Made by a program: the position numbers and the translations under genes. From Octopus sinensis (Eukaryota), in NCBI RefSeq assembly GCF_006345805.1, contig NC_043010.1, positions 16,120,001-16,184,000 of the forward strand: a stretch of 64,000 nt of DNA, in the 5' to 3' direction. Positions 1 through 64,000 of this stretch are shown here, in pieces. A model generated the notes under the pieces. The model made no database searches and was not told where the DNA came from. It saw only the letters and a list, made by a program, of their open reading frames with translations. The first letter of the stretch is position 1. Every line of letters starts with the position of its first letter.

Positions 1-398
1 GGCCGTAGCCAGTACCGCATTCACTGGCCTCCGTGCTGTGGGCACGTAACAAACACCATCCGATCGTGGCCGTTCGCCAGCCTTGTCTGGCACCTGTGTC
101 GGTGGCACATAAAAACGCCATCCAAGCGTGGCCGTCTGCCAGCCTCGTCTGGCACCTGTGTCGGTGGCACATAAAAAACACCATCCGAGCGTGGCCGTCT
201 GCCAGCCTCGTCTGGCACCTGTGTCGGTGGCACACAAAATCCACTACACTCTCGGAGTGGTTGGCGTTAGGAAGGGCATCCAGCTGTAGAAACACTGCCA
301 GATCTGACTGGCCTGGTGCAGCCTTCGGGCTTGCCAGACCCCAGTTGAACCGTCCAACCCATGCTAGCATGGAAAGCGGACGTTAAACGATGATGATG

Positions 399-405
<7 letters not shown>
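1..405 (+). mobile_element. RTE-LINE 3' tail / short RTE-derived retroposon with 3 internal ~63-bp units and (GAT)n tail
   Basis: Units start GGCAC at 41, 104, 166 and 229. The terminus GGAGTGGTTGGCGTTAGGAAGGGCATCCAGC...CCCATGCTAGCATGGAAAGCGGACGTTAAACGATGATGAT recurs more than 10 times in the window. The same units lie directly downstream of the RTE RT at 810-960. Confidence 0.8.
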
Positions 406-437
<32 letters not shown>

Positions 438-439
438 GT

Positions 440-655
440 TCTTTTATTCTTTTCTTTTACATTTTTACTTGTTTCAGTCATTTGACTGTGGCCATGCTGG
501 AGTACCACCTTGAAGGGTTTTAGTCAAAGAAATTGACCCCGGACTTATATTTTAAGCCTAGCACTTATTCTATCGATCTCGTTTGCCAAACCACTAAGTT
601 ACAGGGACATAAACACACCAACATTGGTTGTCTAGCAATGGTGGGGGGGACAACC
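440..655 (-). mobile_element. tRNA-derived SINE family A, 3' half
   Basis: TTTTACTTGTTTCAGTCATTTGACTGTGGCCATGCTGGAG matches the tail of full copies at 8475, 15690, 17167, 18279 and 52691. Confidence 0.75.
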
Positions 656-809
656 ACAGCATTTGGCATGCTTGAGAAGACTTGGCAAGCGCAAGTGAGA
701 CCATAACCTTGTGGCCTGTGCCAGGGGTGTAACCAATCCACTTATGCATGCCTTTCCTTCATTGGACCCTAAACTCTGCTTCGAAAGACTTGAGGCAACG
801 ACCTCACTC

Positions 810-3200
810 GAATCTTTTTACACGTGCCACCAGCACAGGTGCCAGTAAGATGACACTGGTAATGATCATGCTCGAATGGTGCTTTTTTCATGCCACCGGC
901 AAGGAAGCCAGTCAGCTGCTCTGGCAATGATCACGCTCGGATGGTGCTCTTAGCACTCCACTAGCACGGATGCCAGTCATCGAATTTGATTTCAATTTCG
1001 ATTTCACTTGCCTCAACAGGTCTTTGCAAGCAGGATTTAGTGTCCAATGAAGGAAAGGTACGCATAATTGGGCTGGTTACACCCCTGGCATAGGCCTTGA
1101 GGTCATGGTCTCACTTGGCTTGCTGGGTCTTCTCAAGCACAGCATATTTCGAAAGGTCTCGGTCACTAGTCATTTCCTCAGTGAGGCCTAATGTTCAAAG
1201 GCTGTGCTTCACCATCTCATCTCAGGGCTTTCTGGGTCTACCTCTTCCACAGTTTCCCTCAACCGCTAGGGTGTGGCACTTTTTCACACAGCCATCCTCA
1301 TCCATTCTTGCCACATGACCATACCAGTACAGTTGTCTCTCTTGCACACCACATCTGATGCTTCTTTGGTCCAACTTTTCTCTCAAGGTACTTACACTCT
1401 GTCGAATATGCATTACACATCCAGCAGAGCATACTGGCTTCATTCTTTGCAAGCTTACGCATGTCCTCAGCAGTCACAGGCCATGTTTCACTGCCATGTA
1501 GCATGGCTGTTTGTACACATGCATCATACAGTCTACCTTTTACTTTGAGTAAGAGGTCCTTTATCACCAGCAGAGGTAAGAGCTCTCTGAACTTTGCCCA
1601 AGCTATTCTTACTCTAGCAGTTACACTTTCAATGCATCCACTCCCGCTACTGACTTGGCCACCTAGGTAACAGAAGCTATCAACTACTTCTTGATTTTTT
1701 CCCTGGAATGTGGCAGAAGTTGTTCTCTGCACATTTTCAGTGTTTATCGCTCCTGAGCTTCTGCCACATACAAAAACTATCTTCCCAATTAGCCTTCCTT
1801 TGACATTGCTGCACCTCTTATGTATCCATAGCTTACACTGGATACACCTTATACAGTTTCTACCTACGCCTTTTCTACAGATCGAGCAGGTCCAACTACC
1901 CGAAGGGATTTGTGGTTTGTCTGCCTTTCTACGTATTAGGACTTTGGTTGACTCTACGACCCTTCGATTCTAATCCTTGCTTCCACACCTGAAACTTTTC
2001 CTCTAGTTCTGATAGTGACTCAGCAATTAGAGCAAGGTCATCAGCATAGAGGAGCTCCCAGGAGCATCCTGTCTTGAATTCCTCCGTTATTGTCTGGAGG
2101 ACTATGATAAATAGGAGGGGGCTGAGGACTGAACCTTGGTGGACCCCCACCTCTACCCAGAATTCTTCGCTGTTCTCGTTGCCAACCCTCACCTTACTGA
2201 CAGTGTCCCTTTACATTGCTTGCACAGCTCTCACTAACCATTCATCTATCCCTAGTTTCCTCATTGACCACCAGATAAGGGATCGAGAGACCCTGTCAAA
2301 GTCTTTCTCCATGTCAATGAAAGCCAGGTACAGGGGCTTATCTTTGGCTAGGTATTTCTCCTGCAGCTGTCTTACCAGAAATATGGCATCAGTGGTGCTT
2401 TTCCCTGGCACAAAACCAAACTGCATCTCATCCAAACTGACTCTCTCCCTAATTAGTTGAGCTATGACCCTCTCTATGACTTTCATTACCTGTTCCAACA
2501 GCTTGATACCTCTGTAATTATTTGTATCTAGGGCGTCACCTTTACCTTTGTAGCAGTTGACTATTATGCTGCTACACCAGTCATTGGGTATGACTCCTTC
2601 GTGTATCACTTGGTTAACTATATGGGTGACTAGGCTATAGCCGACACTGCCAGATATTTTGAGCATCTCTGCAGTGATTCCTGATGGGCCGGGGGCTTTC
2701 CCTGTCTTCATACTCTTGATTGTTTTATCTACCAAGGTACTGTCAATTCGGATAGCTGGTCCCTCTTTTGGGTCAACATTTGGCAGACTCTCTTTCTCCC
2801 ATTCATTTTCTTTATTCGGCAACCTTTCATAGTGGCGTCTCCAAACCTCTCTCATTGCATCCTCATTTAGTGCAAGTGAACCATCATCCATGCGAACACA
2901 TTTCTCTCCTATCACATCATGATTCTCTCTCACACGAAATACCTCAAGTCTTTGGTCTTCACAGCACAGAACATCAGAAAATTTTTTCTTATCTGCTTCC
3001 CCTCTGGCTAAATAAACCTGCCTCTGCTACCACCGTTCTTCCAATCCTGCCAAGCCTGTTTCTTTTCTCTAATAACCCTGTCAACAACATTATTCCACAA
3101 CCACATTATTTTGGGTCGAGAGGGGACTTTGCACCATCCAAAGATCTGATCAGTGGCTCTCAGCAGGTTGTCCCATAGAAACCTCCAGTTGTCTTCCACA
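810..3200 (-). mobile_element. RTE-clade LINE, 5'-truncated, decayed
   Basis: Collinear RT fragments on the minus strand, followed by a 3' UTR (810-1140) with ~63-65-bp units. Confidence 0.9.
1222..2933 (-). pseudogene. RTE ORF2 reverse transcriptase, frameshifted
   Basis: ORFs 2211-2933 (KAPGPSGI, NYRGIKLL, QFGFVPGKSTTDAIF, FIDMEKDFDRV), 1929-2192 (GVHQGSVLSPLLF, LLYADDLAL), 1298-1732 (FCYLG, MLHGSETW) and 1222-1452 (WYGHVARM, GRGRPRK). Confidence 0.92.
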
Positions 3201-3355
3201 TCGTGTGAAGCTATATATGTGTATGTATGTATGTATGTATGGATGGATGCATATATGTATGTATGTATATATATATATATATATGTGACCTCGTGTGTAT
3301 CGTTGGCAATTTTTTTTCCTCTGTCTTCCCTTCTCTGGATCTTTCCTTCTCCTAT

Positions 3356-3390
3356 GTTTCCGACGAAGAGCTCTGCTCGAAACTTTAAAC
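3356..3390 (+). ncRNA. minimal type-I hammerhead-like motif (variant core CCGACGA) in a PLE pLTR-like unit (~3285-3480)
   Basis: GTTT-CCGACGA-A-GAGC-TCT-GCTC-GAAA-CT-TT-AAAC: stem I GTTT/AAAC, stem II GAGC/GCTC. The unit is flanked by (TA)n on both sides. Confidence 0.55.
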
Positions 3391-3486
3391 CCTCCTTCTT
3401 TCCTGAGCATCCATAAATACTAATTTGTTCCATGTCCTCGCGTTGTTGTGTTTTTTTGTGTTTTCTTGTTTTGGATTAACTATATA

Positions 3487-3527
<41 letters not shown>

Positions 3528-3605
3528 ATATATACGAGTGTATGTATGCATTTATATATTGTTTCAACCCATGCCAGCATAGACAACGGATGTTAAATGA
3601 TGATG

Positions 3606-5165
3606 ATAATAATAATAATAATAATAATTGTGTACAGTGCTCAGGTGCACTACAACTCATCTAAAGTGTATATATAATCAGGTGTAGTTTCGGCGGATTT
3701 CGGAAAGCATGAGGGCCTTAAAAGATGCAGTGTCATGGCAGTCAACAACTGACGCAGGCAGTTTATTCCATGCTTCAGCAACTCTGAGCGTGAAAAAATG
3801 TTTCCAAAAGTCATGGGAGCTGTATTGTTTTCTGACTTTGTAGGCATGTCCACGTGTGTTAGACACATGGAGATCAAAAGGTGTTCAGTGTTGTGTTTGG
3901 TGAGGTGGTTGATAACTTTGTGGGTGTTTACCAAGTCCGTCGCCAAACGCCGGAGCTTCAGTGAATCCATGCCCAGGGAAACAAGGCGCTCAGAATATGG
4001 TAGGTGTCTGATGGAGGGTATGCGTTTGGTGCACGTCTCTGGACAGATTCCAGGAGGTCAATGTTCTGTGCAAGATAGGGGTTCCAAACTGATGATGCGA
4101 ATTCAAGTGTGGTCGTACCATAGCTGTATACAGTTTTAAATAGATGGCTGGAGAGCGGCTAACAAAAGACCTGCTGAGTGATGCCAAGACACCCTCGGCC
4201 TTCCTGACAATCTTAGAGATATGCTTTGACCAACGCAAATCACTGCTGACAGTGATGCCTAGGTCACGCTCGCAAGAGGATTTCTTGATATCAGTGTTGT
4301 GGAGGAGTATGTGAACGCAGGGTTTTTTCTCCCAAAATGCATGGTGGACACTTGTCCACAGCCAGTTTCAGTTGCCAGTCTGTGATCCATTGCTTTGCTG
4401 CATGTGCTAGGTCTGATTGCAGGAAAGAGTTGTAGACATCAGGATCTGTCCTCTTGATTTCAAGGTACAGCTTGATGTCGTCTGCATATTTCAATACTGT
4501 GGCATTCTTTAATTGGCATCTATGTCGTTAATGTATGCCACAAACAGAGGGGACCAAGGACAGATCCCTGTGGTACACCCGATGACATCTCATATGGTGT
4601 AGAGTGCTGTCCTAGAACTGTGACTACCTCCTTTCGGCTGAGGATGAAGGATTTCAACCAGTTAAAAAGGTCATCCCCCACACCCATTGCAGAGAGTTTC
4701 ACCATAAGCCTTTTGTGTGGCACAGAGTTGAAAGCCTTAGCAAAGTCAAGGTAGACAACATCCACCCATGAGCCACTGTCAGTAATCTGAGTAATGTCCT
4801 CAGGAACTCGACAGCTGGTCACTGCAGCTGGAGTTAGGACAAATCCATATTGTGAGGGTCGGATGAGACTGTGAGAGCTCCAGAAGTTTCAAGAGTGTTT
4901 CTCTGACACACGATTCCATCAGTTTTGCAATACAGCTAGTGAGACTGACTGGGCGATAGTTGACAGGTGATGTGCGGTCGCCCTTTTTGAACAGAGGAAT
5001 GACACTGGCAGTTTTCCACTGCTCCGGAGTAGCACCATTGTTGAGACAGTACTGGAAGAAAATAGAAAGCTGGTGTAAAAGGAAGTGCCTGCCACGTTTG
5101 AGAAGCAGGTATGTAACTCCATCGAGACCAGGGGAGGCATAGTTGCGCTTATTTTGAAGGTGACG
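3606..5165 (-). mobile_element. CR1/L2-group LINE, 5'-truncated, with (ATT)n tail
   Basis: Minus-strand fragments SPGLDGV, WKTASVIPLFKKGDR, NYRPVSLTS, VYLDFAKAFNSVPH, GVPQGSVLGP, KYADDIKLY, LYTAMVRPHL, TRGH...FFTLRVAEAWNKLP. (AAT)n at 3606-3629. Confidence 0.9.
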
Positions 5166-5459
5166 TCGCATGATGATGATGATGTGTGTGTATGTATGTA
5201 TAAACACAGCTGCATCTAACATGATGGGGTTTGAAAACTGATATGATATGTAAATCTCTTCTCCCCAACTTATGGGAGGTATGTAAAATATTTTAGGTCA
5301 CATCTCCCATCAATATTCTTAGTCTGGCCCTTTCAGAGTTTGGGGCTGTTTTACAACTTAAATATATGAATAGCAACTTTTAGCATCTTTTACTTCCATC
5401 ATCTTTAATATACAGAGTGAGTAGGGTGTGTGTGTCTGTGTATCTTTATGCCCGTGTGT

Positions 5460-5496
<37 letters not shown>

Positions 5497-6624
5497 TGTG
5501 TGTGTGTTCTGTATTGATGTCTATATATTTTATTTATTTTGGTCAGGAGGGAGAGGCTCTGCCCCTGATCTTTGCAGGCTCTCTAAGGCCAGAGATGTCA
5601 GCAGGGGTGGGTTTCTTAGGAGCAATTCTAAACAGAAACAAAATATGCCAGAGAAAGAATTCTGATGGGCCAACATTGCTGGAAGGAAGAATAGGGAATA
5701 ATGACTAGTGGAGTCCTTGGGATTGTGTCCATAAGATGGCTAACAGGAGATGAACAGATGAGTGGGTTGGAAGGGTTTTTGTAGATGTTACACAAGGCCA
5801 AACTGGCTCCAAGGAACAGAGGCCATTGTAGTAGCAAGCTGGTCCCTGTGTAGCACTGACCCTGTCCCAGAACTTAGAGGAACTGCATTCTGTTATGTGT
5901 TTCACTTATCAACTTTCATTCACAACACATCAGTCAGCTTGAAAGAAGATGCTTGCTCAAGGTGTCAGGCATTGGAATTGAACATGGAGTATTTTAATTG
6001 CATAACCCAACTTCATCTTAGCCTTGGCCATACTGCAGCAGTGGTTACAAAATATAAATCACCATCTTCACAGAATCGTAGGTCCGCAACCTATTGACCA
6101 GCTGACCGTCCCAGCTAGAAACTTCTCCTGGGAATAAAAGAGTCAATAAGGAGTTCTTATACATAGTCGTTTGACCTGCTAAATATAACAGTGGAATTTC
6201 TCTCAAATAAAAAAGAATGCATTCTCTCATACTCTCATGGGGTAGGCATAGCTGGAATCCCTTTGATGCTAAGTTGAGCTCATCAGAGCTACTCTGACAT
6301 TTAAATAACCAGAAAATAAATGCATTAAAAAGGCCTGAGGTATTTCGTTAGAGTGTTTGAGTGCTTTACATTCTGAGTTCAAGTTCTAGGTCTGAGATCA
6401 ACACTAGTTTTCATCCTTCTGAGGGCACTGGGAGTGGTGGTGGGGGGGGGAAAGAAGAGTACATGTCATGTAGGGGGTCAATTTAATTGTCTTTAAATAA
6501 TCCTAGAACTGAGAGGAACAGCAACAGTAGTGGTGGTGGTGGTGGTGGTGGTGGTGACGGTGGCGGGGTTAGTGGTGGTGGCGGCGGCAGTGGTGGTGCT
6601 GCTGCTGTTAGTAGTAGTAGTGGT

Positions 6625-6659
<35 letters not shown>

Positions 6660-6662
6660 TAG

Positions 6663-6895
6663 TTATTTCTTTACTACCCACAAGGGGCTAAACACAGAGA
6701 GGACAAACAAGGACAGACACAAGGGTTAAGTCGGTTATATCAACACCAGTGCGTAACTGGTACCTATTTAATCGACCCCGAAAGGATGAAAGGCAAAGTC
6801 GACCTCGTTGGAATTTGAACTCAGAACTTAGTGGCAGATGAAATATTGCTAAGCATTTCGCCCGACACGCAAACGTTTCTGCCAGCTCGCCACCT
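6663..6895 (-). mobile_element. SINE family B (MetaSINE-like central domain)
   Basis: The reverse complement contains a tRNA-like head and GACTTTGCCTTTCATCCTTTCGGGGTCGATTAAATAGGTACCAG. It lies between (AGT)n tracts. Confidence 0.8.
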
Positions 6896-6934
6896 TAGTA
6901 GTAGTAGTAGTAGTAGTAGTGATTATTCTTTCTT

Positions 6935-6992
<58 letters not shown>

Positions 6993-7402
6993 TTAGTCTA
7001 CCCCTCAAAACAATAACAACAACACCCCCAACTGTTCTCCAAGAAATGTAGGACACACTGGATAATATGGTCTTAGATACACTGTGTAAAAAAACAGAAT
7101 GAATGATGATTGAAGCATGTGCTTGGTCATTGCCAGCCTGGGGTTAAATAACAATCAAAATAAGAACAAATTTAATGGCCACCATTACAACAGCAACGAC
7201 TTTAGCAACAACCACTTGTTGTCCATTACAACAGTTGCCTCTTCAACGACAATGACTTCTGCACCAAGCTCACATTATCAGTCGCAGCAATAACAACCAG
7301 CATTTCTACAATGATCACATCCCCCCATCACCGACCCATATAAACACAACATCTTGCAGTTCCTTAAGTTGGGTGGAGCCACAGGTTTTAAAGAGGGAAG
7401 AT

Positions 7403-7534
7403 ACACACACACACACACACATACACACACACACGCACACACACACACTCACACACACAAACACACTCACACACACACACTCACACACACTCACACACAC
7501 ACTCACTCACACACACACTCACACACACACACAA

Positions 7535-7566
<32 letters not shown>

Positions 7567-7573
7567 ACACACA

Positions 7574-7634
<61 letters not shown>

Positions 7635-7650
7635 ACTCACACAAACACAC
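7403..7650. repeat. (CA)n compound microsatellite
   Basis: About 250 bp of CA repeats with occasional CT/AA interruptions. Confidence 0.95.
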
Positions 7651-8116
7651 ATAGAGCAGTGATCTTTAACCAAAAGGTTTATTTACTCAATGAAACTAAA
7701 TGTATGGTTTTTAAATGTATCCATGTCAATTTATTTCTATCTTAACCGTAACAAGTCTGTCTCAGTAGCTTAAGAAATTAATACAAAGCCAAGGACTATA
7801 CTGATCTGTAAATAAACAAGACCATAAGACAACATAAGTAGTTGTAAGATACTTCCTCTCTGTAGAACAGTTGAAGTAAACATTCCTTATGAGCTGGTAA
7901 TAACCAGGGGAAACTAGTTGAGTTGTTCTTTAGTTATTTAGTTCTCAAAAGAGAGCAACCCAATTGCTCACCCACAAGGACTATTTCCTAAATACTTTAA
8001 TACTTTAAGCTACTCCTCACTCCCCCTCTCTTTCTCTCTCTATATATATATGTGTGTGTATATATATAAGCAATAATAAATCTCTGAACAAGGTATAGAC
8101 AGTAACTACATGACAA

Positions 8117-8451
8117 TGTGAAGTATATTTGCCATCTAAATATGGCTAACCACTAAGGGTGGGTGTTACTGTAGCTTGTAGCTCCAGGAGAACATCTCCA
8201 GCTGGCTACTGACACACTTTCTGTGCCCTATAAATATTTGCATTGGGACCTTTCCATCGAAAACCGGTGGTTGTCGTGTGCTGATGACGGGTCAATACAA
8301 AGAAACTGCAGTCCATGCGTATCACTTAGGTTGATAGGGCACAGAAAGTGTGTCAATAGCCAACTGGAGAAGATGTTCTCCTGGGGCTACAAGCTACAGT
8401 AACATCCACCCTTAGTGGTTAGCCATATTTAGATGGCAAATATACTTCACA
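8117..8451. repeat. long inverted repeat (arms 8117-8231 and 8334-8451), PLE pLTR-like
   Basis: TGTGAAGTATATTTGCCATCTAAATATGGCTAACCACTAAGGGT... is the reverse complement of ...CCCTTAGTGGTTAGCCATATTTAGATGGCAAATATACTTCACA, with few mismatches. Confidence 0.92.
8275..8319 (+). ncRNA. type-I hammerhead ribozyme motif (canonical core, damaged stem II)
   Basis: CGTGTG-CTGATGA-CGGGTCAATACAAA-GAAA-CTGCAG-TC-CATGCG. Stem I is 6 bp (2 G-U), stem III has the palindrome CTGCAG, and the GUC cleavage triplet ends at 8313. Confidence 0.7.
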
Positions 8452-8474
8452 CACACACACACATATATATATAT

Positions 8475-8691
8475 CTTTTACTCTTTTACTTGTTTCAGTC
8501 ATTTGACTGCGGCCATGCTGGAGCACCGCCTTTAGCCGAGCAAATCGACCCCGGGACTTATTCTTTGTAAGTAAGCCCAGTACTTATTCTATCGGTCTCT
8601 TTTGCCGAACCACTAAGTGACGGGGACGTAAACACACCAGCATCGGTTGTCAAGCAATGCTAGGGGGACAAACACAGACACACAAACACAC

Positions 8692-8754
<63 letters not shown>

Positions 8755-8918
8755 GACAGGCTTCTTTCAGTTTCCGTCTACCAAATCCACTCACAAGGCA
8801 TTGTTCGGCCCGGGGCTATAGCAGAAGACACTTGCCCAAGGTGCCACGCAGTGGGATTGAACCCGGAACCATGTGGTTGGTAGGCAAGCTACTTACCACA
8901 CAGCCACTCCTGCGCCTA
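8475..8918 (-). mobile_element. SINE family A (tRNA head plus CORE-like CCTTGGGCAAGT), full length with internal (TA)n
   Basis: The reverse complement starts GGCGCAGGAGTGGCTGTGTGGTAAGTAGC...GGTTCAATCCC (A/B boxes) and ends AAACAAGTAAAAGAGTAAAGA. Confidence 0.88.
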
Positions 8919-8946
8919 TATATATATATATATATAATGACTATGT

Positions 8947-9200
8947 GGAGGTGGATGGCTTAAAGGTTAGAGTGTTGAACACATGGTTGTAAGATTGTGC
9001 TCTCAATTCCTGGACAGGGTGATGAGCTGCATTCTTGACCAAAACACTTCATGTCCCATTGGCCAATCCACTCAGCTGGTGCAAATGGGTATTGCTGTGA
9101 GGAACTGGTGTCCCATCCAGGTGCGGAATGTATATGCCAGAGAAACCAGGAAACTGGCCAATGCTCCTTATAGCGCAATGAGGAATAACCAAACAATATA
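8947..9200 (+). mobile_element. SINE family D, diverged
   Basis: GGAGGTGGATGGCTTAAAGGTTAGAGTGTTG...TCAATTCCTGGAC resembles 34202-34455. Confidence 0.6.
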
Positions 9201-9589
9201 TAATGGACGACACTGTTGATGAGCTGCTAAAGACCAGGTGAAACTAGTTGAGTTGTTCTGTAGTAAAGGCAATGCTGTATTTCAATCATACTGTTTCCAT
9301 GGCAACTTTAAATTTATGTTTATTCAATGTATACATGGGAATTTATTTACAACCTCACCTAACACCATTCTATTATAGTACTATGTTTAGTATGTTAGTA
9401 TTTATATGGATGTGTGTGTGTGTGAATGTGAATACAAATATATACCTATTTCTGTAGACAGGTGTGCATATATGTATATATGTATGCATGTATACTCCGT
9501 ATGTTGCTTGTGGCATTATGTAACCTTATGAAAAGGATTGTGTGTTAAAGTGTAACTTGTATGCGTCTGCGTGTGTGTTTGTGTGTGTG

Positions 9590-10033
9590 TGTGTTGGTGG
9601 CACATAAAGCACAACCATACTGGTGGCACGTAAAGAACATCTTTCGAGCATTGGACCTCACAGAGGCAAATGGCTGAGTTCCTTTCATGTGTTGGGCCTC
9701 ACGGAAGTAATGACTGTGACCTTTGGCATTATATTGTAATTGAGAAGAAGACCCATCAAGCCAAGCAAAATTGCAGTTGTGGCAGGTACCAGTATTGCGC
9801 AAATTGGCACTTGCGTTGGTGGCACTTAAAAGCACCCCAGTGTCATGCAAATGGCACCCATGCTGGTGGCACATAAAAGCACTCTTGGAGTGGTTGGCAG
9901 TAGGAAAGGTATCCAGCCGTAGAAAACCATACGAAATCAGATTGGAGCCTGGTGCAGGCTTCTAGTGTGCCAGCCCAGTCAAAGCGTCCAACCCATGCCA
10001 GCATGAACAACAGATGTTAAATTTAAATGATGA

Positions 10034-10036
<3 letters not shown>
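9590..10036 (+). mobile_element. RTE 3' tail element
   Basis: GGCACATAAAAGCAC units and CCCATGCCAGCATG...GATGATGAT terminus. Confidence 0.7.
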
Positions 10037-10076
<40 letters not shown>

Positions 10077-10181
10077 CACACATATATATATATACGAGGG
10101 GCGTATATACATACACACATATATATATGTGTGTATATACATACACACATATATATACATACACACGTATATATATATATA

Positions 10182-11473
10182 CGAGGGGCGTTCAATAAGT
10201 AATGCCTCTGGCCCACTTGCAGTTTTTTGATCTAGCTGAAATTTTGCATGTGCAATTATTAATATCTTTATAGATTAAGTGGCAAATTACAGCTCTGAAC
10301 TAATTGTGGTTTCTGATTTACAGGTGTTTGAACTGAGTCAAGTGTGAAATGGAGCCTGTTGAGTGTCGAACAGTGATTCGGTTTTTGTATTTGAAAGGAC
10401 GCACACCACGGGAGACTTTTGCTGAAATGAAAGTAACTTATGGTGATGATGCTCCATCATATGACCTTGTAAAATGCTGGCATCGTGAATTCAAACATGG
10501 CCGGAACTCTGTGGAAACAGCTCCCAGATCTGGTCGCCCCACTTCTGCCATTGATGAGGTATCTGTCCGTCAAGTTGAGGCTGCCATTTTGGAGGATCGA
10601 CGCATAACTATTCGCCAAATAGTCCATGAGGTCAAGATTAGTACCAGGTCTGTGGAAACTATCATTCATGACTATTTGCATATGCAAAATGTGTCTGCCA
10701 GATGGATTCCCAGGCTGCTCACACCTTTCCAGAAGCAAGAACGCGTCGAATACTCGAGGATGAATTTGGAGATGTGCCAAGAAGATGAGTCAAACTTTTT
10801 CAAAAGACTGATTACACAGGATGAAACCTAGGTCCATCACTATGATCCAGAGACCAAAGCCCAGTCAATGCAGTGAAAGCACCGTGACTCACCTCCTCCA
10901 AAGAAGGCAAGTGTGCAGCCCTCCACTGGCAAGATCATGCTCACAATCTTCTGGGACCAGAACGGAGTAGTGATGACAGATTTCCTGGCAAAGGGTACCA
11001 CAATTACAGGAGCCTATTATGCTTCACTTTTGAGGAAATTAAGAGAAGCTATCAAAATCAAGAGGCAGGGCAAGATCAGCAAAGGCATCCTCCTCCTGCA
11101 GGACAACGCTCCGGTCCACAACTCGCGTGTCGCCAGATCAGAAGCACAGGCGTGCGGCTATGAACTCCTCCCCCATCCCCCTACTCTCCTGACCTTGCAC
11201 CCTCTGATTTTCATCTCTTCCCAGCCATGAAGTTGTTTTTGAAAGGAAAGCGTTTCCCAGATGATGCAGCCTTGATTTCTGAAGTTACGTCATGGTTGGA
11301 GGAGCAAGCTGGGGTCTTCTACAAAAACGGTCTCCAGAACTGCATCAAACAATGGGAGAAAGGCGTAACTCTGGGTGGTTCCTATGTAGAAAAAGACTAA
11401 TAACTGCGCCAATTTTCGTTGCTCTACTGCTATGGGAAGTGGGTCACGGGCATTACTTATTGAACGCCCCTCG
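10182..11473 (+). mobile_element. mariner DNA transposon, full length (~1.29 kb), TA TSD
   Basis: TIRs CGAGGGGCGTTCAATAAGTAATGCC (10182) and GGCATTACTTATTGAACGCCCCTCG (ends 11473), each flanked by TA. Confidence 0.95.
10349..11400 (+). pseudogene. mariner (D,D34D-type) transposase with two stops and a frameshift
   Basis: HTH region, SARWIPRLL, ITQDET*, LLQDNA, then YSPDLAPSDFHLF in a shifted frame. Stops at ~10829 and ~10874; ends at TAA 11400. Confidence 0.92.
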
Positions 11474-11607
11474 TATATAACGGGAAGCTTTATGAAAATA
11501 GACAAAAGACGAAGGCAGGTTTACGGAAATAAACAAAAGACGAAGGCAGGTGGAATACAAACAAACAATTGTATTAATATGGCGCTAAGGAATATAAATA
11601 AAACAAG

Positions 11608-11645
11608 TCTTTAACGTTTCGAGCCTACGCTCTTCAACAGAAAGA
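11608..11645 (-). ncRNA. minimal hammerhead motif in PLE pLTR (variant core CUGUUGA)
   Basis: Reverse complement TCTTT-CTGTTGA-A-GAGC-GTAG-GCTC-GAAA-CG-TT-AAAGA: 5-bp stem I, 4-bp stem II, palindromic AACGTT stem III. It sits where PLE hammerheads are expected. Confidence 0.72.
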
Positions 11646-12182
11646 TACACAGAGAAGAAACACAGAAAGAAGGAGAGAAAAAAAATGCATGCAGAGGCTA
11701 GCGAATCAACATGGCGATCTGATTTCGGCCAGAGGTCAAAGATCAAACGTGAGACGCAAGAGCGAAATTAGGGGAGATAATAGGGTTAAATGACCTCGCC
11801 CCAACATAAGAGTGTGTGTATGAGAGAGTATTAGTGCGTATGAGAGGTCTGGACATGTGTATGTATATATAATGTGATGTGTAAAGTCGTATGGTGTAGT
11901 GTAGAGAGAGGAGATGAGGGGAGAGGGGGGAGGTAAGGGGGAGAGATGGGAGGGTGAGGGGGAGAAAGAAAGGGGAGAAGAGGGGAGAAGGAAAGAGAGG
12001 AGAAGAGGAGGGGAGAGAAGGGGGAGAAGGAAGGAGAGGAGAGGAGGAGGGAGGATAGAGGGAGAGGGGGAGAGAGAGAGAAGGGGAATAAGGGAGCAGA
12101 GAGAAAGAGGGAGGGAGAAAGAGGGAAGAGGAGTAGGGGTGAAAGGATGAAGGACTGAAGAGAAGTAGGGGTCGGGGGGAGG

Positions 12183-13200
12183 TTAGATGAGGAGGTGGGG
12201 AGAGTTGAGACCAAATGGCGTAAAAGAGCGAAGAGAGAAGATTAATTCCTGTTCACGGCGCAAACGGGAATCCGGATGGCCTCTGTGCAAGGACAAACCG
12301 AACACAGACAGGTGTTGCAAGGAGTGACCGGTGGAGCGGAAATGGCGTGAGACCGGTGTGTCGTTGGCAAGGTGGATGTCACGGAGGTGTTCCGCGAACC
12401 GGTCAGCCAAGCGGCGTCCCGTTTGTCCGATGTACAAGGAATGGCAGAGAGAGCAAGAGACGCAATAGATAATATTGCTGGAGGTGCAGGAGAAGGAGTT
12501 GATGATGCGATAGGGTCGATGATGGGTGCCAGTGAGGAGGGTAGTGTTGGAGAGGTAAGGGCAAGTGTGGCAACATGGGCGGGAGCAGGGGAACGAGCCA
12601 GGTTGGGAGGAAGGGTCAGGGAAGGAGCTATGGACCAAAAGGTCTCGTAGGTTATGGGCTCGTTTGAAAGAGGGGAGGGGTCGGTTAGGGAAGAGGTGTG
12701 AAGTGGACGGGTCGGACTGGAGATGACGGAAAGCTCAAAGAATGGTGCGTTGGAGAGGTAGGGTCGTGGGGTGGTAAGTGAGGGGAAAAGGGAGGTGGGA
12801 GACTACAGGGCGGGTTCGGGGAGAGAGAGCAGATACACGGTCCACGGAACGTGCTCTGGCAAGGGCGGTGTGGATAGTAGTGAGGGGGTATCCACGTAGG
12901 ATGAAGTGGTGAGCCATATGTTGAGACTGAGTCTCAAAGTCATGGTCGTCACTACAGAGCCTACGTAGACGGAGGAATTGGGAATAGGGGATGGAAAGCT
13001 TGGTGTGTTCTGGGTGGGAGGAAGAGAAGTTGAGGTATGAGTGTGAGTCTGTGTGTTTGTAGTGAATGGAGGTGGTAAGAGTGGAGTGAAGAATGCAAAC
13101 CGAAATGTCGAGGAAGGAGACAGAGGTGTTGGAGATAGTGGAAGTGAAGTGGAGGGCTGGATGGAAAGATTGAACGAGAGGAAGGAATCTAGATGTTCAC
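12183..13200 (-). pseudogene. PLE RT C-terminus plus GIY-YIG endonuclease
   Basis: SFLDI..., SHPEHTKLSIPYSQFLRLRRLCS, FILRGYP, one in-frame TGA (12735-37), PCSRPCCHTC, NIIYCVSCSLCHSLYIGQTGRRLADRFAEH, REQELIFSL...GLN. Confidence 0.9.
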
Positions 13201-13233
13201 GGGATATATATATATATATATATATATACATAC

Positions 13234-13285
<52 letters not shown>

Positions 13286-13824
13286 AATTAATAAATAAAA
13301 CATATGCATATATACATACATATATGTACGTACCTACCTCTACATGTATATATACGTGCATATATGGGTACAGGACACCAAAAAAACGTCGAACACAATG
13401 AGAAACGAAAACATAAACACAAAACCAAGGAACTGGACATTTTTCTTAAACAACGAAAAAATAGAGTACAGGACAAATAACACAAGGAAAATTCCCCTTC
13501 TTCAGTCGCCATGGTTTCATCTACTCTACATTTCGAAGGTAAAGGCGATACGCATCTTCAATAGAAACTTTCCTTCCCGCGAAAAGCAAATTAAATAAAA
13601 TTTGAGATCTTTTTGCGGAGGGGTAAAAATGGTAACAAAAACAGGACAGTAACGACAGTACAGAATATAAACAGTAAAAGACAGGACAAGGAGAATAACA
13701 AGACAAGAAGGGCTGTTAAGCCAAACGAGATAAAGTATTACGAATGCTATTTTTGAGAACGGCGAAGGAGCAACAGAAAATGCCGTCTACACTTCAAGGA
13801 AGCCAGGTCAGAAAGACTATACAT

Positions 13825-13869
<45 letters not shown>

Positions 13870-13914
13870 ACACTCACATACATACATACATACATACATA
13901 CATGTGCGTGTCTT

Positions 13915-14130
13915 TTATCTTCTTTACTTGATTCAGACATTAAACTGTGGCCATGCTGGGGCGCTGCCTTGAAGAATTTAGTTCAGCAAATTGACCCCAA
14001 AAGTTTATTTTGGAACTTATTCTATCAGTCCCTTTTGCTGAACCACTAAGTTACAGGGATGTAAACACACCAACACTGGTTGTCAAGTGATGGTGATGAG
14101 GGACAAACACAGACACAAAGACATACACAC
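13915..14130 (-). mobile_element. SINE family A 3' part, diverged
   Basis: GGCCATGCTGG...GAACCACTAAGTTACAGGGATGTAAACACACC. Confidence 0.65.
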
Positions 14131-14135
14131 ATGAG

Positions 14136-14580
14136 TCATCATCATCATCATTTGTCGTTTAACGTCTGCTTTCCATGCTGGCATGGGTTGGATGGTTTGA
14201 CTGAGGACTGGTAAGCCAGTAGGCTGCACCAGGCTTCAATCCAATCTGGCAAAGTTTCTACAGCTGGATGCCCTTCCTAATGCCAACCACTCCGAGAGTG
14301 CAGTGGGTGCCTTTTATGTGCCACCAGCATGAGAGCGAGTCAAGTGGTACTGGCATCAACCACAATTGAATGGTGCTTTTTACATACCACTGGCACGGGA
14401 GCCAGTCGGGCGATACTGGCAAAGACCACGCTCAGATGGTGCTTTTCATATGTCACAGACACAGACCAGTCAGGCAGCATTGACATCGACCATGCTCGAA
14501 TGGTGCTTTTCACATGACTCCAGCACAGGAGCCAGTCAGGCAGCACTGGCAATGATCGTGCTTGAATGGTGCTTTTTTAC
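14136..14580 (-). mobile_element. RTE 3' tail element with ~4 diverged internal units
   Basis: (CAT)n, CTTTCCATGCTGGCATGGGTTGG, repeated GAATGGTGCTTTTT units. Confidence 0.78.
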
Positions 14581-14603
14581 ATAAGTATATATATATATAC
14601 AAT

Positions 14604-14843
14604 TGCAGCATGGAAGGTGTTTATGAACACACAAAAACTGTTAGATTCACTTCAACATTTAAATTTAATTTGCTAAAATATTTTCATTGCTTTGAGACCG
14701 CGTTCTGTTCACAGAATTTTGTCAGTGAACAGGTTGCGGTCTGAAAGTGACAAAAATATTTTGGCAAATTAAATTTAAATGTTGAAGTGAATCCAACGGT
14801 TTTTGTGTGTTTTAAATGGCTTATAAACACCTTCCATGCTGCA
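14604..14843. repeat. fold-back palindrome (~110-bp arms, centre ~14713-14724)
   Basis: TGCAGCATGGAAGGTGTTTAT...CTGTTCAC versus GTGAACAG...ATAAACACCTTCCATGCTGCA. A single-arm copy is at 35823-35966. Confidence 0.88.
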
Positions 14844-14912
14844 TTTGTTTTTGTTCCAGCACACGATCTCAGATCAGGTCACACACATACACACATTTAT
14901 ATATATATATAT

Positions 14913-15166
14913 ATGAAAGAAGGTTTGAAAATGCAATTTTAAAAGATGTTTATTTACTTGACCAGTTTCACTTTTTTAGAAAACGATTGTCAAAAGTAAC
15001 ATGTAAAAGCTTTGTTGTGTTAGGTACTGGTTGTCACAAAATATTAACCAGTACCTAACACAACAAAGCTTTTACATGTTACTTTGGACAATCTTTTTCT
15101 AAAAAAAGTGAAACCGGTTAAGTAAATAAACATCTTTTAAAATTGCATTTTCAAACCTTCTTTCAT
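14913..15166. repeat. fold-back palindrome (arms 14913-15032 and 15046-15166), each arm with a decayed hammerhead-like motif
   Basis: Near-perfect 120-bp arms with a 13-nt loop. Arm motif TTACTT-T(T/G)GACAA...GAAAC(T/C)GGT(C/T)-AAGTAA-ATAAA. Confidence 0.88.
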
Positions 15167-15224
15167 GTATAATTCCACTCGTGCGGTACCTCACAACTCC
15201 ACTTTGTTATATATATATATACTG

Positions 15225-15450
15225 AGCATGGCTGATGCCTGTGCTGTCTGACTGGCTCCTGTGCCAGTTGCACATAAAAGCTCTCACTACACTCTCAGAG
15301 TGGTTGGCATTAGGAAGGGCATCCAGCTGTAGAAACCTTGCCAAATCAGATTGGAGCCTGGTGCAGCCTCCTGGCTTGCCAGTCCTCGGTCAAACTGTCC
15401 AACCCATGGCAGCATGGGAAGCAGACGTTAAACGATGATGATGATGATGA
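15225..15450 (+). mobile_element. RTE 3' tail element
   Basis: Conserved terminus and (GAT)n tail. Confidence 0.75.
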
Positions 15451-15603
15451 TATATAATGGGCTTCTTTCAGTTTCCGTCTACCAAATCCACTCACAAGGC
15501 TTTCATCGGCCTGAGGCTATAGTAGAAGACACTTGCCGAAGGTTCCACACAGTGGGACTGAAGCAACCCTCATACAACACAGACACGTCTGTGCTTATAT
15601 ATG

Positions 15604-15641
<38 letters not shown>

Positions 15642-15689
15642 TATATATGATATGATATATATATATATATATATATGATATGATATCTA

Positions 15690-16105
15690 TACTCTTTTAC
15701 TCATTTACTTGTTTCAGTCATTTGACTGCGGCCATGCTGGAGTGCCGCCTTTAGTCGAGCAAATCGACCCCAGGACTTATTCTTTGTAAGCCCATTTTGT
15801 ACTTATTCTACCGGTCTCATTTGCCGAACTGCTAAGTGACGGGGGAGTAAACACACCAGCATCGGTTGTCAAGCAATGCTAGGGGGACAAACACAGACAC
15901 ACAAACACACACACACATACATATATATATATACATATATACGATAGGCTTCTTTCAGTTTCCGTCTACCAAATCAACTCACAAGGCATTGGTTGGCCCG
16001 GGGCTATAGCAGAAGACACTTGCCCAAGATGCCACGCAGTGGGACTGAACCCGGAACCATGTGGTTGGTTAGCAAGCTACTTACCACACAGCCACTCCTG
16101 TGCCT
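15690..16105 (-). mobile_element. SINE family A, full length
   Basis: Same head and tail as 8475-8918. Confidence 0.88.
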
Positions 16106-16435
16106 ATATGATATAAATATAAATATATGATATATATATATATATATATCAGCATCATCATCATGCTCATCCTCATTTGACATCTGCCTTCCATGCTGTG
16201 AGTTTTGGACAGGTTTCAAAAAGACACAAATCACCTCATAAAACCTGCCTCTGTGCTTATTATAAGAATGGCTACAAGGGTTAATGACAGGAAAAGCATC
16301 TGGCTGGTAAATATTCTGTCGAATTCCTGCGTGGAGAAGCTTAAGGTAAAGGAGGGAGAGGCGTATCACACACACACACGCATGCAATGTAGACACACCC
16401 ACATCTATATTGCTCATGTGCTTATATACTGATGT

Positions 16436-16812
16436 GGAGGTGCAATGGCCCAGTGGTTAGGGCAGCGGACTCGCGGTCGTAGGATCGCGGTTTCGATTCC
16501 CAGACCGGGCGTTGTGAGTGTTTATTGAGCGAAAACACCTAAAGCTCCACGAGGCTCCGGCAGGGATGGTGGTGATCCCTGCTGTACTCTTTCACCACAA
16601 CTTTCTCTCACTCTTACTTCCTGTTTCTGTTGTACCTGTATTTCAAAGGGCCGGCCTTGTCACTCTCTGTGTCACGCTGAATATCCCCGAGAACTACGTT
16701 AAGGGTACACGTGTCTGTGGAGTGCTCAGCCACTTACACGTTAATTTCACGTGCAGGCAGTTCCGTTGATCGGATCAACCGGAACCCTCGTCGTTGTAAC
16801 CGACGGAGTGCT
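16436..16812 (+). mobile_element. SINE family C variant (tRNA head GGAGGTGCAATGGCCCAGTGGTTAGGGCAGCGGACTCGCG)
   Basis: A box TGGCCCAGTGG and B-box-like GGTTTCGATTCC. Shares GAGCGAAAACACCTAAAGCTCCAC and CACAACTTTCTCTCACTCT with 34467, 41310 and 41950. ATATACTGAT occurs on both flanks. Confidence 0.8.
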
Positions 16813-16906
16813 TCCGTCCATATACTGATATGGCTGACTCTGTGTGTGTGCAACTATATTTACATACACATCAAACATAAATATGGATGTATATAGATGT
16901 ATATAT

Positions 16907-17110
16907 GGAGGCCTGTGGTTCAGTGGTTAGGGTGTTAGACTCACAATCACCAGTTTGTGAGTTCTATTCCCAAACTGGGTGGCACATTAAGTCCTTGAGC
17001 AAGGCATTTCGTTTCATGTCACTCCAGTACATGCAGCTGAAAATGAGTACCAGTGCTCTCATGTGGGTTAAATCTCTGACTGACAGGCATCCTCTTTAGA
17101 AGAGTGTCTG
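16907..17110 (+). mobile_element. SINE family D, diverged
   Basis: GGAGGCCTGTGGTTCAGTGGTTAGGGTGTTAGACTC...CCTTGAGCAAGGCA. Confidence 0.6.
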
Positions 17111-17166
17111 ATCCTCTCAGCTGAAATGCTTTGGAAATTCAGATATGTTCAGCGACTGACTACATA

Positions 17167-17510
17167 GGCGCAGGAGTGGCTGTGTGGTAAGTAGCTTGCT
17201 AACCAACCGCATGGTTCCGGGTTCAGTCCCACTGTGTGGCATCTTGGGTAAGTGTCTTCTGCTATAGCCCCGGGCTGACCGATGCCTTGTGAGTGGATTT
17301 GGTAGACGGAAACTGAAAGAAGCCTGTCGTATATATGTATATATATGTTGGTGTGTTTACGTCCCCGTCACTTAGCGGTTCGGCAAAAAGAGACCGATAG
17401 GATAAGTACTGGGCTTACAAAGAATAAGTCCCGGGGTCGATTTGCTCGACTGAAAGGCGGTGCTCCAGCATGGCCACAGTCAAATGACTAAAACAAGTAA
17501 AAGAGTAAAA
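17167..17510 (+). mobile_element. SINE family A (internal deletion)
   Basis: GGCGCAGGAGTGGCTGTGTGG head; AAACAAGTAAAAGAGTAAAAGAG tail. Confidence 0.85.
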
Positions 17511-17546
17511 GAGAGAGAGAGAGAGAGAGTGCTCCGATATGTGGTC

Positions 17547-18005
17547 GTGTGTGTGTGTGTGAGTGTGTGTGTGGTGTGTGTGTGTATGTACATGTGCTTC
17601 CTTTCTGTATTTCGACTCCGCCTCAATGCCTTCATTTCTTTTAAAGGAATGGGGACGGTGGAGATTAAGAAAGCTGAGAACCAAATTTATCAGAAAACAT
17701 ACAATGGTTGCCTTGTGTTTATATACATTCTTTCATTGTGTGTCTAATGTATGTTAATGCTGATACGTGTGTGTGTGTGTGAGTGTGTGTGGTGTGTGTG
17801 TGTATGTACATGTGCTTCCTTTCTGTATTTCGACTCCGCCTCAATGTCTTCATTTCTTTTAAAGGAATGGGGACGGTGGAGATTAAGAAAGCTGAGAACC
17901 AAATTTATCAGAAAACATACAATGGTTGCCTTGTGTTTATATACATTCTTTCATTGTGTGTCTAATGTATGTTAATGCTGATACGTGTGTGTGTGTGAGT
18001 GTGTG
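17547..18005. repeat. tandem duplication, 218-bp unit x2
   Basis: TATGTACATGTGCTTCC at 17585 and 17803. The copies are nearly identical and bounded by (GT)n. Confidence 0.9.
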
Positions 18006-18089
18006 TAGGGTCTGGGTTATGTATGTGTTTGTGTGATGGATATAATGTGTGGGACTTGGACTCTGTATGTTGTATGCATGTGTAGTGAA

Positions 18090-18123
<34 letters not shown>

Positions 18124-18278
18124 CATGCACGTGTGTGTGTGTGTGCGCGAGCGTGTGTGTGTGCACTTGTCTCAGAACCTATCACTCTGTACGTTGTGTG
18201 CAGTTCGCAAATATGAACGTCCCATCGTCATTTTACAGGTTCGTTCTTTTCATGATTTTATGATGGATCACACACATA

Positions 18279-18672
18279 GGCGCAGGAGTGGCTGTGTGGT
18301 ATGTAGCTTGGTTCCAGGTTCAGTCCCATTGTGTGGCATTTTGGGCAAGTGTCTTCTGCTATAGCCCCGGGACGACCAAAGCCTTGTGAGTGGATTTGGT
18401 TGACGGAAACTGAAAGAAGCCTGTCATATATATGTATATATATATATATATGTATGTATGTGTGTGTATGTGTTTGTGTGTCTGTGTTTGTCCCCCTAAC
18501 ATTGGTTGACAACCGATGCTGGTGTGTTTACGTCCCCGTCACTTAGCGGTTCGGCAAAAAGAGACCGATAGAGTAAGTACTGGGCTTACAAAGAATAAGT
18601 CCCAGGGTCGATTTGCTCGACTAAAGGCGGTGCTCCAGGGTGGCTGCAGTCAAATGACTGAAACAAGTAAAA
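18279..18672 (+). mobile_element. SINE family A, full length
   Basis: Head and tail as in other family A copies. Confidence 0.85.
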
Positions 18673-19513
18673 GAAAGAAAGAGACAACCATTTTATATTG
18701 ACACACACACACATGCACACACAGATGCACACACACACACACACACACATGCGCACACCTACACATGCACACAGGCACACACCCACGCAGGCACACACAC
18801 ATACATGCACACACCCACACGCACACATGCACACATGAACACACCCACAGAAGCACACACCCACACATGCGCACACACACCCATACACCCACACACATGC
18901 GCATGTGTGTGTGTGTTAGAGGGAGCCCCATGGAATGAAGTGGTGAAGACTGATGTAAGGATGATGAGAGGACAAAACGACGAAAGACAAAAGAGGATTG
19001 AAAGATGCAGTGTTGGAGAAGACCTGCCCTGATTTCCAAATCTTGTGACACTGTCCCTGTCAAGCCTTCATCCAATGTCCCTAACTTGTTTCCGAATCAT
19101 TCCTTTTCCTATCACTGCAATGTCTTCTATTCACCCCTCGTAGACATACTATTTTGAGCTAAACACTGACTTCTCAACAGCATCATCTTTATCTCTCCAT
19201 TCCATCCACCATTCCATCTGCCCCACACCCACACAACCATATATAATGATGGGCAACCCTGAATCTCCCCTTATTCAACCCACCTCTACTGTCTTCCTTA
19301 TTACCCTCCTGCTCTCTCCCTCTCTCTCTCTCATTAACCTTTCACACTACACTTTCTCTTGCCCTTCTGTAACTCTCTTCCTTAACATTGTCTCTGATTT
19401 CTCTCTATAACATCTTCCACAACCACTCAGCTCTGAGAGCAATGCTTCTTATTTCAGAAACAACTATAAGCCAATGACTTACATAACTTCTGTGGGTTTG
19501 TCATTCATTATTG

Positions 19514-19552
<39 letters not shown>

Positions 19553-19562
19553 ATATATATAT

Positions 19563-19597
<35 letters not shown>

Positions 19598-19613
19598 CCA
19601 TCATGGCTGATCT

Positions 19614-19700
19614 TACCAATCAGTTTCACACTAGGGGTTCGACAGCGTTAGGTAACTAGGTAACAGTTTGATTATTATAACCCTGTGCTCTTCAGAGATA
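19614..19700 (-). ncRNA. hammerhead-like motif with long stem II, decayed stem I
   Basis: Reverse complement TATCT-CTGAAGA-GCACAGGG(TT)...(AA)CCCCTAGTGT-GAAA-CTGA-TT-GGTAA. It lies between (TA)n and (TG)n. Confidence 0.5.
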
Positions 19701-19729
19701 TGTGTGTGTGTGTGTGTGTGTGTGTCTGT

Positions 19730-19900
19730 ATTGGTGTTAGGAAAGGCATCCAGCCATAGAAAACCATGCCAAATTAAACTGGAGTCTGGTGTAACCTTCC
19801 AGCTTGCCAGCCCCAGTCAAACCATCCAACCCATACCAGCATGGACAACAGATGTTAAATGACGACAACAATGATGATGACGATGATGATGATGATGATG
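19730..19900 (+). mobile_element. RTE 3' tail fragment
   Basis: TTGGTGTTAGGAAAGGCATCCAGCC...GATGATGAT. Confidence 0.7.
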
Positions 19901-19916
19901 ATATATATATATATAA

Positions 19917-19971
<55 letters not shown>

Positions 19972-19991
19972 ATATGTATATATATATATAT

Positions 19992-20066
<75 letters not shown>

Positions 20067-22325
20067 TATATATGATGTTGATGATTAAAATTATATGTAT
20101 TAATTACTTAATAAATTAACAATGCACCGCATGGCTTATTGGAGATGTTTTGAAATGTAATGCCTGAGTAGAATTGGATTGATAAAATAATTCTGTTATT
20201 GGGGGTCCCTCATCTTGCCCCGGGGTGGGGGTGGGTCTAAGAAGATTAGAAACTCATCACATCATTGATTCTTGTCTTGCCCCCTTATTGGACCCGAGAC
20301 AGACAGGAACCTGGGGCCTACCCACCGGGTTTACTTTGCACTTTCAAACTTCCAGTGAAATTGTAGATTACATTTCAACACAGGGGTGTGTGTTTGAATG
20401 TGTGTTTATGTGTAAGTGTGTGAGTGTGTTAACATTTGTGTTTGCTTCAATGTAGTGGTTGTATATTTATATATACATATATGTATATGTATGTATATAT
20501 ATGTAGATGTGTGAGTGTGTGTGTGTGTGTATCTTTGTAATCAAATACAGCAATGTGGGCGATAGCCATGGTTGTTCCAGATTAAATTGGTTATTATAGC
20601 TGTTTTTGTGGTAGAGATGGCTGTTGTATTAGTGAAGTGGTTGGTGGCGGCAGTGGAGTCAGGCATCATGGTGGCAGTGGTGGTGGTGGTGGTGGTGGTA
20701 GTGTTGTATTTTGGGTGGAGTTGTTTTATAAACAACAAAAATAATATATACAAAATGGAGTGTAGAGGAGGACAATGGCCCATCAGAAAAGTGCCAAATC
20801 TCCTCAGAAAGGGAAATAGTATATTTTCCATATCTAAACCCCAGCTGATGATTATTTGGAAAGAATTTGAAGTATTTGTAAATGACAAAATTATGTTACC
20901 ATTCTTTTCAATGAGGTGCCAGGAGAAAAATATTGTGAGACGTTTAAGGGTGATTGGGTCATTCCTGATATAATTTCAAGCAGCTATACCACCGAGGAGT
21001 GGCCCTTGCTTTACTGACCCTCATAAAATTAAATAAAACCATAGAAGGTACGAGAAATAAGTGAAATGACATTGTTAAATTTAGAATAACATTTGAAATG
21101 TCAAAGATTCCTTTTGGCAAGAGTTTACTGTAGCTTTCTGTCACACCTACTTAATGTGTTAGACTGTAACATAGAACACAGGGGGAGGTATGTTGTCAGA
21201 AGAAAGAAATATGGAATATTTTGGCAAAATAATGTTATCATTGCAAGTTGTACAGAGAAGATGTCAGGTTTGCTTTCCACAGACATTTTGTTACTAAATC
21301 ATGTTTAGATTGTTTCTGAAACATTTTCTTGAATAATGATTTAAATTAATAAGTTATAGACTTAGTTGAAATTTATTTATATACACTAATCCGTGCATGC
21401 ATGTAAAGCAGGCATTAAATGATGATGATGATGACGACACTGTGCTGACATTATTAAAACATATCCTGTTAAACAGGATACCAGGGGGGAAAAAAAGAAA
21501 AACAGACAAAATCTGATTTAAATCTGTATTTGTCTATGTTGACAACACTGGCATGTAAGAGTTCTTTAAGCTTCAAAGAATGATAAAAATGATTTGTTAT
21601 AGGGATACAAGACAGAGATTTTAGGGAAGACTTAGTTCATAAAATCAACCCCAAGAGTTGACTGGTATCTTCTTGTATTGACCCCAGAAAGATGAAAGGC
21701 AAAGTTGACTTCGACAGAAGAATTTAAACTCAGAATGTCAAAAACTACAACAAATACTACAAGGCATCTTGTGTAAGGCACCAGTGATTCTGCTAATCCA
21801 CTGTCTTAAAGAAGAGAAATAAACCAAAGAGGAAGTGTAAGGTCCTATTTATGAAACTGTAACTTCCTTATATGGAAGTTAGAGGTTGGTACTTGAGTGG
21901 AAAAACTTTGCAAAGAGTATGGTGATAAAATAGAGCAGTTTCAGACAGACACAAACTTTAAGGAGAAATTTGGTAAAATTTCTTTGAAATAAAATGTTGA
22001 TGTAAATTGTAAATTCTTGTCCATTGATGCAAGGAAGTGTTTAAGAATTGTTAAAGCGACAAATATTGAAAAAGGAGCAGTGACAAAATGGTTTCTGTAG
22101 CAAAAGTTCTCAGGTAATAATGTCTGTAATGGAGAAATTCAAAGCAGTGATGTCTGACAAAGTAGATGAGTTTCAAGAATTTTGAAATTAAGAAATGTGT
22201 AGCTTTGAAGTTTTGTTATCTATCACAGGAAAAAGGAATTAACAAATTACCATATTAGTTTTAAACTTTTAATTGACTTTTTATTAACTTTTATTTACTA
22301 TAATCTTAAATACTTTTATAAAATA

Positions 22326-23578
22326 CAGGGTGCATTAGGTATCTGAGCACATACCTTTTTTGGGTCATTGCTGTATTTTTTCTAACTCTGTATAATCTTT
22401 CTTTCAGAAAATAATAATGGTAGACCCTCAGCTTACTCAAGAAATGAAGAGGCATGCTGTTATTGTGGTTATAAAGGCTGAGCATAGCAATTTAGAAATA
22501 TCTCGAATTTTTAAAGTTGCCAGATCTTTCATCTACAAAGTTTGTAAGGAGCTAGAGACTGAAGATGGAAACGTATCACCAGTATCAAAGCATAAAATGC
22601 ATTCTAAATGCTCTGAAATCATCAGATCACCCGAGTTTATCCAGCAAGTTCAACAGACTATTGATTACAATCCCAGAAAGTCCATGAGGTCAATTGCAAA
22701 AGATCTCCATGTGTCACAAGGAACAGTAAGAAATGTTGTCCATGAAGACATCAGATATAAGTCTTATTTGATGAGGAAAGGTCAATTTGTCAGAAAAAGC
22801 AAAAGAAAATCACTACATCAGATCTAAAAGGCTCTTAAACAAACTGAAAAATCCAGCAGAAGAAGATTTGATTTGGTTTTTCTCAAATGAGAAAAACTTT
22901 GGCCAAGATTAAAAGGTTAACAAAAGAAATGACAGATGGTTATGTGCAGACCCTTCTGAAGTTCCAAGTGTTATGCATACAAAATTTCCTGCAACTGTCA
23001 TGGTTTTAGAGGTTGTCAGCAATGAAGGACATGTGATGCCTCCTTACTTATTTCCACCAGGCCTTAGAGTTAACTCTGCTGCCTACGTTGAGGTCCTGGA
23101 AATAATTGTTAAGCCTTGGATAGACACTGCATGCAATAGAAGGCCCTATGTGTTTCAGTAAGACTCCACACATGGCTCTAGTAACACAGGAATGGATGGC
23201 TGAAAATTTTCATGATCACATAACCCCTAATATTTGGCCTCCTAATTCCCCAAATCTCAATCCATTGGACTATTATATGTGGAGCAATGTTGAGAGAGCG
23301 GTCAATGAACATGCCCATAACACCAAATATTCTTTGAAAGCTAGCATAGTCAGAGTAATGTCTAAAATGAACCAGGACCACTTGATACAAGCATGTAGAT
23401 GATTTAGATCTCATATAGAAGCAGTTGTTGAAGCTGAAGGTGGCTTTATTGAATAACATTATAGAAAAGAAGGTTTATCTTTATCCTCACAGCATTTTTG
23501 ATAAAGTTATTATCTGTTAATATATATCTGTTTTTTTTAATAAACATAAATCTGTCCTCAAATATCTTATGCATCCTG
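22326..23578 (+). mobile_element. Tc1/mariner element of maT/DD37D type, TA TSD
   Basis: TA-CAGGGTGCATTAGGTATCTGAG ... CTCAAATATCTTATGCATCCTG-TA, imperfect TIRs. Confidence 0.85.
22417..23456 (+). pseudogene. DD37D-like transposase, frameshifted
   Basis: ORF pieces: HTH (PRKSMRSIAKDL), FSNEKNF, KFPATVMV...SNEGHVMPP, RPYVFQ*DS, WPPNSPNLNPLDYYMW. Confidence 0.85.
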
Positions 23579-23604
23579 TATATTGTACTATAATGTTAAA
23601 TACT

Positions 23605-23870
23605 ACAATCATCATCATTGTTTTCGTCAGCTTCATCATCATCATAATCTAATATCCCTTTTCCATGCTAGCATAGGTTGAACAGTTTGACAGGAGCTGG
23701 CAAGTGAGAAACTGTGCCAAGTTCTGCAATCTGTTTTACTGTGGTTTCTGTGGTCGGAAGCCCTTCCTAATGCCAACCACTTTACAGAATGAGCCAGGTG
23801 CTTTTTACATGGCACCAAAACTAACGAGGTCACCTGATAACTTGCAGGACAAGACCTATCAGATGAGAGG
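23605..23870 (-). mobile_element. RTE 3' tail element, diverged
   Basis: TTCCATGCTAGCATAGGTTG...CCCTTCCTAATGCCAACCAC. Confidence 0.65.
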
Positions 23871-24619
23871 GGAGTAGTGTTTAGGGAAGAGACTTTGTGT
23901 CGGGGGGGGGGTATAACCCCCCCCCCCCCGATGTCTTGCAAGGGTGGGAGGAGGGAGAGAAAGAGAGAGAGAGAGAAGATGGTGAAGTGGACCAATGATT
24001 GGGTGGGTTAGTTTGTGAGTTTGAGAGAGGCAAGTGGGAGGTGGAGGAGAGTGGGAGGTGGATGAGGGTGGAAGGAGGAGGAGAGTGGGAGGGGAATGTA
24101 GTGAGCAGGGAACATGGATAGGGAGGGGGTTGTTAGGAGGATATGTTGTAGGGAAGAGATTTGACAGGGCCATCTTGTGTGAAGGTAGGTTGAAGAGGCA
24201 GAGCAGGAGACTGAGGTGAGGGGAACACAATGAGTAGGGAACATGAGTGGAGGGAGATGGTGGGAAGATGAGGTGTGGGGGAGGGATTTGTCCAGGTGGA
24301 GGGATACAGATTGTGTGTGGGGGGGGAGGGGAGAGACTGTGTCGGGGTGGGGGGGTAATGTTAAATCATTTTGTAGAATATTTATATGTGATGCTTACAA
24401 TGTTTCTTGGAATTTTGTTTGTGTGTATCAAGTTCAGGATGCAGCAAAGCAAACTTGATCTTTCAACTTGTTGAGGAAGCTGAGACTGCAATGGAAATTG
24501 ACTTGGGTCCCTGACAAACTTTTCAGCTGATGCCAGCATGGAAAATGGATGTAAAGTAACAATGATGATGATGATGATGATGATGATGAAGATAACAGTG
24601 AAAAAGTAAAGGAAGTTGT

Positions 24620-25490
24620 AAATCCTTGACTTGTACTCAACAATTGAAATATTAAGAGTATACTGAGAGTACAGCTGTTCCATATGAACCAATGGTAGCT
24701 GGAGAAATACTCAATATATCAGTAGAAAGTTATGTATGGATGCATGTCTTGCAAAAGAAAGGATGGCAACAGAATTACCATGAAGAATAGCTTCTTGGAG
24801 ACTTGTGGTATGTGTTCCACAAAGAAGAATGTATATTTGCTATCAGAAACGGGAGATAATTACCAAATACTACATCAATAAAAGGGATGCCTCTAACGTC
24901 TTTATTCTCAAAGAAAATTTTGATTTTGCTCAACTGGAATGGAAGATATCACCAACATCAGCAGCTACCAAAACTGGTGGTCAGGTACTACCTTACTTTG
25001 ATATTGTTGGAAAAATTCTTTACAACAGTGTCTGCAAGAAAGATTATCCTGATGGTCAGTCATACCAAAGATACATAAGAACCACAATGTATCTACATCT
25101 TTCACTAAGAAATAATACTGGTGGAATATTCCAAGGAAAACATATTCCAATGCAAACATAAAAGTCCTGATATTGTTCTATGGGACAGAGAACAAAATTT
25201 CTACAATATTGTAAAGGTCAGATGTCCAGTGAATGTGAATGCCTCATTTAAATTTGAAGAAAACTAAAAGCATCTTTGGTGAATTAATGAGGAACTTAAA
25301 CTTTTGTACTCTGACTTGATTTATTAACATAGATGTACTCAGCTATATAACAACAGATTTACACAAAAAAACCTGGAAATGCCGGAGTTTTCCAAAAAAC
25401 AAACACAGCAAACTTTTTTTTTTGCATCCACCACATCTAGTTAATTAGTTACAAAGTTCTACTCTGGGTAAAATATTTAAAATATTTTCT
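24620..25490 (+). mobile_element. R4/Dong-like non-LTR remnant (zinc-knuckle region plus restriction-like endonuclease), heavily decayed
   Basis: Manual translation from 25151 gives CKHKSPDIVLWDREQNFYNIVKVRCPVNVN (PD-type RLE motif). Upstream RYYL and DIVGKILYNSVCKKDYP. Confidence 0.65.
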
Positions 25491-25829
25491 TCTTGAGTTT
25501 CTGGTACATGAACACACACTTACATGTGAGTGTGTGTGTGTGACAAACACACATACATATGTATATATATATAGCATATACACACATACATAAACAATAA
25601 TCTCACATTCTCACACCTGTGTTCTAAAGAGATCTGCACACCTATTACAAGTGTGCAAGTATATCCACACACTCTCACGCAAAACCATGTCTCTGGAACC
25701 GCCTCTTCTCAACACTATAGCCATGACAGTTTGGAAGTGAACAGCTTGAAGTCTGTGGGGAACTACTAATATACATCTCAAGGAAAAGAACCATACATAC
25801 ATACATATATATACACACTCACATATACA

Positions 25830-26220
<391 letters not shown>

Positions 26221-26278
26221 GTAGAAAATTATATAAATTCATATAAAATTTATCAATGCATATGCATGCACACACACA

Positions 26279-26316
<38 letters not shown>

Positions 26317-27520
26317 TATGCTAGTATTTTAATAAGTAAATAGACAAACTGAAAGCATGAAATGCTAGGACTTGTCAGCCAGGGAATTGGGATACATTCC
26401 ATGCCACACTTTACATACGACACACCCTGGATATCTGTTTCATTCAGAATTTTTATAATGTGGATGATTTATCAAAACACCAAGAAAGAATTCTTAGTAA
26501 AACACACATACACACACACACACTCACACACGCACACATATTTACACTTATACATGTGTGTGTGTGTGTGTGTGCACGTGTGTGAGCACGTGCAACAAAT
26601 GCCCCCCCCCCACCACCACCACCACCACACACACATATCTACACATACTCCTGACTTTGACATTGTATGGGAGTTGTAAATGAGTGTTGCCATCATCCAA
26701 GCAATGTCATTCGGTTTCTAGTCTTCTGTAGAAATGTCTGGCAATGGGTGGACGGGTGGATGGGGGGAATATTTCCTTACTTGAAAACTGGTGAGGATTA
26801 GCAATAGGAAAGGCATCTGGCCATGGAGAATCCACCTCAACAAATTCCATCTGGCCTATGCGAGCTCGGAAATGAAGATGATAAAACAATGGTGGTGATG
26901 ATGATGATGTTGATGGTGGTGGTGGTGGTGGTGTTGTTGGTGGTGATGGTGATGGTGATGGTGAGGAGGAGGAGGATGATGATGGTGGTGATGATGATGA
27001 TGATGATGATGAGGATGAGTATGATGATGATAATGAGGAGGATGATGAGGATGTTGATGCTGATGGCATCATCATCATCATTATCCTCACCGTTTAACGT
27101 CTGCTTTCCATGTTGGCATGGGTTGAATGGTTTAACAGGAGCTGGCCAGATTCCAATTGTCTCTTGTGGCATAGTATAGATATATAAATAATCATTTCGA
27201 GTTTCTTTATACATACTGGCATCAGCTGGATGGGTCTTCCACAGTTCTTGCCATTCAGTGAAGTGAAGTCCTTCATCATTTGCCACACACACTACAACAG
27301 GGGTAAAAACCAGCCAACTCTGTTATGGTCCATATGATACTGTGTCATGGCTTTTATAGGGCCGGGTGCCATTCCTGTCACCAGTCACTTAACAGTGTAG
27401 ACAAACTGTACTGTATTCTACCAGTGGCACTAGACAGGGCACACCCATCAAGACTGTAGTTTGCCCTTGTCTTTGTTTTATACATACATGATTACAGGCA
27501 GACTGACATATTTACATATA

Positions 27521-27521
<1 letters not shown>

Positions 27522-27551
<30 letters not shown>

Positions 27552-28055
27552 GTTTAGCGTCTGCTTTCCATGCTAGCATGGGTTGGACGGTTCAACTGGG
27601 GTCTGGGAAGCCAGAAGGCTGCACCAGGCCCAGTCTGATCTGGCAATGTTTCTATGGCTGGATGCCCTTCCTAACGCCAACCACTCCATGAGTGTAGTGG
27701 GTGCTTTTTATGTGCCACCGGCACAGGGGCCAGGCGAGGCTAGCAACGGCCATGAACGGATGGTGCTTTTTACGTGCCACCGGCACGAGGCCAGTTGGGG
27801 CGGCGCTGGCAACGGCCACGTTCGGACGGTTCTCTTACGTGCCACCAGCACTGGTATCTCAGCTGCAATTTCCATTGATCGATTTCGATTCTGATTCTCA
27901 CTTGCCTCAACAGGTCTTCACAAGTAGAGTTTTGTGTCCCAAGAAGGGAAGGTATGCGTAAGTGGACTGGCTACATCCAGGTAGAGGCCACGGGTTATGG
28001 TCTCACTTGTCCTGCTGGGTCTTCTCACGCACAGCATACTTCCAGAGGTCTCGGT
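27522..28055 (-). mobile_element. RTE 3' UTR and tail, 5'-truncated
   Basis: (CAT)n tail, internal units, then CACTTGCCTCAACAGGTCTT...GGTCTCGGTC matching 1005-1165 of the long RTE. This links the tail family to the RTE LINE. Confidence 0.85.
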
Positions 28056-28160
28056 CTGGTGAGGATTAGCAATAGGAAAGGCATCTGGCCATGGAGAATC
28101 CACCTCAACAAATTCCATCTGGCCTATGCCAGCTTGGAAATGAAGATGATAAAACAATGG

Positions 28161-28191
<31 letters not shown>

Positions 28192-28396
28192 GGTTGTGGT
28201 GGTGGTGGTGGTGGTAGAGGTGGTGGTGATGGTGATGATGATGAGGAGGAGGAGGAGGATAATGATGATGATGATGTATATACAAATACACATGCACACA
28301 TACACAGACATATAGACATACGTGCATACATACATGTATGCATACATACATACCTACATACACACATGCATACATACGTGCATACATACATACATA

Positions 28397-29445
28397 CTTG
28401 GTGTCACCCACGCATTTTTTGTTGATGACCTCAAGTTATATTCTTGTAATATGAGCAACATCAAGAGGCAATTGGAATTAGTCATCACATTCTCACGAGA
28501 TATAGGAATGGAGTTTGGGCACGACAAATGCTCATACATCAGAGTCAATCAAGGAAAGATTGTCAACCAGGCAGAGAACATGTCCATCAACAGCTTGTCT
28601 ATCTCCCCTATCTCTAATGATAAAAGCTACAAATACCTTCAGGTTTGAGGGGAAATGTTCCAAACATTGGTGCAGTGACTAAAGCCAGAATAACAAAAGA
28701 GTGCTTCTGTAGACTCCAGAAAATATGGTACTCAGATCTGTCTGCATTTAACCCTTTTGTTACTGTATTTATTTTGAGATGCTGTGTGTTTCTTTCAATT
28801 ACTTTAAATGTAACAAAGAATTTGGTAAAATAACTTAGTTATCATTAAGCTAATGTTAGGAACATAAATTGTGACTAAGGTTTGGTGGAAGATTTTAATT
28901 CAAAACTTATGAAAACAAGACATTTGTACTAAAGAGCTAGAGCCAGTTTCAGCCGGGTTAGTAACGAAAGGGTTAACAAGACTTAAGTCTCACAATGCTT
29001 TTGCAGTACCAGTACTAGTGCCAACATTTGGGATATTGGACTGGACACTCAATGAGATATGCAGCCTGGACATCAAAACCAGAAAGGTACTGACCACCAC
29101 TGGCAATTTCCACATTACCAGCAACACTGATAGGATTCATGAGAGACGAAGTGATGGTGGCAGACGCATAAGATCAGTCCAAACAGCTTTTGAATGTTGC
29201 ATTGTATCGCTCAGACAACAGCTACTGACTGTAAAGAAAGAAATGAGTACATTCCATGCATACTCAAAAGTGAGAACAGCATCTCCAGATTTGAAGAAGA
29301 ACAACTGTCTCATGCGACCCAAAGGAAGCTGGACTAGCTTACCTAAATAGAAGCTTGGAGGAGAAAGCAGGTATCGTGCCAACAAAAGCAATGCATGGGT
29401 ACATATCCTGTAAGCTAGAGGGTAACAACAGCATTGACAAGAAGG
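28397..29445 (+). pseudogene. R4/Dong-like non-LTR reverse transcriptase remnant
   Basis: VTHAFFVDDLKLY...FSRDIGMEFGHDKC...YKYL; IWYSDLSAFN; AVPVL.PTFGILDWT...LDIKTRKVLT...RSDGGR; MHGY. Confidence 0.8.
28752..28972. mobile_element. piggyBac-type MITE (221 bp) with TTAA TSD
   Basis: TTAA(28748-51)-CCCTTTTGTTACT ... AGTAACGAAAGGG-TTAA(28973-76). It interrupts the Dong-like RT at SAFN|K. Confidence 0.85.
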
Positions 29446-30001
29446 CTAGCCCCCTTTTGTTTTTCTATTGCAAAGTTTTTCAGAGATCATTTCCACAAGG
29501 TTTAATTCTGTTCCCAGTTAAAGCCCTGCTAAAGTTTTGTTGCCCTTAATATTTACTGCAGTAGGTAGCTCCTATTTGTCAACATAAAAACTATTAGCTC
29601 ACACTCACTTACTTCAGGGTTGAATGGTTTGCAGAAGGGAAGGTGTCAGCCATAGAACCTCTTGTAGCCAGCAGACCATTAAAATGTGTGTGAAAGTGCT
29701 GATACTTCCGAAATATAATCTTTGTGTGTCAGGGTGTGGGGGTATGGGTGTGGGGAGAATGAGAGAAGAGGAGGAAATTTGATATTAGCAAGTGTGTGTG
29801 TGTGTGTGTGTTGCAGCTAATTTCAATTCAATCGATATTAGAATCCAGTTTTGAATTTCTAGATTCAAAGTGTGTGAGAATGGCAAAAACAGCTCAGTTT
29901 ATTTCAACTGTTCTTAGAAAAGTAATCCTGTGTAACTATTTAAGAAATTATATACTTGTCCACATGCATACACACCAAACACACTTGTATACACATACAT
30001 G

Positions 30002-30072
<71 letters not shown>

Positions 30073-30654
30073 TATCATGTAAGCAAAGTAACAATTGTTC
30101 CTGTTCTCTGAATCACTTTCTTGTGCCCTTACAATATTTGAACTGTTTCACTTCTTTTAAAACCTTTTGCATTATGTCACAAACAATACCCAAGGACAGA
30201 TGTCTGCAGCCATTCTCCCTCATACGGGCTGCAGGTGGCCTGCAGGTTTTTCACATAAAAATTTCACAATATGTTTTTCATATTCACTTCATAGAAATCA
30301 GACGAAAAATACTTTTATAGTTTTCAAATTCATAAACAGTCCAAGACATCAAACTACTTCCATCTTTTATCTTTTATGTTGCTTTTCTCTCAATGGAGAT
30401 TATTTCTGTTTGATAAATGTTATTTTTTCTCTCTCAAGAAAACATTTTTGTAACTATACATCCTTTGTCTGTTCCACAGCAGACAGAGCAAATCATTTCA
30501 GTTTTTAATCTACTATATCCTGTTAATTGATTTAATTAACCATTGTTAAACATTGTAATAATTATATTTTTACTCTATGTATTTCTAAGTTTGGTACTAA
30601 TTTTATCTGTCAGTTTTTGTTGAACCACTAAGTTACAAGGACATAAACAAACCA

Positions 30655-31140
30655 TCACCACTTCATCCCATGTCTTCTATCACAGGTTCCTTCCACTGTT
30701 AGAGATTGGCACTTCTTCACACAGCTGTCCTTATCCATATGCATCACATGACCACACCAACGCAATTGTCTCACTTGCACACCACTGATAGTTCTTATGC
30801 CTAACTTTTCTCTCAAGATGCTTACACTCTGTTGAACATGCACACTGACATTACACATCCAGCAAAGCATTCTGGTTTCATTTCTTTCAATCCTATGCAT
30901 GTCCTCATCTGTCACAGCCCATGTTTCACTGCCATGTAGCATAGCTGTTCGCACACAGGCATCATACAACCTGCCTTTCACTCTGAGAAGGAGGCTTTTT
31001 GTTGCTAGTAGAGGTCGGAGTTCTCTGAACTTTGCTCAGCCTAATCTTATTCTCACAGTTACATCCTCAGAGCACCCCACTACTAACTTGGTCGCCTTGA
31101 TAACGGAAGCTATCCACTACCTCTAGCTTGCCCCACTGGC
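30655..31140 (-). mobile_element. RTE LINE fragment (RT C-terminal region)
   Basis: KGRLYDACVRTAMLHGSETW...LRWCGHVMHM. Confidence 0.88.
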
Positions 31141-31152
31141 AGTTGATTGTTA

Positions 31153-31852
31153 CTAATTGTGACTGAAGTTGCTGAATAGCACCTATATTGCTAGAAATAG
31201 TTTAAGAATCCAAGAATTATAAGGCGGCGAGCTGGCAGAATCGTTAGCATGCCGGGTGAAATGCTTAGCAGTATTTCATCTGCCGCTACGTTCTGAGTTC
31301 AATTTCTGCCGAGGTTGACTTTGCCTTTCATCCTTTCGGGGTCGATTAAATAAGTACCAGTTACGCACTGGGGTCGATATAATCGACTTAATCTGTTTGT
31401 CTGTCCTTGTTTGTCCTCTCTGTGTTTAGCCCCTTGTGGGTAGTAAAGAAATTTATATTGCTAGAAATAAGAGTTAAAACCCTTACAGGTGCATAAACGC
31501 ACATTTATATACACTGACAGGGGAGATAAGGGCCCTATGAGCAAAGCTAGAAACCCTGGACAAGTTTTATCTGTTAATTGCAGACTCTCAGCAGTGTCTA
31601 CTCCATCACTTGGATGGTTCAGCTAAATCCTTCTGTCAGTATATTTACCATGTAAATTTAGGGCTGATTTAGCAAAATGCTGATGCGTATACTAAAAATT
31701 AATAAAAGCAGCTATGTGCAATATAAAACCATAAAAGAAACCCACATTTACAAACACTGAAAGGGCAGATAACTGCATTTATACATTTTTAAGGGTTTTC
31801 ATTCTTATTTCTAGCAATATAGGAGCAATTCAGCACCCTCAGTCACAATTAG
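31153..31852. mobile_element. TIR-bounded non-autonomous element (~80-bp imperfect TIRs), left arm split by a SINE
   Basis: 31153-31199 plus 31470-31501 match the reverse complement of 31774-31852. Confidence 0.65.
31223..31452 (+). mobile_element. SINE family B (MetaSINE-like)
   Basis: GGCGGCGAGCTGGCAGAATCGTTAG head and GCCTTTCATCCTTTCGGGGTCGA core. TATATTGCTAGAAATA is duplicated at 31184-99 and 31454-69. Confidence 0.88.
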
Positions 31853-31905
31853 GGATGACTAAATCTTTCCTTTATGCATTTGGCTGCTTATATTATTTTC
31901 ATGTG

Positions 31906-31947
<42 letters not shown>

Positions 31948-33183
31948 AAAATGAGATAGGGGTTGAAAATTCAACCCACCATGGGATAACATATATCCAA
32001 TATACTGTAATTGTATTTTATATTTCTTTTTCCTTGTCTAATTATATTTACAATATATTTTGTATAATGTCTTTGCTGTTATGTAATGGTGTAATAAAGT
32101 ATTGATTGGGTATTATCTGATGGTTGATGTTTGATTGATTTAAGTATGTTTCTCCATTTTCTAATTTTGTATATATATATATCACCATGATCACCATGAC
32201 CAACCAGGCTATCAGATGTTGCTACACATCGCTGGTCACAATGCGCTTTGCATTGTTTTAGTCTTCAAATGACGCCACCCCGCTGGCTAAGTGACCAGGC
32301 CAATATATATATATATATATAAATATATATACACATATATATCATCGTCATCGTCATCATCATCATCATCATAATCAAGCTGTTGGTAAAACCATTGTAA
32401 AGTTATTATGACTGTATGTGGGGCAATGAACAGTGGGATGGGTAGTAGAGATGTAGGAGGCTGCTCTAAATTGACCAGCAGCCCCTCAACCATATCTGGA
32501 CAAGAACCCAAAATGTTTTACATGGTTTCTTCTCATTTTAATTATCTTTTGTTTTAATTAACATGTGTTCCATTAGTTTCCATGGAATTTATAAATTGCT
32601 TAACTTGTTCCAACTTCAAATTTATAACATCAAAATCACCACCACCCTCTGGCTTAACTTTTTTTTAGCTTAACCTGACACATTTTGGTAAGTCCCACCC
32701 ACAATTCCTCCTATTTTTTCTATCTCTTTGAGTCCTCACACCTATTAAAGAGAAGATCATTATCCTCCTCCTCCTCCTCCTCATCATCATCATCATCATC
32801 ATTATCATCACTAGCAGTAACAGCAGCAGCAGTGGTAGTAGTAGTACTATCGTACCAATTCTGGCATCTTTAATTCTTCTTGTACTACAGACTAACCAAT
32901 AACATCTGTTGATTCCCTCAGGCCATATTTTAATTAGAAGGATTTGTCAGTGAAGTTCTGCCTCCACTCCCCCCCTCACTTTTTTTTTTGTCTAGAAATA
33001 TCTGAATTGTTATAAACAGTAAAGATATCAATGTTTTTTTTTTAATTAGAGTTTGCAGGTGAAGCAGGAGTGCCTGGTTCCTTTTCAAACCCTGTTTAAC
33101 TGAAGAATAGGGAGAAACAATGTTAAATTGAGGAATTCTTCAATGTCTGAGAGAAATATATAAATTTTGTGTGGAATAAAGGT

Positions 33184-33601
33184 GGATCTTTTCGGTTTGA
33201 ACAGCAGTTTGTAACATAATTTCTAGCTAACTAAAAAATTTTAAACTTCGTATACTGGTAGAATGTGTTTATAAAACATCTTTTTCTCTTGGCTTTATTG
33301 AGAAAATTCTATAGTTTGTAAGATATTTGTTGTTTTTTTTCTTCAATTTCTGCAATTTCAACCAATCACTGATGTCCATTGAGGTAAAAAACATTCTGTG
33401 CTGTATGAATATGTCCCTCATTCAAGAAACAGATTGGGTTTATTTACATTTGTGAAGAAAAAAAAGATATCCTTCCCCCCACCCCTAACCCTAACCCTAA
33501 AACAGATTGAAATGCAATAGATCAATACTAGGGTCATAATTATGGGTGACAATTTCATATGATACCGCTAGAAAAAACTGCCGTTCAAACCAAAAAGATC
33601 C
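33184..33601 (+). mobile_element. GGATC-ended MITE copy 1, 8-bp TSD ATAAAGGT
   Basis: ~29-bp TIRs GGATCTTTTCGGTTTGAAC.GCAGTTT / AAAAACTGCCGTTCAAACC.AAAAGATCC; internal CCCTAA repeats. Confidence 0.92.
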
Positions 33602-34201
33602 ATAAAGGTTTATATGTAAAGTGTTCAGGCTGGGATTCTAAGAAGTTTGTCTGGCTGCCAATGTGGACTTACCCAGTTCCATCCCACTGTACAATATCTT
33701 TTGAGCAAAACCAGGAACTATTTCTGTTCTTGGATTACAAACTTAATTCATAATCCACTTAATCACCATCACCTGACCCTTGCAGACCTCTAACAGAACT
33801 CCCTCTGCTGCAAGTGTTTGGCTTTTGAGTCTCCGGTCTGAGAGGAAATTTCTCCCTTTGTTCCACCATTCATAAAACCCTGAAGACTTATTAGAGCTGC
33901 TATTCTTTCCCCTTCCCCTCTAAACCATTCAAAGGTAAAAATCAAACATGCTGAAGGATATCTTGACAGGCTGGGATGTTTCTGTTAATGGGTGGGGGTG
34001 GGGGAAGGGGAAGAAGATTACATATTGGAAGGGAACACCAGGTAAAATTGTAATTATTTCCCCCCAAAGCAATTCATCTCTCCTCTTGTGATCCATATTT
34101 TGTGTGTGCATGCGACTGATTCCCACCAGCCCCTAAACTGAGTTGTTTCTTCTTAAAATGTTGGTCTCCTGAAATTACCTCCTTGCACAAGTTTCTCCAG
34201 T

Positions 34202-34455
34202 GGAGGCGTGTGGCTTAGTGGTTAAGGTGTCAGCATCATGATAGTAAGATTGTGGTTTCGATTCCTGGACTGGGCGACGCGTTGTGTTCTTGAGCAAAAC
34301 ACTTATTTCACGTCGCTCCAGTCCACTCAGCTGGCAAAAATGAGTAACGCTGCAATGGACTGGCGTACTGTCCAGCTGGGGAATACATACGCCATAGAAA
34401 CCGCAAAACCGGGCCCATGAGCCTGGCTAGGTTTTAAAAGGGCACATTTATTTAT
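34202..34455 (+). mobile_element. SINE family D
   Basis: GGAGGCGTGTGGCTTAGTGGTTAAG...GGTTTCGATTCCTGG head; T-rich tail. Confidence 0.78.
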
Positions 34456-34466
34456 ATATTTATGTG

Positions 34467-34775
34467 GAGGCACATGGCCTAGTGGTTTGAGCAGTGGACT
34501 CGCGGTCGAGGGATCGCAGGTTCGAATCTCAGACCAGACGATGTGTGTGTTTATGAGCGAAACACCTAAGCTCCATGCGGCTCCGGCAGAAGGTAATGGC
34601 AAAACTTCTGCTGACTCTTTCGCCACAACTTTCTCTCACTCTTTCCTCCTGCATCTTGCAGCTCACCTGCGATGGACCGGCGTCCCATCCAGGTGGGGAA
34701 CCTATACGCCAAGAAACTGGGAAACCGGCCCTTATGAGCCAGGCATGGCTCGAGAAGGAACAAACAACAACAACA
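34467..34775 (+). mobile_element. SINE family C
   Basis: TGGCCTAGTGG A box, GGTTCGAATC B box, (CAA)n tail. Near-identical to 41310 and 41950. Confidence 0.85.
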
Positions 34776-34998
34776 AGTTTCTCCTGCAGCTCCCACTTTG
34801 TAAATGCTCAAGACAGATATGAGTCTCAAAGATCTTGGAATGTTCATGGCCACCATAAACACAGTCCCATCTTTCAGACCAAAACATATATTCCAACCCA
34901 CCACAGTATATGAGAACATAAATAAATAATTGATCATATCAATATTATACAGAGTTTTGTAGGTCCTCGTTGAGCCCTGTGGTGGGGTTGATGTAATC

Positions 34999-35231
34999 TG
35001 TTTCTTTATTGCCCACAAGGGGCTAAACATAGAGGGGACAAACAAGGACAGACAAACGGATTAAGTCGATTACATCGACCCCAGTGCGTAACTGGTACTT
35101 AATTTATCGACCCCGAAAGGATGAAAGGCAAAGTCGACCTCGGCGGAATTTGAACTCAGAACGCAACGACAGACGCAATACCGCTAAGCATTTCGCCCGG
35201 TGTGCTAACGTTTCTGCCAGCTCGCCGCCTT
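34999..35231 (-). mobile_element. SINE family B
   Basis: Reverse complement of the family B consensus; ATGTAATC on both flanks. Confidence 0.85.
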
Positions 35232-35984
35232 AGAAATGTAATCGATTTATGCCCTTCCCTAAACTTGCTGGCTTTGTGCCAAAATGTGAACCCAATATTA
35301 TACAGGGTTTTGGCTTTAAATTACCCTTTCAAACTAAATTTGGTGAGATTTACGGAAACGGTTAATATTCAAATAATGAGGACATTTCATGATGGACAAA
35401 AGATTGTTGCCTCAGGAATGTGACAGCCTGACCCAAATCCTGCATTGTTTACCATTTAACCCTGGCTTCAACCATTATCTGAAGCAGCTTTCATTAGAAT
35501 GCTAAGATATAAGTGGTTTCTTCCTTGTAAACTAATCAGTTTTACTTATCTACCTGACTATGCATATCTCCGTCACGTCACATTATTTCATTTGCTTGTC
35601 TCTCTGTTGGATTGTCTTGTACTTTCTCTTCTTCGTCTTCTTCTTCTTCTTCTTCTTCTTCTTCTTCTTCTTCTTCTTCTTCTTCTTCTTCTTCTTCTTC
35701 TCTCTTAATCTTTCCTTCTTTTCTCATTATTTCTTCTCGTTCCTCCCTTATCAATACCTATCTATCTATTTGATCTCTCTCCCCCTCTCTCTCTACACAC
35801 ACATACACCCACATATATATTATTGCAGCATGAAATTTCACCAGTGAACAGGTCACAGTTTCAAAGCAACAAAACTATTTTGACAATTTAAATTTAAATG
35901 TTGAAGTGAATCTAACAGTTTTTGTGTGATTCTAAATGGCTTATAAACACCTTCCATGCTGCAATTGTATATATATATATATAT

Positions 35985-36322
35985 ATGTTCTTGAGGAGAC
36001 CTATTGAGTCAAGTACGTCAACACCAATATCAAAATGAAAATCAAATGGAAATTATAGTTAAAATACCCATGCTGGTGACACATAAAAAGCACCGTCCAA
36101 ATGTGGCAGATGCCAGCCTCCTCTGGCCCTGTGCTGGTGGCACATAAAAAGCACCCACTACACTCACGGAGTGGTTGATGTTAGGAAGGGCATCCAGCTG
36201 TAGAAACACTGCCAAAAGAGACTGGAGCTTGGTGCAGCCTCCTGGCTTCCCAGACCCCGGTCGAACCATCCAACCCATGCTAGCATGGAAAACAGATGTT
36301 AAACGATGATGATGATGATGAT
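35985..36322 (+). mobile_element. RTE 3' tail element
   Basis: Internal unit, conserved terminus and (GAT)n. Confidence 0.78.
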
Positions 36323-37444
36323 ATACACACACACATACACACACACACACGCATATACACACACATAAAAATACATCTTTACATGCATACGCACATAATT
36401 TACATATCAACTGCATAATATTATATCCTACTAGTCACTCCCTCACCCTCACCAACATTTTGTTTTAAATCTTTGAAATAGGAGGAACAGCATTGTCCCC
36501 CTGAAGGAGGAAAGGTGTGGATGACGTTCCTGAAGTGAAGACTTAACCAAAATGCTTGCAAGAGAATTGAGTCTGCTAAAGAGTATTCAAGGTAGTGATC
36601 TCAGCATACAAAGTACTCGATATGTCTCGCATTATGACGATGTAACTTCATTGCTTGCCTGGCTGGCCTGTATGGCGTACCTCGCTGACTGACACTGCTT
36701 GCTGTGTCTGTCCACTATTTATCAGAAGTGGAACAGACCACTTCTCACTTGGTGGTGTCCACCCCCAACTGTACTGGAACAAATATTGCCAGGCATCTAG
36801 TCTGGAATTCTAGCCATTCCATCCTCACTTCAGATTGGTACCTTTTTATTGGCTCTGAAAAGACAAAAAGTTAAGTTGACTTTGGCAGGATTTGAACTCT
36901 GAACACAGAGGGTCAGAGCAAGGAGTAAGTGATGCTCTTTCCAACATTCTCATGATTCTGCCATTTTGCCTGCCACAGAATGTCAAGGCTAGTGTCTGCC
37001 ACAAATATAAACCTATGCTATATTAACCAATGGTAGGTTTGGAAACAGCAGCATATCATTGATACCAAACTGATGTGGTGTCAGGATTTCAAGGGAAGTC
37101 CTGTCAGAGGATATATTGGGATCAGGGTTTCAAGATCACACCAAGTTATTGGTACCGGGCTATGCAAACATCTCTGGCATTTGTTTTGGCCTGGATAAAA
37201 CACCACACTCTATCTATGGAGGTTTATCATTATGGTACCACGGTTGTGGTGGTTTTGTAGTGATAGGCACCAGTATTGGACACCTTGGGGCCAGTAAACT
37301 GGCACAATCTTTAGAATGTTGAATTGAATGCCACTTAGTATTTTCTCCCTAAACATATACACTTTTTATCAAGACCTGACCAAATCTGGAGACATTAACA
37401 ATTATGCCAGACTTTAAATGTTATGAATAGGAAGAAGGTTTGAG

Positions 37445-38105
37445 ACGGGTACAGGTGGGTAGATGAGACAGGTAGAGGTGGGTAGATGAATTGGGACAGG
37501 TAGAGGTGGGTAGATGAATTGGGACAGGTAGAGGTGGGTAGATGAATTGGGACAGGTGGGTAGATGAATTGGGAGAGGTAGAGGTGGGTAGATGAATTGG
37601 GACAGGTACAGGTGGGTAGATGAATTGGGACAGATACAGGTTGGTAGATGAATTGGGACAGGTAGAGATGGGTAGATGAATTGGGACAGATAGAGGTGGG
37701 TAAATGAATTGGGACAGGTAGAGGTGGGTAGATGAATTGGGACAGGTACAGGTGGGTAGATGAATTGGGACAGGTAGAGGTGGGTAGATGAATTGGGACA
37801 GGTAGAGGAGGGTAGATGAATTGGGACAGGTACAGGTGGGTAGATGAATTGGGACAGGTAGAGGTGGGTAGATGAATTAGGACAGGTAGAGGTGGGTAGA
37901 TGAATTGGGACAGGTAGAGGTGGGTATATCAATTGGGAGAGGTAGAGGTGGGTAGATTAATTTGGACAGGTAGAGGTGGGTAGATGAATTGGGACAGGTA
38001 GAGGTAGGTAAATGAATTTGGACAAGTAGAGGTGGGTAGATGAATTGGGAGAGGTAGAGGAGGGTAGATGAATTGGGACAGGTACAGGTGGGTAGATGAA
38101 TTGGA
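37445..38105. repeat. 28-bp G-rich minisatellite (~23 copies)
   Basis: Unit GACAGGTAGAGGTGGGTAGATGAATTGG; GACA at 37467 and 37495. Confidence 0.95.
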
Positions 38106-38759
38106 AGATAGATTTTCAAGATAGTTAAGGAAGAATCAGAAATGTTTGGCTGCCAGGATCAAGCTTTGGCAGCAATATGTTTGAGAATATCTGCCAATTT
38201 AGCTAAATGGAACTGATTCTTATCTTAGACGTAAGAAATAAAAATACCTCACCCTCCATGGAACTTTTCCTTTTAGGCTTTTATTGTAAGAATTTTCTTC
38301 TCTAAGTTACCTACCAATGCTTTGACAATCCTGATTTCTTGTGGATCATTTACCAAAGTTTGGGAACATGGTTTATAAATGAAACAACTCTGCTAAACTA
38401 ACAGAAAGCAATTTAATGATGTTGTAATTGGAATCATAAAGATGGAGGAATTGTTGAATATTCCAAGGAAATGAGATTTTCATTGTGAATTTGGTACTCA
38501 TTAGATGTAAGATGGCACTCAGTGAAACTTGGTATTCACTTTTAATCTATATAAGAAACAGTAATTAATATAATCCTTTCTACCAAGCCTGAAACTTGGG
38601 GGAGGGGCAAGTTAATTACATTGATTTATTTTACTGACCCTGAAAGGATGAAAGGCAAAGTCAACACTCACAACATTTGAACTCAGAACATAAAGTGGGG
38701 GAAATGCTGTTAAAACTTTTGACCAGTACAGTAATAATATAATACCAATCCTTATATAT

Positions 38760-38990
38760 ATTTCTTTACTACCCACAAGGGGCTAAACACAGAGGGGAAA
38801 AACAAAGACAGACAAAGGGATTAAGTCGATTACATCGACCCCAGTGCGTAACTGGTACTTAATTTATCGACCCCGAAAGGATGAAAGGCAAAGTCGACCG
38901 CAGCGGAATTTGAACTCGGGACGTAACGACAGACGAAATACAGCCACGCATTTCACCCAGCATGCTAATGTTTCTGCCAGCTCCCCACCC
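38760..38990 (-). mobile_element. SINE family B with 22-bp TSD
   Basis: TATAATACCAATCCTTATATAT at 38738-38759 and 38993-39014. Confidence 0.9.
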
Positions 38991-39376
38991 TCTATAATAC
39001 CAATCCTTATATATGTTCAATGTGTGCTAAGGTCATAATATTCTAAATTTTAGTTAATCCTCTCCAAAGTTTACAGACAATATGTAATGGTGGAATAAAC
39101 AGAACACTGAATAAAAGTACTTTGTTATTATTTAGTTACGATCCCTTTATGTTCAGAGTTGAAATTTATCCTACTGCCAGGACCTACTTATTACCCCTCT
39201 CCAGAGGGGTAAATAAAAAAGTACCAGTAATACAACTGATACAATTAACTATGCCTCTTCCTTAGTATTTGTAGCTTTGTCCTTAAAAGAGAAAACAATA
39301 TTTATCTATAATGAAATAAGTGCAGTAAAAGAGAACTGTACTGCCGGCTTTAGAATTAGTTTCTGAAAAAAAATTT

Positions 39377-39801
39377 GGATCTTTCTGGTTTGAACGGCAG
39401 TTTTTAACATAATTTCTTGGTAACTAAAAAATTTTAAACTTCGTATACTGGTAGAATGTGTTTATAAAACATTTTTTCTCTTGGCTTTATTGAGAAAATT
39501 CTATAGTTTGTAAGATATTTGTTGTTTTTTTCTTCAATTTCTGCAATTTCAACCAATCAGTGACGTCCATTGAGGTAAAAAAAAAACATTCTGTGCCGTA
39601 TGAATATGTCCCCCATTTAAGAAACAGATTGGGTTTATTCACATTTCTGAAGATAAAAAGATACCCTTCCCCCCACCCCTAACCCTAACCCTGACCCTAA
39701 AACAGACTGAAATGCAATAGATCAATACTAGGGTCATAATTATGGGTGACAATTTCATATGACACCGCTAGAAAAAACTGCCGTTCAAACCGAAAAGATC
39801 C
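39377..39801 (+). mobile_element. GGATC-ended MITE copy 2, TSD AAAAATT(T/C)
   Basis: Same TIRs and body as copy 1. Confidence 0.92.
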
Positions 39802-40062
39802 AAAAATTCTAATTCAGTCAATTAAATATTTTTAAGAAATCTGGAAATATTTTCAAAACTCCTTCTGTTTCAGCTATTCAAAGCCAGAACGTGTATACTT
39901 CTCCTGAAAATCAATAGCTCTTTGTTAAATTAGTTGCCATGGTGTCTGGGAAGTCTTGCTCTGTTAGTCGTTGTTGAATAGCTCCTGTCAGCATTGATCA
40001 AACATATGGCACATGGGGAGTTGTTTGAGTGTCTGGGTTTAATCCATATTACCTGACTTCCT

Positions 40063-40178
40063 GATATATTACAACAGGGCAGATATATTGTGACAGGACA
40101 GGTATACTGTGACCTGGCAGAAATACTGTTGACAGGGCAGATATATTGTGGCATGGTAGATATATTGTGACACAGCAG
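40063..40178. repeat. degenerate 19-bp minisatellite x6
   Basis: Consensus GATATATTGTGACAGGGCA. Confidence 0.75.
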
Positions 40179-41049
40179 TTATGATAAAGGAATAGAATGA
40201 TGACAAAATTTGTTTCAGTCAACCATGTGAGTCCCATCAGAAATCCATAACTATTTCAAAAGTAAGCACCAGTGTGTAAGTATGGGTGTGTAAGGAATAG
40301 AATACAAACAAGAAGGAAGCTCTTATATGGTCTTTCAACAAATTAAAAATAGCAGCCAAACCTCTACATAAAATGACAGAGTGTGATTTAAGAGAGATTT
40401 GACTGCTGTTTCTAATTGTGTTCTATTACTTGTGCACACACATAATGGTGCTTACTTTTGAAATAGTTGTGGATTTCTGATAGGATTTCTCATAGGATTG
40501 GTTGAAACAGTTATAAGACATATGCAGTTCTGCATAACCCTTAGAGTACATAACCCTATACAGTATAATTAATATATTTGTCTCTTTCTGTGAAATATAG
40601 TCTTACTGTTGAGTGAAAAGCAGGAAATATTCTTCAGATCCTTAGCATCATTTTTGAGTTATCCAACTGAGTGTAGAATTTCCAACCCTGTCAGGGTTTG
40701 TTAAATCCAATTGCCACAATGCCCAGGAAAAGTGGCTTATAACCCTTGTATAAAAAACTCTAACTTAATTCAAGCAGAGTGAAGAACTGTTAAGGTTTAA
40801 ATACTTACAATTTCACCAATACTGTATCAATAGTTATTGAAAATTATGTTTATGAATATCTTTCGCAAGATTTCTGACGTGAAATCATGTGTTGAAACAG
40901 ATATTGTTATATTTTGGGACGGTCATTTTTTATCTTGCCAAATAAACACACAGACTGTATATTCTTTCTTCACTTGTTTATTACTGTTCTTATTCTAATT
41001 CATGTCCATTGTCCGGAAATCTTTTTATCTAGACCTGTGACCTCTTCAG

Positions 41050-41845
41050 ACCAAGCAGAAGATAGATAGGCCAACACATGGTATGACAACCAAAAATACC
41101 AGAGTGTCATGTTTGTTGATGCTACCACTGGAGGCAAACTAGCATATCTCTTTAGGAAAGCATTAGATAAGGTAAATCTATGGATTAAAGTAGAAGGCCA
41201 AGAATCCCTATAAAATCCTTGATCTGTAGAACATGTCTACTCAATAGGTCCTCATGTATGAAGAACAACTGTATAGTGTGTCAGATGAACTCACAGGTTA
41301 ACTGTGTAGAGGCACATGGCCTAGTGGTTAGAGCAGCGGACTCGTGGTCGAGGGATTGCAGGTTCAAATCTCAGACCGGCCAATGTGTGTGTTTATGAGC
41401 GAAACACCTAAGCTCCACATGGCTCCGGCAGAAGGTAATGGCGAAACATCTGCTGACTCTTTCGCCACAACTTTCTCTCACTCTTTCCTCCTGCATCTTA
41501 CAGCTCACCTGCGATGGACCGGCGTCCCGTCCAGGTGGGGAACCTATACACCAAGAAACCGGGAAACCGGCCCTTATGAGCCAGGCATGGCTCAAGAAGG
41601 AACAAACAACAAACAGGTTAACGGTAGCATAGGGGAGCAGATAGGTGAACACTGGTGGGAGCTCAAAGAGAAGAAAGACTCATCAGTGCTCTACCAACAT
41701 TGTCAATTAGGACATAGAGGTTTGGTTAATGACATAAACGTTAAGGTATTATCAACACATAGAACAGACACATCACTTAAATTACAATGGCCATACACGT
41801 AATAATAGACTGAACTTCAACAGAAAACATGAATGGAACAAGACC
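41050..41845 (+). mobile_element. decayed Penelope-like element 3' region (linker plus GIY-YIG C-terminal half), split by a SINE
   Basis: WYDNQKYQSVMFVDATTGGKLA...RKAL, Cys-rich CMKNNCIVC, then after the SINE IGEQIGEH...SVLYQHC..GH.G...KVLSTH, ending NRKHEWN. Confidence 0.6.
41310..41612 (+). mobile_element. SINE family C
   Basis: As 34467. Confidence 0.85.
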
Positions 41846-41949
41846 ACTCACCTCCAATGTACAATGCAACATGACGGCTGAAGACAGAAGGGGGGAAGAA
41901 AGAAACATACATAATACATAAACCCATACACACACACACACACACACAA

Positions 41950-42252
41950 GAGACACATGGCCTAGTGGTTAGAGCAGCAGACACACGGTTGAAGGATTGT
42001 GGGTTCGAATCTCAGACTGGGCGATGTGTGTGTTTATGAGCGAAACACCTAAGCTTCACGCGGCTCCGGCAGAAGGTAATGGTGAAACTTCTGCTGACTC
42101 TTTTGCCACAACTTTCTCTCACTCTTTCTTCCTGCATCTTGCAACTCACCTGCGACAGACCGGCGTCCCGTCCAGGTGGGGAACCTACACACCAAGAAAC
42201 TGGGAAACCAGCCCTTATGAGCCAGGCATGGCTCGAGAAGGAATAAACAACA
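41950..42252 (+). mobile_element. SINE family C
   Basis: As 34467. Confidence 0.85.
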
Positions 42253-42520
42253 ATGCCAGCCTCATCTGGCACCTGTGTCGTGGAACATAAAAAACACCAT
42301 CCGAGCGTGGCCGTTCGCCAGCCTCGTCTGGCACCTGTGTCGGTGGCACATAAAAATCACCCACTACACTCTCGGAGTGGTTGGCGTTAGGAAGGGCATC
42401 CAGCTGTAGAAACACTGCCAGATCTGACTGGTCTGGTGCAGCCTTCGGGCTCCCCAGACCCCAGTTGAACCGTCCAACCCATGCTAGCATGGAAAACGGA
42501 CGCTAAATGAATGATGATGT
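42253..42520 (+). mobile_element. RTE 3' tail element
   Basis: Nearly identical to 135-405. Confidence 0.82.
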
Positions 42521-42602
42521 AAGATGGAATAAAAAATAAAGAAAATAGAGATAATTAAGTAAATAAATGAAAAATAAAAATTATAAATAAAGAAAAAACT
42601 AT

Positions 42603-42850
42603 ATCAAGCCAAGTGAAATCATAGTCATGGTAGACACTGGTGTCACACAACTGGCACCCATGCCAGTGGCATATAAAAGCACCCATTACACTCTTGGAGT
42701 GGTTGGCATTAGGAAGGGCATCCAGCCATAGAGACCATGCCAGATCAGATTGGGGCCTGGTGCAGCCTTCCAGCTTGCCAGCTCTGGTCAAACCATCCAA
42801 CCCATGCTAGCATGGACAATGGACATTAAATGATGATGATGATGATGATA
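42603..42850 (+). mobile_element. RTE 3' tail element
   Basis: Conserved terminus and (GAT)n. Confidence 0.75.
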
Positions 42851-42959
42851 TAGAAAGAGCACAGATACAAACAATATAGTAAGCACACCCATATACACAC
42901 ACACAAAACATACAAAACACATAGACATGCATATACACATGCACGCACACACACATGCA

Positions 42960-43275
42960 TCATCATCATCATCATCATCGTTTAGTATCTGCTTTCCATG
43001 CTAGCATGGGTTGGACGGTTCAACTGGGGTCTGGGAAGCCAGAAGGCTGCACCAGGCCCAGTTTGATCTGGCAATATTTCTACGGCTGGATGCCCTTCCT
43101 AACGCCAACTACTCCATGAGTGTAGTGGATGCTTTTTACGTGCCACCGGCACAGGTGCCAGATGAGTCTGGCAAACAGTCACGATCAGATGGTGCTTTTT
43201 ATGTGCCACCAGCACGGGGGCAGCACTGGCAACGGCCACGAACGGATGGTGCTTTTTACGTGCCACCGGCACGAG
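42960..43275 (-). mobile_element. RTE 3' tail element
   Basis: (CAT)n plus conserved terminus plus 2-3 internal units. Confidence 0.8.
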
Positions 43276-43647
43276 GCATACAAATAAAAAAACCAAAAAA
43301 TGACCTTCCCAAAATAAAACAATATTTTTTTAAAATTAATATCATGAAATATGATTATTTGTCTAAAATATAGGCATTGTCTCTTTCAGTTTGTTCAGAG
43401 CATTGAGAAATTAGAAAATAAATGTTTTTAAGAAACTGAAAAATGAAATGAAATATTGAACAGGTAACATCTTCTCAGACAGGAAAACATGAATGGAATC
43501 AACTTTGGGAGTTGAACCATTTGTCTGCTGAAGACTGGACGACTGTGATCTATGGGGTCAGTTTATGGAATAAAGTTACAATGTATTGTATTCCATGAAA
43601 GCAAACAAAACCAGTTATAAACTTAAAGAACTGTGAGGTTTTTATTT

Positions 43648-44057
43648 GGATCTTTTCGGTTTGAACAGCAGTTTTTAACATAATTTCTAGGTAACTAAAA
43701 AATTTTAAACTTCGTATTACTGGTAGAATGTGTTTATAAAACATCTTTTTCTCTTGGCTTTATTGAGAAAATTCTATAGTTTGTAAGATATTTGTTGTTT
43801 TTTGTTCAATCACTGCAATTTCAACCAATCACTGACGTCTATTGAGGTAAAAAAACATTCTGTGCCGTATGAATATGTCCCTCGTTTAAGAAACAGATTG
43901 GGTTTATTTACATTTGTGAAGAAAAAAAGATACTTTCCCCCCAACCCTAACCCTAAAACAGATTGAAATGCAATAGATCGATACTAGGGTCATAATTATG
44001 GGTGACAATTTCATATGACACTGCTAGAAAAAACTGCCGTTCAAACCGAAAAGATCC
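43648..44057 (+). mobile_element. GGATC-ended MITE copy 3, TSD TTTTATTT
   Basis: TIRs, with an 8-bp duplication at 43640-47 and 44058-65. Confidence 0.93.
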
Positions 44058-45003
44058 TTTTATTTCATTTGGGTTTCATTTGTTATGTGTGGCATCCATC
44101 ATGAAAAAAGTATTTAATGCCATATTTTCCTCTGCTTTGACTTCATTTTCCAGGCCAGTAAATGTTGCATATCTTAATAGTCTTAATTTTGTACGTGTTG
44201 CTATAGCAGAATATCTCAATTAGCAAATGAATAAATAAAATGTTGACAATGATAAGTAACAGACCATTTAATAATAATTTGTCCTCAATACATCTCTCTC
44301 TGCAATCATTTCATTCTATAAAACTTACTTAGTACATGAGACAGCCACTCAACTGTAATAATTTCACTCATGGCTAACAAAATACTGGCTCTCTCCTTCA
44401 CCACCACCACCACCACCATCACTGTGATTATTTTCAAACAAAAACATATTTAGACTTATGTAACTCTTTTACAATTGATTATTGCTTTACTTTCATTAAT
44501 TTATTTCCATTTATTTCTTTTCTGCAACACCATTTTTAACTCGGGTTTTCTTTCAAATTTTAAATCTTTGAATCTATTAATTTGTCTCATTCAACCCCCA
44601 GGTTTTCCTTTTTCTCCTTTTTCTACTTTATATCAGATTATTTAACCAATTCTCACCATTATTTATTTTTCATTGTATTCTTTATAAAGACAGCTTAGCC
44701 TGGTGTCTCTGGCATTGATAACACTTTCTTCTGTAGCCCTTTCATCTCATCTTCCAAATCATACACCCCCTCCTTACTTATTTCTTATGATTTCATAACC
44801 AGATGATGTCTCAATAGAAACCTGATATCTGTAGATACATGCATTCTTCTGGATCTATCATACTGCTGCATTCCATAGACTGATCTTATTCATGCATGCA
44901 TGCATATATACATACATACATACATACATACATACATACATACATACATACATTATGGCTGCCCCCTCGTTATCGAGTATGGCCATTGCACGAAGCTTAA
45001 CTG

Positions 45004-45480
45004 TTACTGGTGCTGTGATCGAATGTGACTTTTTAGCCCAGCTAAAGATCTACAATGTTTTGTACAAAATTGGCAACTAAAACCTTTACCGGTAATAGCC
45101 GGCTGTAGTTGTAACTGGGCTTCATGTACCTTTGCATGTCGTTTAAGTCCTCCTGCCAAATTACACTCTCTTCCACATGCCCAACAGATATGATTAGTAT
45201 GGTGTGTTACACCACCACCAGTGGCCAGGTTGTCACTCATCTGTCTCGCTTTATGACTATGAAGATGACTCTTGAGTCCAGCTTTACTGAGGCAGTGTCT
45301 TGCACAGACACTGCATGTCAGCATCATAGGAAGACCCTTCCCATCTGGAAGTGTAACAGTGATGGCCTTCCTGACATCCCTCCTTACTTTCTCATGTGCA
45401 ACTCGAGATTTCTGAAAAGTGGCTGTCCCCTCGTGCACAATCCTTCTCCACCTGCTACGATCAATAGCTATGCCTTCCCA
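45004..45480 (-). pseudogene. RTE/BovB-like ORF2 C-terminus with three C2H2 zinc fingers (5'-truncated retroelement, ~44957-45480)
   Basis: [18 protein letters not shown] (RTE terminal motif), then CSVCARHCLSKAGLKSHLHSH, CWACGRECNLAGGLKRHAKVH and CQFCTKHCRSLAGLKSHIRSQH. Flanked by (TACA)n. Confidence 0.8.
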
Positions 45481-45539
45481 TACATACATACATACATACA
45501 TACATACATACATACATACATACATACATACACACATAC

Positions 45540-45815
45540 ATCATCATTGTTTAATGTCAATCTTCCATGCTGGCATGGGTGGGATGGTTTCACAAGAGCC
45601 GGCCAGGCCAAAGCCTGCAGGATTTTTACAGCTGGATTCCCTTCCTGACACCAACCACTCAACAGAGTGGACTTAGTACTTTTTATGTGGCACAAGCACA
45701 GACGAGGTCAGTTTTGGCAAGGTTTTCACAGCTGGATACCCTTCCAAACACCCAGTGTGGACTGGGTGCTTTTAAGTGGCACCAACACTGACAGGGTCAC
45801 CAAGTACTTACAAGA
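45540..45815 (-). mobile_element. RTE 3' tail element, diverged
   Basis: CTTCCATGCTGGCATGGGT...CCTTCCTGACACCAACCAC. Confidence 0.6.
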
Positions 45816-46083
45816 CAAAAAAAAACTAGCTTTTAAGAGGGAAGGAGGCATTGGAGGAAGTGATGATGAAAAGGTTATAGTGAGATAGATACAGGAGTCT
45901 TGCTGTAGAGGAAGTATAAGATTACCTGGCCGGTGAAAGATCAGGAATGAAGACAGAAACAGGTGTTCTACTATAAAGAAAATACACGGTTGGCCAACTT
46001 GAGCGAAGTGCAGGAGAAGGAGAGAGAGAGAGATAGGAAGGAAGAGAGAGAGAGAGCTAGAGAGGGGGAGAGAGAGAGAGAGA

Positions 46084-46120
<37 letters not shown>

Positions 46121-46356
46121 AGACAGCAAGATAGAGATGGTGGCAAAGTGCTGGGCATAGTTACAAGAGACAGGGATCAGAGTATAAATGGGATGGTTGA
46201 GCAAAGGAAGAGAGAGATATAGAGAGATAGAGAGTGGGAAGTGCCAGGGCATAGCCTTGAGGTTCAAATGCCATAATATGAGTGACAGGATATTGCGAAG
46301 CGAGTGCAATTAAAGAGTGTGAGTAAGAGGCAAAAGACCTCGGTATATATAGAGTT

Positions 46357-46596
46357 GGCGGTGGGGAGCTGGCAGAAATGTCAGCACGCCGGGTGAAATG
46401 TGTAGCTGTATTTCGTCTGTCGTTATGTTGTGAGTTCAAATTCCGCCGAGGTCGAGGTCGACTTTGCCTTTCATCCTTTCGGGGTCGATTAAATAAGTAC
46501 CAGTTACGCACTGGGATCGATATAATCGACTTAATCCATTTGTCTGTCCTTGTTTGTCCCCTCTGTGTTTAGCCCCTTGTGGCTAATAAAGAAATA
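46357..46596 (+). mobile_element. SINE family B with ~17-bp TSD
   Basis: GGTATATATAGAGTTGG at 46342-58 and 46597-613. Confidence 0.88.
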
Positions 46597-47039
46597 GGTA
46601 TATATAGAGTTGGAAGGGCTGCTGGATAGCAATGATACAGAGGAACAGGGGTGTGAGGACAGGATTGGGGAGTAAGAGCTAGGCATAGTGAATGAAGGAG
46701 GAAATGTGAGAAAGAGAAAAGATGTAAATTGGTTTGTGGGGTAGGGTGAGTAAAAAGTTTTCTTGTTCTGTGTGGGTGGAACACCCAGGTTGGGGGCTAG
46801 CAAATGGCAATAATAGAGTGAGACAAGGCATGTGGGTAAAACGCACAGGTTGGGGGCAAGCAGAGAACAATGATACAGTGGCACAGGGCCAAGAGGGCAG
46901 GATTGAGGAGTGGGAGGTAATCACAGTTCATGAAATGTAAACATGAGGAAGAGAAGGGATGTAGAGACATAGTTTGGTTTGTTGTGGTAGAAAGTGTGAG
47001 AAGTTTTCTACACAGCACTTCTAGAACTGTTTTTGCTGA

Positions 47040-48600
47040 TGTGGGTGGGTCTTCTCAAGAACTTCATATCACCAAACATCTTGGTCCATGGTCATTTTTT
47101 CCGTGAGGTCCAACTTCCTGAGATCGGTCCTTACCACTTCATCTCATGTCTTCCTGGGCCTCTCTCTTCCATGGGTACCATCCACTTTCAGAGATCAGCA
47201 CTTCTTTATGCAGCTGTCCTCATTCATACACATCACATGTCCAAACCAATGTCATCTTCTCTCTTACTTGCTACATTTGATTCCTCTTATGCCCAACTTT
47301 TCTCTCAATACATTTGCACTTTGATGTACATGTGCACATCAAATGGAGCATACTAACTTCGTTTCTCTCCAATCTATGCATGTCTTCTGCATTCAGAGCC
47401 CATGTCTCACTACCATGGAGTTTAGCCATTTACACACAAGCATCATATAGTCTACCTTTCATTCTGAGAGAGAGTTCTTTTGTTGCCAACAGAGGGGTAA
47501 TAGCTTCTGAACTTCCTCCACCCTATTCTTATTCTACAAACAATACTTTCAGAGCATCCTCCACCATTGCTAATTTGGTCACCTAGGTAACAAAACTATC
47601 TTCAACCTCAAGAGAGCCTCCTGGGCATTTGGGAGAATCAATTCCTGTGTGCTCTTAGTGCCTATTGTTCCCTGCACACTGCCACATACAAAGATGACTT
47701 TATCTGTTAATCTACTGTGATTCCACTGCATCCTTCTGTTTACACTGGCTACAACAGATGGAATTTCTTCCAGCCCCTTCCTACATACTGAGCAGGGCCA
47801 TTTACCTGATTGAGAGTTTTATCTTCTTTCTTACTAAAAACAGTTGTGTCTTGCTAGGTAACTTAAGGTCCTTTGATTCCAGGTTTTGTTTCTCATTCCT
47901 GAATTTCTTCTCCAATTCTGCAATAAGAGCAAGGTCATCAGCACACCCAATCTTGAATTCCTCCGTTATGGCCTGGAGGACTATAATGAATAAGAGGGGG
48001 TTGAGAACTGAGCCCTGATGAACCCCTACCGAACACTAAATTCATCACTATATTCATGGCTAACTCTCACCACTGACAGCACACTGTACAATGGTTTGGA
48101 CAGCTCTAACAACCATTCCTCTACTCCTAACGCCTTAGAGACCAACATATAAACAGAGTGGGGAACTCTGTCAAAAGCTTTCTCTAGGTTGTGAAAAGGC
48201 TAAGTACAATGGCTTACTTTTGGCCATTTTCTGCAGCTGTCTCACTAGGAAGATGACATCTGTGGTACTCTTTCCAGGTACAAAACCAAACTGCATCTCA
48301 TCTAGTTTAATTCTATTTCTAATCAGTTGAGCTATAACCCCTCTCAGCAATTTTCATGATTTGATCTAGCAGTTTAATATCTCTGTAGTTGTTTCTATCT
48401 AAGGCATCGCCTTTACCCTTGTAGCAGCTAACTATAATGTTACTACACCAGTTGTTGGGGATGGTGCCTTTCTGAATAACCTGATTAACTATAATGGTGA
48501 TTAAGCTGTATCCTACGCCACTGGCAATTTTAATCATCTCAGCAATGATTCCTGATGGCCCAGGAGCTTTCCCTGTTTTCATGTCCTTAATTGCCTTATA
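47040..48600 (-). mobile_element. RTE LINE fragment, decayed
   Basis: KAPGPSGIIAEMIK, NYRDIKLLDQ, GSVLNPLLFII; collinear with 1130-2730. Confidence 0.87.
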
Positions 48601-48610
48601 CATATATATA

Positions 48611-49876
48611 TGTTCCAAATTTAAGGCAACCTGCTTTTTTGAATTTTGCCAAAGCAAAATATTGTTATATTTTAGGTTCAAGTATTGCAGTGCAATGGTA
48701 AAGGAAACAATTATGACACTACAACATTTATTCGATAAGACCACCTCTGTTTCGAATCACAGCCTTAAGTCTAGGTGTGAATGCTTCACACACAGTACAT
48801 TGGTCTTCTGGAATCAAAGCTCATTTTGGGTGCAGTTTTGCCTTCAGAGCGTCGAGTGAAGCATGAGGAGTACTGAGACCCTTGTCTCCAAAATAAACCA
48901 AACAGAAAAATCCAATGGGTTAAGATTGGGGCTTCTTGAGGGCCATACATCATTGCTTTGGATGGAATGCTTTTCTAAATCCAATGTTGTGTCTGTTTGG
49001 AGCTGTGGGATGGTGCTGAGTCCTGTTGGAATCTCCAAGGTGTGCCTTGAAAGTGCTCATGCACCCATGGAGGCAGTTCAGCTTCCAGAATGTTGCTAAT
49101 GTAATGCTGGGTGTTAATTTTAACACCTGAGGGCACAAAAATTAGGTGAGATCTTCCCGTGGCTGTCACAGTTGACCAAATCATAACTGACTGTGGACTT
49201 TGACATCAATTTACGAGTATACTCTCGACAGAGCCAGATACAGTCCAAAGTTGGTCATTCTGGTGGTTTACTGTCAGTTTGATGTCAAATTTCTTTTCAT
49301 CAGTGAATGCCAAGTTGGGCAGTGTGCCTTCAGCAATCTGATGCAGGATAAGATGACTTCTCTCCAGTCTCATGGTCTTATAAACTTGCATCAGCTCACG
49401 ACAGTGGACCATCTTGTAGGGGTGGGTCCTAAGATCCTCCTTCAGCACTTGATACATCGATATTTGGCTTATTTTTGCAGTAGCCGCCAGTTTACTGATG
49501 AAACAACGAGGATGTTGACGTATCTTTTCTTTGGCATTTTTGATAAGCTGTGGGGTCCACACACTTCTTTTTCAGCCACGTTTAGGTTGATCAGCAGTGG
49601 AACCAGTCTCATCAAATTTCTTGGCAATCTTCCAGACTGTTGTTTGGTTAATTTTAAACATTTTTTGCTGTAGCTGTATTACTTTTGCCTCCTTTGTGGA
49701 GGACTAGGATTGTATTTTGATCTATAGCCATTATCTAATTTATGAATCTGGATTTATTTAGTCTGAAACAAAAAGAAGACACACTAAGTTTTTATAACGA
49801 TCACATTTATCTCATCAAATTTATTGGTAGTAACTAAAGCCAGAAACTTTGGTTGCCTTAATTTAAGGACACCCTG
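48611..49876 (-). mobile_element. second maT/DD37D-type Tc1/mariner element, decayed
   Basis: 5' TIR CAGGGTGTCCTTAAATTAAGGCAACC (reverse complement, ends 49876); eroded TIR TGTTCCAAATTTAAGGCAACC at 48611. Transposase pieces FTDEKKF, VMIWSTV, FQQDSAPSH, WPSRSPNLNPLDFSVW. Confidence 0.85.
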
Positions 49877-49881
49877 TGTGA

Positions 49882-49916
<35 letters not shown>

Positions 49917-50143
49917 ATATTTATAAATTAAATTAGAGATAAAACCACTATTAAGCAAATATAATATACAAACTATAATTTTGTATATTATATTAATTAT
50001 ATTTATTTTTATGTTTTGGTTTAGGTTTTTCACTGTTTGATTTGCCTAATAGTGGTTTTATCTCAAATTTATTTTATATTTATACTGTGAAATTTGATTT
50101 AATCCTAAATCTAATTTTTCCCTGTAAGTTTGGATTTACTCCC

Positions 50144-50176
<33 letters not shown>

Positions 50177-51078
50177 TGCATTAAACAAAATGGGTTGTTT
50201 TGGAGTCTTCACAAGTTTCTGAGGTGAGAGGTGGGTTTTACATATGGACTTGACAACCAGAAGAAAACAATGGCTTTGTCATGATCCTTGTGTCATTCCT
50301 TCTGCTAATTACAACAACATCAATATTAAAACGTTATAATAGTTTATCTCAATTAGATGCTATCTAATTACTTCTACTAAAATAGAAGAGAGGCACTTAA
50401 AAACAATAGTATTTAAGATATTTAGTAACACCCAAAGAACAAAAGAATGGAACACTAGACATAGTCAGCGTCTGACCTCTCTTCATCCTGGCCCATTTGA
50501 TTTCTATTGTCTTCCATAATATCAAGTGATTTCAATGTTTTATTTCACCATTCAGTTTCAGGAATAAGCAACTGGTGCATTCAGACAAGAGTTTGGTGTC
50601 TAAACTTGAAATATACATATAACCTCACATAGTGGCTCTCTCTCTCTCTCTCTTCCTTCATATAAAAGTGTGTGTATGTGTGTGAACACATATGAACATG
50701 TGTGTATGTATACAGATTTACGTGTAGAAAGAAAAATATGTATAACAGAAAAAAGAAGTTAAAAGTTGATAGAGGGGAAAAAAACATTCAGACTCGGCAT
50801 ATGATGCAGCTTGAGATAAAATTTGGCAAATATTTTAAGTGTGTAAAACTATGAAGAAAAATTCATTCCATTTGTTATCTCCTGGGATGGATTCTTGTCA
50901 ATAAAAAAACAAAAGTCATTCCATAATGTTAGGTCTCCATCATAATCTGATATATTATACTATATATAGAAAAAGAAAGAGAGAGAGAGAGACAAACACA
51001 CACTTATATACACACATATATACATACATACATACATACATACACACACATATATATATATATAATATCTATTTATCC

Positions 51079-51183
<105 letters not shown>

Positions 51184-51190
51184 CACACAC

Positions 51191-51251
<61 letters not shown>

Positions 51252-51269
51252 TATATATATACACATATA

Positions 51270-52160
<891 letters not shown>

Positions 52161-52167
52161 ATATACA

Positions 52168-52198
<31 letters not shown>

Positions 52199-52690
52199 GT
52201 GTGTGTGTGAAAGTACATGGCATTGCGGTTAGAGTGTTGCACTCATAACCGTCAGATCATGGGTTCGGTTCTTGGACCAAGCAGCATATTGTATTCTTGA
52301 CCGAAAACACTTCATTTCACATCAGTCTGCAATCACTCCTACACCTGATGCGTGGTACACCATACACCTGTTGAGGCAATGTTGACATGATGGAGGGAGT
52401 GGACTAATGCACAGTACATATATGGGATTAGGGTGAACTGCTGACCAGAGCTTGTGGAAATAGGTCATACTTATGTGACCTTATAGGAGGATAATTAAAC
52501 TTCAACAACTTTTGAACATGTCATTGATATAGGGAGGCACTGATGAAATGAGTAAGGATGTGGTAAAAGAACCTGGTGGATGGTTGCCTGGGAAACAGTT
52601 TCCTTGTAGATCAATGATAGGAAGCTCTTCAGATGACATATGATAGGAGTTTCCCCAGTGGTGGGGATTTTCTGCCAATAATATACTCTA

Positions 52691-53100
52691 GGCGTAGGAG
52701 TGGCTGTGTGGTAAGTAGCTTGTTTACCAACCACATGGTTCCGGGTTCAGTCCCACTGCGTGGCACATGGGCAAGTGTCTTCTACTTTAGCCTCGTGCTG
52801 ACCAAAGCCTTGTGAGTGGATTTGGTAGACGGAAACTGAAAGAAGCCCGTCGTATATATGTATATATATATGTGTGTGTATATGTTTGTGTGTCTGTGTT
52901 TGACCCCCAACATCGCTTGATAACCGATGCTAGTGTGTTTACGTCCCCGTAACTTAGCAGTTCAGCAAAAGAAACCGATAGAATAAGTACTAGGCTTCCA
53001 AAGAATAAGTCCTGAGGTCGATTTGCTCGACTAAAGGCGGTGCTACAGCATGGCCGCAGTCGCATGACTGAAACAAGTAAAAGAGAGAGTAAAGAGTAAG
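52691..53100 (+). mobile_element. SINE family A, full length
   Basis: Head and tail consensus. Confidence 0.87.
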
Positions 53101-53146
53101 AGGAGTTTATTATCTCCATTGGATTCATTGGAGCAAATACGTCTGA

Positions 53147-53395
53147 TCATCATCATCATCATCATCATCATTTAGCGCCCGTTTTCCATGCTAGCATGGG
53201 TTGGACGGTTCAACTGGGGTCTGTGAAGCCGGAAGGCTTCATCAGGCCCAGTCAGATCTGGCAGTGTTTCTACGGCTGGATGCTCTTCCTAACGCCAACC
53301 ACTCCGTGAGTGTAGTGGGTGCTTTTTACGTGCCACCCGCACAGGTGCCAGACAGAGCTGGCAAACGGCCATGAACGGATGGTGCTTTTACGTGA
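53147..53395 (-). mobile_element. RTE 3' tail element
   Basis: (CAT)n plus conserved terminus. Confidence 0.8.
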
Positions 53396-53667
53396 CAAAA
53401 CTGCAAGAAACTGTCTTTGAGTGACAGAATGATGAAACTGTACAAGTTAGATTGAAATATAGTAAAGCTAATTTATGGGAAAGTAATAAAATTCTTGTGT
53501 ATTCTTTTGCTCCGGAAGAAAGTTATGTTGTATGGTATTGCTTTGCCTATTTGTTGCCTTATTGAATCTCACTTTATTCATGTGACTTAGCTACACTCAA
53601 GAACCAAAAGCTCACCATTATTTTCATAACGAAAAGAGAAGTGATTTTTATTTATCAATATAACAGG

Positions 53668-53833
53668 AGGCGCAGGAGGAGCCGCGTGGTAAGTAGCTTA
53701 CTTACCAATCACATGTTTCCGGGTTCAGTCCCACTGCGTGACACCTTGGGCAAGTGTCTTCTTCTATAGCCTCGGGCTGACCAAAGCCTTGTGAGTGGAT
53801 TTGGTAGACGGAAACTGAAAGAAGCCTGTCATA

Positions 53834-53886
<53 letters not shown>

Positions 53887-54218
53887 TGAGGGAGATAAAT
53901 TAATATTAATTTTAATATCAATTTAAAACCAGTAGTCCAGCATACAAAAAATCTGAGAAGTCAGAGAAAATTCTAATATATGTGTATATTGGCAGGGCTT
54001 GATATGTTTGTGTGTCTGTGTTTGTACCCCCAACATCGCTTGACAACCGATGGTGGTGTGTTTACGTTCCCGTAACTTAGCGGTTCAGCAAAAGAGACTG
54101 ATAGAATAAGTACTAGGCATCCAAGGAATAAGTCCTGGGGTCAATTCGCTCGACTAAAGGCGGTGCTCCAGCATGGCCGCAGTCAAATGACTGAAACAAG
54201 TAAAAGAGTAAAAGAGTA
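53668..54218 (+). mobile_element. SINE family A with ~120-bp insert in its internal (TA)n
   Basis: Head at 53668, tail at 54218, foreign sequence at 53881-54002. Confidence 0.83.
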
Positions 54219-54624
54219 TAACACTATAACCAGATACTAAAAACAAAATTGGCAAATTTGTATCAGCTCCAATGCTCACATTGAAGAAAGTGCTCATCAT
54301 AGGAATATTGGTTTTTGTTACTTTCACCATTTTTTAACAACCTTGTTCCATGCTATGGTTGGACTATAACTTTATATTTCTAAGAATTTCTTAGATTGTA
54401 AATAAAGTATACTTAGTGAGAATTAATGTTTGGTTCTTATAACTTTTGCATTTGCTGCATATTTACGTATGTGTAACAGTTTCTTTACTAATGCACAAGT
54501 TTATCTGCATTGTTTACTTGGCTCCTTCAAACACTTTGTTTACATATGATAGCTACAATTAACGAACATTGAAACTAGTAAAATATACTTTTGTCAACGA
54601 ATATTGTCTATGAGGATGGGATGA

Positions 54625-55038
54625 GGATCTTTTCGGTTTGAATAGCAGTTTTTAACATAATTTCTAGCTAACTAAAAAATTTTAAACTTCGTATACTGGT
54701 AGAATGTGTTTATAAAATATCTTTTTCTCTTGGCTTTATTGAGAAAATTCTATAGTTTGTAAGGTATTTGTTGTTTTTTTTTCTTCAATTTCTGCAATTT
54801 CAACCATCAATGACGTCTATTGAGTTAAAAAGCATTGTGCTGTATGAATATGTCCCTTGTTTAAGAAACAGATTGGGTTTATTTACATTTGTGAAGAAAA
54901 AAAGATACCCTTCCACCACCCCTAACCCTAACGCTAAAACAGATTGAAATGCAATAGATCGATTCTAGGGTCATAATTATGGGTGACAATTTCATATGAC
55001 ACCGCTAGAAAAAACTGCCGTTCAAACCAAAAAGATCC
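54625..55038 (+). mobile_element. GGATC-ended MITE copy 4, TSD TGGGATGA
   Basis: 8-bp duplication at 54617-24 and 55039-46. Confidence 0.93.
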
Positions 55039-55226
55039 TGGGATGAGGGCATAGCAAGCAGAAGTTCAGAATCTGTGATTTAGAAGATCAACATTAGAGG
55101 ACATTGCACTTCAGATAAGGGATCTTAGGAGTTTCTTAAAACTATACAGCAGCGAAGGCTGCAATAACAATGGTACAATTTCTTTGTGGATTCATCAAAA
55201 CACACACACATGTATACATATTATAT

Positions 55227-55436
55227 ACTCTTTACTCTTTTACTTGTTTCATTCATTTAACTGTGGCCATGCTGGAGCACCGCCTTTAGTCGAGCAAATC
55301 AACCCCAGGACTTATTCTTTGTAAGCCTAGTACTTATTCTATCGGTCTCTTTTGCCGAACCACTAAGTAACGGGGACGTAAACACACCAGCATCGATGTT
55401 GGGTAGACAAACACAGACACACAAGCGTATACACAC

Positions 55437-55524
<88 letters not shown>

Positions 55525-55680
55525 CGATGGGTTTCTTTCAGTTTCTGTCTACCAAATCCACTCACAAGGCTTTGGTTGGCCCGAGGCTATAGAAGAAGAC
55601 ACTTGCCCAAGGTGCCACGCAGTGGGACTGAACCCGGAACCATGTGGTTCGTAGGCAAGCTACTTACCACACAGCCACTC
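55227..55680 (-). mobile_element. SINE family A
   Basis: Reverse-strand consensus with internal (TA)n. Confidence 0.86.
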
Positions 55681-56487
55681 TTACAACAAACTATTTAAGT
55701 TTCAGGCTAGATGGAAGATACCTGATTTAGCTTAGATCAAGTTGTCAGAGGTTTTCTCTGACACTTACGTAGTTTGTTGCAAATCAGATAATGAATATAA
55801 AACTCTCAAATGTAACGAGTACTTTATTTTGCTAAACCTATCAACAAATGAACCTTATACACACACACTTAGGATAAGTGATTAAGGTTAATAGAGAAGC
55901 TAGAAATTAATTATTATTGACTTAGTTCTCTGTTGTTATAGCAGATCTGAAAGATTTATATTTGAAAAACCATATTTGAAAATAGGAGTCAGGAACTTCA
56001 CTTCTGTAAATGATAAGACAATATATAAATAAAATGGGTGGGTGGTGGGGTCAATAACACGAGTCAAGTGTTATGTTAGGTCACTTAACATTGGGCCAAA
56101 AGTCAACAATAACAGTATTAATTCTGTTGCTATGTCCCTTTTTTTTTTTTTTACCTGCTTTCTTTTTCTACCTGTTCTCTTTCTTTGTACCACACAATCA
56201 CTCTATTTCTCCTCAGCCTTTCAGACGAAATCTGACCAGTTGGTCGGTGAGGTAGAATCATTATTCCGTCACTCCTTATTTCGGCACACAGCACAGCTCT
56301 AAAACTGACAGATCATTGCAATGTTGCACTTGAATTAGAAGATAAAGTTCTGTTCCCCTGGTGACATATTCACTGCTATGGGAGTGGTTGATATCAATGG
56401 TTTGAAGTAGTTGCTACAGACAGCCTATCGCTAACTTCACCTCATGTCTTTCCTTTTTATGTTATAAACATTTTACATTTCAAAAAT

Positions 56488-59400
56488 CATCATCATCATC
56501 ATCATTGTTTAACGTCCACTTTCCATGCTAGCATGTGTTGGACGATTTTGACTGAGGACTGGCGAACCAGATGGCTGCACCAGGCTCCAATCTTGATCTG
56601 GCAGAGTTTCTACAGCTGGATGCCCTTCCTAACGCCAACCACTCCGAGAGTGTAGTGGGTGCTTTTACGTGCTACCGACACGAGGGACTGTCAGGCGGTA
56701 CTGGCAATGGCCACACCCAAATGGTGTTTTTTTACGTGCCACCTGCACACCAGCACAAGTGCCACTAAGGCGACGCTGGTAACAATCACGCTCGAATGGT
56801 GCTTTTAACGTGCCACTGGCACTGGTGCCAGTTAGCTGCTCTGGCAACAATCACGCTCGAATGGTGCTTTTAACGTGCCACTGGCACTGGTGCCAGTTAG
56901 CTGCTCTGGCAACAATCACGCTCGAATGGTGCTTTTAACGTGCCACTGGCACTGGTGCCAGTTAGCTGCTCTGGCAACAATCACGCTCGAATGGTGCTTT
57001 TAACGTGCCACTGGCACTGATGCCAGTTAGCTGCTCTGGCAACAATCACGCTCGAATGGTACTTTTAACGTGCCACTGGCACTGGTGCCAGTTAGCTGCT
57101 CTGGCAACAATCACGCTCGAATGGTGCTTTTAACGTGCCACTGGCACTGGTGCCAGTTAGCTGCTCTGGCAACAATCACGCTCGAATGGTGCTTTTAACG
57201 TGCCACTGGCACTGATGCCAGTTAGCTGCTCTGGCAACAATCACGCTCGAATGGTGCTTTTAACGTGCCACTGGCACTGGTGCCAGTTAGCTGCTCTGGC
57301 AACAATCACGCTCGAATGGTGCTTTTAACGTGCCACTGGCACTGGTGCCAGTTAGCTGCTCTGGCAACAATCACGCTCGAATGGTGCTTTTAACGTGCCA
57401 CTGGCACTGGTGCCAGTTAGCTGCTCTGGCAACAATCACGCTCGAATGGTGCTTTTAACGTGCCACTGGCACTGGTGCCAGTTAGCTGCTCTGGCAACAA
57501 TCACGCTCGAATGGTGCTTTTAACGTGCCACTGGCACTGGTGCCAGTTAGCTGCTCTGGCAACAATCACGCTCGAATGGTGCTTTTAACGTGCCACTGGC
57601 ACTGATGCCAGTTAGCTGCTCTGGCAACAATCACGCTCGAATGGTGCTTTTAACGTGCCACTGGCACTGGTGCCAGTTAGCTGCTCTGGCAACAATCACG
57701 CTCGAATGGTGCTTTTAACGTGCCACTGGCACTGGTGCCAGTTAGCTGCTCTGGCAACAATCACGCTCGAATGGTGCTTTTAACGTGCCACTGGCACTGA
57801 TGCCAGTTAGCTGCTCTGGCAACAATCACGCTCGAATGGTGCTTTTAACGTGCCACTGGCACTGGTGCCAGTTAGCTGCTCTGGCAACAATCACGCTCGA
57901 ATGGTGCTTTTAACGTGCCACTGGCACTGATGCCAGTTAGCTGCTCTGGCAACAATCACGCTCGAATGGTGCTTTTAACGTGCCACTGGCACTGGTGCCA
58001 GTTAGCTGCTTGGCAACAATCACGCTCGAATGGTGCTTTTAACGTGCCACTGGCACTGGTGCCAGTTAGCTGCTCTGGCAACAATCACGCTCGAATGGTG
58101 CTTTTAACGTGCCACTGGCACTGGTGCCAGTTAGCTGCTCTGGCAACAATCACGCTCGAATGGTGCTTTTAACGTGCCACTGGCACTGGTGCCAGTTAGC
58201 TGCTCTGGCAACAATCACGCTCGAATGGTGCTTTTAACGTGCCACTGGCACTGATGCCAGTTAGCTGCTCTGGCAACAATCACGCTCGAATGGTGCTTTT
58301 AACGTGCCACTGGCACTGGTGCCAGTTAGCTGCTCTGGCAACAATCACGCTCGAATGGTGCTTTTAACGTGCCACTGGCACTGATGCCAGTTAGCTGCTC
58401 TGGCAACAATCACGCTCGAATGGTGCTTTTAACGTGCCACTGGCACTGGTGCCAGTTAGCTGCTCTGGCAACAATCACGCTCGAATGGTGCTTTTAACGT
58501 GCCACTGGCACTGGTGCCAGTTAGCTGCTCTGGCAACAATCACGCTCGAATGGTGCTTTTAACGTGCCACTGGCACTGGTGCCAGTTAGCTGCTCTGGCA
58601 ACAATCACGCTCGAATGGTGCTTTTAACGTGCCACTGGCACTGATGCCAGTTAGCTGCTCTGGCAACAATCACGCTCGAATGGTGCTTTTAACGTGCCAC
58701 TGGCACTGGTGCCAGTTAGCTGCTCTGGCAACAATCACGCTCGAATGGTGCTTTTAACGTGCCACTGGCACTGATGCCAGTTAGCTGCTCTGGCAACAAT
58801 CACGCTCGAATGGTGCTTTTAACGTGCCACTGGCACTGGTGCCAGTTAGCTGCTCTGGCAACAATCACGCTCGAATGGTGCTTTTAACGTGCCACTGGCA
58901 CTGGTGCCAGTTAGCTGCTCTGGCAACAATCACGCTCGAATGGTGCTTTTAACGTGCCACTGGCACTGGTGCCAGTTAGCTGCTCTGGCAACAATCACGC
59001 TCGAATGGTGCTTTTAACGTGCCACTGGCACTGATGCCAGTTAGCTGCTCTGGCAACAATCACGCTCGAATGGTGCTTTTAACGTGCCACTGGCACTGGT
59101 GCCAGTTAGCTGCTCTGGCAACAATCACGCTCGAATGGTGCTTTTAACGTGCCACTGGCACTGGTGCCAGTTAGCTGCTCTGGCAACAATCACGCTCGAA
59201 TGGTGCTTTTAACGTGCCACTGGCACTGGTGCCAGTTAGCTGCTCTGGCAACAATCACGCTCGAATGGTGCTTTTAACGTGCCACTGGCACTGATGCCAG
59301 TTAGCTGCTCTGGCAACAATCACGCTCGAATGGTGCTTTTAACGTGCCACTGGCACTGGTGCCAGTTAGCTGCTCTGGCAACAATCACGCTCGAATGGTG

Positions 59401-59670
59401 CTTTTAACGTGCCACTGGCACTGATGCCAGTTAGCTGCTCTGGCAACAATCACGCTCGAATGGTGCTTTTAACGTGCCACTGGCACTGGTGCCAGTTAGC
59501 TGCTCTGGCAACAATCACGCTCGAATGGTGCTTTTAACGTGCCACTGGCACTGGTGCCAGTTAGCTGCTCTGGCAACAATCACGCTCGAATGGTGCTTTT
59601 AACGTGCCACTGGCACTGATGCCAGTTAGCTGCTCTGGCAACAATCACGCTCGGATGGTGCTCTTAGCGC
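56488..59670 (-). mobile_element. RTE 3' tail element hosting the 65-bp array
   Basis: (CAT)n and terminus at 56488-56660, diverged units at 56660-56780, then the array, then CACGCTCGGATGGTGCTCTTAGC as at 932-955. Confidence 0.85.
56781..59660. repeat. 65-bp tandem array, 44 full units plus a partial unit
   Basis: Unit AACAATCACGCTCGAATGGTGCTTTTAACGTGCCACTGGCACTG(G/A)TGCCAGTTAGCTGCTCTGGC. The span 56781 to 59640 is 2859 bp = 44 x 65 - 1. Confidence 0.97.
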
Positions 59671-59850
59671 CAAAATGTTCAAGTGGATATGATATTGCAC
59701 TGCTCCTTCAAGAAGTGATTCTTAACACCAGCAGACAGCCATACATTTTGTATAAGGAATTGATTTGATCACTTTCATTGGTTCTTATTCAATGATTAGG
59801 ATTTCATGACTACAGGTGTGTCATTATATTTCTGGACCGTTTTCGTTTTT

Positions 59851-60275
59851 CAATTCAATTCAATTCAATTCAATTTTAATTAGCTCAAAAAGCAAAAGCA
59901 AGGCCATGTAGGGGGACAGGGAGTCATGTACAGGGAGGGTGGTCATACAAAGAGTTCAGGCCATTTCTGGTCAAGAGAGACTTTGAACCGAGCGGTCGTC
60001 AGCATCTTCACTATCTCGTCCGGCAGCTTATTCCACGGATCTGCAACCTGGACGGAGAAAGCCCCTCTCCTTCGATTGAGATGAAATCATTGTAGATAGA
60101 GCTTTTCGGAGTGACCCCGCAGCCCACGCTCTGGAGCAGGAGTGAAAAACAGCTCTTTTGAGAGGTTACACTTTCCGCTTATGATGTTGTGAGCGAGAAT
60201 GAGATCACCATGGCGTTGTCGTTTTTTGAGAGAATAAAGGTCGAGCGTCCTCAGCCTTTCTTCATAAGACAATGA
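59851..60275 (-). mobile_element. CR1-group LINE 3' fragment with (ATTGA)n tail
   Basis: SYEERLRTLDLYSLKKRQRHGDLI...LRGHSEKL; (CAATT)n at 59851-59876. Confidence 0.85.
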
Positions 60276-60704
60276 GTTAAGCCATGAGCAAACATGGCCT
60301 TAGAATGAATGACTTGAGGTATTTTTCCTACCCTCCATATGCCGCCAAGATCAACTTTGCCTTTCGTCTTTTGGAGTTGATTAAAAATAGTATTAATCGT
60401 TGCAGCAGCTAAGAGTGAGAACTAATGAAAGAAATTCCTGAGCAACAACGTGTACAACATTACATTTGGGGCTGATGGTGGGCGGCTGATTGATGATGGG
60501 GAATCTGGAAATTCATTGAATATTTTTTTTCACTTGTAATAAAGTCATATATTGGCAGAAGTCACAGATTAACTTGATTTTGGTGCTACAAACACCAGGT
60601 TTATAGTACTAACACAGCTTGCTATATAGAGTTGTTCCCACATTGTGGTATCAACTTACAGCTGAGTAAACTGAGCTAGTTTGTTAACTAGCTCAGTTAA
60701 GATG

Positions 60705-60871
60705 GAACTGTCATCGTTTTGCTTAGGAGTATGTCATTCAAATAATTCCAGAAAATGGTCACAACTGACTGACATGTCATACTAACACGACTCCACGAGG
60801 CCAGAAGGTTGGTGACGAGATATGAACCTGCGACCTTTTGCTTCTCTGTCACTCATCGTAATGACACAACA
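60705..60871. repeat. ~167-bp segment duplicated at 61736-62318 (old SINE-like, minus-strand B-box remnant)
   Basis: GGAACTGTCATCGTTTTGCTTAGGAGTATGTCATTC...GTAATGACACAAC is present twice; the second copy is interrupted by a MITE. Confidence 0.9.
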
Positions 60872-61765
60872 TCATGGCTAGAGACACACTGCAGGAAATA
60901 ACCCTTTTTGCTGATTTTCCCCATGTCCTATTCATTTGGCCATTTCATTCTCACCGATTGATAACAAAACATTTTTTAATGTTTTAGTCAGAAGAGAAGG
61001 TAATACCTAAGACTTTTCACAGAGTCTTCAAGAATAGAGGGAAGGAGAAGGGAGGGAGTATCATCCTACCAGAAAAACTGTTCCAGTTACTTGCAACAGA
61101 GTGAACTCCTCTAAAGGTGACCAAAGTAGAATGTGGTGGGGAGTAAAATTAGGATAGAGGTTAACCCAACCACTTAAGTAGGCAGCATAGTCATTATAGG
61201 CCCCAAGTAAATCAATGCCCTGGATCCTATAGTATTTATCTGTTGATAGTAATATATAGATTAGAACTGGGCACTTAGATCCTTGAAGCCTCTAGGCAAC
61301 TGCCCAGTACCTTAAGTTGGCACTGATAGCAGGATTTGAACTCAGAATTCAAAAAGTCAGAACAAGTATCACAAGACATCTAGTCTAATGTTATAAGAGT
61401 TCCACCAACAGACACCATCTTGGATTTGAACCTGAAAAGATGAAAGGTGAAGCTAACCTTGGTAGGATTTGAACTTAGAAGGCAGAGGATCAGAATAAAT
61501 ACTGTGCCCAAAGCTTTGGCAACTTTACCAATTCTCATTGAGAAGAAAAACGATTTTGAAGGTAAGGGTGTACAGGATAAGAACATCAGTCCATTTTCTC
61601 AAAGAACTAAGCTCACGAAACATATTTTTTTAAACACCCTTGTCTGTGCATGGGAGTGAATTTCTACTTCTGATGTCTATATACAGCTAGATAGATTGGT
61701 ATTTTAGGGAGCTGAGTGTTTTGGTGATAGCATTTGGAACTGTCATCGTTTTGCTTAGGAGTATG

Positions 61766-62173
61766 GGATCTTTTCGGTTTGAACGGCAGTTTTTTAAAAT
61801 AATTTCCACGTAACTAAACACTTTTAAACTTCGTATACTGGTAGAATGTGTTTATAAAACATCTTTTTCTCTTGGCTTTATTGAGAAAATTCTATAGCCT
61901 GTAAGATATTTGTTGTTTTTTTTCTTCAATTTCTGCAATTTCAACCAATCAATGACGTCTATTGAGGTAAAAAAAACACATTGTGTGCCATATGAATATG
62001 TTTAAGAAACAAATTGGGTTTATTTACATTTGTGAAGAAAAAAAGATACCCTTCCCCCACCCCTAACCCTAAAACAGATTGAAATGCAATAGATCGATAC
62101 TAGGGTCATAATTATGGGTGGCAATTTCATATGACACCGCTAGAAAAAACTGCCGTTCAAACCGAAAAGATCC
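61766..62173 (+). mobile_element. GGATC-ended MITE copy 5, TSD GGAGTATG
   Basis: Perfect TIRs, duplication at 61758-65 and 62174-81, empty site at ~60726-33. Confidence 0.95.
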
Positions 62174-62959
62174 GGAGTATGTCATTCAAATAATTCCAGA
62201 AAATGGTCACATCTGACTGACATGTCATACTAACACAACTCCACGAGGCCAGAAGGTTGGTGACGAGATATGAACCTGCGACCTTTTGCTTCTCTGTCAG
62301 TCATCGTAATGACACAACTCGCTGCAGCTCTTTATCATAACGTGACTAATAGCTTCGTTTTGGACTGAGCTGTCTGACAGCAAGATTTTCCGAGAGATTT
62401 TGCAGACAAGAGATATTTGGGTGTGGTCAGCTGTTCTGGTTTTAAAAGGTTTGACGGAGAGAGCGAGAGATAAAGATAGGGAGCAGAAAAAGAGATAGAC
62501 AGATATAAGAAAGAAGAGAGAGAGAGGGAGAAAGTGACTAATAGAGAGATAGAAAGAAAAAGGGAGGAAGTGTGATAGACAAAAAAAATAGAGAGAAACA
62601 AGTGCATGATAGGGTAGAAAAATAGGGAGAGAGAGAGAGAAATAGCGGCACAGGAAAAATGGAGTTGGTTGGAGAGAGAGACAAGGAGAGAAAGAGCGAA
62701 GGAAGAAGAGTAAAACTACAGAGAAACAACATGGAGAAATATAGAGAGCAATGTCTGGAGACTGGGATAAAAAGAGAAAATCTATAATAATTCAGAAAAT
62801 AGAAGAGAGATAAAGAAAGAAAGAGATAAGGCTATAACTAGAGGGGAGGAGGGGAGAGTATGTATGAAAAAGAGAGAGAGAGAGGAGTGTACTGTAGACG
62901 ACTAGAGAAAAGAGGGAGAGGAAGAGAAAGTAAAAGCAAAGAGGTAAAGTTAACTTTAA

Positions 62960-63260
62960 AGAGAGCGGGGAGGGTGTAACTGCCGCCGCCTCCTCCGCCT
63001 CCTCCCTTTGGATGGTGGGGCGGCGGCTAGGCGAGCGAAGCAACAGCAGCAGCAGCAGTCGTAACACTCTCAATGGTGGCGAAAGACAAGGAGCGGCGAC
63101 GCGGCTTCATTTGCATATGTTAATGTGTGCGCGGCGCCGCACTTTGGATGTGGGTCACATTAGGCGGCTGTCAGTGAGGGAGTGAGTGTGTGTCTCCACT
63201 TTTTAGAGGATACGGTGGTGTGCGCCAGGCCAAGGAACAGTTAGACTGCTTGGTAAGTCT
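62960..63260 (+). promoter_or_regulatory. CpG-rich island: candidate promoter / first non-coding exon
   Basis: The clearest CpG-dense non-TE stretch in the window, with GGGGCGG, octamer ATTTGCAT (63109-16) and donor TTG|GTAAGT (GT at 63253). It is flanked by GA-rich and CT-rich tracts. Confidence 0.5.
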
Positions 63261-63946
63261 TCTCGGGTTTTTTCCCGGTTTATGCAGCTTAAAACTCTTA
63301 CTATAAAATCTCATCTCAGATACTTTTTCCTAATTTTTGCCTTTCATATTTGTTGCTCCCTTATTTGAAAAAAAAGAACCCCACAAAAAACAACATAATT
63401 GCTTTCAGGCATTCTCCTAAATTAAACCCGTAAAAAAATTAGCAATTTATTTCATCTCGTTGCTTAGCTTTGCTTCAAATGTTTTCCTTTCACCTTGCTT
63501 CCTTCGTCTTTTCCTTTTTCAGAGCGCAATCTTACACTCATTGCTCTTGATTCTCCTTGCATTCCTTTCCTCACTCTCTTTCATTCGATCACTTTTCTTT
63601 CCTCCCCCTCTCTTTCACATCTATCTGCCTTTCTCCGCACACCCTCTCTCTCTCTCTCTCTCGGCAATCCCCCTCTCACCTTTATCCTAGCATTCTTCCT
63701 ATATTTCCTTTAACTCCACCCACCTCTCTTTCTCACTGCTTCTTTTTTGCGCAATCACTCCCCTCTCTCTCTCTCATTTGTCTTAACCTTAGTCTCTCCC
63801 TTTTCTCTCACTTTCATACCGTTTCCCTCTTTTTTCATAAATTTCTCTCTAACACCTTTACTCCCTCCTCCTCCTCTCTCTCTCTCTCACTGACTCACAC
63901 TCACTTTCTTATCTTCAATCTCCCTTAATCACCAAGGTAAGCCTGA

Positions 63947-64000
<54 letters not shown>

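What the first reader, a model, noticed from the sequence alone, without database searches (positions are those of the whole stretch)
3356..19700. A population of minimal hammerhead ribozyme motifs in tiny (TA)n-embedded PLE-type units, with differing catalytic cores
Seen: type-I hammerhead topology (stem I - CUGANGA-like - stem II - GAAA - short, often palindromic stem III - UH - stem I') occurs at 3356-3390 (+, CCGACGA), 8275-8319 (+, CUGAUGA), 11608-11645 (-, CUGUUGA), 14954-14999 (-) and 15079-15125 (+) (UUGACAA and UGGACAA), and 19614-19700 (-, CUGAAGA). The hosts are unrelated 100-400-bp sequences bracketed by (TA)n/(CA)n, and only one is attached to a coding PLE. Known: Penelope-like elements carry minimal hammerheads in their pLTRs, thought to act as dimers via the palindromic stem III. 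Inference: several non-autonomous, microsatellite-associated, ribozyme-bearing families (solo pLTRs or retrozyme-like units) are dense in this genome. Some cores deviate while their stems stay perfect, so the deviations may be family-level variants rather than decay.
Basis: partly seen in the sequence, partly recalled or inferred. Interest (0 to 1): 0.75.

Follow-up and report, generated by a model that had tools for sequence, protein, structure and literature searches.

The report
Variant hammerheads in Penelope retrotransposon tails
The six spots are hammerhead-shaped RNA motifs at the tail ends of five abundant repeat families; three unusual core spellings are shared by hundreds to thousands of copies rather than being decay, and they likely act as slowed self-cutting RNAs of Penelope-type jumping genes, though cutting is untested.

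Summary
All six motifs are present and belong to five repeat families (A-E) of this 2.7-Gb animal genome. Three core variants are family-level. A6U: 85 of 85 readable cores in a lineage of at least 17,472 copies, including both ends of a full-length element. U4C: 68 of 93 readable cores in a lineage of at least 11,478. U3-A8: family D and half of B. UGGACAA is private decay, and four of the six window copies have damaged stems or cores. A and C are related 3' ends of protein-coding Neptune-type Penelope-like elements, not unrelated non-autonomous units. Only B (353-nt head-to-tail, no coding partner found) looks retrozyme-like. The fold is under selection: C3-G8/U3-A8 and stem pairs covary in B, and the motif is conserved across A/C subfamilies. 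Most copies span the cut site, but truncated A6U copies peak there (18 of 57), which could be cleavage or reverse-transcriptase stalling. The kind, U3-A8 and U4C are in print; I found no printed fixed A6U, but one key paper was unreadable. The scan found these families before on other DNA of this genome. Cleavage is untested.

The parts
3283..3481 (+). Family A unit: 3' (pLTR) end of a Neptune-type Penelope-like element, between (TA)n tracts
   Evidence: 3,412 first-look candidates; 11,478 exact 3'-anchor matches, control 2; ORF linkage in L190 and L225
3356..3390 (+). Minimal type-I hammerhead with U4C core CCGACGA and extra A after A9; predicted cut after 3386; this copy has a private G>T at 3384 that breaks the ACGU palindrome
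   Evidence: C4 in 29 of 30 nearest copies
8091..8451 (.). Family B fold-back insertion: + copy 8229-8451 and inverted partial copy 8091-8248 of a 353-nt non-coding head-to-tail unit
8275..8319 (+). Hammerhead with CUGAUGA core, C10.1.A11.1 mismatch and palindrome ACUGCAGU; stem II decayed in this copy; predicted cut after 8313
11480..13196 (-). Family C: 5'-truncated Neptune-type element (RT thumb, CxxxxCxxC linker and GIY-YIG endonuclease at 13196-12186 with one internal stop; 3' UTR; pLTR end)
   Evidence: 95% protein identity to the full-length copy in L181
11608..11645 (-). Intact minimal hammerhead with A6U core CUGUUGA, extra A and palindrome ACGU; predicted cut between 11613 and 11612
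   Evidence: U6 in 30 of 30 nearest copies
14908..15205 (.). Family D fold-back insertion (- copy 14908-15032, + copy 15045-15205), AT-rich, no ORF seen
14954..14999 (-). Hammerhead with U3-A8 core UUGACAA and U10.1.U11.1; palindrome decayed to ACUGGU
15079..15125 (+). Same hammerhead; UGGACAA is a private U4G mutation of this copy
   Evidence: 1 of 30
19597..19700 (-). Family E: old copy (median 15% from the majority sequence) with canonical CUGAAGA core, long loop II and a CpG-decayed 10-nt palindrome; motif 19614-19699

Best explanation
The six motifs are minimal type-I hammerheads at the 3' ends of five repeat families, two of them protein-coding Neptune-type Penelope-like elements, and their lineage-fixed core changes (A6U, U4C, U3-A8, 10.1-11.1 mismatch) likely make them slowed, conditional self-cutters rather than dead relics. 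Shown: family structure, fixation of the variants, linkage of A and C to RT-endonuclease ORFs, covariation of the fold, and (TA)n flanks. Inferred from published Penelope work: the element's endonuclease nicks AT-rich DNA and the RT copies the RNA from a fixed start in the pLTR tail. This gives sharp 3' ends, variable 5' truncation and fold-back pairs, and B, D and E would borrow such enzymes. Inferred: the palindromic stem III pairs between two copies, or the fold is completed by the element's protein, so cutting would be slow. Most templates are copied uncut, and a small minority would be copied from the cut RNA and start at the cut site.
For: Fixation read from samples anchored outside the motif: U6 in 85 of 85 readable cores of 100 listed, with all four bases at the free position 7 (hand tally); C4 68, U4 24, G4 1, truncated 7 of 100 (hand tally; script on the first 30: 21/6/1/2). 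U4 copies carry linked diagnostic sites (Fisher p down to 9e-10) and are basal, so C4 looks derived and then diversified (support 84/91). Full-length L181 has CUGUUGA in both pLTRs around an RT-endonuclease ORF. Across 9 subfamily majority sequences, 25 of 36 motif columns are invariant against 28 of 126 flank columns (p=3e-7), and H17 is never G. B lineage: pair 3-8 is C-G 22, U-A 21, U-G 4, unpaired 2 of 49; 39 cells changed on both sides against 11.2 shuffled (0/500); stem III 99% paired with 2+2 double changes. 5' junctions of (TA)n-flanked A6U copies: 18 of 57 begin with the predicted 3' product, 19 one or two steps 3' of it, and no 5'-side class exceeds 5 (hand tally; Poisson 4e-6 against a uniform null). 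Natural U4C and A6C variants keep low activity (PMC3088659).
Against: No cleavage was measured. In a pairwise mutagenesis of a hammerhead, all CUGA-region single and double mutants except the C-G to G-C swap had low activity (PMC9901934). 93 of 100 C copies and 93 of 100 A copies extend 5' of the cut site. No B copy among 100 listed rows starts at it (read by eye). The junction peak is 18 against 8 for the -1 and -2 classes together (p=0.076), and could come from RT stalling at the fold or from TA/A-tract microhomology. In vitro, hammerhead mutants did not affect insertion by an Anolis Penelope protein (PMC11167929). Related sequences can beat the shuffle control; by pairs with a double change it was 33/500. 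Subfamily groups were chosen by me, and copies were picked with a pattern on the motif itself.
Confidence: 0.55

Rival explanations
1. The variant cores are catalytically dead. The motif is kept as a structural or protein-binding element of the pLTR, or the mutations hitch-hiked in master copies because cutting is dispensable for transposition.
For: Most copies span the cut site. Hammerhead mutants did not impair insertion in vitro (PMC11167929). Naiads spread without canonical hammerheads, and the authors suggest hammerheads may parasitize these elements (PMC8557442). CUGA mutants have low activity.
Against: Variation follows catalytic rules: position 7 and loop II free, H17 never G, the 3-8 pair swapped as a pair, the palindrome kept by double changes. 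5' ends peak at the predicted cut.
Confidence: 0.33
2. All five families are non-autonomous retrozymes or solo pLTRs that move as small circles.
For: B is a 353-nt head-to-tail unit, and no PLE ORF attributable to it was found beside 150 B, D and E loci with three PLE queries. A has a shared 5' end at -72 to -83 in 14 of 29 unselected copies. One D locus is a direct repeat of about 330 bp.
Against: C copies have scattered 5' ends and run into an ORF. A is joined to an ORF in L190 and L225. Direct repeats are rare: 2/30, 7/29, 3/29, 3/29 and 0/29 for A-E.
Confidence: 0.08
3. The motifs are chance matches in repeat-rich DNA, and the odd cores are random decay.
For: A loose descriptor gives 5 sites against 2.0 in shuffles. 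UGGACAA is indeed private decay.
Against: 20,632 exact motif matches against 0 for the reversed pattern; 12 distinct motifs in 369 kb of flanks against 0 in 8 shuffles; fixation and covariation as above.
Confidence: 0.02

Closest known systems
Minimal type-I hammerheads (min-HHR) of metazoan Penelope-like elements (PMC4209133; read parts 1-2 of 4, supplements not seen)
   Same: Short stem I, extra nucleotide after A9 (A, C), palindromic stem III, location in pLTRs, mostly solitary copies, opposite-strand pairs 100-700 bp apart, U3-A8 families (about 1,300 hits in Schistosoma).
   Different: The text read reports no fixed A6U or U4C family. Here these dominate lineages of over 17,000 and 11,000 copies, and stem II is shorter (4 bp in A and C).
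Small hammerhead variants of Penelope-like retrotransposons that cleave as dimers (PMC5785218; not held, title seen only in reference lists; content recalled)
   Same: Diminished, palindromic stem III; Penelope association.
   Different: Unknown: I could not check whether it lists A6U or U4C, which bears directly on novelty.
Neptune clade of Penelope-like elements (PMC8557442; passages)
   Same: C-terminal GIY-YIG with CX2-5CxxC linker and CCHH motif, pLTR tandem layout, microsatellite insertion bias.
   Different: Clade assigned by motifs only, no tree; the hammerhead core is non-canonical.
Animal non-LTR retrozymes (PMC7229834, passages; bioRxiv 10.64898/2026.07.22.740005, part 1 of 5 and passages, supplements not seen)
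   Same: Family B: about 350-nt non-coding head-to-tail unit with a type-I hammerhead.
   Different: B occurs as partial tandems and fold-backs with a two-step 3' tail, and its core switches between C3-G8 with C.A and U3-A8 with G-C; circles not shown.
Natural hammerhead core variants (PMC3088659; section 8 and passages, figure not seen)
   Same: U3-A8, U4C (viroid), A6C (phage) and U10.1.U11.1 are described, the last three with low or reduced activity.
   Different: A6U is not named in what I read; those were rare single examples, not high-copy retroelement lineages.

Membership tests
Type-I minimal hammerhead of PLEs | Order stem I - CUGANGA-like - stem II - GAAA - stem III - UH - stem I' | tested here: met
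   for all five family majority sequences
Type-I minimal hammerhead of PLEs | Canonical CUGANGA core, or the published U3-A8 swap | tested here: not met
   Met for B, D, E and the older A subfamily; not met for C (A6U, 85 of 85) and most of A (U4C, 68 of 93)
Type-I minimal hammerhead of PLEs | Palindromic stem III able to pair between copies | tested here: met
   ACGU, ACUGCAGU, ACCGGU and a 10-mer; self-duplex -1.7 to -16.6 kcal/mol; double changes in B
Type-I minimal hammerhead of PLEs | G10.1-C11.1 pair | tested here: inconclusive
   Present in A, C and U3-A8 B subfamilies; C.A in C3-G8 B subfamilies (25 of 49 unpaired); U.U in D
Type-I minimal hammerhead of PLEs | Covariation of stems across copies | tested here: met
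   B lineage; conservation contrast for A/C; not tested formally for D and E
Type-I minimal hammerhead of PLEs | Site-specific self-cleavage | not testable with these tools
   Only an indirect 5'-junction peak
Neptune-clade Penelope-like element (families A, C) | RT followed by CX2-5CxxC linker and GIY-YIG endonuclease with CCHH | tested here: met
   (RVT_1, E=2.7e-8) for C; related, frameshifted ORF for A
Neptune-clade Penelope-like element (families A, C) | pLTR-ORF-pLTR partial tandem with a hammerhead in both repeats | tested here: met
   L181: 681-column repeat, 92% identical, motifs 4,273 bp apart; not seen for A
Neptune-clade Penelope-like element (families A, C) | Placement in an RT phylogeny | not tested
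   No reference PLE proteins were held
Non-LTR retrozyme (family B) | Non-coding head-to-tail unit of 170-400 nt with one type-I hammerhead | tested here: met
   Period 353 nt in L064 and L078; no attributable PLE ORF with three queries
Non-LTR retrozyme (family B) | Complete tandem units, each with a hammerhead | tested here: inconclusive
   Mostly partial tandems and fold-backs
Non-LTR retrozyme (family B) | Abundant circular RNA | not testable with these tools
   No raw RNA reads were available; B itself was not searched

The most novel reading that the evidence does not exclude
A6U and U4C hammerheads are working, deliberately weakened ribozymes. Successful Penelope lineages in this genome repeatedly keep the hammerhead fold but swap in a weakening change (A6U in C, U4C independently in A and B, a 10.1-11.1 mismatch or U3-A8 in B and D). 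The pile-up of A6U insertions at the predicted cut is a genomic record of cleavage in the germ line. Selection would thus tune cutting down rather than on or off.
Probability: 0.35. Interest if true: 0.68.

Novelty: new variant of a known kind. Interest (0 to 1): 0.45.

Why it matters
Whether Penelope hammerheads need to cut is an open question: they are nearly universal in these elements, slow in vitro, and dispensable in one reconstituted system. This genome offers natural matched pairs (U4 and C4 sister subfamilies; A6 and U6 sister lineages; C3-G8 and U3-A8 subfamilies of B), each with hundreds to thousands of copies, so cutting rate can be set against evolutionary success. It also means that descriptor searches requiring CUGANGA miss the most abundant motifs here.

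Tried and rejected
Rfam scan: no hammerhead among the rows shown; hits were microsatellite and inverted-repeat matches to miRNA models. A loose descriptor was barely above shuffles. CpG decay as the source of CTGACGA in A: rejected, because U4 copies share linked sites; one young copy, L034, is such a reversion. U4 as a reversion nested in C4: not supported by the tree, though support is moderate (L106 and most of the over-sampled young copies were left out). RNA evidence: no RNA holder listed for family A; laying four contig sets showed no start or end sites; uninformative. No solved structure matched the full-length ORF. Pfam found RVT_1 only in L181, not in L190 or L186. ORFs beside B (L083/L186) and E (L142/L187) are not shown to belong to those families. 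PMC5785218 and PMC5850863 were not held. PMC11014351 and PMC3376415 (passages) added nothing. The supplements of PMC9901934 were listed, not read. PMC10085705 was seen only as a search listing.
Full report
Observation. The six motifs are at the stated places with type-I hammerhead order. From the window alone only two are convincing. A descriptor demanding a palindromic stem III finds 11640(-) and 19695(-), against a mean of 0.017 hits in 60 block-wise dinucleotide shuffles. A looser one finds 5 sites against 2.0. Rfam shows no hammerhead among the 150 of 159 rows listed. The other four motifs are validated by their families.

Families. Searches of G000 with each host returned 40 scored matches out of 3,412 (A, 3283-3481), 1,710 (B, 8091-8451), 2,410 (C, 11480-13196), 3,024 (D, 14908-15205) and 577 (E, 19597-19700) first-look candidates. 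Among the 30 nearest copies, the window's included, the cores were: A CCGACGA 25 (C4 in 29), B CTGATGA 26, C CTGTTGA 28 (U6 in 30), D TTGACAA 25 with TGGACAA only in the window copy, and E CTGANGA 29. Median divergence from the majority was 2.0, 2.8, 0.7, 2.0 and 15%. These sets are biased to resemble the window copies, so I resampled with patterns anchored 3' of the motif. For C: 17,472 exact matches (control 13); of the first 100 listed, 15 had no readable core, and all 85 others had U6, with U, A, C and G all seen at position 7 (by eye). For A: 11,478 (control 2); C4 68, U4 24, G4 1, truncated 7 (by eye; script on the first 30 gave 21, 6, 1, 2). For D: 567 (control 0); 16 of the first 20 TTGACAA, none C3-G8. 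The shared A/C motif pattern has 20,632 exact matches and 0 for its reversal. In 369 kb of flanks the strict descriptor found 12 distinct motifs, several from further families, against 0 in 8 shuffles; these flanks adjoin repeats and are not a random sample.

What the hosts are. C in the window encodes an RT thumb, a CxxxxCxxC linker and a GIY-YIG endonuclease with the CCHH motif, with one stop; PMC8557442 (passages) gives this linker for Neptune and Nematis elements and links it to microsatellite targeting in Neptune. C copies share a sharp 3' end abutting (TA)n and have scattered 5' ends. L181 is a full-length copy: two pLTRs 92% identical, both with CUGUUGA, around an RT-endonuclease ORF in two frames. 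A is a sister lineage. It has the same stem II and ACGU palindrome, and in L190 and L225 it lies behind an ORF about 70% identical to that of C, separated by a (CA)n-rich UTR. B is a 353-nt head-to-tail non-coding unit with partial tandems, fold-backs and two 3' end points about 50 nt apart, like the Penelope tail described in PMC11167929 (parts 1-2 of 4). D is AT-rich, without an ORF in the 700 nt upstream seen by eye, and fold-back in 11 of 29 loci. E is old, with up to 590 nt of shared upstream sequence. Three PLE queries found no ORF attributable to B, D or E in 150 loci, which is weak evidence.

Is the fold selected? In A, U4 copies share diagnostic sites (for example 12 of 14 against 2 of 55, p=9e-10). 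With C as outgroup they are basal, and C4 is nested (support 84/91) and then splits into further subfamilies. Across nine subfamily majority sequences of A and C, 25 of 36 motif columns are invariant against 28 of 126 flank columns (p=3e-7); the groups were chosen by me. The B lineage (1,009 matches, control 87) is the best test. Of 76 anchored segments 55 parsed as hammerheads, and I aligned 50, leaving out four inverted duplicates and one gapped row. Pair 3-8 is C-G in 22, U-A in 21, U-G in 4 and unpaired in 2 of 49. Stem II has G-C/A-U swaps, and stem III is 99% paired, with ACCGCGGU and ACUAUAGU replacing ACUGCAGU in two rows each. Cells changed on both sides number 39 against 11.2 shuffled (0/500); pairs with such a change number 6 against 3.7 (33/500); slid structures pair at 22-46% against 88%. 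Relatedness inflates these numbers, but the central palindrome swaps make sense mainly for a duplex between two copies. In B, C3-G8 cores go with C10.1.A11.1 and U3-A8 cores with G10.1-C11.1, and U4C appears again in 10 of 55 rows.

Does it cut? This was not measured. 93 of 100 C and 93 of 100 A copies extend 5' of the predicted cut, so uncut or re-ligated RNA is the main template, as in the Anolis system where hammerhead mutants did not affect insertion. There, among 57 distinct (TA)4-flanked junctions near the site (3 near-duplicates dropped, by eye), 18 begin with the three A's of the predicted 3' product, 12 with two, 7 with one and 1 with none. On the 5' side the classes hold 4, 4, 4, 2 and 5. 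Against a uniform null the peak has p=4e-6, but against the two adjacent 5' classes together p=0.076, and junctions are ambiguous by one base. RT stalling at stem I or A-tract microhomology could produce it. B showed no such starts in 100 rows.

Comparison with print. Minimal palindromic hammerheads in pLTRs, the extra nucleotide, solitary and inverted copies, low activity and U3-A8 families are in PMC4209133. U4C, A6C and U10.1.U11.1 are natural variants with low or reduced activity in PMC3088659. CUGA mutants were low in PMC9901934. Searches for hammerhead with U4C or A6U, hammerhead ribozyme with octopus, and searches showed no report of a fixed A6U family. One twister paper holds the word A6U, and I did not read that passage. 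The most relevant paper, PMC5785218, was not held, and unread supplements may list these variants. Earlier notes of this scan describe the same A6U, U4C and U3-A8 families on other pieces of this genome; they are not independent support.

Verdict. A real, dense population of Penelope-type minimal hammerheads. The kind is known. The lineage-wide A6U and recurrent U4C cores, in families that kept amplifying while keeping the fold, are a new variant worth a bench test. Identity of the elements: about 0.9. Weak but real cleavage: about 0.55. Interest 0.45.

Noticed in passing
window 10182-11474 (+): A degenerate mariner-type DNA transposon with terminal inverted repeats sits in the TA flank at the 3' end of the family C element; family label recalled, not searched.
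   Followed up: no
window 56776-59666: A 44.5-copy array of a 65-bp unit at 98% matches; similar 63-66-bp units occur as short arrays at 41-239, 826-979 and 14368-14576.
   Followed up: no
window 37467-38104: A 28-bp minisatellite of 23 copies.
   Followed up: no
window 14617-14843 and about 26975-27110: Other long inverted repeats; the first is a fold-back of about 230 bp next to the family D insertion.
   Followed up: no
window about 3630-5160 (-): A truncated LINE-type reverse transcriptase region directly after the family A unit, recognised by eye.
   Followed up: no
flanks of L001-L230: At least six further minimal hammerheads from other families, including a U3-A8 core with ACGCGU palindrome and several long-loop-II canonical cores.
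   Followed up: no
L186:2268-3287 (-) and L187:2429-2900 (-): Fragments of two other, distant Penelope-like endonuclease ORFs (27-30% identity to family C); the second lies about 1.1 kb upstream of a fold-back family E copy.
   Followed up: partly
L013/L014 and L199 (contig C8721): Head-to-tail 1.6-kb truncated family C copies with (TA)n at each junction.
   Followed up: partly
listing, family D: About 5 of 100 copies break within two bases of the predicted cut, but TA microhomology makes these junctions ambiguous.
   Followed up: partly
L154, L159, L174 5' ends: The shared 5' end of family A falls on a TCATTC initiator-like sequence (motif recalled), which may mark the pLTR transcription start.
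   Followed up: no
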